Assembly (NCBI GenBank): GCA_038209025.1
Contig: JBBQYD010000001.1
Coordinates: 1 to 49,708, forward strand
Direction of reading: 5' to 3'
DNA: 49,708 nucleotides
Source: Verrucomicrobiota bacterium
GTDB taxonomy: Bacteria; Verrucomicrobiota; Verrucomicrobiia; Limisphaerales; UBA8199
The notes under the pieces were generated by a model, which was not told where the DNA came from, searched no databases, and saw only the letters and a list, made by a program, of their open reading frames with translations. A program made the translations under genes and the position numbers. Below, piece after piece: positions 1-49,708 of the stretch; within the stretch, counting starts at the first letter, position 1, and each line of letters opens with the position of its first letter.

Positions 1-805
1 CCCGGGTCAGGTATTCGTTGGCGGAATAGACGCCTTTGAAATTCTCACCGGGCACATTCATGAAGACCGGCAGGCCCGCGCCGTTGGCGATGAAAACCGC
101 ATCGTGGCTGTCGCGCAACTCCTGGATGGTGTAGGTGCGTCCGATGACCGTGTTGCAGACAATTTTGACGCCGGCTCGCTCCAGGCGGGCCACCTCGTCC
201 TGCACGATCTTCTTGGGCAGGCGGAATTCGGGGATGCCGTAAACGAGCACGCCGCCGGGCTTGTGCAGGGCTTCGTAAATGGTCACCTGGTGACCGCGGC
301 GGGCGAGTTCCCCGGCCGCCGTAAGACCGCCCGGACCGGCGCCAACGACGGCCACGGTTTTGCCCGAAGCCGGGGCCACCTCCATAGGTACCTGGTCGCC
401 GTGACTGTGCGCCCAATCTCCCACGTACCGTTCCAGGTAGCCAATGGCCACCGGCAGCCCTTTATTGCCCCGAATGCATTCGATCTCGCACTGGGTTTCT
501 TGCGGGCATACCCGGCCGGTGACCGAGGGCAGCGCATTGTCAGCCAGCAAAGATTTTGCGGCTTCGCCCAGTTGGCCCTGAGAGAGGAGTTCGATGAACC
601 TGGGAATATTCACCATTACCGGGCAGCCGGCAACGCATTTGGGATCGCGGCACTGGAGGCAGCGCTCCGCTTCCAGCAGCGCCACCTTCTCCGGCAGGCC
701 CAGGTTGACCTCCCCGAAATTTGCGTTGCGCACCAACGGCTCCTGCTCGGTCATTTTCTGCCGGTCAATCTTCAGCCGCTCACGAGTGGATATTTTAGAA
801 CTCAC
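1..805 (-). CDS. GltD/NfnB-type FAD/NAD(P)-dependent oxidoreductase (glutamate synthase small-subunit-like); 3' end runs off the window
   Basis: The minus-strand frame is open from the window edge to a GTG at 803-805, 4 nt after the upstream gene's stop. The translation contains CLQCRDPKCVAGCP (Fe-S cysteines), VAVVGAGPGGLTAAGELARRGH (Rossmann GxGxxG) and GAGLPVFMNVPGENFKGVYSANEYLTR. It is absent from the ORF track because no stop lies inside the window. Confidence 0.85.
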   Translation of the reverse strand, partial: MSSKISTRERLKIDRQKMTEQEPLVRNANFGEVNLGLPEKVALLEAERCLQCRDPKCVAGCPVMVNIPRFIELLSQGQLGEAAKSLLADNALPSVTGRVCPQETQCEIECIRGNKGLPVAIGYLERYVGDWAHSHGDQVPMEVAPASGKTVAVVGAGPGGLTAAGELARRGHQVTIYEALHKPGGVLVYGIPEFRLPKKIVQDEVARLERAGVKIVCNTVIGRTYTIQELRDSHDAVFIANGAGLPVFMNVPGENFKGVYSANEYLTR

Positions 806-809
806 AAAA

Positions 810-1658
810 TCAAGAGGGTTTGCCAAGGCCGATGCGGCACTGGCCTGACTCGCAGGCGGTCGTCGCTTTTTGTTCAAACTCACGGTAGGTGCCCAACCGG
901 TCCATCAGCAGCTCAAAATCCACCTTGTGCCCGTCAAACTCCGGGCCATCCACGCAGGCGAACAAGGTTTCGTCGCCGATATTGACGCGGCAGCCACCGC
1001 ACATGCCCGTGCCATCCACCATCACCGGGTTGAGGGACACAATCGTATGAACCCCCAGGGGGCGGGTTAGATTTGCCACGGCGCGCATCATGGGCACCGG
1101 GCCAACCGCATAAACGATGTTAATGTTTCCCCCCGATAAAACGTCTTTGGCGGCATCCGTCACAAATCCGTGCCGTCCATAGCTGCCGTCATCGGTGCAG
1201 ACCGTGACGTCTCCCAGGCGCCGGAGTTCGCTCTCGAAGATGACCCACTCCCGTGAGCGCCCGCCAATGATGCTATGCACGGCGATGCCGCGCCGGTGCA
1301 GGCCCTGGGCGATGGGATGCACCACGGCAGTGCCGACGCCTCCGCCAATGCACAGGGCGCGGCCCGACTCAATCATCTCCGTGGGCTTGCCCAGGGGGCC
1401 GGCAATCCCGCCGATGCTTTGGCCGGGTTCGAGCGCCACAAGGTCGCGCGTGCTCTTGCCCACCGCCTGGATGACCAGGGCAATGGTGCCGGTTTCAGGG
1501 TTGGCATCCGCAATCGTCAACGGAATACGTTCCGCGCCCTCCGCCAGGTGAACAATCACAAATTGCCCCGGTTGGCGAATCTGGGCGACTCGCGGTGCGA
1601 TCACATCCAAACGGGTTACGTTTGGACTTAGGTGTGTCTTTGAAACGACCTGATGCAT
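810..1658 (-). CDS. NfnA/SudB-type ferredoxin-NADP reductase-like small subunit (FAD/NAD-binding, 2Fe-2S)
   Basis: 282-aa ORF with RIPLTIA (FAD), CIGGGVGTA (NAD(P)) and a C-terminal MCGGCRV...FACVDGPEF cysteine cluster. It is tightly coupled to the GltD-like gene downstream, the classic NfnAB/SudAB pairing. Confidence 0.85.
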   Translation of the reverse strand: MHQVVSKTHLSPNVTRLDVIAPRVAQIRQPGQFVIVHLAEGAERIPLTIADANPETGTIALVIQAVGKSTRDLVALEPGQSIGGIAGPLGKPTEMIESGRALCIGGGVGTAVVHPIAQGLHRRGIAVHSIIGGRSREWVIFESELRRLGDVTVCTDDGSYGRHGFVTDAAKDVLSGGNINIVYAVGPVPMMRAVANLTRPLGVHTIVSLNPVMVDGTGMCGGCRVNIGDETLFACVDGPEFDGHKVDFELLMDRLGTYREFEQKATTACESGQCRIGLGKPS

Positions 1659-2053
1659 GCTATTCTTTTCTTTGCGGGCGGGCCGTCATGCACACTGGCC
1701 AGTTGGCGCATTTCCGGATCCCGCCTGGCCTCTATAAGCCTTCAGAATAATGCAAATCATACGCGCCCAAGTCAATGGCGGTGAGTTCTTCCTCCGCAAT
1801 TATTCTGGCCCGGGTCTTGATGCCGGGAGCGAATCTCCGGAAGGGGTTGGCAAGGCCAGGAGATATGCCGGTGTTCCCCGCCCCGGATCTGCCTTCCGCA
1901 GGCAGCACTGATACGGGCGACTCCGCGAGCATCCGATCAGGTGGAGGGCGGGCGCGGCGAGTGACGCGCAGCCATCACCCAACCGGCCGGCGCGCGATCG
2001 CGGAGTTGAATTGCTTTGACACGGCGTCCGGATACCGGTAGCGAAGTGTCCCC

Positions 2054-2650
2054 ATGAACAGCAAATTTATCTTCGTATGCACGGCGGGTCTTCTGCTCAG
2101 CAGCCTGCCGCTGGTGGCGCAGCCAGTTTTGCCCCCGGCCGCCGGTCCGCGCACCTCCTTGTTCGATGGGAAAACCCTCAAAGGCTGGGAGGTGCTGAAA
2201 TGTGAAGCCGCCGTCGAGAACGGCAGTATTCTGATCAAAGGGGGAAACGGAGTGGTGCAAACCGGGAGGAAATACAGCGATTTCATTTTCGAATATGAAT
2301 GGAAGCCGCTGAAGGCGGACGCGTGGGACAGCGGCGTCTATTTTCGCTATGACTCCATCCCCACCAATCAACCGTGGCCCCGCCGGTATCAGGCAAATCT
2401 GAGGAAAGGCGATGAAGGGAATGTGGGCGGTCTCAAAGGGGCCACCAGCCACGGACTGTGCAAGGATGGCGAATGGAACAAATTCAAACTCACCGTGAAG
2501 GGGACGACCGCCGCGATGGATATAAATGACCAGCCGGCCTGGAAAGGTGATGGGCTGGAGGATCCCAACGGGTTTATTTCCCTTCAATGCGAAGTGCCGG
2601 GTGGGGGACAATGTCTCTTCCGGAATATTTACATCACGGAACTTAAGTGA
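2054..2650 (+). CDS. Secreted DUF1080 (3-keto-disaccharide hydrolase-like, PF06439-type) lectin-fold protein
   Basis: 198-aa ORF with an ATG start and a signal peptide (LLLSSLPLVAQP). The LFDGKTLKGWE ... FISLQ ... FRNIYITEL pattern is typical of DUF1080. Confidence 0.8.
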   Translation: MNSKFIFVCTAGLLLSSLPLVAQPVLPPAAGPRTSLFDGKTLKGWEVLKCEAAVENGSILIKGGNGVVQTGRKYSDFIFEYEWKPLKADAWDSGVYFRYDSIPTNQPWPRRYQANLRKGDEGNVGGLKGATSHGLCKDGEWNKFKLTVKGTTAAMDINDQPAWKGDGLEDPNGFISLQCEVPGGGQCLFRNIYITELK

Positions 2651-2776
2651 CCAGCCAAGGAGAGCATGGTGGCGCTTTGGGCCCGGGATCATCTGTCACC
2701 ATGAACGATTCCGCACCGCTGCCCGCCACGACCCCGGCATGGCGGGTCTTGCAACCGATCACCAGAAGGCTCAGCC

Positions 2777-5527
2777 ATGGGTAACGGCCATTTGCGAAAG
2801 AGCCTGGCCTTTCTGGCGGTGGGGCAGGTCATGCTGGCGGTGGCCGTCACGGGCGCGGTCGGGGAGAAGGTGTCCGCGCGCCGGGCCCGCCTGGGCGCCG
2901 GGCCGTTGAGGCTCGAAGTGCGTGAAGAGCCGTCCGGGGTGGCAATTTCTTTGAAGGATTTGCGGGCGTTCGAGTATGCCGGCGGCAGCGCCTGCTACAA
3001 ACTGGAGCTGAGGGATGGCCGGACCCTCCAGCCGCGCCCGGCGATTACCGTGAACAACCGGAACCGGGTGGTTGTAACCGCCAGGTCTCCCGAGATCGAG
3101 TTGACTCACGAAATCTCCGTCTCGCCGGGGAAGGACGGATTCATCGAACGCATTCGGGTGGTTAACACCGGCCGGGAACGCCTGGAAATTAACGATTACC
3201 GGTTTGGACTGCGGCGCTCACAAACTCTCCCCGGCGATCTGCGAGCGGTGGCGGTTCCTTTCCGCCGACAGGCGGATGGGCGCCTGCGCGATTGGAGCCT
3301 GGATGAGATCATGGCCGGCAAAGGGGCCAACTCCGACTGGCAAAACGACCCCGCGGTGTCCCGGCAAACCGTGCTGGATTCAGCTCGTGGGCGGCTTCGT
3401 TCAGAAGGGTGGATTTTGACCGATGGCCGGACGGGGTTGCTCGTGGCGAAGTATAACCAGGAGGACATTGAGTTCGCCATGCTCGACGCGGAGGGCGGCC
3501 CCCGGCCAGGCTTGATTTTCGGCGGCTCGGGGCCGGGATTGTACGGCGAGCCTGAGTCGCTGCGCTCGCTGGCTCCGGGGCAGTCGGTAACCCTTGGCAG
3601 CACGTATTACCTTTCCGTGGAGGGCGGCTGGCCGGCGGGCTATGCGCGGTTCCGTCAGTTGCTCAACGACCTGGGCCACGGGTTGGCGAAGAGTTACGAT
3701 CCGCCGGTCAATTGGAACGAACTGTTCGATGTCGGTTGGTACCACTCTGACGCCGCCGGATTGGCGAAGCATTACACGCGGCAGGCCTTGCTGGACGAGG
3801 CCAGGAAAGCGGCGGCCATCGGGGCCAAACTCCTCTACCTGGATCCCGGCTGGGAGGTATGCGAGGGCACCAGCCGGTGGGGGGAGGACCGGTTGGGAAC
3901 GGTGTCGAGCCTGGTCCAGGAACTGCGAGAACGTTACGGGCTGGGACTTGGGTTTCGCACCATTGGCCGGGTGTACCGCGACGAGTTCCCGCCGGATTGG
4001 TATCGGCAGGCAACGGCGGATCCGCGGCCGTACGAGCGGGCGTGTCTGAACCGGCCGGCCGCGCCCCAACCGGTACCGGACCAGGATGAACGCGGGTCGC
4101 GCAACCTGGCCCGTCTGGCGGGAGCCCGGGCCGAAGCCTCCTCGGTGCTGCCCGGTTATGATATTCACCGCATCGAACACTTGAACGATGGCTGGTATGG
4201 CAACAGCGCCAGTTGGATCTCCGCCGGCGAGCCCTCGTGGGCGCAGATTGACCTCGGCTCGACTCAGCGGATCGACAAGGTGCGAATCGGCAGCGAACAT
4301 TTGCCGCACTTCGGGGATCGCGCCGCCAAGACCGTTCGCATTATGCTCGCCGACAGTCCGGCACCCGCTGGCGGAGGGAGCCTTGGATGGCGGGTCGTGG
4401 CGGAGCGACTCGCGGCGCCGCTCCACGAAACGACGACGTTCACGTTTCCTCCACAAGCGGCCCGCGTTGTCCGCATTGAGGTGGCGGCGGCGGAGAACGG
4501 CAATGTGCGGCTCGACGAAATCGAGGTCTATGAGGCCGTGCCGCAGGCATGGGAGGAACCACCTCGCCGCCGAATCCTCGTGCCCGAGAACGCGCCCTGC
4601 GAGCCCATCGCCTTTTGGGAGGTATGCACTCAGAATCCCGTCTGGCAGCAGGAGAAACTTCGCCGGCTGGAGCGGATCGCCGGGCAAGGCATGCGGTTCA
4701 TGATGTTCGACGAGTTCGACTGGCGGGGACCCTGCTTCTCGTCCCAACACGGCCACCCGGTGCCGTCAACGCCGGAGGGGCACGTGCGAGCGGTGTATGG
4801 ACTGATCCGCCAACTCAAGCAGCGGGTGCCCGGCATCCTGGTGGAGGCGCACGATCCGGTCTGGCCGTGGGGCGTGCGGTATCTGCCCGTCTATTTCGAC
4901 CAGACGCTCGATGCGTCGCGGCGAACGGGATCCTACGAGGAAAACTGGGGCTTCGAATTCATGTGGAAGCCCATCGACGATCTCTTGTCGGGCCGCGCCC
5001 TGTGTCTCTACTACTACAATCTCGCGTGCGACATCCCGCTCTATGACCACATCACGGCAGAACACGACAACGACGCCTGCCTGGGGTTTTGGTGGTACGC
5101 ATCAACAATCCGTCATCTGGGAATCGGCGGTCAGAAAGGGCTCGATTCAAAGCAGGTGAATGAATCCCGGTGGCAGGCCTATCTCAAGGCGATGGCGCAA
5201 TATGGACGCCTGCGGGATTGGTTGGTGCGGGGCCGCTTTGTGGGTGTTGATGAGTGGACCCATCTCCACGTGCTGGATGGCCGTTCCGGCGGTGTGCTCG
5301 TAGCCTTCAATCTGAGCGAGCAACCGGTGGAGAAGACCATCCTCCTCAAGTCTGGCGACTTGGGCCTCGGCAAAGGCGAACCGCCGGTGGCGGGCGCGCG
5401 GGCGAAACGGGTGGGCGCCGAACTGGAACTGTCGATGACCATCGCGCCGCGGAGCCCCTTGGTGGTTGAGATCGGGGCGGCGGTTGGATCAGTGACCCCG
5501 GCCGCTGCCGCCCACCGGCCGAAATGA
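2777..5527 (+). CDS. Glycosidase-like TIM-barrel protein with an inserted F5/8 type C (discoidin/CBM32-like) domain; family unassigned
   Basis: 916-aa ORF. The motifs LLYLDPGWEV and MRFMMFDEFDWRG ... LVEAHDP resemble clan GH-D barrels. Between them, NDGWYGNSASWISAGEPSWAQIDLGSTQRIDKVRIG ... RLDEIEVYE is a discoidin-type module. The exact start is uncertain. Confidence 0.6.
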   Translation: MGNGHLRKSLAFLAVGQVMLAVAVTGAVGEKVSARRARLGAGPLRLEVREEPSGVAISLKDLRAFEYAGGSACYKLELRDGRTLQPRPAITVNNRNRVVVTARSPEIELTHEISVSPGKDGFIERIRVVNTGRERLEINDYRFGLRRSQTLPGDLRAVAVPFRRQADGRLRDWSLDEIMAGKGANSDWQNDPAVSRQTVLDSARGRLRSEGWILTDGRTGLLVAKYNQEDIEFAMLDAEGGPRPGLIFGGSGPGLYGEPESLRSLAPGQSVTLGSTYYLSVEGGWPAGYARFRQLLNDLGHGLAKSYDPPVNWNELFDVGWYHSDAAGLAKHYTRQALLDEARKAAAIGAKLLYLDPGWEVCEGTSRWGEDRLGTVSSLVQELRERYGLGLGFRTIGRVYRDEFPPDWYRQATADPRPYERACLNRPAAPQPVPDQDERGSRNLARLAGARAEASSVLPGYDIHRIEHLNDGWYGNSASWISAGEPSWAQIDLGSTQRIDKVRIGSEHLPHFGDRAAKTVRIMLADSPAPAGGGSLGWRVVAERLAAPLHETTTFTFPPQAARVVRIEVAAAENGNVRLDEIEVYEAVPQAWEEPPRRRILVPENAPCEPIAFWEVCTQNPVWQQEKLRRLERIAGQGMRFMMFDEFDWRGPCFSSQHGHPVPSTPEGHVRAVYGLIRQLKQRVPGILVEAHDPVWPWGVRYLPVYFDQTLDASRRTGSYEENWGFEFMWKPIDDLLSGRALCLYYYNLACDIPLYDHITAEHDNDACLGFWWYASTIRHLGIGGQKGLDSKQVNESRWQAYLKAMAQYGRLRDWLVRGRFVGVDEWTHLHVLDGRSGGVLVAFNLSEQPVEKTILLKSGDLGLGKGEPPVAGARAKRVGAELELSMTIAPRSPLVVEIGAAVGSVTPAAAAHRPK

Positions 5528-5573
5528 TGAGGTCTGCCCCCCGCCAGGCCGCCAGCCGGGCGCGGGCATCGGC

Positions 5574-6371
5574 TTACTCCGGATCCCACATCCACCGGGG
5601 GTCGTATTTGCCATTGCCTCCGAGTTCCGGCAGACCCGTCGCCGCGGCGCCGGAGGAGTCTTTGCCGGGGAAATACTGGAAACCCAAGGTGCTGACGCGC
5701 ACGGCGGCGGCGTGGCCATCGGCATACGCTCCCACGCATCGCTGGTTATGCCGGTTGACGGCGCGTTGAGGATCCGAGGCGTAGTAACCGCCTGACAAAT
5801 CATTCAAGGGTGTGCGGAAATATAGTTGCTGCTTATTCTTCGTTTCCACCCACAAATCCGGTTTGGTCTCCGTGGGATTGGCGATGAGTCCCGCATCGGC
5901 CATGATCAGCGTGTCCACGGGCTGTCTGATGCGCGAGATCTTTACGGGGTCAACCAGCCAGCGGCCGATGTCGGGATGGTTCATGGCAATGCCGAAACCA
6001 TTGCCCACGGACACGCAGCCAAGGAGGTTGGTAGTGTTTTGATAAGGGCGAAGCAAATCCGGCCACCAGGTGCAGGCGGCCGGGAAAAACGACCCGGGCG
6101 GCGACGCCGCGTTGGCGGCCAGCATGACAATGTGGTCCCGGTTGTCATGCTCGTACATCTTCATGCTCAGGCAGGTTTGATGCATGTTGTTGAGACAGGT
6201 AGTCGCCTTTGCCTTTTCCTTCGCCTTGTTCAAGGCCGGCAGCAGCATGGCCGCCAGAATGGCGATGATGGCGATGACCACCAGCAACTCGATCAAGGTG
6301 AAACCCGGGCCGAACAACCGTTGCCGGGGCTCGGATTCCACAGGCAACCCCGTTTGTGGCTTTGCGTTCAT
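5574..6371 (-). CDS. Prepilin-type N-terminal cleavage/methylation domain protein, H-X9-DG class (TIGR04294/DUF1559-like pseudopilin)
   Basis: ATG at 6371. The leader is [25 protein letters not shown] and the C-terminal [12 protein letters not shown] fits H-X9-DG exactly. Confidence 0.85.
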
Positions 6372-6536
6372 ATGGGTGTCAGCGCCGCCAGCATACTAAA
6401 TGAACAAAAGACAGGGAATACAAAAATTACCCAATCTGGCGCTCGCACCCATTCGCATGGCGTTGGCTCCCACGGAACAAACGGTTGCGAAAACGGCCGG
6501 AAGTTGCATTGATCTCCGCCCCGCCAACCAGCCATA

Positions 6537-7637
6537 ATGTGGGGCATGAACTTAAGATTTCCGCGGCCGGAGCTTGCGCCCTTTCACCCATGGCTTCCCC
6601 TGTTGCCGCTGCTCGCGGCGGCCGCCCTGCTTGGCGGTTGTGTCCATAAGCCCGCCGAAGGGCGGGCGGAATTTCAGGCGGGCGAATCCCTGGTTCTGGT
6701 GGGGGAAGAGCCCACGAGGCTGGCGTTTGCGCCGCTTCGCTCACGCCCCTTTTCTCTCCGCAGCACGTATCGGGAACAGTTGCCCCAGACCGTTCAATAT
6801 GAATTGGGGCGTGATTACCTGCTGGAGGCAGACGGCCAGATAAGGCGGTCACGCGGTTCGCGGATTCCGGATTTCGGCACCAACATGCTCTACGGCAAGG
6901 AGGATTTTCGCCACGATCAGTTTCCGGGTTTTGGGAACGGCAGGTTTTTCGTGTACGCGGATTATTTTCACCGGGAGAAGTGGCAGGTGCCGGCCGCGCG
7001 GCCTGAGTTGGGCGCGGCGTGTCTGCCGGTTACCCGCGAGAAACTGCGCGCCGGCAAGAGCGTGCGCATGATTGCGTTTGGCGACAGCATCACCGCGGGC
7101 GGGGATGCGTCGGAACCCAGCCTGATTTTCTGGGAGCGCTACGCCGGCTCGCTGCGAGCCAAGTATCCCAAGGCGTCCATCGAAAGCGTTAACGGCGCGA
7201 CGGGCGGCGACACGACCGTGCAGGGCCTGCAGCGGTTGCAGGAAAAAGTCCTCCAGCAGAAACCCGATCTGGTGCTGGTGGGCTTTGGCATGAACGACCA
7301 CAACCGGGAAGGGTTTGGAGTGCCGCTGCAGGCCTTTGCCGCAAATCTTGGCACGATCATCGACCGCATTCGGGCCGATGGCGCGGAGGTCATTTTATTC
7401 TCCGCGTTCCCGCCCAATCCGAAATGGCATTACGGATCACACCAGATGGAGGCGTATGCGGCGGCAACGGAACAGGTGGCCAGGGATAAGCACTGCGCTT
7501 TTGCCGCCGTGTATGAGCTATGGATGGGCATTGCCGAACGCAAAAATACGGAAGACCTGCTGGCCAACAACATCAATCACCCTAACGATTTCGGCCATTA
7601 CCTCTATTTCCGGGCTCTGGAGGCGTTGGGATTGTGA
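6537..7637 (+). CDS. SGNH/GDSL-family hydrolase lipoprotein
   Basis: Lipobox LLGGC near the N-terminus, then IAFGDSITAGG (block I Ser), GFGMNDH (block III) and NHPNDFGH (block V Asp/His). Confidence 0.8.
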   Translation: MWGMNLRFPRPELAPFHPWLPLLPLLAAAALLGGCVHKPAEGRAEFQAGESLVLVGEEPTRLAFAPLRSRPFSLRSTYREQLPQTVQYELGRDYLLEADGQIRRSRGSRIPDFGTNMLYGKEDFRHDQFPGFGNGRFFVYADYFHREKWQVPAARPELGAACLPVTREKLRAGKSVRMIAFGDSITAGGDASEPSLIFWERYAGSLRAKYPKASIESVNGATGGDTTVQGLQRLQEKVLQQKPDLVLVGFGMNDHNREGFGVPLQAFAANLGTIIDRIRADGAEVILFSAFPPNPKWHYGSHQMEAYAAATEQVARDKHCAFAAVYELWMGIAERKNTEDLLANNINHPNDFGHYLYFRALEALGL

Positions 7638-7719
7638 TGAGCGCATGATTCGCCGGCCCAACGGTCACCGCGCCCGGAAATGTTGCGCTTCCCCTCCCGG
7701 GTGGCGAGCGGCGTTCGGG

Positions 7720-9789
7720 TCACCTTGACCCGGTCGAGGGCTTCAACCGGGCTTCCAGGCCGTCACACAACCGCAACGCCGCCTGCTCGTAGGCCTTGTC
7801 GGCCGCGGCTTGCGCGGCTGCTTCCAGCGGTTTGATGCTGCCTGCCCTTTGGAGTTCGCGCCGGCTTCGGAGCGACTCAATAGCCTGCAAAGCCAGGGTT
7901 GCATGCGCCGCCTCATAGCTGTCGGCGAGGCCATCGGAGATCAGGCGCCGATGCAAGGACCGAACCTTGTCCTCCCGCTGTTCCAACTCAGCCGAAAGCA
8001 ACCCTGCTGACGACCCCCGCGGCGGTGTCGATGCCGCGGGCGTTAGCTTGCTTTGATTGGGCGGCGCCCCCAACCTGGCGCCCCCCAGCGCGATTTGTAC
8101 GGTTGCCTTCGCGGGCGTTTGGTCAAAGGGGAGAAAGACCGTGCGCGAGTCAAAGTATTTCCATTTCCGGCCGTTGACTTTCACACCGGTGACCGGCCCG
8201 CGGCCCACGGTCGAAAGGTAAACGCGTTTGGCGCCGAACCGCACGGGATCACGCTGCTCCAACTCTCCCAAACCCGGAGGGATATGCGGGATGATCGTCA
8301 ATCCATCCGCGCGATACAGGTATTCGAACAGCCCGCGCATGAACGCGGCCGCCGGCCCAAAGGCGTCATAGCACAGATTGATGGGCTCCCTGGGTTGGTA
8401 AACTTCGCTGCCGCACTTGGTCAACGGGTTGTCCATTCTGAATCGCTCGGCAAAGCCGAGTATCTTGCTCATGGAACGCCGGGCGTCCTCGAATTGTCCG
8501 AGCCGGTAGTAGGCCAGGACCATGCGCGCTTCGCAGGTGGACCAGTGCCCGCCGTTAACCCAGGTGCCATAGCCCCAAAGACCCTCGGGCTTTTCGTACA
8601 TGTCATCATAGGACGGGTGGTTGGGCAGGATGAAATGATGCGGACGCAAGCCGGGGATCGACGCCATCTTTTCAAAAATGCGGGTGGCCTGCGCATCATC
8701 AACCACGCGGAAGGCGATGGCATCGTGATTCGGCGACGCCTCAAAGTACCCATGCCGCTCCGCCCCATACACTCCGTGCTTCACGCCGTCCGGGTCGAGG
8801 GACCGGATGAAATAGCCTTCTCCGGCAACCAGCCGGGGGAGGCCTTGCCGAGCCAGGTGACGGCGCAACCCCAGCGCCATGGCTTCATCCTGGCGGCCAG
8901 CCAGTTTCTCCAGTTCGATCAGACGGTCCAGCGCCGCAATGTAGGTAATCGACAGGCCAGCCAGATAAGCTTTTCCGTAGGTGCCATCCGGCCGCCTCCA
9001 GCCCGCGTAACTCGGCGCCAGCAGGTTCCCCGCCGGACCGGCCAGGTAAAGGTTGTTGGTCGGATCGCGCCTGGTCTCAATAAAGCCCGCGCACCGCTCG
9101 AGCATTGGCAAATAACGCCGAATCGCCTCGGGGTCGCGGCTGATCAACAGCAGCTCGGATTGCAGCAGCAGGCCTGCCGCCGTGAACTCCATGCCCCAGT
9201 CATGAATCCCCACTCTGCCGTCCCCTTGTTTATAAACAATCCAGCCGGGTCGGGCCGCATCGCATAAACAGCCATCGGGCGCCACCCAATCAAAGGGTGG
9301 CGCGGCCCCAACCCGTTTGCCGTCGCCCATTTGGCCGAACCACAAGTCCTGTGAATTCTGCAGGAATGTCACGAAGGGCTCGCGCAGCAAGGGCAGTATG
9401 CTGTAGGTGGTCCCATAGGAATTCTGGATCCACCACGCATCCCAGGTGGGGCCTTCCACCAGCCCATTCCATTTGGGCTCATACAGCATGCTCAGATTCT
9501 GCAATTCCGGATCGGGCTCAAACATGCGGCGGGCCGTTTCCAGCAGGCGGACATATTCCACATCGCCTGCGCCGCGGTAGTGCCTGCCCTCAAATCGCCC
9601 GGAGTCGCGTTCGGCGGAGTGGAGTCGGTTGCCGGGCACGATTGCCATTAGGATGGCGCACACCAGGAAGGTGACACGGCGAATGGCCGCTCCGGTCCGG
9701 GCGATTAATGTCCGCCCGAGTGACGGGGGCGGGGCAGTACAATTCAGCGCGGCACGCCTGCGGATAAACTTTCCAACAGCCTGGATCAT
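7720..9789 (-). CDS. Six-hairpin (alpha/alpha)6 glycosidase-like protein, family unassigned
   Basis: Long ORF with helix-rich repeats and WVNGGHWSTCEARMVLAYYRLGQFEDA, typical of toroid glycosidases. The start is placed at the ATG at 9789, giving a hydrophobic N-terminus (VTFLVCAILMAIV). The track's 9915 start would overlap the transposase remnant on the other strand. Confidence 0.55.
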   Translation of the reverse strand: MIQAVGKFIRRRAALNCTAPPPSLGRTLIARTGAAIRRVTFLVCAILMAIVPGNRLHSAERDSGRFEGRHYRGAGDVEYVRLLETARRMFEPDPELQNLSMLYEPKWNGLVEGPTWDAWWIQNSYGTTYSILPLLREPFVTFLQNSQDLWFGQMGDGKRVGAAPPFDWVAPDGCLCDAARPGWIVYKQGDGRVGIHDWGMEFTAAGLLLQSELLLISRDPEAIRRYLPMLERCAGFIETRRDPTNNLYLAGPAGNLLAPSYAGWRRPDGTYGKAYLAGLSITYIAALDRLIELEKLAGRQDEAMALGLRRHLARQGLPRLVAGEGYFIRSLDPDGVKHGVYGAERHGYFEASPNHDAIAFRVVDDAQATRIFEKMASIPGLRPHHFILPNHPSYDDMYEKPEGLWGYGTWVNGGHWSTCEARMVLAYYRLGQFEDARRSMSKILGFAERFRMDNPLTKCGSEVYQPREPINLCYDAFGPAAAFMRGLFEYLYRADGLTIIPHIPPGLGELEQRDPVRFGAKRVYLSTVGRGPVTGVKVNGRKWKYFDSRTVFLPFDQTPAKATVQIALGGARLGAPPNQSKLTPAASTPPRGSSAGLLSAELEQREDKVRSLHRRLISDGLADSYEAAHATLALQAIESLRSRRELQRAGSIKPLEAAAQAAADKAYEQAALRLCDGLEARLKPSTGSR

Positions 9790-9843
9790 GCCTCCAGCAA
9801 AACGGAGCTCAGGCTGGATGACAAGCAGTAAAACGCGAGGTCG

Positions 9844-10104
9844 GTGACGAGCGGGCGCTACAGATCTCTCCTGATCGAGGGCGGCGGCACCGGCTATCTC
9901 AAGAGCGCCGGCCAAGAGCTAAAGCGCCTGGGGTGGCGGGAGGGCGAACTGAGCCAACGGCCCAAAAACGACCCGGCCAAGCTGGCGCTGGCGGCGCGGT
10001 TGCGCCAGGAAACCACGCTGGCGTTGCCATGGATTGCAACCCGGCTCAAGATGGGAACCTGGAAGAGCCTTCACGCCAAGCTGCCGTGGCGGCGGACTGC
10101 TTGA
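9844..10104 (+). pseudogene. C-terminal remnant of a RayT-like (REP-associated, IS200/Y1-type) transposase
   Basis: ELKRLGWREGELSQRPKNDPAKLALAARLRQETTLALPWIATRLKMGTWKSLHAKL matches, from memory, the HTH tail of PVC and deltaproteobacterial REP-associated transposases. No catalytic N-terminal part is present. Confidence 0.5.
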
Positions 10105-10223
10105 GGAAAACCACTGAACCCAAAATGCCTTGGAACCCATTTTCGCATTTCGTTGGAAGGCGGTTGCAAACCTTGCCTCTTCCGAGGTTTCACCATGGGT
10201 TATGAAAGGGCGTGCTGGCCCCC

Positions 10224-10440
10224 AAAAACCCAAAGGGTTTTCGCCTACAGAGCCCGGGGTCGCGACGAAGGAGCCACCCTGGGTCACATCGCCAACCCCT
10301 GCAAAAACTACAACGGAGTTACGGCAAGGCTCTGAGACGCAACCCTTGTCGGGGTTGGCAGGGAACTAACCGCTGGTCCCAAGGTAGCTCGTTCCTCGCA
10401 ACCTTGGGCTAGGTTACGAAATCCCCTCAGTATAGGCCCA
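10224..10440. repeat. Cluster of REP-like imperfect repeats and hairpins
   Basis: Hairpins at 10225-10241 (aaaaccc/aaa/gggtttt) and about 10340-10358 (caaccc/ttgtcg/gggttg). Two related units of about 50 bp lie at roughly 10270-10325 and 10388-10440. The second translates as ARSSQPWARLRNPLSIGP, the peptide signature of a repeat family common in PVC genomes. Confidence 0.35.
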
Positions 10441-10760
10441 ATCAAATTCCATGAGAGCAGGAGTCCTGAGGCTAAGGTTTGGGATGTGCCCCCCGCGCGT
10501 GCCCAGCGCCGCGCCGGTGATCGAGAGAAAGTGTCCCTTTTCATACTCCCTGACCTCGACCCGGTGGCGCCAGGTGAGAGGAGCGCACGCGGATGGAACG
10601 CTCCGCTTGATTGCAGATTGGGGATGCCAGATTTCAGATTCATCGGCGGAAGCGGTGTCGAGCGTGGCCACGAGGGCGGCGAGCAAAGGCTGAAGGCTAA
10701 AGGCATAAAGAAGAAGGCAGAACTGTGCTTTGCGCTTTCTGCGCCTGCTTGCGGCCAAAG

Positions 10761-10805
10761 TTCCCGACCGGGTGATGTTTCAAACGCACTCTCATGCTTT
10801 GCGGC
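10761..10805. repeat. 45-bp direct repeat, copy 1 (3' flank of the PIN-partner gene)
   Basis: ttcccgaccgggtgatgtttcaaacgcactctcatgctttgcggc matches 11681-11725 at 41 of 45 positions, exactly 920 bp away. Confidence 0.85.
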
Positions 10806-10866
10806 TCTTTCCCGCGCCCCTCATCCCAGATTTACGCTCGGGTTTCAAGTCAACTCACGGGTCAAT

Positions 10867-11073
10867 TCACGGGTTGAGCGGTTCTTCGCGCAGGGCACAC
10901 GTCGAGGCTGCGGCTTCCGGGGAGACGTTGTCCAACAGCCGATGCCCCGCTTCTGGGTGTTCCTTTTCGCGCCGCCGATAGTAGTCCATCAGTTTCTTCA
11001 CATCGTAGCCGCAGGACCGCGACAGGGCTTCGCGATGGCGGTGGATGTCGGCAATGATTTCGTTTCCATTCAT
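10867..11073 (-). CDS. Small protein encoded immediately downstream of the PIN toxin (putative antitoxin/partner)
   Basis: 68-aa ORF whose ATG lies 3 nt after the PIN gene's TGA. It is paralogous to 11712-11909 (IHRHREALSRSCGYDVKKL...AGHRLL versus IWRIKDTPSASYGHDVDRL...SGHPVV). Confidence 0.6.
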   Translation of the reverse strand: MNGNEIIADIHRHREALSRSCGYDVKKLMDYYRRREKEHPEAGHRLLDNVSPEAAASTCALREEPLNP

Positions 11074-11076
11074 GGC

Positions 11077-11550
11077 TCAAGCTTCCAATAACTCCGACGG
11101 TGAGCAAATCACCGGACAGGCAAAGCCGCAAGCACGACAGGCGGCCTGGATCCGACGTTCCAGTACAGGGTTGTGAATGTGTCTGCAATTCCAGGTGAGC
11201 AGAAAGTCCATGCCATGCACGGCGGCCATGGCCACATGCACGGCGTCCGGTGCGGCCACGGCGGGGATGATCTGCTCGTCGAGTAATCGCGCGACCAAGG
11301 CATCGGCCGCACTGATCGCCCCCAGCCGGGGCAGGCCCTCAAGCACGGCGAGGCGTTTGGTGGCAAAGGTGGGGTCGCCGTCGGAGGCTTCGTCGAGCAC
11401 GGCTTCCGAGATGAATAGTTCGTAGTTCTGCCGGTGCGTCTCCCACCATTCCTCGGTCGTTTCCTGGTCTGCCGCCAGTCGCAGGTCACGGCTGCGCCGG
11501 GCCACCAGGTAGCTGGGAATGGTGGTTTCGAGGTAGAGACGCGGTTTCAT
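11077..11550 (-). CDS. PIN-domain ribonuclease, VapC-family type II toxin
   Basis: 157-aa ORF with an ATG start. MKPRLYLETTIPSYL ... SEAVLDE ... DAVHVAMAAVHGMDFLLTWNCRHI places the acidic PIN residues in the usual order. Confidence 0.85.
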   Translation of the reverse strand: MKPRLYLETTIPSYLVARRSRDLRLAADQETTEEWWETHRQNYELFISEAVLDEASDGDPTFATKRLAVLEGLPRLGAISAADALVARLLDEQIIPAVAAPDAVHVAMAAVHGMDFLLTWNCRHIHNPVLERRIQAACRACGFACPVICSPSELLEA

Positions 11551-11680
11551 GGAGGAGGCGGGCTACAACGAATTCGACACCTCACCAGAAACCCTCACCC
11601 TCAGCTCCTCTCCCATCCGATGGGCGAGGGTAGTTTTCAACTCTCCCCGTTCGAGGCGGAGAGGGGAAAGGGCGCGGAGC

Positions 11681-11725
11681 TTCCCGGCCGGATGATGTTT
11701 CAAACGCGCTCTCATGCTTTGGGGC
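11681..11725. repeat. 45-bp direct repeat, copy 2
   Basis: ttcccggccggatgatgtttcaaacgcgctctcatgctttggggc. It covers the last four codons plus stop of 11712-11909 and 31 nt of its 3' flank. Confidence 0.85.
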
Positions 11726-11909
11726 GCTTGGTCTGGAGGTTCACGACCGGATGGCCGGATCGTGTCTGGCGTTCGCGTGCTTCGGGGAAGAGGCGGTCAA
11801 CATCATGGCCGTACGAGGCCGAAGGCGTGTCTTTGATGCGCCAGATTTCCCGGAGCACCAAGTCGGTGCTCTGGTTCGGTTTCAGTTCTTTCTTCACCAC
11901 GCTAATCAT
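11712..11909 (-). CDS. Paralogue of the PIN-partner small protein (orphan copy)
   Basis: 65-aa ORF. Its ATG overlaps the TAG of the truncated PIN remnant (ATGATTAG). It is homologous to 10867-11073. Confidence 0.55.
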   Translation of the reverse strand: MISVVKKELKPNQSTDLVLREIWRIKDTPSASYGHDVDRLFPEARERQTRSGHPVVNLQTKRPKA

Positions 11910-12100
11910 ACAGTTCTCCCGTCAGTTCGTCCGGCGTGCAAAGCAGGGGCAACGCAAAGCTGGATTCCCCTGCCAAACGCCGCAGCCGCGCCTGAATGGC
12001 AGGGTGCTGCCGGTTTCTGGGTTGAGCGCCACGTACCCCCCCTTGAGGGTCGGGGGTCAGAATCGCGGTCGAAGTCATGCGCATAGCATAACCGGGGGAG
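11902..12100 (-). pseudogene. 5'-truncated PIN/VapC toxin remnant (about the last 65 codons only)
   Basis: HPAIQARLRRLAGESSFALPLLCTPDEL aligns with NPVLERRIQAACRACGFACPVICSPSEL of the intact toxin. The frame is closed by a TGA near 12100, and the N-terminal two thirds, including the first acidic residues, are missing. Confidence 0.6.
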
Positions 12101-12439
12101 GCGGGCTGTCAACAGGCGCACATTCGGGCTCCTCCTGGGGTTGGGCTTAGGGTTGCTCATTCAGCAGCTTCAGAACTCCTGATCCCGCGCCGTGGCGGCG
12201 GATCTTCGGGCTGCAACTTCCGCCAATGCTCCAGAAATGCCATCGCGCTCTTGCTGCTGGCCGTTTGCGTGGCCCAAGCTTACCTCACGATAGTATTCAC
12301 TGATCCAGTATGAACCGGCGTTGCCAAGAAACACGCCGCCGCTTTCCCGGACAACTTGGTGCGCTGGGCACTTTGACCCTCCTGGATCGGGGTGCTTGTG
12401 CGGCTGAGTCACTGCCCAAGGGTCATCGGTCCATCCCAC

Positions 12440-12926
12440 TACACCGGGTTTGAGAGTACGGATGTCTATGGGGATAAGGCGTCGTGGGTCTTTTCAACCG
12501 CGACCTGCATCGACTTTCTTTTGCGCCTTTATCGGCACAAACGCGATCCGCGATTTCTCGACCGGCGTTTACAGGCTGCGCCATGGACTTTCCAGGCCAG
12601 CCAGTTTGAGGATGGAGCGGTCGGGATGTGTGGCCGTGATGACAAGTGGCTTGGCTTCACCGGTGATGCGGTGACCCAGGTTGCCCTGCTGCGCCCGCAT
12701 GTTGCCACCACCGCCAAAGTGTGGCCCAATCTTTTCCGCCAAGCCGAACGCGCGCACGGTTACCTCTCCGGGAAACTGGCCACCGCAAATCTTGAAACGC
12801 ATGGCGACGGAGTGGGTTCATCGGAAATCCTCGACCGATCCGCTGGTCAATGTGGCCATGCTCTGGGCCAGCGCTTTGCTGGGCTGGCTGAACGGGCGCG
12901 ATCTGTCTCCCAGCAAGCGGAACTGA
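12440..12926 (+). pseudogene. Frameshifted, start-less gene fragment (possibly alpha/alpha-toroid protein)
   Basis: Protein-like text ...CIDFLLRLYRHKRDPRFLD...GMCGRDDKWLGFTGDAVTQVALL... runs in one frame. It continues after about 12770-12790 in another frame (...TDPLVNVAMLWASALLGWLNGRDLSPSKRN*). There is no plausible start. Confidence 0.35.
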
Positions 12927-13088
12927 GCAAGTGTCGGTCCTGGAATTATGACAATGTTCGTGCTCAGGCATCTTCCACCACTCTTGCCAATTGCCGGCCA
13001 CGTTGCGCACGGTGTTTGCCAGGCTTCCGGCCCACCCGCGAGACAGCTTGTGTGACTCCACTGGTAATGCCGCAACTGGTTGCGCGAT

Positions 13089-15914
13089 TTAGTTCGACGC
13101 CGGGGCCGGTGTCCGGTGCACAACCGGCGCCGCGAAGCGGTAATCCCCCGCGGCAAGGACGAGAATGGTCTTGCCGCCTTTGGCGGCCAGGGTTTGAACT
13201 CCGGTGGCGCGGTGGAGTGGTTTCCCGCCTTCAGTGATCGCGGCCTTGTCCTCCGTGGGCAGGATTACCGTGGCCGATATGCCCACGGGAATGCGCACAT
13301 GCAGATGAAACCGGCCAGGTTCCATGCGCCATTCACTCACGATCCTTCCGCGCACTGAGTCGTAGCTCGCTTTGGTCCACTTCAAGTCACCGACCGTTTG
13401 TGGGGCAATGATGACTTTATCAAACCCGATGGCATCCGGGGCGGGCCTGATGCCCGCCAGAGCTTTGAAAAACCATTCGCTCACCGAGCCGAACATGGGA
13501 TGGTTGTGCGAATACGTATTGTCGCTGAACTCCCAATGCTCCCACAAGGTGGTCGCCCCGTTTTCCAGCATGTGTCCCCAGCCTGGAAAGGTCCGTTGGT
13601 TCACGATGGTGTAGGCCACCTCGGCCTGGTTCAAATCGGTGAGTCCGTGCAGCAGGTATTTCGTGCCGAAGATTCCGGTGCTCAGGTGCCCCTCATGGGT
13701 TTCCATGATATCCCGGACGAGAACCGCGAGCGCGCGGTCCGACTCTTCCGGGGGAACCAGGCCCAGGTAGAGGGCGAAAGCCTGGCACGCCTGGGTGGCC
13801 GCATCATACCGTCCGGTGCCTGGCTGGAGGAATTTCCTGTTAAAGGCCGCTTTGATGGTCTCGGCCAATGCGCGGGCCTCGGTGGCAGGCTCGGTTTTCC
13901 CGAGCGCTTGCGCGAGGAGCGCGAGGAGCTTCACGTTGTAGTAGTAGATGGCGGTTCCGGTCAGCGCCCGCGGCTTGGGAGCCAGGCCTTCGTGATCGCT
14001 GATGCCGTTGTCCAAGAGGTTATCAACGGCTTTGGATCGCAATAGCGCCACCCAGCGTTTCGCGGGTTCGTATTGCTCCTCCAGCAGGCGGCGGTCCCCG
14101 TAATATTGATACAGTTGCCAGGCCAGCAGCGGCTGAGCCAGGCCGTAATCCACAGGGCCGGACCTGCCGCCCAGGTCCACCGCAGGCAAGGTGTCTCCGA
14201 GGCTTTGATCACTGATGCCGACATAAGGCGCCGTCTCGGTCAGGCCACCGTTTGAACGCGCGGCATCCACGAGGTCTTGCGCGGCCTTGGCGTAAAACCG
14301 AGCCATGTCGAAGTTGAGCATCCCCATCTCGCTGGAGACGGCGATATCGCCGCCATAAGCGAACTTTTCGCGGTGCGGGCAGTCGGATTGCACACTATAC
14401 AGGTTGGCCAGCAGCGTTTGTCGCACGATCGCCTGAATGCGGTTGAACATTTCGTTGGAACACTGGAACGAGCCGGCCGACTCGACATCGGAGTTCAGTC
14501 CCAAACCCTCCAGGCTGTCCAGATTCGGTTTGCCGGGAAAGCCGGTGACCTCGATATAACGAAAGCCGTGGAAGGTGAAGCGCGGAGTGAAGACTTCCAA
14601 CCCCCGGCCGTTCAGCACATATTCGTCCAGTTGGAAGGCCGTCCGCGGTTTGCCGAGGCCATCGTAACGGTAGTCCGATCCGCCGTCTTTCACCTGGCCG
14701 CAAACGGCCGTCATGCCGTTGAGCGTGCCATTTTTGTAAAGGAGTTCTCCCGCGCGAAGCCGCACCCGTGTGCCAGCCCCGCCCTGAACGCGGAGCCGGG
14801 CCCAGCCCGAAAAGTTCTGGCCGAAATCGAAGAGGAACACGCCGGGGTTTGGCTCGGTGAGTTTCACCGGTTTAAGCGTGCGGGTGATGCGGATGGGCGG
14901 CGCGTCCTGGGCGCGCAAAACGCCGAGGTCCTGCCCCTGCGCAAGCACCGCCCCCGGCCACCGCGAGTCGTCGAAGCCCGCCTTGTCCCAACCGGGCTGC
15001 TCACGGCGCGCGTCATACACTTCGCCAAGATAAACGCTGTTGCGCAGAATCGGGCCGTCGCCCGCCCGCCAGGAATCGTCGGTCCCGATGGTCTGCGTGC
15101 TGCCGTCCTTGAATTGGATCACGAACTGCGCGAGGGCGCGAGGCTGCCCGGTGGTCAGCGCCTGGCCCGGCTTGAGTTGGCCCCACATGGCCAGTGGCAG
15201 CGGGTTGAACCAGCCGTTGCCCAGCATCATGCCGATGGCGTTTCGGCCTTGCTTCAGTTGCGGCGTCACATCGTAAGTCGAGTAAAGCACACGCTTCGAG
15301 TAACTCGTCCAACCGGGGTCCAAAACGTGGTCGCCCACGCGTTCGCCGTTGAGGCGCAGTTCGTAATAACCCAGGCCGGTGACGTAAGCGCGGGCGCGGG
15401 CAACCGGCTTATCCAGGGTGAACTCCTTGCGCAGCAGCGGGGCGGGATGATCATCGAAGGCCGCCGCCTCCGAGACGGGCCCGGCGGAAGGACTCGTGAT
15501 CCACCGCGCCTGCCAGTCTGGCGGGCTCAGCAGCGCCATTTCCCACCAGGCGGGCGGGCTGTAGGCCGAGGGCTTGCCGTCGCGATCCCACACCCGCACC
15601 TTCCAGTAAACCCGCTGGCCAGGCTGGAGGGTTTTGCCGGCGTAAACCACATGGACTGAACGGTCTGAAACCACCTTGCCGCTGTCCCACAGGTCTCCCT
15701 GGTTTCGCGACAATTTGGCGGGGGCGCTCGCGGCGAGGACCTGATAGGCGGTTTGACGCTGGCCGCGCACTTGGGATTCCAGCAGCCAGCTCAGGCGCGG
15801 CTCCGGGGTGTCGATGCCGAGCGGGTTGGTGCGGTACTCACATTTCAAGGCGGGCGCTTTGAGGCTCGCGCCGGGGCACGCGCACATCGCCAGCCAAAAA
15901 CAGACGTTGAACAT
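13089..15914 (-). CDS. Alpha-L-rhamnosidase, glycoside hydrolase family 78
   Basis: LKCEYRTNPLGIDTPEPRLSWLLES...RGQRQTAYQVLAAS is the canonical GH78 N-terminus, and the length and later blocks also fit. The start is set at the ATG at 15914, which gives a signal peptide (MFNVCFWLAMCACPGASLKA). The track's 16097 start adds an implausible extension. Confidence 0.9.
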   Translation of the reverse strand: MFNVCFWLAMCACPGASLKAPALKCEYRTNPLGIDTPEPRLSWLLESQVRGQRQTAYQVLAASAPAKLSRNQGDLWDSGKVVSDRSVHVVYAGKTLQPGQRVYWKVRVWDRDGKPSAYSPPAWWEMALLSPPDWQARWITSPSAGPVSEAAAFDDHPAPLLRKEFTLDKPVARARAYVTGLGYYELRLNGERVGDHVLDPGWTSYSKRVLYSTYDVTPQLKQGRNAIGMMLGNGWFNPLPLAMWGQLKPGQALTTGQPRALAQFVIQFKDGSTQTIGTDDSWRAGDGPILRNSVYLGEVYDARREQPGWDKAGFDDSRWPGAVLAQGQDLGVLRAQDAPPIRITRTLKPVKLTEPNPGVFLFDFGQNFSGWARLRVQGGAGTRVRLRAGELLYKNGTLNGMTAVCGQVKDGGSDYRYDGLGKPRTAFQLDEYVLNGRGLEVFTPRFTFHGFRYIEVTGFPGKPNLDSLEGLGLNSDVESAGSFQCSNEMFNRIQAIVRQTLLANLYSVQSDCPHREKFAYGGDIAVSSEMGMLNFDMARFYAKAAQDLVDAARSNGGLTETAPYVGISDQSLGDTLPAVDLGGRSGPVDYGLAQPLLAWQLYQYYGDRRLLEEQYEPAKRWVALLRSKAVDNLLDNGISDHEGLAPKPRALTGTAIYYYNVKLLALLAQALGKTEPATEARALAETIKAAFNRKFLQPGTGRYDAATQACQAFALYLGLVPPEESDRALAVLVRDIMETHEGHLSTGIFGTKYLLHGLTDLNQAEVAYTIVNQRTFPGWGHMLENGATTLWEHWEFSDNTYSHNHPMFGSVSEWFFKALAGIRPAPDAIGFDKVIIAPQTVGDLKWTKASYDSVRGRIVSEWRMEPGRFHLHVRIPVGISATVILPTEDKAAITEGGKPLHRATGVQTLAAKGGKTILVLAAGDYRFAAPVVHRTPAPASN

Positions 15915-16218
15915 CAGCGCAAAGGCTCGCCCCCGCCACCATGAAGGCCGGGAGCTTTTGGCAAAACACGAACCACCGGCTCGGCTGCGGCACGCCGCTG
16001 CGGTGGCCGGGTGTCGGAATGTATCGAGGCGCATTTGGATCAATACCCTAACGGCCAAATCGGGAGCGGCAAATAAATAACGCGGAGTCGAATCCAAATC
16101 CCCGCCGCGGACATTTCCATTGAATCAACCGGGGGAACCTTCCGCGGGGTCCGGACACCGCACATTTTGCACGCTTGTGAATTCCGGTGGACCTCCCGTA
16201 ACCTGTCCCGGTCACGAT

Positions 16219-17493
16219 ATGAACCGCCGCCATTTTCTCCGGGCCGCCTCAGTCGCGGCCCTGGCGCTGCCGCTGCCACGGCTGGTGGCCGCGGACCAGC
16301 GTCCACCCCGCCTCCTCCTGCGCTCCTCGTGGCAGGTGGTGAACATTGGCGATATAGCCCATTCGCCGGGCGTGATGGCCCTGCTGGAAAAGCATATTCC
16401 TGAAGCCGAGGTGAGGCTCTGGGCCTCAGCGGACCTTTCCCCGGAGGTTATCGCGATGCTGCACCGCCGATTTCCCCGGTTGCGCATTGTTAAAGGCAGC
16501 CTGGGGGCCGATGGCAAGGCTTCAAATCCGGAGCTTGCGGAAACCGTCGAGTGGTGCGACTTCCTGCTGCACGGTTCCGGGCCGTCGCTGGTGGCTGCCA
16601 AGGATGTGGCGGCGTTTGAACGATGCACGGGCAAGCCGTTCGGAGTCTATGGAATCACTTACGGCGGATATGGCGCCGCCGAGAAACAGTTGATGAGCCG
16701 GGCCAGGTTTCTTTTCTTCCGCGATTCGGTTTCGCTGGCGAAGGCCAGGAGCGACGGAGTGACGTGCGCGGTGATGGAGTTCGGGCCGGACGGCGCGTTT
16801 GCGGCGGACCTGCGCGACGAGGATGCCGCGCGGACCTTCCTGGCCGCGCAGGGTTTGGAGAAAGGGAAGTTCCTCTGCTGCATTCCCCGGCTGCGCCACA
16901 CCCCTTATTGGAAGATTCGCAACCAACCCATGGGCGTTGAAGGCGACCGCAAGCACGCGCGCAACGAGGCCATGAAAGAGCACGATCACGCCCCCTTGCG
17001 GGAGACGATCAGCGCCGTCGTTCGCGAAGCCGGTTTCAAGGTGCTCGTGTGCCCCGAGGACAAAAGCCAGATGGCGGTCGGGAAGGAGATGCTCGTTGAT
17101 CCGCTGCCGGACGACGTCAAACGGCGCGTGGTGTGGCGGGAACGATTCTGGCTGCCCGATGAGGCGCTCAGCGTTTACACCCGTTCCGCCGGGTTGTTCG
17201 GCAACGAGATGCACTCCCCCATCATGTGCCTCGGGAACGGCGTGCCGGCCATCGTCTGCCGTTTCGCCGAGCAAACCAGCAAGGGCTTTATGTGGAAGGA
17301 TATTGGCCTGAGCGACTGGTTGTTCGACTTGGACGAGGAAAAAGACCTTCCCCGCATTAAGCCCACGGTGCTCAGTCTCGTGAAAGACCCGGAGGCGGCC
17401 CGCCGGAAGGTGGCCGACGCCCGGGAGTTTGTTCGCCAGCGTCAGCGTGAGACCATGGCCTGCGTGGCGAAGGAGTGCCAGCGGGCGGTGTAA
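16219..17493 (+). CDS. Polysaccharide pyruvyl transferase family protein with a twin-arginine signal
   Basis: The ATG at 16219 gives MNRRHFLRAASVAALALPLPRLVAAD (Tat motif RRxFLR). WQVVNIGDIAHSPGVMALLEKHIPEAEVRLWAS resembles the N-terminal block of PS_pyruv_trans family proteins. Confidence 0.7.
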   Translation: MNRRHFLRAASVAALALPLPRLVAADQRPPRLLLRSSWQVVNIGDIAHSPGVMALLEKHIPEAEVRLWASADLSPEVIAMLHRRFPRLRIVKGSLGADGKASNPELAETVEWCDFLLHGSGPSLVAAKDVAAFERCTGKPFGVYGITYGGYGAAEKQLMSRARFLFFRDSVSLAKARSDGVTCAVMEFGPDGAFAADLRDEDAARTFLAAQGLEKGKFLCCIPRLRHTPYWKIRNQPMGVEGDRKHARNEAMKEHDHAPLRETISAVVREAGFKVLVCPEDKSQMAVGKEMLVDPLPDDVKRRVVWRERFWLPDEALSVYTRSAGLFGNEMHSPIMCLGNGVPAIVCRFAEQTSKGFMWKDIGLSDWLFDLDEEKDLPRIKPTVLSLVKDPEAARRKVADAREFVRQRQRETMACVAKECQRAV

Positions 17494-17556
17494 GCCGCGC
17501 GAAATTCAGCGCTGCCGCCAGCCAGGCCACCAGCCCCGTGCCGTCCCTTTCCCGCC

Positions 17557-18360
17557 CTACGGCTTCTTGATGCTGGTCCTCGCCTTCAGCCAGTCGAAGT
17601 CTGCCAGCGGGGACGCGGAGAATCTGTCGAACCTCGTCCGCCGCACCGGGCGGATGGTGCTGGGGATCTGCCAGCGATGGTGCTCCACATGGCCATCCAC
17701 AAAGGAGAGGTTGGCCGCGCCATCATGATAGGACCCCGGCAGATTGCCCCAGAGATTCTCCTCCAGCGAGTTCACAAAAAAGCCGTCATTGAGGCTGTCC
17801 GCGTTCTCATCCAGGAAAACGAGAATGCCGGAGGGAATTGGGACCTGGGCCTTCTTGAAAAACTGCGTGTAAAGCGGGTTGAACCGATTGGTCAGCTCAC
17901 CCGGATTGCCCACCATCGCGTTCATTGACATGCTGCGAATGTGCGGACCATTGGGGGCGGGCTCCCGGTCTGCCGGGCATTTGTAAATCTGCGCGGAGCG
18001 GTTCGCGTAGGGTCCCAGCTTGGAATCGGTCAGATAGACCAGGTTGGTATTATCATCACTGGCTTCCCAGTCCTGAACATTGTTGGCCCAGGTCTGGCGG
18101 CGGGCCAGGCTTTCCGGCACACCGTGATTGTTGACGAGCAAATCGCTATTGTCGTCGGCATACAACAGCCAGGCCAGCTTGAGTTGCTTCAAATTGTTGA
18201 CGCAGACCGCCGACTGCGCCTTGGCCTTGGAGTTCCCCAGGACCGGCAACAGCAGAGCTGCCAGTATCGCAATGACGGCCAGTACCACCAGCAACTCGAC
18301 CAGGGTGAACGCGCACCGGCCGGACGGGGTTCCCGGGTGCCGGCTTGAATTGGTGGCCAT
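17557..18360 (-). CDS. Prepilin-type N-terminal cleavage/methylation domain protein, H-X9-DG class
   Basis: The ATG at 18360 gives MATNSS...CAFTLVELLVVLAVIAILAALLLPVL. The C-terminal HDGAANLSFVDG fits H-X9-DG. Confidence 0.85.
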   Translation of the reverse strand: MATNSSRHPGTPSGRCAFTLVELLVVLAVIAILAALLLPVLGNSKAKAQSAVCVNNLKQLKLAWLLYADDNSDLLVNNHGVPESLARRQTWANNVQDWEASDDNTNLVYLTDSKLGPYANRSAQIYKCPADREPAPNGPHIRSMSMNAMVGNPGELTNRFNPLYTQFFKKAQVPIPSGILVFLDENADSLNDGFFVNSLEENLWGNLPGSYHDGAANLSFVDGHVEHHRWQIPSTIRPVRRTRFDRFSASPLADFDWLKARTSIKKP

Positions 18361-18676
18361 GGGGTTGGTTCGCGACGGTGGAGCTTGAGGGCGCTTACCG
18401 AGGAACCGGCACAAGCAGCCAGTTTTCTGGGGCTGGGGACCTGCCCTCATGAGACTTTAAACAGTTGATCGGAACACTTCGAATTGCCACGCAGCAGAGA
18501 CTGCCCGTTTGCCGGCCGAAAACAATCAACAAAGAGGAAAAACCTGGGCGCCGGAATCAGCGGCCGCCTCAGTGCCGGATGCCCGGGGCGTTACCGGGCA
18601 GGACTCGCCCGCCGGTTTGCGGCGCCCGATTGACGGTCCAACCTCCCATCGGTCAAAGGCGCGGGCGGCGAACCGG

Positions 18677-19351
18677 TCAATTTTTCTTTGCGGAAACGGT
18701 ATCCCAAGCCTGGACAAGGATGGCTGGAACCGTCCGGAGCATGATGGCGATGTCCATCGCCGGGGACTTCGTCTCGACGTAGGTGATATCCCATTGGATC
18801 ATCTCCTCGAACGTGGTCCGGTTCTTCCCATTTACCTGCCACAGCCCGGTCAGGCCCGGCAACGTGCCGAAGCGCCGCCGATGCCTCGGCTGGTACTGTT
18901 CACACTCGTAGGGCAGGCAGGGGCGCGGGCCCACCAGGCTCATCTCGCCGCGGAGCACGTTGAGGAGTTGGGGAAGCTCATCCAAACCCAGGCAGCGCAG
19001 AACGCGGCCGCCAGGGATCAGGCGCTTGTCGGCGGCGTCGAGCTTGGTCATGGGACGGTCAGAAGTCATCAGGTTCTGCAAATGCCCCTGGTGGACCGTC
19101 GTTTCAGCATTAACCTTCATCGTGCGGAATTTGAGGCAGCGGAACAATTCGCCTCGGAACCCGACCCGCTCCTGCACGAACAAGACTGGGCCCGGGGAAA
19201 CCAGCTTGATCGCCAGGGCGATCACAAAGCCCACCGGGATCAATAACGGTGCAGCCAGCAGAATGCAGACGGTATCCAGCAGTTCCTTCCAGGAGGGTAC
19301 TGACTCAGTCGCCAAACTTGCGCCTTCCCACGATCTTATGTAGCCGTTCAT
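18677..19351 (-). CDS. Polyprenyl-phosphate sugar phosphotransferase (bacterial sugar transferase family, WbaP/WcaJ C-terminal type)
   Basis: LKFRTM, GLDELPQLLNVLRGEMSLVGPRP and PGLTGLWQVNG are signature blocks of this family. Confidence 0.9.
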   Translation of the reverse strand: MNGYIRSWEGASLATESVPSWKELLDTVCILLAAPLLIPVGFVIALAIKLVSPGPVLFVQERVGFRGELFRCLKFRTMKVNAETTVHQGHLQNLMTSDRPMTKLDAADKRLIPGGRVLRCLGLDELPQLLNVLRGEMSLVGPRPCLPYECEQYQPRHRRRFGTLPGLTGLWQVNGKNRTTFEEMIQWDITYVETKSPAMDIAIMLRTVPAILVQAWDTVSAKKN

Positions 19352-19596
19352 GGGGGAGACTCTAGCACCCGGGGCGGATTCGCTTCAATCGGGGCACAGC
19401 TAGAGCTGGCCCCGGGGGTTCCCCGGGGAACCGGATGGCCTGAGCCCCGCCGTGGGTGCTGGTCGAAAGGGTTGGTTGCACCCCGCGAGGATGATGAGGG
19501 GGACATCCTCAGGCTATCGGGGTTTCTCCGAAACCCCAATGGGAGAAAGTCTCAGGGCACCTTCTTGGGGGTGCCTACACGCGCAAATCGATCAAG

Positions 19597-22032
19597 TCAC
19601 CACGGCCTGCGCACGCGAAAGAATTGGTTGCCCGGGGCGGGCAGAGTCACACTCAGGAAGTTTGGCGTTGCGGCTGGAGAATTGGTGATCCATGACCATT
19701 GGGCCGGCTGGCCAAGCCCGCTGTTGCTTTCCAGGAGCGTGTCCGCGATGGTATTGGGCCACGACACCGTTACGGAGCCACCAGCGCGGGTGATTCCCAG
19801 CGAAACCGGGTTGCCGATCAGGATCACGCCGCTGTTTGTGGCTGCCGCGGTGGACACGCTGGCGACCACGGTCCAGGTGTAGCTGCCGGGCCTGGCGTAG
19901 GCATGCGCGGGATATTGGTTCGTACTATGCCCGGTGCCATCTCCGAAATCCCACATGAACGATACCGGCGCGAGGGTGTTGGTCATCGTCGGCACCACGA
20001 CAAAGGCGACGGGCCACGCGGCGGGATACGTCGGCGGGACGTGGGCTTGCGCCGTGATCCCAAAGGGCCCCTGCGCCACCACCACCGAGCCGGCGCCGAG
20101 TTGGGAGTTCTTCGAGCCATCATACGCGGCGAAGGTGAAGGTGTCCGTGCCGACAAAGCCTGGATCTGGAAAGTAAGTGGCCACGCCATTGGTCAGGCCG
20201 ATGGCGCCGTTCGCGGGCTGCGAAATGATTCGTATTGTCGATCCGGCTCCGGTCGCGTGCAGTGTCACCGCCACGGCCTTGTCGTTCGTGGTGTTGGTGG
20301 CGGCGTTGCTGACCGTGGGCGCGATACTGCCGTTGGCCGATCCACTGTCCGGCCCGTCGTGGCAGGTGTAGCAGCCGATGATGGCGCCGCGGATAAATGT
20401 CTGCGTCCCGAATGCGCTGAGCGTGCGAGTGTCCTGCATGCGCGACAACACGGTGCCGCGATAATCGATTCCATGACAGGGCTGGCATTGTGCTCTCCCA
20501 CCGCTCTCGACCGCGTCCGGATGCGCGGTCACCCAACTGGAGCCGACGGGATGCATGCCATGCGGGCCGCCGTTGATGGTGCTGGGCTCGGTCGCGTGGC
20601 ACGCGGTGCATTCGACCAGCACGCCGGCGTGGCCTTGCAAGGCAACATTTCGCACATTGTCATTCGCGTGCGTGCTGGGAAACTCCGCGTGCGTCGAGCC
20701 GTGACAGGCGGAACACTGCAACCCGCCGTGGCCGCTGGAAAAGCGATATAACGAAAGGCCTGCCGCCGGTGTGTTTGGCTGGGTCGCGAAGGTTTGGTCC
20801 ACTGCCTGGCGGACCGTGCCATTGGTGTCGGTGAACGCGGAGCTGTAACGGATCTGGCCGTTGTTGTGAGTGGCAGTGCCGGTGTGGCAGCTCTGGCAGT
20901 TCGGCTCCATGAACCAGCCGACCCGGGTCAGCGAACCGACGGTGCTCATGTTGCCGTGGCAGCTCTGGCATTGCATTTCCATCGAGCCGTCCGGCGCAAT
21001 CGCCCCACCCATGGCGCCCCGCAGGCATTTGGTGGTGGAGCCGGGGTGGCAACGGTAACAGGCATTGCGGTTGGCCGAACTATCGAGCGTGGTCTTCAAG
21101 ATGGGATCCTGGACGCCGGCATGGAAGAAATGCACCGAAGCGGTCAGCGATGGAATCGTGCTGTAACTCGGCGCTCCGAGCGCCTCCGAAGCATGACAGG
21201 CGGCGCACAGCACCGGCTTGCCATCCGCCACCACCCCGCGATAAAGCCCCTGCGGGTTGAAGCCGCGCGCGGCCAGCGCCGCCTGGTAAAGCGCCGGATG
21301 CTGCGAAAACTCGAGTTCATCGTGCAGCCGCAGAATGTTCAACCGGAAATCGCGTTCCGGCAGCCCGTCCCATAACCAGCCAGCCGCGGGCCTCGCGGCG
21401 GATTGCGTGCCAGAGGCATGGCAGGCGCGACAGTCCATCTCATCGGAAACCGGCAGTACGATGTCGTTGGTGGCGATGGGGGTGCCCCCGCCATTGTGCG
21501 CGATGATGCGCATGAGCGGATACGGGTTCTTGCGGTGCGCGTCATCGTAGGGGGAGATGGGAATGCCTTCCGCGCGAAACCAGTTCACCCGGGTAAACAC
21601 GCCGCCAGCCGGCTGGTTGGTCTGCTCGAATAACATGCTCTGCGGAATATTGGTGACGCCCGGCATGGACCATCCGGCCAGGCCCCCTTCCGGCGCAAGG
21701 GTGGCGCCGAAGAGCGCCTTGGCGTAGGTGTAGTAATTGCCCTTGCCCATCGCCGTGGAGTTGAACGAACCGGCCCGATCTGCGACCGCCTGGTAGGTGA
21801 GGCTATAGCCCGTGCCGTTGGTCACCAGCTTGCCGCCAACGACCAGGTTTGCTTCAATGGTGTTGTACGGTGGCAGGATGGAAAACACCGAGTAGTCGCT
21901 GTCCATGCAATGCATGCCAAGGTTGTTCCAGCCGAGAACTTGCGCGCTGGCGGCGTGCAGTAAGGCGGGTTGCCAGAGCAAGCCGCAAAGCAGCAGGCCC
22001 GTGCCGAGCTTGAACGAGAGGCGATTCTTCAT
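19597..22032 (-). CDS. Secreted nine-haem c-type cytochrome fused to an Ig-like domain, a PKD domain and the SWP...F(F/Y)R C-terminal module
   Basis: The ATG at 22032 gives the signal peptide MKNRLSFKLGTGLLLCGLLWQPALLHAASA. There are nine CxxCH motifs (CRACH, CAACH, CYRCH, CQSCH, CQSCH, CSACH, CTACH, CQPCH, CYTCH). These are followed by a cadherin/Ig-like segment, a PKD motif (WDFGDGTGHS...YARPGSYTWTV) and the ending GNQFFRVRRPW. Confidence 0.8.
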   Translation of the reverse strand: MKNRLSFKLGTGLLLCGLLWQPALLHAASAQVLGWNNLGMHCMDSDYSVFSILPPYNTIEANLVVGGKLVTNGTGYSLTYQAVADRAGSFNSTAMGKGNYYTYAKALFGATLAPEGGLAGWSMPGVTNIPQSMLFEQTNQPAGGVFTRVNWFRAEGIPISPYDDAHRKNPYPLMRIIAHNGGGTPIATNDIVLPVSDEMDCRACHASGTQSAARPAAGWLWDGLPERDFRLNILRLHDELEFSQHPALYQAALAARGFNPQGLYRGVVADGKPVLCAACHASEALGAPSYSTIPSLTASVHFFHAGVQDPILKTTLDSSANRNACYRCHPGSTTKCLRGAMGGAIAPDGSMEMQCQSCHGNMSTVGSLTRVGWFMEPNCQSCHTGTATHNNGQIRYSSAFTDTNGTVRQAVDQTFATQPNTPAAGLSLYRFSSGHGGLQCSACHGSTHAEFPSTHANDNVRNVALQGHAGVLVECTACHATEPSTINGGPHGMHPVGSSWVTAHPDAVESGGRAQCQPCHGIDYRGTVLSRMQDTRTLSAFGTQTFIRGAIIGCYTCHDGPDSGSANGSIAPTVSNAATNTTNDKAVAVTLHATGAGSTIRIISQPANGAIGLTNGVATYFPDPGFVGTDTFTFAAYDGSKNSQLGAGSVVVAQGPFGITAQAHVPPTYPAAWPVAFVVVPTMTNTLAPVSFMWDFGDGTGHSTNQYPAHAYARPGSYTWTVVASVSTAAATNSGVILIGNPVSLGITRAGGSVTVSWPNTIADTLLESNSGLGQPAQWSWITNSPAATPNFLSVTLPAPGNQFFRVRRPW

Positions 22033-22200
22033 AGGGTTATTGGGCGAGATGAGATTTCCTGGGTGCACCACGATATTCCGCATTCGAACCGATTGGCCAT
22101 CTTCGGCGATATCCGATTGGCATTGGGAAACATGCATGGATTTCCTATTCTGGCAACACAGAATAGCACGAAGAAAAGTCCGCGGTTTATGGGGTGTTAA

Positions 22201-22605
22201 CCCCGTGGGCTTCTCGAACAACTGAAGGTGGCAGCGCCTGACGGGATTGATGTCTATTTTGACAATGTGGGCGGCGAAACCCTGGAAGCGGCGCTCTCCA
22301 CGCTGCGGGTCCATGGCCGCATCATCGCCTGTGGCGGCATCTCCGGTTATAACGATGAAAAACCCAGGCCCGGCCCTTCGAATCTTTTCAATGTGATCAC
22401 CAAACGACTGACGATGAAAGGACTGATCGTTCGCGATTGGCTGGATCGTCAGGGCGAGTTTGAAAAGGAAGTGGGCGCCTATTTCCGTGCCGGCACGCTG
22501 AAGAGCAAGGAAACCGTGGTGGAGGGGATTGACCAGGCTGTGAACGCTTTTCTCGGTCTGTTTCAGGGAAAGAACCTGGGGAAGATGGTGGTGAAACTGG
22601 GCTGA
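22201..22605 (+). pseudogene. 5'-truncated NADP-dependent medium-chain oxidoreductase (PTGR/CurA/YncB-like), C-terminal third only
   Basis: PDGIDVYFDNVGGETLEAAL...GRIIACGGISGYN...NLGKMVVKL is the C-terminal part of proteins of about 340 aa. The frame is closed by a TAA at 22198-22200, and no N-terminal domain lies upstream. Confidence 0.75.
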
Positions 22606-23587
22606 CTTCGTTCATTCTCGCCCCGGCTCTGAGGGGGGGCCTCCATGTAACGAGCGCGTGCCCAAGCCGCCACCTGGAAAAACCCGCATCGGCCTGAAAG
22701 TTCGCTCTAGCGGTCCCGTCGAGGACACCGGTTGCATTCCAAGTGGCCAAGTCTGCGCCACCAGCGGAACTCCGATGCAACTCACCAACAACCACCCGGC
22801 AGGTTCACCCGTTAACCGTTCTTGGAGTTGAATGCCACGCCGTGGAATCTAACCATGTGAAAGTGAAGCCGACTGGGATCAACCGGGTGGCCGCACAACT
22901 CGCACGGCAATGCGCCGACCGACACTGGGATCGGTTGCTCCACCAGTGGTTTGGTTGCTTCCCGGCGGCGACCCCTGGCTCGTTGCCCGGCCTGCCTGCC
23001 GTTCGGTGCCCGCCGACCCTGCCTTTTTGGATTGGTAAAAGTTTTCGTTTCACCAATCTACCATTGATCCTTGGCCACCGCATGCAATAAAAGCACCCGG
23101 GTTGCTGAAAGGTTCGCCAGCGAGACTTGCTTACGGTTTGCCGGTGGAAAAGAAATAACCAGCGACCCATTTCCTGGGGTTGGCCAGCCTATGGCTGCAA
23201 TGCATTACAGCGCACCCGCAAGAAACCTTGCCGTTCTCAAGTTATGTTGAGGGAATGAGCTTTGCGCTTGCCTGCGAGTTTTTTGATTGCGTAGTGGATG
23301 CCGTTAATGCAATGACGATACCAGCCGGGATGGTTGGGAACCTTCCAAGCGGTTGCCGCAGGCGGCGGCGGGCGGATTGTATGTCCTCGTATTGCTGCAG
23401 GATCTGATGGGCGGCATTCCATTGACCAGACAGGGGAGTTTCCTGCCGTGAATGTTACGCCGCCCACTGCCACCCTGCACGCACTCTTGCCGAAGCAACA
23501 GGATAAAGAAACCCTGCAAAAAGTTGCATCTGCGTATTGAATTCCTCGACAGGAATCCTATAGTGCGCCTCAGCGTGGATCATCTAA

Positions 23588-25528
23588 ATGAGCAATTGTA
23601 GCGACGAGTCTCAGTCCTGGAGCATTCAGCAGGCCCGAATGCTGTATAACATTCATCGGTGGGGGGCAGAATACTTTGACATCAACGAAGCCGGTCACGT
23701 GGTGGCCAAACCGCAACGCGAGGCGGGCGCGGCGGTCGAGTTGACTGATGTCATTGAGGAAGCCAAGGCGCGCGGGTTGAAGTTTCCACTCCTGATCCGC
23801 TTCCAGGACATCCTTCGTCACCGGGTGGAATCCATCAATCTGGCCTTCCGGAACGCGATCACCGAATTTGGCTACCAAGGCAGGTATCGCGGGGTCTTTC
23901 CGGTGAAGGTGAACCAACTGCGGGAAGTGGTGGAGGAAATCCTCGATGCGGGAAAGCCCTTTGACTACGGCCTGGAAGTTGGGAGCAAGCCCGAGCTGTT
24001 CGCGGGCTTGGCGCTGCAAAATCAAATGGGCAGCCTTATTGTGTGCAATGGCTACAAGGACGCCCAGTTCATCCGCATGGCCATCCTCGGCATCAAACTT
24101 GGCAAACGGGTGATCATGATCGTCGAGAAGCTGGAGGAATTACGCCAGATCATCGCCATTTCCAAGCAACTCGGGGTGGAGCCCATGATCGGAGTTCGAG
24201 CCCGCCTGCTGAGCAAAGGCGCCGGCAAATGGGCTGAAAGCGCGGGGGAGAATGCGAAATTTGGCCTGAGCACAGCCGAACTGCTGGAAGCCACGCACCT
24301 CCTCAAATCTGAGAACCTGTCGCACTGTTTCAAGCTGCTCCACTTCCACATCGGCTCACAGGTGCCGGATATTCTGATCGTCAAGCGAGCCGTTCAGGAA
24401 GCCGCCCGTTTCTACGCCAAACTTTGCAAGATGGGCTTCACCATCGAATACCTGGATGTCGGTGGCGGCCTGGGGGTGGATTACGACGGCAGCCGCTCCG
24501 CCTTTGACAGCTCAACCAACTATACCCTGCAGGAATACGCCAACGACATTGTCTATTACATCGGCGATGTGTGCAGCGCGGAGAAGGTGCCGCACCCCAC
24601 CATCATCAGCGAAAGCGGGCGCGCGGTGGTGGCCCATCACAGCGTGCTGATCGTGGAGGTGTTTGGAGCCATCGCCAAGTTGCGTCCGGCGGGTGCCTTC
24701 GATTACGGCGAAAGCGACCACGCCCTGGTCAGGGAACTGATGGACATCAGGAAGAATCTCCCGCGTCTGAACAAACTGGAGGCCTACCATGACGCGCTGG
24801 AAAGAAAAGAGGACGCCCAGCACATGTTCACCCTGGGGATGCTGGACCTGCCGGAGAAAGCCAGGATAGAAACCTTGTATTGGGAAATCAGCCAGGAGGT
24901 GGTCGAAAGCTTCAAGGGCCAGGCCTACATACCGGAGGAAATCCGCAAGCTCGAAGACAGCCTCGGTGACCAGTACCTCTGTAATTTCTCCGTGTTCCAA
25001 AGCTTGCTGGACCACTGGGCGCTCGGCCAGCTCTTCCCGATCATGCCCGTGAGCCGCCTGGATGAACGACCCACCCGCGAGGCCACCCTGGTCGATATCA
25101 CCTGCGATTCAGACGGCCAGATCAACAAGTTCATCGACTTGCGGGACGTGCGCGACACCCTGCCTCTCCACCAGCTCAACCCCAATAGCAACGGCATGCC
25201 GGAGCCCTATTATATCGGTTTTTTCCTCATGGGCGCCTACCAGGACATCATGGGCGATCTGCACAACCTGTTTGGGCGGGTCAACGAGGTTCACGTCTTC
25301 CTGGACGCCGATGAGCCGGCCGGATATTACGTTGAGGAGATCATCGAAGGAACCACCATTGTCCAAGCGCTCGATTCGGTGCAATACGATGAAAAGGAGT
25401 TGAAACGCCAGATGAAAGCCCAGGTGGATGAAGCGATCAAATCCGACCGGATGAAACCTTCTGAAGCCATGCGCCTCCTGGACGACTACGAGCGAGGCTT
25501 GCGCGAGTACACCTACCTCAGCTTCTAG
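23588..25528 (+). CDS. speA: Biosynthetic arginine decarboxylase
   Basis: 646-aa ORF. WSIQQARMLYNIHRWGAEYFDINEAGHV, FPVKVNQ (PLP lysine region) and the overall length are typical of SpeA. Confidence 0.95.
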   Translation: MSNCSDESQSWSIQQARMLYNIHRWGAEYFDINEAGHVVAKPQREAGAAVELTDVIEEAKARGLKFPLLIRFQDILRHRVESINLAFRNAITEFGYQGRYRGVFPVKVNQLREVVEEILDAGKPFDYGLEVGSKPELFAGLALQNQMGSLIVCNGYKDAQFIRMAILGIKLGKRVIMIVEKLEELRQIIAISKQLGVEPMIGVRARLLSKGAGKWAESAGENAKFGLSTAELLEATHLLKSENLSHCFKLLHFHIGSQVPDILIVKRAVQEAARFYAKLCKMGFTIEYLDVGGGLGVDYDGSRSAFDSSTNYTLQEYANDIVYYIGDVCSAEKVPHPTIISESGRAVVAHHSVLIVEVFGAIAKLRPAGAFDYGESDHALVRELMDIRKNLPRLNKLEAYHDALERKEDAQHMFTLGMLDLPEKARIETLYWEISQEVVESFKGQAYIPEEIRKLEDSLGDQYLCNFSVFQSLLDHWALGQLFPIMPVSRLDERPTREATLVDITCDSDGQINKFIDLRDVRDTLPLHQLNPNSNGMPEPYYIGFFLMGAYQDIMGDLHNLFGRVNEVHVFLDADEPAGYYVEEIIEGTTIVQALDSVQYDEKELKRQMKAQVDEAIKSDRMKPSEAMRLLDDYERGLREYTYLSF

Positions 25529-25538
25529 GCCAGCCCGT

Positions 25539-26237
25539 ATGGGAATGGAAACCCCCGCCCCCAACCCGGAATTGATGCGCTCTTTGGGGCGGCTGGTGCG
25601 GGGCTTATCGGCCCTGTTTTGGGGCCTGCCCATCACGCTCCTGGTCTGCTTTCATACGCTGCGCATGGAAGGGTTCAAGAGTTTTGGCGTGATTCCCCCC
25701 ATCGCTTGCACGGGGTTGCTCTTCTATGGGCTGTGGTTGGTCGGGGATTTTCAGAAGCAGGAGCGGGTCTGGCGCAATTCACTCGATCTGGCCCGGATTC
25801 TAGCGATGATTAACGTGGGCCTGAGCCCGTTTCTTTACTGGCTTAACCGGGTTCCCACCAGCCCGTGGTTCCTGAGCATGGTTCTCATTTTCATGTTTTC
25901 CGCTCTATTCTTCCTCGCCAGCTTGAATGTGGTGCTTCGCCGGCTTTCCGCGATGTTGCCGGACGAATCGCTGCGCGTGGAAACCCGCCAGTTCACCATG
26001 CTGAATTTGAACCTGCTCTTTGCCACCATCCTGATCGCCGCCCTGGCCCTCGCGCTCCGGTTTGTCCCTCATCTTCCCCGGGCTTTTGGCGTCGTGGCCG
26101 AAATCCTTGAGCGTGGCAGCTTTTGGTTCCTGGTGCTCCTGGTGCTGCTGCCGCTGGCCATGACCATGGCCCTGATTTGGAAGACCAAAGAGGTAATCCT
26201 CGAAAATGTCTTCCATTCTCATTCCCCCGAACCCTGA
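25539..26237 (+). CDS. Multi-pass membrane protein of unknown function
   Basis: 232-aa ORF beginning 10 nt after speA, with several hydrophobic segments of about 20 aa. Confidence 0.6.
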   Translation: MGMETPAPNPELMRSLGRLVRGLSALFWGLPITLLVCFHTLRMEGFKSFGVIPPIACTGLLFYGLWLVGDFQKQERVWRNSLDLARILAMINVGLSPFLYWLNRVPTSPWFLSMVLIFMFSALFFLASLNVVLRRLSAMLPDESLRVETRQFTMLNLNLLFATILIAALALALRFVPHLPRAFGVVAEILERGSFWFLVLLVLLPLAMTMALIWKTKEVILENVFHSHSPEP

Positions 26238-26254
26238 CCGGCACCCGCCGGCCC

Positions 26255-27427
26255 TTACTTCGCCACCCCAAATTTATGCACGGTCTGTGACCTGAACACC
26301 TGCCCCGGCAGGAGCAGGGTGCTCGGAAACTCAGGGTGGTGGGGACTGTCCGGAAAGTGCTGGGTTTCCAGGCAGACCCCGGCGTGCTTGGGATAGGAGA
26401 AACCGGGGGGACCCGAGATGCTGCCCGAGGGGAAATTGGCGCTATACACCTGCACGCCTGGTTCGGTGGTCCAGACTTCCATGGTCCGTCCGGACTTGGG
26501 GTCTCGCAAGCGCGCGCAGAAGCCCAGGTCACCCGCGCGCTTGGGTTCCAGCACGAGGCAATGATCATAGCCGCCATTGAAGTGCTTCTCCTTGATGTCG
26601 CCAATCCGTTCTCCGATGGCGCGTGGTTTGCGAAAATCCAACGGCGTCCCGGTCACGGGGCGCAACTGGCCGGTGGGGATCAGCGTATCGTCCACCGCCA
26701 GAGACTGACTCGCGTTCACTTCCAGAATTTGGTCCAAAATGGTGCCTGAATAAGCGCCCGCCAGATTCCAGTAGGCGTGATTGCACAGGTTGATCACCGT
26801 CGGTTTGTCGGTGGTCGCGGTGTACTCCATTTTTAACTCGTTCTGATCCGTCCAGGTGTATTGCAGGTTGCACTGCAACTTGCCCGGGTAACCCTCCTCA
26901 CCATCCGCGCTGACGTAAGTCATTTTCAAGGCGGCGAAATCCTTGCCTTGGATCGGCTCCGCCTGCCAGACCCGCTTGTCGAACCCCCGGGGCCCGCCGT
27001 GAATGTGGTTGGGGCCGTTATTAGTGGCCAACTGATAGGTCTTGCTGTTGATCGTAAGCTTGCCGCCCGCGATCCGGTTTGCGAACCGGCCCACCACCGC
27101 TCCAAATGCGCCGCTGCGCGACTCGTAATCAGCCAGCGTCTCCCGGTTGGCGGTCACGTTGACCACCGCGCCGGTGCGGTCGGGCACCGTAACCTGGTAT
27201 ATGATCGCCCCATAGGTCATGACCTGAACCGTCAGACCCTGGCTGTTCTTAAGGGTGTAAAGCTCGACCGCCTCCCCCCATTTGTTGGTGCCAAAAGGCT
27301 GCTTTTCAACGCTCGGACCGGCCGGGGTTTGAAAGGCCGCGCAAATAAATGCCAGCCCCCAGAGGATTTGAGGAATGATTCCGGCGCTCCGGCCGCGAAC
27401 GGCACCATGGCAAACAGGCGTATTCAT
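26255..27427 (-). CDS. galM: Aldose 1-epimerase (galactose mutarotase), exported
   Basis: GRFANRIAGGKLTINSKTYQLATNNGPNHIHGGPRGFDKRVW and later YDHC/ETQHFPDSP blocks. The ATG at 27427 is preferred over the GTG at 27451. Confidence 0.9.
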   Translation of the reverse strand: MNTPVCHGAVRGRSAGIIPQILWGLAFICAAFQTPAGPSVEKQPFGTNKWGEAVELYTLKNSQGLTVQVMTYGAIIYQVTVPDRTGAVVNVTANRETLADYESRSGAFGAVVGRFANRIAGGKLTINSKTYQLATNNGPNHIHGGPRGFDKRVWQAEPIQGKDFAALKMTYVSADGEEGYPGKLQCNLQYTWTDQNELKMEYTATTDKPTVINLCNHAYWNLAGAYSGTILDQILEVNASQSLAVDDTLIPTGQLRPVTGTPLDFRKPRAIGERIGDIKEKHFNGGYDHCLVLEPKRAGDLGFCARLRDPKSGRTMEVWTTEPGVQVYSANFPSGSISGPPGFSYPKHAGVCLETQHFPDSPHHPEFPSTLLLPGQVFRSQTVHKFGVAK

Positions 27428-27547
27428 GATCCCAGTGAAACGTGAATCCACCCGCCTGCCCAGAAAAAAATCCGGTTTGACGAGGTTCTTTCGCGGGCAG
27501 GATGGGAGGCCAGGGCTGCCGCACTGATCTTCCGCTTCAGGGCCGGG

Positions 27548-28453
27548 TCACCGGCCATTGAATTCGTCCACCACCGCGCGAATGGCCCGGGTGTGCTCCG
27601 GTGTGCTGCCGCAACACGACCCGATAATGTTTACGCCCGCTGCCAGCAAGGCTGGCAGTTTGGCCACCATGTCCGCAGGGCTCTGCCTGTAAACAGCTTT
27701 GAGGTTCTCCAGCACCGGCAGACCCGCGTTTGGCTGCGCCATGGTAAACAGCCGGGAAGCCGATTTATACTTCGGCACAATTGTGGCCGCGGCTTCCATG
27801 TCCATCCCCGTCCCGCAATTCAAAGCCACCACATCGGCTCCCGCTTCTTGAACGAATTGCGCCGCTTGCTCGGGTGAAACCCCCATCATGGTGCGGAAGA
27901 AGGTGCCATCCATGGAGCGGTCATAGGCAAATGATGCGATGATGCAGGGGGCCCCCGCCTCTTTGGCGGCTTCAATGCCAAGGCGGATTTCCTCCAGCGC
28001 GGTCTGGGTCTCCAGAATGATGGCATCCACGCCGCCGGCGACCAGGGCTTTGGCCTGCTCCAGCAAGGCGGCTCGCACATCCTCTACTGTCAAGTCCCCG
28101 TAAGGCTCCAGCATGCCGCCCACCGGACCGATATCGCCCAGGACAAAGCCTGGCTTTTCACCGAAAGCCTCGCGGGCTATCCGGGCGGCGGCCTGGTTAA
28201 TGGCCGCGAGGTCCCCGGCGTGCTTGTGCCGCTCCAGTATCAAGCGGTTGGCTCCAAAGGTGTTGGTGATCAGGCAATCCGTGCCAGCCTCGACGTAACG
28301 CCGCTGGATGGCCAGCACGCGGTCTGGATGAGTTAAATTCCACGTCTCGCCGCTGGCGCCCTGCTCCAGGCCCGCCAGCATGAGTTGGGTGCCCATGGCT
28401 CCATCGCATACCAGGCGTTTCTCCCCCAACGTTTCAATGAGTGTCTTTTTCAT
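27548..28453 (-). CDS. Homocysteine S-methyltransferase family protein (PF02574-type)
   Basis: The ATG at 28453 gives MKKTLIETLGEKRLVCDGAMGTQL. ITNTFGAN, and the zinc-ligand cysteines in ALNCG and GSCCGSTPEH, are characteristic. Confidence 0.85.
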   Translation of the reverse strand: MKKTLIETLGEKRLVCDGAMGTQLMLAGLEQGASGETWNLTHPDRVLAIQRRYVEAGTDCLITNTFGANRLILERHKHAGDLAAINQAAARIAREAFGEKPGFVLGDIGPVGGMLEPYGDLTVEDVRAALLEQAKALVAGGVDAIILETQTALEEIRLGIEAAKEAGAPCIIASFAYDRSMDGTFFRTMMGVSPEQAAQFVQEAGADVVALNCGTGMDMEAAATIVPKYKSASRLFTMAQPNAGLPVLENLKAVYRQSPADMVAKLPALLAAGVNIIGSCCGSTPEHTRAIRAVVDEFNGR

Positions 28454-28688
28454 GGTTGCCAAGTTCCAACTACCCGGACCGGCTGATTCTTGCTGGTGCC
28501 GGGAACGGGTCAAATTCTCCCTTCTCCACCACCGGCTGTCAATGTTCGATGGGCGGTTCGGTTCAGTTCCGCCCGGCGCAAACCCGTTCCGCGGCTGGTT
28601 CCAAAACTTTTTTTATTCTTCCAAGGTGCCGCTTGCGAAAACGCGAACCGGGCTTAAGTTCACTACAACATCCCAAACCTTGCCTCAA

Positions 28689-29201
28689 ATGATAGGTGCT
28701 ATGAATGGAACCGTTGAGCCAGCCACAACACGCCAGCTGGATTATCTGCGGGCGCACGGGTTTAATCCCGCGCACCCCTTGAACAAGGCTGAGGCAGTGG
28801 AGTTGATCAGGCGGGTATTCGCGCATCCCGGGGCGGTCCCGCTGGAGGAGCACGGCCCGCGTTATTTTCACGACCGGGTTGTAGGTGCCCGGCGGGCGGC
28901 GGATCAGGCCTGTGTCTCCGAATTGACAGATTGCCAGCACGCGGTCGAGGCCGCCATCGCCTCGCGGGAAGAGTTCTGGATGGATACTTGCCGGGATATG
29001 TCCGAACTGCCCCACGGCTCCGCGCAAGCATGGGAACTCTACCGAACCCATGGCTGCCTCTTCTGCTCACCCAATCGCGCGCAGGTGCAGGCAGTTCTGG
29101 CAGCCCTCGATGCCGGAGTGCCGGATTGGGACGCTGAACACCCGGAGCTCTTCTATGAGACGCTGCGATTGAACTTTCCCGAATTACAGCGGCGGGCGTA
29201 A
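28689..29201 (+). CDS. Hypothetical protein
   Basis: The ORF-track entry starts inside the antisense strand of the methyltransferase gene. A realistic start is the ATG at 28689 (or 28701). The composition is protein-like (TTRQLDYLRAHGFNPAHPLNKAEAVELI...) but no family was recognised. Confidence 0.45.
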   Translation: MIGAMNGTVEPATTRQLDYLRAHGFNPAHPLNKAEAVELIRRVFAHPGAVPLEEHGPRYFHDRVVGARRAADQACVSELTDCQHAVEAAIASREEFWMDTCRDMSELPHGSAQAWELYRTHGCLFCSPNRAQVQAVLAALDAGVPDWDAEHPELFYETLRLNFPELQRRA

Positions 29202-29356
29202 ATCGAGGTTCCATGGCCTTCCCGGGAGTTCGGCGGGCTGGCCAGGCGAAAACGATCGCTCGGCCCAGCGTACCGGAGGAATGATCCGGCAAAAGCCTGC
29301 GCGCCCGAATTTTTTCCCTGACGCCGCCTTCTGGAAGCAGTAATTTCGAACCGCTT

Positions 29357-30211
29357 ATGACCAACCAACTCGCTGCCATCGACCACGCCAAAGAAAAAGC
29401 GATAGACCTCAGCATGGAATACGGCCCCAAGGTGATGGTGGCCGCCTTGATCATGGTCGCCGGTGTTATTGCGGCGCGCTGGGTCTCCTTGATGGCGAGT
29501 CGCTGGCTGGCCAAGCTGCAACTGGAGCCGCCGGTGCGTCAACTGATGCTGCGCTTGGTTCGAGGCTTGGTTTTGCTGCTTTTCCTGCTAATTGCGCTGA
29601 CCAATCTGGAAGTCAAACTGCTGCCGTTAATTGCCGGACTGGGGGTTGCGGGAGCGGGTGTGGCGTTTGCCATGCAAGGGGTGCTTGGCAACCTGTTTGC
29701 GGGCCTCACGATCATTTTTACCCGGCCCTTCCGGGTGGGTGAGTACGTGGCGATGGTGGGCGTGGAGGGTCGCGTGGAAGCGATAGAGTTGTTCAGCACC
29801 TATCTGAGCCATCCGGACCAGTCCCGCATTGTGGTGCCGAATCGCAAGATCGTGGGTGAAATCCTGCATAACTACGGAAAAATCCGCCAGTTGGATGTCA
29901 TCGTGGGAGTTGCCTACAACACCGATCTCAACGCGGCCATGATGGCGATCAATACCGTGCTCGAAAAAAGCCGGCACGTGCTGAAGGAACCCGCGCACGT
30001 GGTGCGCGTCGCGGTCCTGGCAGACTCCTCCATCAATATCGCGATCAAGCCCTGGGTCCCCGTGCTCGATTACAGCGACGCCGCTGGGGAGATAACTCAG
30101 CAGGTGGTCGAGGAATTCCGACGCCGGAACATCTCCATTCCCTTCCCACAACGCGAGATTCGCCTCCTGAACGGGGCAGGCGCGGTGGAGGTGTCCGGAC
30201 GCCCGGCATAA
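29357..30211 (+). CDS. Small-conductance mechanosensitive channel (MscS family)
   Basis: Three N-terminal TM helices followed by LGNLFAGLTIIFTRPFRVGEYV...GRVEAIEL, the MscS pore/beta-domain signature. Confidence 0.85.
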   Translation: MTNQLAAIDHAKEKAIDLSMEYGPKVMVAALIMVAGVIAARWVSLMASRWLAKLQLEPPVRQLMLRLVRGLVLLLFLLIALTNLEVKLLPLIAGLGVAGAGVAFAMQGVLGNLFAGLTIIFTRPFRVGEYVAMVGVEGRVEAIELFSTYLSHPDQSRIVVPNRKIVGEILHNYGKIRQLDVIVGVAYNTDLNAAMMAINTVLEKSRHVLKEPAHVVRVAVLADSSINIAIKPWVPVLDYSDAAGEITQQVVEEFRRRNISIPFPQREIRLLNGAGAVEVSGRPA

Positions 30212-30241
30212 CCTTGGCATGCCGCCCCCGGTTTCGAGGCC

Positions 30242-32530
30242 TTACTGCGCCAGGCGCAGTTCAAGGATTTCCTGGCCGTAGGCAGGCAGGGCCAGCGTCA
30301 ACTTGCCCGCCTGAAGTGCTTCGCCCGAATAGCGGCCCAAAACCTTGCCTGACAATGCGGCGGTGACTTCGTAAGCCTGTTTGGTTTGCGTCCACGGGAC
30401 ATTGATGGCGCGTTTACCCGCTCCCCCGGCGCCCCGCACCACAACCACCGCCCCGGCGCCCTCCCGATTCAATTTACCCCACCAGTGCCAATCCTCATCG
30501 GTCGGCCCAGGCACACCGCTGAACTGAAAGTTCCGGTAAATGGAATACTCCCTTTCCAAACGTTTCAATAAATCAAACCGTCGCCGGTAATGCCGCACCT
30601 GGTCCTCCGTCAAGGATGCAAGGTCCCCCGCGTACGCCGCCGGAGCCCCCATAAGCCAACTGCAAATCTGACGGTCCTGGACCTCCGCGGTGAGGCTGCC
30701 GCGGAAGTTCACCGTGTGGGCCGCGTAATACTCCAAGGCATAGAGCGGGAGTCCGCGATGGGCAAAAAAACGCTGGCGGGCGTTGTAGCAGCCCGCAATC
30801 AGTTGTCGGCGCAACGTTGCCGGATCATACGCCCAACTGTCGCTGACCCGTTGTTTGGGATGGCCAACCCCGGCGTAATCGTTGGGTGGAATATGGTAGG
30901 CCGCCGCATGTTTCAGTACCGCCACATCGCAGGGCACCCCGGGGGTGCCCCAATAGATTTCATGAGTAATCTGCGACACCACCCCAGGGGCATGCCGCCG
31001 CAGCAGGTCTTGCGATTCCAACAGACCCCGCAATCCACGCAGAAGCGATTCCTTCCGGGTGCGGCTCTCGTGCCCTTCAGCCAGGTCTCCGAATTTGATG
31101 TTGGTGTAGTCCTGTTTAAAGTACGCGGCCCCGAAGCGCTCGCTGCGCCGGGCGAGGTCCCGCGCGTAGAACTCTCGCCAGGGACTGGCAAAACTCATGC
31201 CGAACCCGCCGTCACGCTTGATCAGCGGAACACTGCGGGCGTTCGGCAAAGCCCGCATATCCGGCGAATCGGCGGTGCGGAAGCAGGAAACCCAGAGGCC
31301 CAACTCAAGTCCGAGTGAGCGAATCTCCCGGCCCGTCGCTTCGAACTCGGGAAACCTGGCGGGGTCTGGTTCCGTGCCGATGGTGTCCCGCTGCCAACCA
31401 GAATCGAGCAGCAGAAGCACAAAGCCGCAGCGAGCCGCAATCCCGGCTTGCTCGCGGACGACGCGGTCGTTAATGGCCCAGCCAAAGTTTGACCAGGAAC
31501 ACCATTGCGGTGCCAGAATGGGTCCGGCGTCAGCCGCAATGCCGACCTGCCGCCGGAGAAAATCGAGATACACCCCTTCCACCGCGCGATCGCGAGCGGT
31601 GGAAACGGCGGAGAGCGTTTTCCAGGTGTCGCCGCTGTAAGCCAGCATGAACACGGGCTCGGAAACGAAGCGTTCCCCGGGGCCGAGCACCCATTCGAAA
31701 AGTTCCTCGGAATAACCCATGGCACCCGTGGCGGCGGTGTGCCGCAAAGCGGACGGAACCTCGTTGACCAGGATCAGTCCCCGTCGGCCAGCGGGATCGC
31801 CAAACGCAATGACGCACGGCCCGGCGCCCCGCTCGCCGGGAGTCAATGGTTCCCCGTGCTTGAAGTCCGTCCCGAGTTCAAAGTCATCCACCACCAGGTT
31901 CGAGAGCTTCAGCCACAGATTGCCCGCATTGGACACTTCAATCCATTTGCGGACCGCGGGAAAACCGTCGTAAATCTCAAAACAAAGCCTGACTTCGAGA
32001 CCCTTCAGCGGTGAGTTGGGCAATCCCTGGGCCGGAATGGTTAAGAGGCGCCGACCCGGCGCGGGCTGGGAAATCGTCACCTCGCCCGTTCTGAGATCCG
32101 GCCCCCAGGCGTTGGCCGCCAGCCGGGTTTGATCCCGCCAGGAGAGGGAGTCACCATGATTGGTCACGGATCGCGCTTCACGCAACCCATCGGTGCCGGA
32201 AAAATGGGCGGTGGTTTCAAGCGCGCTCGTGTCTTCGGCGGCCAGGCCTTTGGGCTTTCGGTTCGGGCTGGCGAAAGAAACGTTGAATGTCACGTCAGCC
32301 GCGGGCCGCGCCAGGCACTCTTGACCAGCAATCCGGATGCTGGCCGTGCTCGCCAGGCCGCCATCCACCCGAATCTCCCGGGAAAGAACTCCCGCGGTAA
32401 TTTGGATTTTGCCCGATGTTTGGCTGATGCCCCAGGCAGGGGCAGCCGACCCGCCTGCCGCGGTGAGGCACGAGAGGCTCAGGCCCAGGATGGCCGGCCA
32501 ACCCGGCGGCCGCCTACCAGAAATCGCCAT
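30242..32530 (-). CDS. Secreted clan GH-D-like (GH36/alpha-galactosidase-like) glycosidase, family unassigned
   Basis: Signal peptide ([19 protein letters not shown]), plus the motifs [13 protein letters not shown] and [11 protein letters not shown]. Its ATG at 32530 overlaps the upstream pseudopilin gene by 17 nt. Confidence 0.6.
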
Positions 32531-33320
32531 ACAGGTTCACGGGTGAGCTCATCAAGTAATTCGCATAGGCCGGGGGAAAACGAAAGTTTTTCACGCTCGT
32601 ATCACCCATGAGCAACGGAAACATTTGTTTGCCTTTGTCAGCATGCCAGCTCGTGCGCGAGTCTTTCGGGTCCCGGTTGGCATACCAATTCCAGTCCCCC
32701 AGCACGATCTTGGAACTCGGCTTCAGCGCCACCCGGGCACCTCTAATCGACTTCCAGGAAAACACACCGTTGACCAGTTTGCCCCCCACGTGCTCCACCC
32801 CGAAGTAATCTTTCCAGGCAATGTTGTAGGAATTGCCCCAGGCATCCCAGCAATTCTTCTGGACGGTGGGCCACCAGAAACTGTCGCCGCGGTCGGCCGG
32901 ACAATGGAACACCTCCACGTTTCGAACCACCGTGTTCAGCGGGCGATTGGTCACCTCAACATTGCCGCCGTGCAGGGAATTGCCTGGAACCTCGGTGCTG
33001 GCGCCACTATTCGTCCCCCGCTGCCCCCCGTAGGCGGCCCAGTCCTGAAAAGCCGGGAAGTCATCGTTGTTTTCATCCGCGTAGATTTGCATCGCGATCC
33101 CCATCTGGTGCTGGTTGCTGATGCATTTGGTGAGTGTCGCCTTGGTTTTGGCCCGGCTTAGCGCGGGAAGCAGCATGCCAGCCAGGATGGCAATTATCGC
33201 AATAACCACCAGCAACTCGATCAAGGTGAAGGCGCCGCGAGCCCCGCCCGCCGGCCGCTGGCGGCCAGCGCCGGGCAGTTTGGGCGGCCGCCCGCCGCGA
33301 AAGGTTCTCCGATTCATCAT
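32514..33320 (-). CDS. Prepilin-type N-terminal cleavage/methylation domain protein (degenerate H-X9-DG class)
   Basis: The ATG at 33320 gives MMNRR...[30 protein letters not shown]. The start lies 8 nt after the stop of the giant upstream gene. Confidence 0.8.
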
Positions 33321-33328
33321 GTGACCTG

Positions 33329-36300
33329 TCAAGGGTATATCAGCCGATAAAACCCGCACCCGGATGTGGCAGCGGGCCAAATCACCCGGTTGGTGGTGGC
33401 AGACCCGCTCACGGTGATCCAATTGGTGGTCAAGCCGGTGCTGGCCGAGTTGGTTTGAAACTGCAGGGTCCAGCCCAGGTGCCCGGCCGGCCAGGATAGC
33501 TCCAGGGATTTATCCACCGGGTTGAGCATCACGGTAATGTTCGTAGGGTAGGTCGCCGCGCCCTGCTTAAGCCGCAAGGTGCCGTCCGTGCTCAGGGTGC
33601 TGGTGTCCCAGGCCAGCCCAGGGACCGGCACGGAGGGGACAATCGTGGCAAAGACGCCCGCATAACTGGCTGCCGAGAAGAGCTTGAAGGCATCGCTGGA
33701 GACCAGAGCCGGACTGCCGGTGAGGTTCAGTTTCAGGGTGCCTCCGTAGGTAAGCGTGGAGACGCCGTTGATGCTATCCTGGGTGGTGGTGGCGCCGGAT
33801 TTCCGCAGGGTCATTTCGATGGTTCCGTTGTTGATCATGTTGCCCAGCACATTGACCGCGCCGTTGGGCTTGCACACCTGGCCCGAGCTGAGCGTGAGCG
33901 TGCCGTTGGCCCGGGCGGCAGCGTCAAGGGTCGTGCCCGCCGCCAGCACCAGCGGGGTGGAGTTGGGAATGGCGCCGTTGCCGCTGAGCACCAGGGTGCC
34001 GGCGTTGACAACAGTGTCGCCACTATGGCTGCTGACGTTCGTAAGCACGAGCGAACCGCCTCCGTTCAATGTCAGGCTTACCTTGCGGGAGCCGGGACCC
34101 GCGTCGGCGAACACACACCCGGTGACCCAGGGAGCGTCCGCCAGGGAGGTCGCCACGGTCAGGCGCGAGTCGCTGGCGCCACTGCTATTGGTGATAATGG
34201 TCACGGGCGTGGCGCGCAGATTCTGCAATCCACTGACCGTCTGGTCATGCCCGGCCAGGTCCAAAACTCCACCGTCGGTGCGGAGTGTGGCGGCGGTGGC
34301 AACCGCGTCCTGGTTGCCGAGCTTCAGAACCCCGGCCAGGATGCGAAGGAACAGAAACGAATTACCGGTGGACCCCAGGGTCCAGGTGCCCCCGTCATCC
34401 TTCTGAACGCCCGCGCCCGGCAGGGAAATTGACCCGCGAATCAGGTTGTTCGTACCCGCGCCTCGGAACGAGATGAGATCGGTAAAGGCGGGGCCGCTAA
34501 TCGGGCCGTTGATTTCGAGGGCCCCATCAATGGACCTCACAATCATCGGACCGGCGCCACTAATCACTATCGCGCTGTTGATGCTGTTGGTGCCGCTTTC
34601 ATTCAAAATCCCCGCCCGGTTGTTGGCATCCACCGTATTGGCGGTCAAAGTGGCGTTCGCGGCCACTGCCGCTCCGTCGCGCAACGTCAGGCTGGTGCCA
34701 TCGCCGGCCCCCACACCGTTCAGCGTGATATTGGTTGAAAGGCCCACGGCGGCGGCGCCCACCGTCAGGTTGCCGCGATTCACCGTAACCGATCCGCTGA
34801 ATGTGTTGCTGCCCAGCAGGCGCAGGCTCAACGTGTTGTCCTTGATCAACTCACCCGGACCCGTGATCGAGTTCGACAGCGTAAGGACGCCCACGCGATC
34901 GAAGCGCAGGACGGCTTGGTTGGTCACGGGGCCGGTCCCGAGTGTGCCCCGCGTCGCCGCAACGCCTATCAAGTCACCCGCCCCTATGGTCAGCCGGCCG
35001 GATTCAACCAATGTCGGGCCAGTGTAGGTGTTGTCGATGTCCAGCGTCAGAGTGCCGAAGCCTTGCTTGGTGATGCGCGAGGTGCCCACGATCGCTCCAT
35101 TGGTCGTGCTGGAAAACACGTAATCGTAATCCGAATTCACCAGCACCGAGAGCGGATGAACCGGACGAGGCAGGTTGACATTAGGCGAGAGCCACCCCGC
35201 CACGCCAAAAAGCACGTTGTCGCCTTCCGAGTAGGCGAGGTCAGCCGCGCTGTCGTTGTTGCTATCCCAGAACAGGGAGACGCTATCCCAGTCGGCCGGG
35301 TTGCCGGTGCCCACCCAGCTCAAATTAAGCGGCGTGCGAACGACCAGCCGGGCCACCGTGCTGGTCTGCGCGTTGACCATATTGGTGACCACCACATCAT
35401 AGTTGCCATCATTGGTAAGCTGGGCTGAATCGATTGTGAACCAGTTGGAGGTCGCGCCGTCAATCGGCTGCTCATTGAAACGCCATTGATACCCGAAGGG
35501 CGCGGTTCCAGAGGCGGAGACTGAAAAGCTTGCCGCCTGGCCGACCGCGACGGTCACCTCCGCGGGCGGCGTATCAATCACCACCGGCAGGTTCTTGATC
35601 GCCAGCACGGCCACGTCGCTGGTCCGGGAACCGACTGAGCTGTTGATGACCACATCGTAATTCCCGATGTTTGTCTCCGCGACGAAGGGGATGAGATAAT
35701 TGCGGTTGGTGGCCTGGTCGATGGGCACTGCATTGAACCGCCATTGGTAGGCCAGGGGATCGGTTCCAAAAGCGGTCACCCGGAAGGGAGCCGACTGGCC
35801 CTGCTGCACAGTCTGGTTGGTTGGTTGCTCGTAAATGGTGATTGGAACCTCGATTTTGCTGGTGTTAAACATCATCTCGTTGGCGGCGCGCGCTTTCTTG
35901 CTCAGGCGCACTTCGTCGATCAAACCCACAAACGCGCCATTGGGGGTTGAGCGGCCCACGTTGCCGATCGCGAAGTCGGGGGTGCCCACCGCCAGGGGAT
36001 TGAGGTTGCCCATGGTTCCGGTGCCTATCAGAGCCGCCTCCACCCGGCTGGGCTCCATGAGCGTCCAATAGAACTTCAAGGTCCCGCCCGCGGCCGCGCC
36101 ATCAAAGGTAACCGCCACATGATACCAGTTGCCCTGGATGATCGCGTCGGGGCCGGTGACGGGAATGGGGACCGCCGCCCCGGAGTTGCCGGTACTGTTG
36201 AATAAATGCAGGATCATCACCCCGGACCCCGCCACGCCATTGGTGTGCATCCGCAATTGAAACGGCCGGTTGGCACTGCCATCATTTTCGGCGGTCACGA

Positions 36301-36745
36301 TGTAAAGCGGGGCGTTTCCGCGATTGAAGGTGGCGGGGTTGAAGTCAACGCGCACCAGCGCTTCGACGGTGAACTCGCCCGTGTCAGGGTTTGCATAGGC
36401 GAGGTACGTATCGTCGGCGGTGCTGCTGGCGAGCGGGCGGGCGGCCAGATAAGCGGATGTGCCGGCGGCGGTGCTTAGCGCCGAACCAAACCCGGGGTAA
36501 GCGGGGTTGCCCAACGTGGCTCCGCCCCCCAGGGCGGCCAGGTTTGTGCCGGCTGTGGCATTCAGCGCCGGAACCGCGCTTTCATTCAAGTGCCACAGTT
36601 GCAGCGTATCGGCATCGACCGAGTAAGGCCCCACAATCGCCGCCTGGGTGTTGCCCAAAAAGAACAGCAGCAGGCAGACGCTCAGGCCCAGGCCAAACCG
36701 GCCCAAGCAGCAATGGACATTTCTCGTTCCAGGATGTTCTTTCAT
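33329..36745 (-). CDS. Giant secreted surface protein: LamG-like domain, two Ig-like repeats, PATR (autotransporter-associated beta-strand) repeats and a C-terminal SWP...FYRL module
   Basis: 1138-aa ORF with a signal peptide ([16 protein letters not shown]). It has LamG-like [11 protein letters not shown]...LKFYW and Ig-like repeats (...YQWRFN...GNYDVV...). [17 protein letters not shown] is a PATR signature, and the protein ends [10 protein letters not shown]. Confidence 0.85.
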
Positions 36746-36830
36746 AGGCGTTGGTTGAATGTGATTTCGAAAACCGCTTTCGCTTCTATCTGATTTTCGA
36801 GCAGGTTAACACATCCCCGGCCGACGGTGA

Positions 36831-36866
36831 ATGGACAATCCTGCACGGCGGATGGACAATCCTGCA
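36831..36866. promoter_or_regulatory. Two perfect 15-bp direct repeats (atggacaatcctgca) with 21-bp phasing in the divergent promoter; candidate AraC-type operator
   Basis: The repeats lie at 36831-36845 and 36852-36866, between the giant-protein operon start (36745) and the probable AraC start (36915). Confidence 0.45.
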
Positions 36867-36914
36867 TTTGGATATGGACGGGCGGCCGGATTTCGGCTCC
36901 AATCAGCAGGTTCT

Positions 36915-37892
36915 ATGGGCAACATCGTCCATCACGGCACGCGCGCGGGACCCGGGTGGTGCCATTGGCGAACCCCGCCGGCGCTCATCGCTCGATACAC
37001 CTGCGCGCCGGCTATTTCGGACTTTCTGATCACCCGTTCCGGCTATTTCCCCCGGTGCTGGCGAAATTCCGCCTGGCGGCCCGAACCGCTTCCCCTGCAT
37101 GAGGCTGTAGTGGCAATGTGCCTTGCCGGCCGTGGCTGGATCAAGAACATGGACTCGCCAGAGCGTCCCCGGGTGCCTGTCACGCCAGGCGAAATCCTGG
37201 TGGTGCCCCCGGACACGCCACACTCCTACGGTGCCGATGAACAAGATCCCTGGACCCATCTCTGGTTTCACGCGAGTGGCGCCCGGCTGAACAATTTGCT
37301 GCAGGAACTGGGCGTCGCCGGGGGACCCTATAAAGGACGGCTTTCAAACATGGCCATCGTACGGGACAGTCTGCACCGGATTAACGAGCTGAGGCGCTCA
37401 GGCTGTGGCCGCGCCGTGCTGCTGGAAAGTGCCGCCCTGGGCGAGTTGGTGCTGGCCCGGTTGCACGCGGAGTCCTGCCTCCTCCCCGCCACCGCGGGGG
37501 CGGTGAACCGGATCGAAAGGCCCCCGGCGGAAAAGATTCGCAAGCTCGAACGAATCATCGCCATCCTGCAGGAGAATGTGCGCAAGGATTTCTCACTGGC
37601 CGGTGTCGCCGAGTCCTGCCATGTCTCTGAATCGTGGCTCTACCATACTTTCCAGGAGCGTACTGGATTCAGCCCCATGGGTTTCGTGATCCATTTGCGG
37701 CTGCAGGAAGCCTGCCGGTTGTTGGCCACGACCAATCAGAAATTGCAGGAGATCGCCGCTTCGGTTGGGTACAGCGACCCCTTTTATTTCTCACGCCTGT
37801 TCAAGAAACACCTGGGCCTGCCGCCTTCCCAATATCGCCAGGAATATTGTCATCGCGAGGTTTCGCCAGCGGTCAACGATCCTCACGGTTGA
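36915..37892 (+). CDS. AraC-family transcriptional regulator (cupin sensor plus HTH)
   Basis: The cupin part reads GEILVVPPDTPHSYGADEQDPWTHLWFHASG. The C-terminal double HTH reads LAGVAESCHVSESWLYHTFQ...IAASVGYSDPFYFSRLFKKHLGLPPSQYR. The ATG at 36915 was chosen so the CDS does not include the repeats; the start is uncertain. Confidence 0.85.
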   Translation: MGNIVHHGTRAGPGWCHWRTPPALIARYTCAPAISDFLITRSGYFPRCWRNSAWRPEPLPLHEAVVAMCLAGRGWIKNMDSPERPRVPVTPGEILVVPPDTPHSYGADEQDPWTHLWFHASGARLNNLLQELGVAGGPYKGRLSNMAIVRDSLHRINELRRSGCGRAVLLESAALGELVLARLHAESCLLPATAGAVNRIERPPAEKIRKLERIIAILQENVRKDFSLAGVAESCHVSESWLYHTFQERTGFSPMGFVIHLRLQEACRLLATTNQKLQEIAASVGYSDPFYFSRLFKKHLGLPPSQYRQEYCHREVSPAVNDPHG

Positions 37893-38151
37893 GTCCGGCA
37901 GCGAACGCCCGGATCTTAGCCCCCGGCGGCAAGGTAGGATCCCTCACACGCCACACCCATGCAAGCCATCCGAGCGGGAAGGCCAGGAAGAGGAGACCGA
38001 AATCTGCGAGCACTGAAACGGGAAATGGTGCCAGCACTCCCAACCTCGCGAACCTCTCAGCCCATTGGCGAATAAGGAACATTCCCGCAACCCCCACAGC
38101 GAACTGCATAGCAGAAATGAGCACAACGTCTCTTGTAGTTAATCTTCCCAT
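37873..38151 (-). CDS. Small hydrophobic protein (hypothetical)
   Basis: An ORF of about 92 aa from the ATG at 38151, with two or three hydrophobic segments (VVLISAMQFAVGVAGMFLI, FGLLFLAFPLGWLAWVW). It overlaps the 3' end of the AraC gene by 20 nt, and support is weak. Confidence 0.3.
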   Translation of the reverse strand: MGRLTTRDVVLISAMQFAVGVAGMFLIRQWAERFARLGVLAPFPVSVLADFGLLFLAFPLGWLAWVWRVRDPTLPPGAKIRAFAAGLNREDR

Positions 38152-38167
38152 AGCGTCGTTTCTCACC

Positions 38168-38240
38168 GGGTAGGCGCAGGCGGTTAACCCGCCCGAACCC
38201 CCCTAAGAACCGTGCGTGAAAGTTTCCCTTCACACGGCTC
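38168..38240 (-). mobile_element. Group II intron 3' fragment: domain V (38207-38240) and putative domain VI (38168-38203)
   Basis: The minus strand reads GAGCCGUGUGAAGGGAAACUUUCACGCACGGUUC. This is a 9-bp lower helix carrying the AGC triad, a 2-nt AC bulge, a 5-bp upper helix and a GAAA tetraloop, i.e. the canonical 34-nt domain V. A 3-nt linker then leads into a hairpin with a bulged A. No reverse-transcriptase ORF or 5' GUGYG end was found. Confidence 0.7.
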
Positions 38241-38450
38241 GAGCCTATCTAAGGACGCACCCCAGCGGGGCATCCCGGCAATCACGGGGAACAACGTCAG
38301 CATCCTGAGCCCTGTATACCCCTGCGCGGACGAGTTGACCAGTCCTTTTGCCGGGGCAGGGTGCGCCACGCAAAACAGCGGTGCCGCTCAAAATACGCGG
38401 TGTAAACGGGAATGGCACGAAGATAAGGAATCGCTCGTTTTGGGCTCTTC

Positions 38451-38960
38451 TTAGCGTTTGGGTGCATCTTTCATCAAGTGCCGGGGCCGAGTCATAAAGG
38501 GATAGGCTTTCGGACGGCGTTTTTGGCAACGAGGTTCGCGTCGGTCCGGACGTAGCGGCAGCAAGTCGGCCGCACGCCTTTGCGGAAGTCGCTGTTGCGG
38601 CTGGCGTGGAGGTGGAAGAGGCCATCGGTTTGGTGGAAAAGTTGGAGGGAAGCCAGGGACGCGTAGGAGCAGAAGTTGCGGTCCCCCACGAGGATGTCGC
38701 CCGGACAGAAAGTGGGCCACAAGTCCAGGAAGAGGGCATTCGGGTGAAAATGCGCTCCCGGCTGTTGTCGCCGGTGGCGTTCGGTTCGAGCAGCCGCGGG
38801 TCAATGCGCTGGGCACAGAGGCTTTCCAAGTGATGGAGCGGGCGGCGGCGCAAAGCCAGGCAGGCGTGTTTGAGCGGCGAGTGGAAGGAGCCCAGGAGCG
38901 GAGCGCTGGTAAACAGTAGTGTCTGTATGTATACAGACCCACTGCTTGACAGTCACGCTC
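38451..38960 (-). mobile_element. Internally deleted, frameshifted IS4-family-like transposase remnant
   Basis: DILVGDRNFCSYASLASLQL...HLHASRNSDFRKG resembles the first-Asp region of DDE IS4-type transposases. After a frame change it is followed directly by RPDRREPRCQKRRPKAYPFMTRPRHLMKDAPKR*, which resembles the family's extreme C-terminus. The central catalytic part is missing, and the boundaries are approximate. Confidence 0.5.
38914..38944. repeat. Imperfect 31-bp palindrome with a perfect core gtctgtat-gt-atacagac
   Basis: The perfect 8-bp arms lie at 38921-38928 and 38931-38938. The outer arms cagtagt/ccactg extend the pairing with one indel. It lies between the divergent transposase remnant and the small ORF at 38980. 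Confidence 0.7.
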
Positions 38961-38979
38961 AATCTTGCGATTCTTGGGA

Positions 38980-39321
38980 ATGCCACGAGAAACCAAACAT
39001 CCCTTGGGCCTCCTGCCCGCTGCCTATCAAAGCCTGCTGGCCCGCCTAGCCCGCTCCGGTTGGTTCTGCCAGGGCAGCGTCGTCTGCCGTTCGCTGCGCC
39101 GAAAAGTCGCGGGCAAGTGGGTGGAACGAGGACCGTATTACTTGTGGACCTGCAAACGCGAAGGTAAAACGATCTGTCACGCGCTGTCCGAGAGTCAGTA
39201 CTTGGCGGCTAAGGAAGCCATCAAAGCGAACCGCCAAGTTATGGAAACACTGGCAATATTACAGGGGATGACCCTCAAGACTATCCTCAAAAAAGTGCCC
39301 GGAGTCTCAAAACGCAAGTAG
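38980..39321 (+). CDS. Small conserved-looking hypothetical protein (GPYYLWTCKREGKT motif; possibly DUF6788-like)
   Basis: A protein-like ORF of 113 aa from the ATG at 38980. The motif ...KWVERGPYYLWTCKREGKTICHALSESQYLAAKEAIKANRQVMETL... recalls small proteins often found next to IS elements. The family call is from memory only. Confidence 0.45.
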   Translation: MPRETKHPLGLLPAAYQSLLARLARSGWFCQGSVVCRSLRRKVAGKWVERGPYYLWTCKREGKTICHALSESQYLAAKEAIKANRQVMETLAILQGMTLKTILKKVPGVSKRK

Positions 39322-39851
39322 TTCTCTTTGAGTAAGTTCTACGCTAACTTCGTGACATTCGCCTTGAGGGCCTCCCCATTGCTAAGGCCAGCCCGCCGGA
39401 AGACCGGCAAAACTTGCCCATTCACACCGCGCGTCCCGTTTGCCAGCGTCGGGTCATGGTGGTTGGGTCCAAAAACCAATTCTCCCTCACCCGCGCAGCG
39501 TCGAGTGCCTGCGGGCGCGCAATTATTCCATCGGCACGCACCCTCCTTCATTCGTCATGTGCTGGCTGCCTTCCGGCAACAGACCCTGACCGCCATCAAA
39601 GCCACCGTCATCGACCGCGTAAAGCGCACCGTCACGGAAACCTGGCCCATGGAAACCTTCCAGGTCAACTTTCCCATGGCGCTCGACGAATCCAACCACC
39701 GCCTTTTCACCGACTGCCGCGCCCCGGCGGTTCCCAGCCCTCCACCCTCAAGTCCCGACGTGACGCGCGGAACAATGTTGACGACTGGGGGAGATAGTCA
39801 CCAAACTTGGCTTGCCCGCCACCTCACCAAATGAGTTGGCGGGTATGACTT

Positions 39852-40781
39852 ATGCGCTCCGTTAAACCAGGATTGGTAGCCGCCGGCGTTGGTATGGCCG
39901 TGAACATTGTGCTGGCCATCATCAAGATTGCCACGGGCATCGTGGGCAATTCCTACGCCCTCATCGCCGACGGTATCGAATCCACCGCCGACATCATCAG
40001 CTCGCTCGTCGTGTGGACGGGGCTCAAGATCGCCTCCTTGCCTGCCGACGAAGAACATCCTTACGGCCACGGGAAGGCCGAGTCCATCGCGGGGATCGTC
40101 GTCGCGTTCGCCCTGCTGGCCGCCGCGGTCTTCATCGCGGTCCAGAGCGTGCGCGAAATCATCACTCCCCACCACGCGCCCGCCTGGTTCACACTCCTCG
40201 TGCTCGCCTTGGTCATTGGGACCAAAGAGACGCTCTATCGGTTCGTCTTCAAGGTAGGCGCCGAACTGGCCAGCACCGCCGTCAAGGGCGACGCCTGGCA
40301 CCACCGGTCCGACGCCATCACCTCGGCGGCCGCCTTCGTCGGCATCTCCATCGCGCTGATTGGCGGCAAGGGCTATGAGAGCGCTGACGATTGGGCCGCC
40401 TTGCTCGCCTGTGGCGTCATTCTTTTCAACGGCTATCGTATCTCCCGAGCCGCGCTAAACGAGATCATGGATGCCGCCGCCCCCAGCACGCTGCAAAAGC
40501 TAATCCTCGCGATCTCCTCTTCGGTGCCGGGCGTGGTGCGCATCGAAAAATGCCGCACCCGCAAGAGCGGGCTGGGGCTGTTCGTGGAAATCCACGTGGA
40601 GGTGAGCGGCGATCTGACTGTGCGGCGCGGCCACGAAATTGCTCACGAGGTTAGCGGCCGCCTCAAGTCGTCATCGCTCTCCATCCAGCATGTCGTGGCT
40701 CATGTAGAGCCGGCGCTGGCCGTAACGACAAACTCACCCCCCGAAGCGCAGCCGGATGGCCCGGGCCAGCGCCCGGCCTGA
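39852..40781 (+). CDS. Cation diffusion facilitator (CDF) family metal efflux transporter
   Basis: AVNIVLAIIKIATGIVGNSYALIADGIESTADIISS, a later HHRSDA motif and a C-terminal cytoplasmic domain are typical of FieF/CzcD-like CDF proteins. Confidence 0.9.
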   Translation: MRSVKPGLVAAGVGMAVNIVLAIIKIATGIVGNSYALIADGIESTADIISSLVVWTGLKIASLPADEEHPYGHGKAESIAGIVVAFALLAAAVFIAVQSVREIITPHHAPAWFTLLVLALVIGTKETLYRFVFKVGAELASTAVKGDAWHHRSDAITSAAAFVGISIALIGGKGYESADDWAALLACGVILFNGYRISRAALNEIMDAAAPSTLQKLILAISSSVPGVVRIEKCRTRKSGLGLFVEIHVEVSGDLTVRRGHEIAHEVSGRLKSSSLSIQHVVAHVEPALAVTTNSPPEAQPDGPGQRPA

Positions 40782-40809
40782 CGGCCGCCCCAACCGCGCC
40801 CGGTGGGCT

Positions 40810-41103
40810 TCATTTGGCCTGTGGCTTGCCGGGCAATCGGCCAGCCCGGTATGCGTCCAGGTAGCGATTGAGCAGGGCTTCTTGCTCGGGCTTAAGCTTC
40901 GACTTCCTGCCCATCTTGTCCATCCATTTGCTCCATTGCTCGCCGGAGTACTTGGCCGGGTCGTAGAATTGGTGGCATTTGGCGCACTTGGCGACATAGA
41001 CCTTCCGGGCGACGGTGATTTCCTTCACCGTCAATTCATCGGCCCCGGCGGCGAGGTCAGCCGCCGTGACCGCGATGGTCAAACACAGGAGGAACGCGCG
41101 CAT
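40810..41103 (-). CDS. Small exported monohaem cytochrome c-like protein
   Basis: 97-aa ORF with a signal peptide and a single CAKCH motif. It starts 8 nt after the upstream beta-barrel gene. Confidence 0.6.
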   Translation of the reverse strand: MRAFLLCLTIAVTAADLAAGADELTVKEITVARKVYVAKCAKCHQFYDPAKYSGEQWSKWMDKMGRKSKLKPEQEALLNRYLDAYRAGRLPGKPQAK

Positions 41104-41111
41104 GAAATCGC

Positions 41112-41939
41112 CTAGAAGTTGAACCCGCTCAGCAGCCGGATGTTGATTTTCTCGTGGTCGTTGAGTTCAAGATGGCGGTTGCCGTCCTGGCTCGGGCTGT
41201 TGTTCCAGCCGTAGATCTGGGGCATCACCGTGAGCGCCGCCCACCATTTCTCCTGGCGATAACTGAGCACCGGCCCGAGGAATAACGCCGAGCTCTCCCA
41301 GGTCTTATATTCGGGCAGGAGGTTTTCATTCCGGAACTCAAGGCCCAAGGCCCAATGCCTCCCCAGGTCGCGCGCGACACCGAAACTGGCACTCAGTTCG
41401 GCTTCCACTTTACTGAGATTATCCTCCCACTCCGTCTCATTCCCGATGTTGAAGGCCCATTTCCAATTTCCATGTCGCTGGCCGATGATGATTTTTTCTT
41501 CCACCGCCGCCTCTTCGCCGGAGTAACGGCCTTCCAGGTAAAGCGTGAGGCCGATCCGGTGCGCAGCCGGGTTCAGCACGTTGAACCGGTTCTCCAGCGA
41601 AACCCCTTTCCAATCAAATGCGGACGCGTTGCCGCCGGTCGTCGCGTCGCGGTAACTCTCCGAAGTTTCATTCAGATAAAGGGCGGCCGTGTACCAGTCG
41701 GTCACGCCATATTCGAGTTCCTGGCGCAAGTCCCACCGGTTGTAGTTCTCCTGACCGACGGTTGCGTTGCGTCCAGCCCTCAGCGTGACCCAGTTTTCGA
41801 ATTCAAACGCACCCGCCGGAAGCGTCTCCGGCTCATAAACGTAGGTGAAGCGCCGTTCATCAGCGCGGCCTGAAGTCACGATCATAACACCGGCCAGCAG
41901 GCCCAAACACAAACTTCGACTCAGTTTCATGGGCGCCAT
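41112..41939 (-). CDS. Outer-membrane beta-barrel protein (unassigned family)
   Basis: Signal peptide, alternating amphipathic beta-strand pattern rich in aromatic girdle residues, and a C-terminal ...RLLSGFNF ending in Phe. Confidence 0.6.
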   Translation of the reverse strand: MAPMKLSRSLCLGLLAGVMIVTSGRADERRFTYVYEPETLPAGAFEFENWVTLRAGRNATVGQENYNRWDLRQELEYGVTDWYTAALYLNETSESYRDATTGGNASAFDWKGVSLENRFNVLNPAAHRIGLTLYLEGRYSGEEAAVEEKIIIGQRHGNWKWAFNIGNETEWEDNLSKVEAELSASFGVARDLGRHWALGLEFRNENLLPEYKTWESSALFLGPVLSYRQEKWWAALTVMPQIYGWNNSPSQDGNRHLELNDHEKINIRLLSGFNF

Positions 41940-41981
41940 CCTAGCGCGCCGCCCCGGCGCGCGCTTCCGGTGCGTTGCGAA

Positions 41982-43046
41982 TTATTGTCGTTGGATTGCG
42001 CCCCCCGGATGCGCTCCGCCCACGGCCCTCATTCCCGTGGACCGCGTCAGCCCCAGTGGATAGAGGCCGGGACAGCACCCCATCGTTTCGCAAAAGGCCT
42101 GGCTGAAGTGGCTCAGGCTGCTGTAGCCCACCTCCAGCGCGGCCTCCGTCACATTGAACTTGCCCGACTTCAGCAACTCCGCCGCTCGCTCCATGCGGAT
42201 TTGCCGCAGATACCGCGGAATCGTCATGCCCATTTCCCGGGAAAACGTCCGGCTCAGATAGTATGGACTGCAGCCCACCTCCCGCCCCAATTCCTCCAGC
42301 GGCGGCGGTTCCACCAGTCGCTGGCTCAAAATCTCAATTGCCCGTTCCACCCGCCTCCGGGACACCTCCTGCTGACGCGCCCCGGTCCCGGCTTTCCCGT
42401 CCGCCGGCGCAAAAAAGAACTCCGCCATCAACTCCAGGGCTTTGCTTTGATACCACAGCCCGGCGGCGGCTCCTCCGACCGGCGGCTCCCGCAGGCGCTC
42501 GATGTCTTTGCGCCAGTGCGTCGTCAACCGCACCGGCGGCGCCACTCGCCCCGCATCCCCCTGGCGCCGCAGCGCCAGGCGCACCACCGGGTGCAGCGCC
42601 GCCTCATGGCCCGTCAGGTGCCGCTCCAGGAATCCCGGCGAATACTCCACCGTCAGGAACTGGTGCCGCTCTCCGGGCAATCTCCACGCAGACAGCTTGT
42701 CGTCCGCGGCAGCGTAGAGGCTCACAGTCATCGACCCGAGCAGCACGGACTCCCTCCCACACGTCAGCCGCGCGTTTCCCGACACGTTCAGACAAAGCTC
42801 CACGCTGCCCGGATGAAAACTCCGCGCCCAGTCGCGGGGCTTGTCACATGCAAAATCGTGCCACTCGATGCCTGCCCCCTGCTGGCAATAACACCCGTGC
42901 AGGCATTGCCACCCGCCCCCCAGCGCCTCCCAGACGGCGGCCTCCGCGTAGTCGCAGGCCGGACGCTCAAGCGCCGCCCTCCTCGGCGCCGCCCGCCCCG
43001 CCGTCAGTTCCCCCAGGCAGGGAATCTTGCCATCCAATTTACTCAT
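41982..43046 (-). CDS. AraC-family transcriptional regulator
   Basis: The C-terminal double HTH reads LGREVGCSPYYLSRTFSREMGMTIPRYLRQIRMERAAELL...EVGYSSLSHFSQAFCETMG. The start is set at the ATG at 43046 (or 43055). The track's longer form overlaps a gene fragment on the other strand. Confidence 0.8.
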   Translation of the reverse strand: MSKLDGKIPCLGELTAGRAAPRRAALERPACDYAEAAVWEALGGGWQCLHGCYCQQGAGIEWHDFACDKPRDWARSFHPGSVELCLNVSGNARLTCGRESVLLGSMTVSLYAAADDKLSAWRLPGERHQFLTVEYSPGFLERHLTGHEAALHPVVRLALRRQGDAGRVAPPVRLTTHWRKDIERLREPPVGGAAAGLWYQSKALELMAEFFFAPADGKAGTGARQQEVSRRRVERAIEILSQRLVEPPPLEELGREVGCSPYYLSRTFSREMGMTIPRYLRQIRMERAAELLKSGKFNVTEAALEVGYSSLSHFSQAFCETMGCCPGLYPLGLTRSTGMRAVGGAHPGGAIQRQ

Positions 43047-43169
43047 GACCCTCATTATACCGCCTGACGGTAATTGACGACAGCCGATTCCGCCCAGCGC
43101 GCGAGATGCCTGCCCCCTGGCCACGCGATATACGCCCCAATCAGAACCATCACCGTCGAACTCACATAG

Positions 43170-43436
43170 GGCATTTTCCGGGCGAACTCCGCAAATCCCT
43201 TGAACCGCTTGAACGCCTGGCGCACCACCAGCACCCTGATCGAGACGGATGAAACCGTTTTGCTTCAGCTCAGTAATCCCACGGGAACCACTTGGGTCAG
43301 CCCCGGCAATGCGGTGCTGACAATCCAGGACTGCGATCTGCCGCAACTCGTCATTCAGCCTGTCGCGGTGGGTGGTCAATTCCACGTTACGAAAAGCGTT
43401 GGCGGCTCAAACCAGTTTTTCCGCCGCCACCGGTAA
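43170..43436 (+). pseudogene. Fragment of a surface-protein gene (Calx-beta-like end plus a collapsed C-terminal module)
   Basis: The open frame has no ATG start. ETDETVLLQLSNPTGTTWVSPGNAVLTIQDCD resembles the end of a Calx-beta domain. It is followed by GGQFHV...GGSNQFFRRHR*, a shortened version of the ...FYRL tail. Confidence 0.45.
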
Positions 43437-43555
43437 CACCCCTGCCAACCCAAACCCGCGGAGGCCAGCCGGGCGATAACGCCGCTTGCGGCGCATCATC
43501 CGTGGCAGCGTCCGCTCTGCGGGCAGGACGGGCGGCTCGGTTTAGTGTGGGGGCT

Positions 43556-46402
43556 TCAAGGCGCGACTAAGCGGTAAAACACTGCGCCGTTTGCGGGATC
43601 AATGGTGAACATCGCATTATCGGACGTGGTGGAGCCGGGAACATCAACCCAGTTTGAACCCAACCCAACCGCGGTGGAATTAGTCTGGGCCTGCAAGAGC
43701 CACCCGATGTTCTGGGAGGGCCATGACAGGCTGATTTGATTGCCGTTGACCTGGCTCGCCAGGGCGGGCGCCAAACTAATAATGCGCAGCGTCCCATCCT
43801 TGGCGAGGGTGCTGGTATTCCATCCAAGCCAGGGCCCGGGCTCAGGGGGCACAATGCCGGCAAAAGCGCCCAGGTAAGGGCTCGAGAGAGCAGTGGCGGT
43901 GGTGGTGGCAGAGAAGAGTTTGAACGCATCACCGGCATGCGGGGAGCGTCCGCTCATCACCATATTCAGCGTCCCCCCAAACGTCACGGTGTTCAGCCCG
44001 ATCACCCGATCATGAGTTGCGGCACTCAGGTCCGCTTCGAAGTAGCTCGAACTGCCATCGGAAAGGGTCAGGTTGTTGCTGATGGTGAGTGTCCCCATCG
44101 AGGTGCCAGGGACCAGGCTTCCCCCAGCTTCCACCATCACCGGCCCCAGAATGGTTCCCGAGCCCCCCAGCGTGGCGCCAGATTTGACCGAGACCGCGGT
44201 GACGCCAATCGCGCCGTTTACGAGGAGGGTTCCGCTGTTCAGCAGGGTGTCGCCCACATAGTCGTTGGTGGTCGAGAGCGTGAGAATGCCCGTTCCGTCA
44301 TTAGTCAGACCACCGGCGCCGGACAGTTTTCCAGAGCCGCTAAAGGTGAAGCTGTTAGTGGTGTTCAGCTCGATGCCAGCGGGCTCTAACGTTCCCACCA
44401 ACGTGATCGGGGAGGCGGCCGGGCTGGAATTGTCAAAGGTGACGGCGTCGAGATCATAGAACTTCTCAGCGCCTCCGTTCCAACCGGCAGTCGCGTGGAG
44501 ATCCCAGATACTGCCACCGTTGCCACTCCAGATGAGGCTGGTGGCGGGCCCTCCACTCACGGTGAGATTGATGAAGGGAAGGGTCGAAGCATCGAAAGCG
44601 AACGTGAACCGGCTATTGGCAAGCGCGCCGGTGACCTGAATGTTGTTGGTATCACCCACCAGGGTTCCGTAAGTCAATACCGGATAGGTTCCCGGCAGAA
44701 TGGTCCCACCGATCTCCATGGTGTTGATTCCGCTCAACGTCAGGATGTCGGTGACCACCACTTGATCGTTGATCGCCGGGTTGGCGGGATCATTTAAGTC
44801 CATGAGCAGTTTGCCGTTCTCAAACGTGAGACTCCCCTTCACGGTGAGCACGCCAGCGCGCCCCTGGGCCACGGGCGCCAAAGTGCGTCCGGCTTCCACG
44901 ACGAAATTCGTGATCGGGGATAACAGGGTCAAATTGCTAATTCCCAATATATTATAATTGGTCAAGAGCCCGGCGCCAAAATTGAAGTTCCGCACCATGA
45001 CGTTGCCTGGAGAGGTATCCCCCGCAGGCATCATATCCAACCGCCCGTTGTTGGTGATCACGAGCGTGCTTACCCCATTGCCCCCGATGCCGTCGGTTTC
45101 CAGGACGCTACCGGAAACATTCACGAGGCCCGCGTTAATAATCAAGGTTCCCGTACCCTTACCGGTCGCCGCTCCGGAGTCACGTCCGATGTTGATGTTC
45201 TGGGCGACCAAAGTGGCGTTGGTGCGGACCGTAGCGATGCCGGTGGCATTGCCGAGATTGTTGCCCTGTTGGCAGCCGATGTTGAGCGTTTTCACATCGA
45301 AAATCCCCGCACCCAACGTCATGACCCCGGAGGCGCTGCCGGTATCGGTCGCATTGTCCCGCCAGCCGTTGATTCCCAGATCCATTTGGTCAATGAGAGC
45401 ATCCACCTCTCCCGCACCGAGATCCAAATTCCCCCGCGCGACAAAGCTAGCGATGCGGGCTTCACCGTGATCCCCGCAGACGAAACGCGGCACCCGGCTC
45501 ACGCCGTCCGCCGCCCGCAGCTTTAACGTGGGATGGACCAGGCAGGGACGAAAACTCATTTGTCCAATTAGTTTAAGCCCGCCAATTTTGAAGTAATCCG
45601 CGTTGAGAGTGTTTTCCTGTCCCAGGATCACATGGTTGGTCGTGGTCGTGGCGCTTTGGCTTCCCTGGGAATACCCGATCGTGAACGGCTGTGAGACGAT
45701 GGCGCTCGGGTCGGCCGTGCGCGGTGCGGCGCAAATGATCAAGTTGGTTTTCGCCAACAGGACTGAGGCTTGAGGGCGATCCCCCCCCCCCCCGAAAGTG
45801 CCATCCCCCGCCACGACGAATTTGCCCGCCGCGAAAACGAAGTTATCCAGGCCGGACATATCCAGCACGGCGCGATGATTCCCACTGGTAACGCTGGTCT
45901 GCTTGACCTGCAACGTGCTCGCGGAACTCGTGCTCGGTGACGCCGGATCACCCAACACCAGCCGGCCGGTGCCAGTGATGGTCGTATAATTTGAAGCGTG
46001 CAATCCATCGTCCAACCCGGTGCCCACATAGAAAAAGTTCGCGGTGGGCGCCTTCGCGGTCAACACCGCCCCATCGTTGATATAGGTCGTATGCAGATTC
46101 GTAGCCACGCCGTTCGTGAATAGCCCTGAATAGGTCAGCTTGGAAACGGTATAGTCCGCATCCACGGTGTTGTTCACCGCCCCCACGACATTGGTCGCAC
46201 CCTGAACGTTGAACGTCACCGTGTCCGCCGGAACCGGCGTCTGCGCGGGAGACCAGTTGCCGCTGGCTGACCAGCCGTTGGTCGCGGAGGAAAGCCCCGT
46301 CCAGCCCAAAGGCGTGGCCCCGGCCTGGTTCAACTGGGCCAGGAGGCAACCTCCGAAAAGCAGCACGGGGAACAGACGATTCGTTGGCTTCATGGTTTTC
46401 AT
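43556..46402 (-). CDS. Giant secreted PATR-repeat surface protein with a C-terminal SWP...FYRL module
   Basis: The ATG at 46402 (or 46393) gives the signal peptide MKTMKPTNRLFPVLLFGGCLLAQLNQAGA. Beta-strand repeats include GILTLSTTNDYVGDTLLNSGTLLVNG, and the protein ends GAVFYRLVAP. Confidence 0.85.
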   Translation of the reverse strand: MKTMKPTNRLFPVLLFGGCLLAQLNQAGATPLGWTGLSSATNGWSASGNWSPAQTPVPADTVTFNVQGATNVVGAVNNTVDADYTVSKLTYSGLFTNGVATNLHTTYINDGAVLTAKAPTANFFYVGTGLDDGLHASNYTTITGTGRLVLGDPASPSTSSASTLQVKQTSVTSGNHRAVLDMSGLDNFVFAAGKFVVAGDGTFGGGGDRPQASVLLAKTNLIICAAPRTADPSAIVSQPFTIGYSQGSQSATTTTNHVILGQENTLNADYFKIGGLKLIGQMSFRPCLVHPTLKLRAADGVSRVPRFVCGDHGEARIASFVARGNLDLGAGEVDALIDQMDLGINGWRDNATDTGSASGVMTLGAGIFDVKTLNIGCQQGNNLGNATGIATVRTNATLVAQNINIGRDSGAATGKGTGTLIINAGLVNVSGSVLETDGIGGNGVSTLVITNNGRLDMMPAGDTSPGNVMVRNFNFGAGLLTNYNILGISNLTLLSPITNFVVEAGRTLAPVAQGRAGVLTVKGSLTFENGKLLMDLNDPANPAINDQVVVTDILTLSGINTMEIGGTILPGTYPVLTYGTLVGDTNNIQVTGALANSRFTFAFDASTLPFINLTVSGGPATSLIWSGNGGSIWDLHATAGWNGGAEKFYDLDAVTFDNSSPAASPITLVGTLEPAGIELNTTNSFTFSGSGKLSGAGGLTNDGTGILTLSTTNDYVGDTLLNSGTLLVNGAIGVTAVSVKSGATLGGSGTILGPVMVEAGGSLVPGTSMGTLTISNNLTLSDGSSSYFEADLSAATHDRVIGLNTVTFGGTLNMVMSGRSPHAGDAFKLFSATTTATALSSPYLGAFAGIVPPEPGPWLGWNTSTLAKDGTLRIISLAPALASQVNGNQISLSWPSQNIGWLLQAQTNSTAVGLGSNWVDVPGSTTSDNAMFTIDPANGAVFYRLVAP
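45781..45793. repeat. Homopolymeric C13 (G13 on the coding strand) inside the PATR gene
   Basis: Thirteen consecutive C residues, read on the coding strand as ttc ggg ggg ggg ggg gat (FGGGGD, residues about 203-208). This is by far the longest homopolymer in the window. Confidence 0.95.
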
Positions 46403-46746
46403 AAATGCAAGGAAGGCATGGGAAGGAACTGTCTGCCGCAGGCAAGACAGATACCGTGGCGTGATGGCCGGTCTGGTTCCATGGGTCAGCCTCACCATGC
46501 AGCCGTGGGTGGCCTTCGTCAATAAAATAACATCATGAGCCAGATAAGATTTCTAGCTCTTCGGCCATGCGGCCACCGCGCACCGCCGCCAGGGTCGGCC
46601 GGTTGGCTCGGCCTGAAGCACCGTCAACTTCGCCACCTCGCCGTTTCCTCGCAGGCAATCAGCTTCGGATCGGTCTTGCTGAAGCGCGCGACGTTGTCCC
46701 GCAGCGTTTGATGGCCGAAGACTTTAGCGCCCTCCGCCCCCCGCCG

Positions 46747-49708
46747 TTACTCGCCCTGGACGCGATAGAACCTCGTGTCCCCGGGCAGAGTGTTGGTGAA
46801 TGAGGTGGTGGTGCCGGTGGCGAGGATCGAGGCGCCGAGAGGATCCCAGGAACCGGACGAAAGCGTCTCGCGCGAGCGCACCTGATAGGTGTGTCCCGGG
46901 ACGCTCTTCCAAGAGAAGACCACACTGCCGCCGATGGGGCTGATATGGACAATGGGGAACTGGGTCAATGGCGCCCGGTAGTCAGGGTTTATCATGAACG
47001 CCTTCAGGCCGTTGTTGCAATCGAGGGCGAACAGATAGTTGCCGCCGAAAGCGGTGACGCCCACGCCGCCCACCGTGACGTTCGGGTTCAGCGTAGCGAA
47101 CACCTCCTGGTCCCGCAGCACCGGGCCGGAGGCCAGGTCCGGGACTTCGTAAAGCTGCACGTTATGAGAGAGTTCGAGGGCGATGCCGGCCAGGAACCGT
47201 TGATTGAAGCCGGTCGAGATCCCGCGCAAAGAGGAAGAGACGGCGTTAGTCGAGAACTCGCGCAGCACCGAACCGGTGTTGGAAGCCAGATCGAAGCCAA
47301 CCAGGTACAAAGGACCGTCCACCACCTTGGCCCAAAAGGTGTTGGGACCCGGGCCGAAGGCCAGGCCGAGCCGCGCAAAGCCGGAGGGCACGCCGCTCAC
47401 GGCGATCACGCTGGGTGGCACCTCATACTGAAAATCGAGCCCGCTGGTGGTTCTGAGCAGAACCACATTGGTGCCTGACCCGGGCGAAAGGAGGATTTGC
47501 GTATCCGCCCCCGCGCCGCGCACCGCGATGGTGTCGCCCCAGCGCTGACCAGGTTGGCCGGTTTGCTCCGGATCACCCAAGAACACGAAGGCGGGCGCGC
47601 TGGCGGACCCATCATTGGGCCAGCGGTAAACCAAGAAGGAGGTCGTGCTGGCGTTCACGGTCACACTGGCTCCGTAAACCGCCCCGTCGTCCGCGACCGC
47701 GACTTGGTTGAGTCCAAGGCTGACGCCCGGCACGGTAACGGGCAACCCGCTCACATCCATGAACCGTTTTTCCGCGCCGGTCAGGGCGTCCAGAACCACC
47801 AGGGCAGGATCGGCGACGGCACGGCTCACGAGCAGCAGATTGGTGGTCAAAGGATTGTAGGCCATGCCCCGCTCGCTGCTGTTGGTGGCGCTCAGGTAGG
47901 AGCGGTCGCCGGGCAGCAAGTTCCAGATGTTGGTCGCCTGGGCGGTGTTGAAGGCTGGCACCACGCTCAGCACCGCGTTGGAGCTGACCGCCTGGCCAAA
48001 CAAGTTGCTGGCTTGCAGGCTGTATCCACCAGCCTGGTTGGTGGTGACGTTGCGCAAGGTGAGGAGGCTGCCAGTGGCTCCGCTGACGTTAGGTCCATCG
48101 ACCAGCACATTCGTGCCGTTGAACAGCCATCGCAGCGTCAGCGGGTCGTTGCCCGCCGCCAGGGCGTTGAAGCTGACCGTGGCTCCCGCCATCACCGACG
48201 CGCCGGCCGGATTCGCCACGATGGTGACCTTCGGCGCGACGTAGTTGGTGTTGAGGGCGAACGCCTTGATCCCGTTGTTCTCGTTCAGCACAAAGAACAG
48301 GTGGTCACCACAAGCGACCGAAGCCCCTCCCGACGAGGCGGCATTTTGAGTGGCGAACACCTCCTGATCGCGGTACAGCGGGCCGAGGGCGAGGTCGGAG
48401 ATATCGTAGAGGCGGACATTGTCGCCCAATGATTCCGCCATGAGCCCGGCCAGGAACTTTTGGTTTTTGTCCACGCCGACGGCGCGGATGGCGGTGGGCA
48501 CAACCACGTTGGGATAGCTCTGCACCACGTTGCCCACGCCCGTGTTCAGGTCGAACTCCACAAGGTACAAAGCGCCCCCCGAGGTCTTGGCCCAGAACGT
48601 GTTGGTGCCGGGGCCGAACACGATGCTGAACCGGGCAAAGCCGGAGGTGACGCCGTTGACCGCGATGACGGCGGGCGGAATTTCATACTGGAAGTTCTGG
48701 CCGGAGAGCGACCGCAACAGCACCACATTGGTGCCGGTGGCGGGCGCCAGCAGGATTTGGGTGCCGGCTCCGGAACCGCGCACGGCGAGGTTGTCGCCCC
48801 AGCGCAAATTAGGCTGCACAGCAGCGGCCGGATCACCGGCAAACAGCAGGCCGGAGGGGTTGAACGGGCCGTCCGCCTGCCAACCATAGATGCAAAGCGG
48901 GGTCGAACTGGCCGCCGTGGTGACACTCACGCCGAAGACCACCCCGTCATCCGCGACCGCGACCGCGTTCAAACCCAGGCTCACATTGGGAACGGAAGGC
49001 GGGATGCCCGAGACCTCCATCGTATGTTTTTGCACCCCGGTCAGCGCATCGAGCACGATCAGGGAGGGGTCGGCGGCGGCGCGGCTCACCAGCAGCAAGT
49101 TGGTGGTGAGCGGGTTGTAAGCAATGCCGCGCTCCGTCCCGCCCGCGCCCAGGTACGGCCAGTCCCCGGCGTTGAGCGTCCAAATGTTCGTCATCTGCGG
49201 GGTGTTGAAGACCTTGGTGACACTCAAAGTGGCGTTGGAGCTGATATCGTAATTCACCGCGTTACTCACAGCCAAGCGGTAATCGCCCGCCATTTCGGTG
49301 GTCACAGCGCGCAGCACCAACGTGTTGCTCCTGGCGCCGGCGACGGCGGGACCGTCGGAAAGGAGGTTCGTTTTAAACCAATGCCACTGGTTCGTGATCG
49401 GCGAGGTGCCGCTCACCAACGGGCTGAAGATAACGTTCACGCCCTCATAGACGGCCTTGGAGGCGGGCTGGGAGACAATTTTCGCGGGTAGATTGAGAGT
49501 GGGCACGCCAAAGAAGATTTCGAGCGAGTTCAAAAAGCCGCGCGTCTCCGCGGCGGTGGCTCCCTCGCTGGCCACGTACAGCGACTCGCCCGCCGCCAGG
49601 GTGACCGTCAGCACGCCGAAATTGTTCCCCTCCACGAAGCTGTTCGTGAGCGCCGGCGAAGAGTTGGAGACGGCGGCGGTGGCTCCGTTGGTGGTGAAAG
49701 AGTAGGTG
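46747..49708 (-). CDS. Giant secreted protein with two tandem Ig-like plus propeller-like modules and a C-terminal module ending FYRVQGE; 5' end outside the window
   Basis: The frame is open to the window edge; the track's 49635 start is only the first GTG. It has Ig-like segments (...NQWHWF...GDYRLAVSN...) and two long homologous modules. Confidence 0.8.
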   Translation of the reverse strand, partial: TYSFTTNGATAAVSNSSPALTNSFVEGNNFGVLTVTLAAGESLYVASEGATAAETRGFLNSLEIFFGVPTLNLPAKIVSQPASKAVYEGVNVIFSPLVSGTSPITNQWHWFKTNLLSDGPAVAGARSNTLVLRAVTTEMAGDYRLAVSNAVNYDISSNATLSVTKVFNTPQMTNIWTLNAGDWPYLGAGGTERGIAYNPLTTNLLLVSRAAADPSLIVLDALTGVQKHTMEVSGIPPSVPNVSLGLNAVAVADDGVVFGVSVTTAASSTPLCIYGWQADGPFNPSGLLFAGDPAAAVQPNLRWGDNLAVRGSGAGTQILLAPATGTNVVLLRSLSGQNFQYEIPPAVIAVNGVTSGFARFSIVFGPGTNTFWAKTSGGALYLVEFDLNTGVGNVVQSYPNVVVPTAIRAVGVDKNQKFLAGLMAESLGDNVRLYDISDLALGPLYRDQEVFATQNAASSGGASVACGDHLFFVLNENNGIKAFALNTNYVAPKVTIVANPAGASVMAGATVSFNALAAGNDPLTLRWLFNGTNVLVDGPNVSGATGSLLTLRNVTTNQAGGYSLQASNLFGQAVSSNAVLSVVPAFNTAQATNIWNLLPGDRSYLSATNSSERGMAYNPLTTNLLLVSRAVADPALVVLDALTGAEKRFMDVSGLPVTVPGVSLGLNQVAVADDGAVYGASVTVNASTTSFLVYRWPNDGSASAPAFVFLGDPEQTGQPGQRWGDTIAVRGAGADTQILLSPGSGTNVVLLRTTSGLDFQYEVPPSVIAVSGVPSGFARLGLAFGPGPNTFWAKVVDGPLYLVGFDLASNTGSVLREFSTNAVSSSLRGISTGFNQRFLAGIALELSHNVQLYEVPDLASGPVLRDQEVFATLNPNVTVGGVGVTAFGGNYLFALDCNNGLKAFMINPDYRAPLTQFPIVHISPIGGSVVFSWKSVPGHTYQVRSRETLSSGSWDPLGASILATGTTTSFTNTLPGDTRFYRVQGE
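46998..49482 (-). repeat. Intragenic tandem duplication: two modules of about 400 aa (roughly 48204-49482 and 46998-48203)
   Basis: The modules can be aligned by eye over their whole length. Examples are ERGIAYNPLTTNLLLVSRAAADPSLIVLDALTG versus ERGMAYNPLTTNLLLVSRAVADPALVVLDALTG, and GPGTNTFWAKTSGGALYLVEFDL versus GPGPNTFWAKVVDGPLYLVGFDL. Confidence 0.85.

Follow-up and report, generated by a model that had tools for sequence, protein, structure and literature searches.

A 13-guanine homopolymer within the gene for a predicted secreted beta-helix protein of an uncultured Verrucomicrobiota bacterium: a candidate slipped-strand frameshift hotspot

The window analysed here (the whole stretch of 49,708 bases) is covered over about 86% of its length by long intact ORFs, and the uninterrupted ones on the contig reach 1138, 1002, 962, 948, 916 and 905 aa. 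The 948-aa frame (43556..46402, minus strand, stop codon included) opens with an ATG at 46402 and encodes a predicted secreted beta-helix protein; a TTG start would extend the ORF to 46522, yet the alignments with its orthologues begin from the ATG at 46402. Upstream on the same strand lies the gene for a 962-aa Ig-domain protein (46747..49635; Pfam Ig_3 and I-set), which bears an internal duplication (direct repeats ~1260 nt apart), and downstream, also on the same strand, is found a gene for an AraC-family regulator (41982..43385; Pfam HTH_18 and HTH_AraC), with no terminator-like site recovered by the terminator scan between it and the 948-aa gene. With regard to an inverton at the promoter, no inverted-repeat pair was found to bracket the segment from the ATG (46402) to the stop of the upstream gene (46747), the pairs that were found being imperfect, 14-27 nt long and spaced 305-5795 nt.

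Reading of the N-terminus points to a signal peptide at residues 1-29 (MKTMKPTNRLFPVLLFGGCLLAQLNQAGA; 46316..46402, minus strand), as typified by a basic n-region, a hydrophobic core and an A-x-A-like end, in a region that is disordered in the AlphaFold2 model. The model itself (pLDDT 83) is all-beta, and its top Foldseek matches are the passenger beta-helices of autotransporters (Ssp, Ag43, EspC, Hap, IcsA and pertactin), with TM-scores that are low and a fold class that is consistent. The preliminary description had presented the gene product as a giant PATR protein: at 948 aa we would call it large rather than giant, and the repeat assignment stands on the NCBIfam side, since the PATR (autotransporter-associated beta-strand repeat) region at residues 697-813 (43964..44314, minus strand) scores 20.8 bits with TIGR02601 (cut-off 19.85), and is weak on the Pfam side, where PF12951 reaches 19.8 bits and 27 would be required. 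As this region also gives a local match to EprS, and most orthologues carry a precomputed PF12951 annotation, the sequence evidence for membership of the PATR family is marginal but consistent. The C-terminus (about residues 880-948; 43559..43765, minus strand) is predicted to form an FN3-like beta-sandwich, judging from the strand pattern of the model and from Foldseek, in which the ~78 C-terminal residues match fibronectin type III and TENCON domains. The beta-barrel translocator (PF03797) found no match among the Pfam and NCBIfam models run on the 948-aa protein, which in sequence and model would thus resemble an autotransporter passenger beta-helix devoid of the barrel (i.e. of the attributes of a type Va autotransporter, only the passenger and the signal peptide are predicted). 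From the signal-peptide-like N-terminus, the passenger-type fold and the PATR repeats we infer that the protein is exposed at the cell surface.

Glycine makes up 13% of this protein (the genome having 61% GC), and four of these residues are encoded by a single homopolymer of 13 guanines (G13) at 45781..45793 of the minus (coding) strand, which appears on the plus strand as t-C13-g. The coding strand reads TTC GGG GGG GGG GGG GAT (F203, G204-G207, D208), in which the tract spans codons 204-207 (four times GGG) and the first base of the GAT codon of D208, at nt 610-622 of the 2847-nt gene (21% in). Both the position and the FGGGGD peptide at residues 203-208, as given in the preliminary description, were recovered from the sequence, and the tract exceeds the length (about 8 or more) at which a G/C run inside a reading frame or promoter was regarded as a candidate hypermutable repeat. 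In the AlphaFold2 model the site is a flexible loop (residues 198-210, pLDDT of the block 61) between the strands at 194-197 and 211-215. A calcium-binding motif of the RTX type was considered for this loop and rejected, as by eye it reads GGxGD and not GGxGxD. Rfam yielded no RNA element at the tract site, and the promoter and terminator scan produced nothing informative near it.

In silico changes of tract length show that the frame is kept by G10, G13 and G16 (~948 aa) and lost by a change of one unit in either direction, while a second change returns it, so that single steps toggle the gene between a complete protein and a truncated one. The G12 allele reads ...GGGGIALKPQSCWRKPT and then meets a TGA (45739..45741, minus strand) that ends a product of 220 residues, and the G14 allele runs to a TAA (45573..45575, minus strand) after 276 residues, the alternative frames being 13 and 69 codons long up to their stops. 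The peptide that had been announced for the loss of one G, the TGA 13 codons on and its identity with the tail of ORF 45739-46029 are therefore borne out in silico, as is truncation ahead of all the repeats (stop at residue 220 vs PATR region at 697-813). Both short products would retain the predicted signal peptide, which, together with the capacity of RNA polymerase to slip at long homopolymers, could speak for programmed recoding, in which a transcriptional-slippage or ribosomal-frameshift site yields a secreted N-terminal product of 220 or 276 aa beside the full protein. We give this explanation very little credence: the slippery site is lacking in all orthologues examined, the alternative frames extend over only 13 and 69 codons, and the slippage sites known from bacteria consist for the most part of A/T runs.

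Across the site, 21 orthologues align colinearly and free of indels, the closest of them having a loop (GTFGG[A/G/N]GD) of unchanged length. In each of the four orthologous loci for which DNA was read (57-67% identical at the protein level) this loop is of equal length, devoid of a homopolymer and written in mixed codons (GGC GGC GCT GGC; GGT GGC GCG GGC; GGC GGT GCG GGG; GGC GGC AAC GGG), and a single orthologue (P0006) likewise reads FGGGGD at the protein level. Mixed glycine codons in orthologues had been set out beforehand as an outcome that would speak against a switch, and the comparison of related genomes came out that way in 4/4 cases; as sequences at 57-67% identity belong to other species, the tract is not conserved, yet it is not thereby inert. 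The conservation of GTFGGxGD in the protein might also hint at a role of the sequence other than switching (a G-rich structure formed by the coding strand, or a pause of translation at repeated GGG codons that aids beta-helix folding or export). Such a role seems to us most improbable, given that mixed codons suffice for this loop in the orthologues and that a single G13 is unable to form a standard three-tetrad intramolecular quadruplex; moreover, we know of no G-structure or pause mechanism for the PATR beta-helix family.

The search for a conspecific or near-identical copy returned an empty exact-protein look-up, a best match of 67% identity (beyond the window's own protein) in the protein search, a single-member cluster for the 948-aa sequence, and identities of at most 57% in the genome and metagenome scans. 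The tract is hence known from one MAG contig, with a second copy found nowhere, and several sequencing platforms are error-prone at homopolymers, both of which count in favour of an artefact of sequencing, assembly or polishing (two-colour poly-G reads or homopolymer miscalling being the proposed sources), behind which the true run would be shorter or interrupted (e.g. GGC GGG GCG GGG). We hold this to be highly improbable, and take the G13 homopolymer as real: the frame is kept, the loop has exactly the length seen in the orthologues and both flanks are colinear; the contig ends are free of poly-G, and two-colour artefacts take the shape of long terminal G tails rather than of an internal 13-mer; lastly, so many long uninterrupted ORFs are not what a homopolymer-error-prone assembly would deliver. 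Among the relatives, P0024, an orthologue of 719 aa with an overlapping ORF of 261 aa ahead of it, was rejected as a frameshifted allele, since the break is a scaffold gap (N's at L088:1156-1165) with no homopolymer. Two paralogues (P0041 and P0058) were discarded as sequence of the same MAG: they come from differing assemblies (GCA_964458325.1 and GCA_040960095.1), neither of which could be linked to the window. By tetranucleotide composition, the locus L090 correlates with the window at 0.92 (66.6% GC) vs 0.97 between the window halves, and L089 falls outside the 12 loci most similar to the window.

As had been claimed, no other run in the 49,708-base window exceeds 7, the length of the next longest homopolymer. 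A first-order Markov model predicts ~0.01 C runs of at least 13 per window, and under synonymous-codon shuffling a G/C run of at least 13 arose in 1.2% of the shuffles of the window (P = 0.012) and in 0.75% of those of the 948-aa gene alone (P = 0.0075); from the glycine codon usage of the window, the probability of four successive GGG codons is 0.0026. Furthermore, G/C runs of length 7 and above are clearly under-represented in the clade. The window holds one run of 7 and none of 8 (5.5 and 2.3 expected by codon shuffle), and the related loci hold 14 runs of 7, 3 of 8, 1 of 9 and 0 of at least 10, where 47.6, 14.4, 3.9 and 1.7 were expected; in line with this, GGG-GGN codon pairs occur in these loci at half the expected rate, and all-GGG coding is found in 0/259 GGG tripeptides and 0/22 GGGG peptides. 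Across 642 kb of related Verrucomicrobiota DNA, G/C runs of at least 10 are absent.

These figures bear directly on the simplest rival to a switch, namely that four GGG codons came together by drift in a glycine-rich loop and are neither selected nor used, with occasional slips that lead to interruption or to a pseudogenised gene. On the scale of a genome the tract loses part of its singularity: extrapolation from the window shuffles and codon usage gives about 0.1-1 such tract per whole genome by chance (0.012 per 50 kb scaled to several Mb amounts to ~1, which the roughly five-fold avoidance of runs of at least 8 lowers to ~0.1-0.3). Moreover, a PATR paralogue from another MAG (on L090) has in-frame runs of G10, G8 and G7, which we had considered as a sign of a family-wide switch and dropped because they occur at the frequencies that codon usage predicts (gene-level shuffle, P = 0.145), and one orthologue (L006) has an in-frame G9 at a different glycine loop, in a set of loci where such runs are overall fewer than expected. 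The mixed codons of the orthologous loops and the lack of a second long tract, or of any other switch feature, within the 49.7-kb window fit the same explanation. Against it stand the visible purging of runs of 7 or more by the clade (under which a G13 free of selection would not be expected to last), the integrity of the gene across all its 948 codons with a consensus that is in frame, and a gene class that is typical of contingency loci. We therefore regard an incidental tract as a serious contender that is nonetheless unlikely.

The explanation that we favour, with a confidence slightly above even, is that G13 acts as a slipped-strand frameshift hotspot which makes expression of the gene a stochastic and reversible ON/OFF affair. 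A G/C run of 13 would be liable to slipped-strand mispairing at replication, and G12 and G14 variants would thus be expected to be always present in the population; in these, translation would end at residue 220 or 276, the product would lack ~75% of the beta-helix along with the PATR repeats and the C-terminal domain, and a further slip would put the frame back. Truncation together with a frame-restoring second slip would render the gene phase-variable, with the assembly consensus representing the ON state. On analogy with other bacteria, from which an elevated slippage rate of the tract in this organism is extrapolated, the gene probably switches on and off through replication slippage. The phase-variation switch proposed in the preliminary description is in this way upheld with respect to the gene class (a secreted beta-helix protein) and to a mechanism that is physically plausible, and weakened by the mixed codons of the orthologues and by the chance expectation for a whole genome. 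It further counts against a switch that the tract does not lie at the extreme 5' end of the gene and that no second long one exists in the 49.7 kb.

Comparable systems offer both support and caution. Poly-G/C tracts are the most indel-variable and the most avoided type of repeat (PMC3315296), and their switching rates depend on the species, the published values for comparable tracts ranging from 1e-9 to 4e-3: the autotransporter gene capA of C. jejuni, with an in-frame G11, goes from ON to OFF at 1.6e-3 per division (PMC3401435), whereas a G13 in a designed meningococcal locus reached no more than about 1e-9 to 1e-8 (PMC4085013). With capA the gene studied here would share an intragenic poly-G in a large beta-helix-type surface protein gene, a switch at the level of translation, and an ON state at one length with OFF states at +/-1. 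It differs from capA in several ways: CapA carries the barrel of a true autotransporter, the C. jejuni genome contains about 29 tracts of this kind (one in 50 kb here) and lacks mismatch repair, and the capA rate was measured, the switch at G13 being a prediction from sequence. Chlamydia and Verrucomicrobiota belong to one superphylum (PVC). The chlamydial pmpG genes contain polyG 8-19, polyG13 and polyC 13-24 tracts with frameshifts (PMC6740158). There as here, poly-G of similar length lies in the passenger region of a beta-helical adhesin-type gene and truncation falls upstream of the C-terminal part; in contrast, the Pmps contain multiple GGA(I/L/V) and FxxN motifs as well as an autotransporter barrel, none of which is present in the 948-aa protein (zero GGA[ILV], zero FxxN), and tract length in Chlamydia differs from strain to strain and between paralogues, frameshifted alleles being numerous, where we have a single sequence.

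The preliminary description took such tracts to be all but undescribed in Verrucomicrobiota-like genomes, which no longer applies. Attention was drawn to Akkermansia in this respect in 2011 (PMC3048395), and in Amuc_1413 of Akkermansia muciniphila a G9 to G10 frameshift was shown experimentally in 2026, with 87-91% of reads mutated and 8G, 9G and 10G alleles among genomes (PMC13055324). This case lies in the same phylum and combines an intragenic poly-G, a frameshift and an early truncation (735 to 98 aa) with an effect on a cell-surface property; it differs in that the gene serves exopolysaccharide export and does not encode a beta-helix, that the tract is a G9 at codon 55, and that Akkermansia is host-associated, whereas the relatives of the window come from environmental metagenomes. 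Another 2026 paper, on the Akkermansia capsule, was dropped as a homopolymer precedent, as it describes an inverton. In mycobacteria, indels of homopolymeric tracts are reported as phase variation (e.g. ESX-1-associated and in the frd operon; PMC11898584, PMC12263978), likewise in a GC-rich genome, with other genes and functions, a host-pathogen setting and variation documented in populations.

Whether selection maintains the tract as a contingency locus is a separate matter, and one on which we lean towards doubt. Where a GC-rich genome encodes glycine-rich repeat proteins, codon usage predicts about as many in-frame G runs of 9-10 as occur, so a lone tract in a lone MAG is weak evidence of an evolved switch. 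The fuller scenario, in which a free-living environmental Verrucomicrobiota (of soil, peat or wood type) toggles a PATR beta-helix surface protein through a selected contingency locus, for instance to evade phage or predators for which the protein is the receptor, appears to us less probable still. The AraC-family gene follows in the same orientation, and the terminator scan placed no terminator-like site between the two genes; polarity in the OFF state might for this reason also reduce its expression, which, if true, would tie a surface switch to a regulon. Were the selected-locus scenario correct, repeat-driven bet-hedging would reach environmental PVC bacteria and the abundant, uncharacterised PATR family.

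The mechanism is a textbook one. It was already demonstrated within the phylum (Amuc_1413), and the sister phylum Chlamydiota shows it in beta-helical adhesins, so that the gene described here would supply one more example and no new concept. The PATR family is greatly expanded in Verrucomicrobiota and Planctomycetota and has scarcely been characterised by experiment, and if the tract varies it would offer a simple and testable way to approach what a PATR beta-helix protein does, as well as a case of repeat-mediated bet-hedging beyond host-associated bacteria.

On the forward strand, positions 45781-45793 of the window form an uninterrupted C13, which the coding (-) strand reads as TTC GGG GGG GGG GGG GAT, that is, as F203, G204-G207 and D208 of a 948-aa ORF (ATG at 46402, stop at 43556, -). 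The ORF list starts this frame at a TTG (46522), but it is at the ATG that the alignment begins in all orthologues. The second-longest homopolymer of the window has 7 bases. When the tract was altered in silico, the frame was kept with G10, G13 and G16; G12 led into ...GGGGIALKPQSCWRKPT followed by a TGA (45739-45741; product of 220 residues), and G14 led to a TAA (45573-45575; product of 276 residues). The end of the G12 product is the exact tail of ORF 45739-46029, as the preliminary description had claimed for the loss of one G, and all of its sequence details on the tract were recovered by re-reading the DNA together with these length changes.

The N-terminus of the encoded protein looks, by eye, like a signal peptide. 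Pfam matched the autotransporter-associated beta-strand repeat (PATR, PF12951/TIGR02601) at sub-threshold level only, and NCBIfam placed the same repeat just over its cut-off and added a local match to the EprS passenger. The AlphaFold2 model (22-sequence alignment) is all-beta (mean pLDDT 83) and was grouped by Foldseek with autotransporter passenger beta-helices (Ssp, Ag43, EspC, Hap, IcsA, pertactin), its C-terminal ~80 residues resembling FN3-type sandwiches. Since no beta-barrel translocator was found in the 948 residues, the protein is not an autotransporter; the chlamydial Pmp motifs GGA(I/L/V) and FxxN each occur zero times. In the model, the four glycines belong to a loop (residues 198-210) that connects strand 194-197 to strand 211-215, within a block of pLDDT 61. 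Such a flexible loop should tolerate GGG, GGGG or GGGGG, so that length changes that keep the frame (G10, G16) are expected to do no harm.

The seven closest orthologues share the loop sequence GTFGG[A/G/N]GD. Mixed codons in orthologues, named beforehand as counter-evidence to a switch, were found in all four loci with readable DNA (57-67% protein identity): GGC GGC GCT GGC in L085 (67% identity), GGT GGC GCG GGC in L086, GGC GGT GCG GGG in L087 and GGC GGC AAC GGG in L006. The homopolymer is therefore specific to the source lineage and, because the loop length is unchanged, it originated by base substitutions and not by expansion. Contingency tracts are frequently lineage-specific, and orthologues at this identity belong to other species; the mixed codons thus remove support from the idea of a switch and do not refute it.

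Shorter runs occur elsewhere among the relatives. In the L006 orthologue (57% identity; gene 157-3018, +), another glycine loop contains an in-frame G9 (1257-1265; TTG GGG GGG GGC, LGGGT, residue 367), which lies within shuffle expectation and whose G8 and G10 variants reach stops at residues 373 and 427, respectively. A PATR paralogue in another MAG (P0041 of locus L090, GCA_964458325.1, 66.6% GC; gene 10001-13591, +) holds in-frame G7, G8 and G10 on its coding strand (at 10376, 11222 and 12056), and the gain or loss of one G at any of them cuts the protein short. These runs were set aside as evidence of a switch, as the codon usage of the paralogue gives a run of at least 10 in 14.5% of shuffles, and the case shows that glycine-rich PATR proteins in GC-rich genomes yield sizeable G runs incidentally. 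A split orthologue (P0024 of locus L088) was rejected as a frameshifted allele, for its break is a scaffold gap: a run of N (1156-1165) divides it into called genes of 261 and 719 aa, and the apparent frameshift is an artefact of annotation. At locus L089 (GCA_040960095.1), a C9 (24121-24129) is situated in the intergenic region of two divergent genes (22223-23848, -; 24353 onward, +) and could be a promoter-spacing tract.

That an assembly or sequencing artefact, or a misjoin, lies behind the tract is very improbable: the run preserves the reading frame, both flanks are colinear with 21 orthologues, the loop has the same length as in the closest orthologues, the contig ends without poly-G, and many long intact ORFs extend across it. 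The window is the complete NCBI contig (49,708 bases), and an exact protein look-up found no second copy of the tract-bearing protein (its cluster has a single member).

Locally, the tract is above chance. A first-order Markov model expects ~0.01 C runs of at least 13 per window, and with GGG making up 22.5% of the glycine codons of the window, four consecutive GGG have P = 0.0026 per GGGG peptide. When synonymous codons were shuffled within each long ORF, a G/C run of at least 13 arose in 1.2% of window shuffles, and in 0.75% of those of the tract-bearing gene alone. The background (window and related loci) clearly avoids long G/C runs: by the same kind of shuffle, the window has 1 run of 7 (5.5 expected) and 0 of 8 (2.3 expected), and the ORFs of 87 related loci (542 kb) have 14 runs of 7 (47.6 expected), 3 of 8 (14.4), 1 of 9 (3.9) and 0 of at least 10 (1.7). 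In these related loci GGG-GGN codon pairs are half as frequent as expected, all-GGG encoding was found in 0/259 Gly-Gly-Gly and 0/22 GGGG peptides, and their whole 642 kb contain no G/C run of at least 10. Extrapolated to a genome of several Mb, 0.012 per 50 kb amounts to ~1 such tract per genome without avoidance, and with a roughly five-fold avoidance perhaps to 0.1-0.3; at ~0.1-1 chance tract per genome, a fortuitous tract is thus to be expected now and then when many windows are scanned. These statistics make the tract remarkable and do not prove selection. The main rival explanation, a tract that arose incidentally and serves no biological purpose, is credible, albeit rather unlikely in our judgement.

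In prokaryotic coding regions poly-G/C is the most indel-variable and most avoided repeat, with a variability that climbs steeply with length (PMC3315296). The autotransporter gene capA of C. jejuni (in-frame G11) has an ON-to-OFF rate of 1.6e-3 per division, and the lengthening of a G8 tract to G11 in this species raised mutability ten-fold (PMC3401435). Switching rates depend on the species, however: for G13 in a designed locus of meningococcus the rate was only 1e-9 to 1e-8 (PMC4085013). In view of the variability of poly-G/C and the capA rates, the G13 is very likely a frameshift hotspot and its gene a de facto ON/OFF locus, the consensus state of which in the assembly is ON. We lean towards a real tract with elevated, reversible frameshifting and stochastic expression; that it represents a selected contingency locus is a stronger claim, which we regard as rather unlikely, on a par with the incidental tract. 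Of the preliminary description, the sequence observation stands and the phase-switch interpretation is partly supported: a switch is plausible, but its case consists of a single tract in one MAG, and this tract has a credible incidental origin.

The tract-bearing gene lies on the same strand (-) as its neighbours, an Ig-domain protein gene upstream (46747-49635, -) and an AraC-family regulator gene downstream (41982-43385, -), and a scan found no terminator-like site between it and the latter. The Ig-domain gene (962 aa) carries an internal tandem duplication (two units of ~420 aa), with direct-repeat families spaced ~1257-1263 nt at 70-85% identity. An inverton was excluded, there being no inverted repeats bracketing the promoter region, and Rfam gave no match at the tract site. 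Prepilin-type N_methyl genes (window: 32514-33422, 17557-18450 and 5574-6371, all -; L086 9793-11355; L087 13056-13862; L088 3447-4226; L089 8744-9646) repeatedly adjoin large secreted PATR, Ig or cytochrome genes, directly downstream of the large gene in the window and three orthologous loci and upstream of the PATR gene in L089; the tract-bearing gene has the AraC-family gene in that place. A 905-aa protein (19597-22314, -) with MtrC/MtrF-like multihaem cytochrome, Big_9 and PKD domains could be of the extracellular electron-transfer type, and a similar cytochrome gene adjoins the PATR gene in L089. At 38165-38242 (-), Rfam matched RF00029, the model of group II catalytic introns, over its full length (59.8 bits, gathering score 40, E = 2e-9). 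Pfam found no reverse-transcriptase/maturase in the ORFs just upstream on this strand (38245-38853, 38451-38996), and the intron may lack an ORF or be degraded. Two long ORFs gave no Pfam match (30242-32530, -, 762 aa, at E <= 1e-3; 7720-9915, -, 731 aa, at E <= 1e-4), and G+C falls to 0.56-0.58 at 22001-26000, which includes an arginine decarboxylase gene (23588-25528), vs 0.61 in the whole window.

Among known systems, the closest analogues are capA (poly-G in an autotransporter gene), the pmpG genes of the chlamydiae, the sister phylum, and, within Verrucomicrobiota, Akkermansia muciniphila. In chlamydial beta-helical adhesin genes (pmpG), polyG 8-19, polyG13 and polyC 13-24 occur with abundant frameshifted alleles (PMC6740158). 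The view that Verrucomicrobiota have essentially no described tracts of this kind is outdated, as the long G/C tracts of Akkermansia were proposed as candidate switches in 2011 (PMC3048395), and experiments published in 2026 showed that Amuc_1413 can slip from G9 to G10, which shortens its product from 735 to 98 aa and abolishes mucin binding, the mutation being present in 87-91% of reads only and 8G, 9G and 10G alleles occurring among published genomes (PMC13055324). On paper the locus works like capA, pmpG and Amuc_1413, but it is known here from one consensus sequence, and because observed length variation is the defining feature of the phase-variable class, we withhold formal membership. 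We consider it plausible that the tract is a new example of this well-known type of switch.
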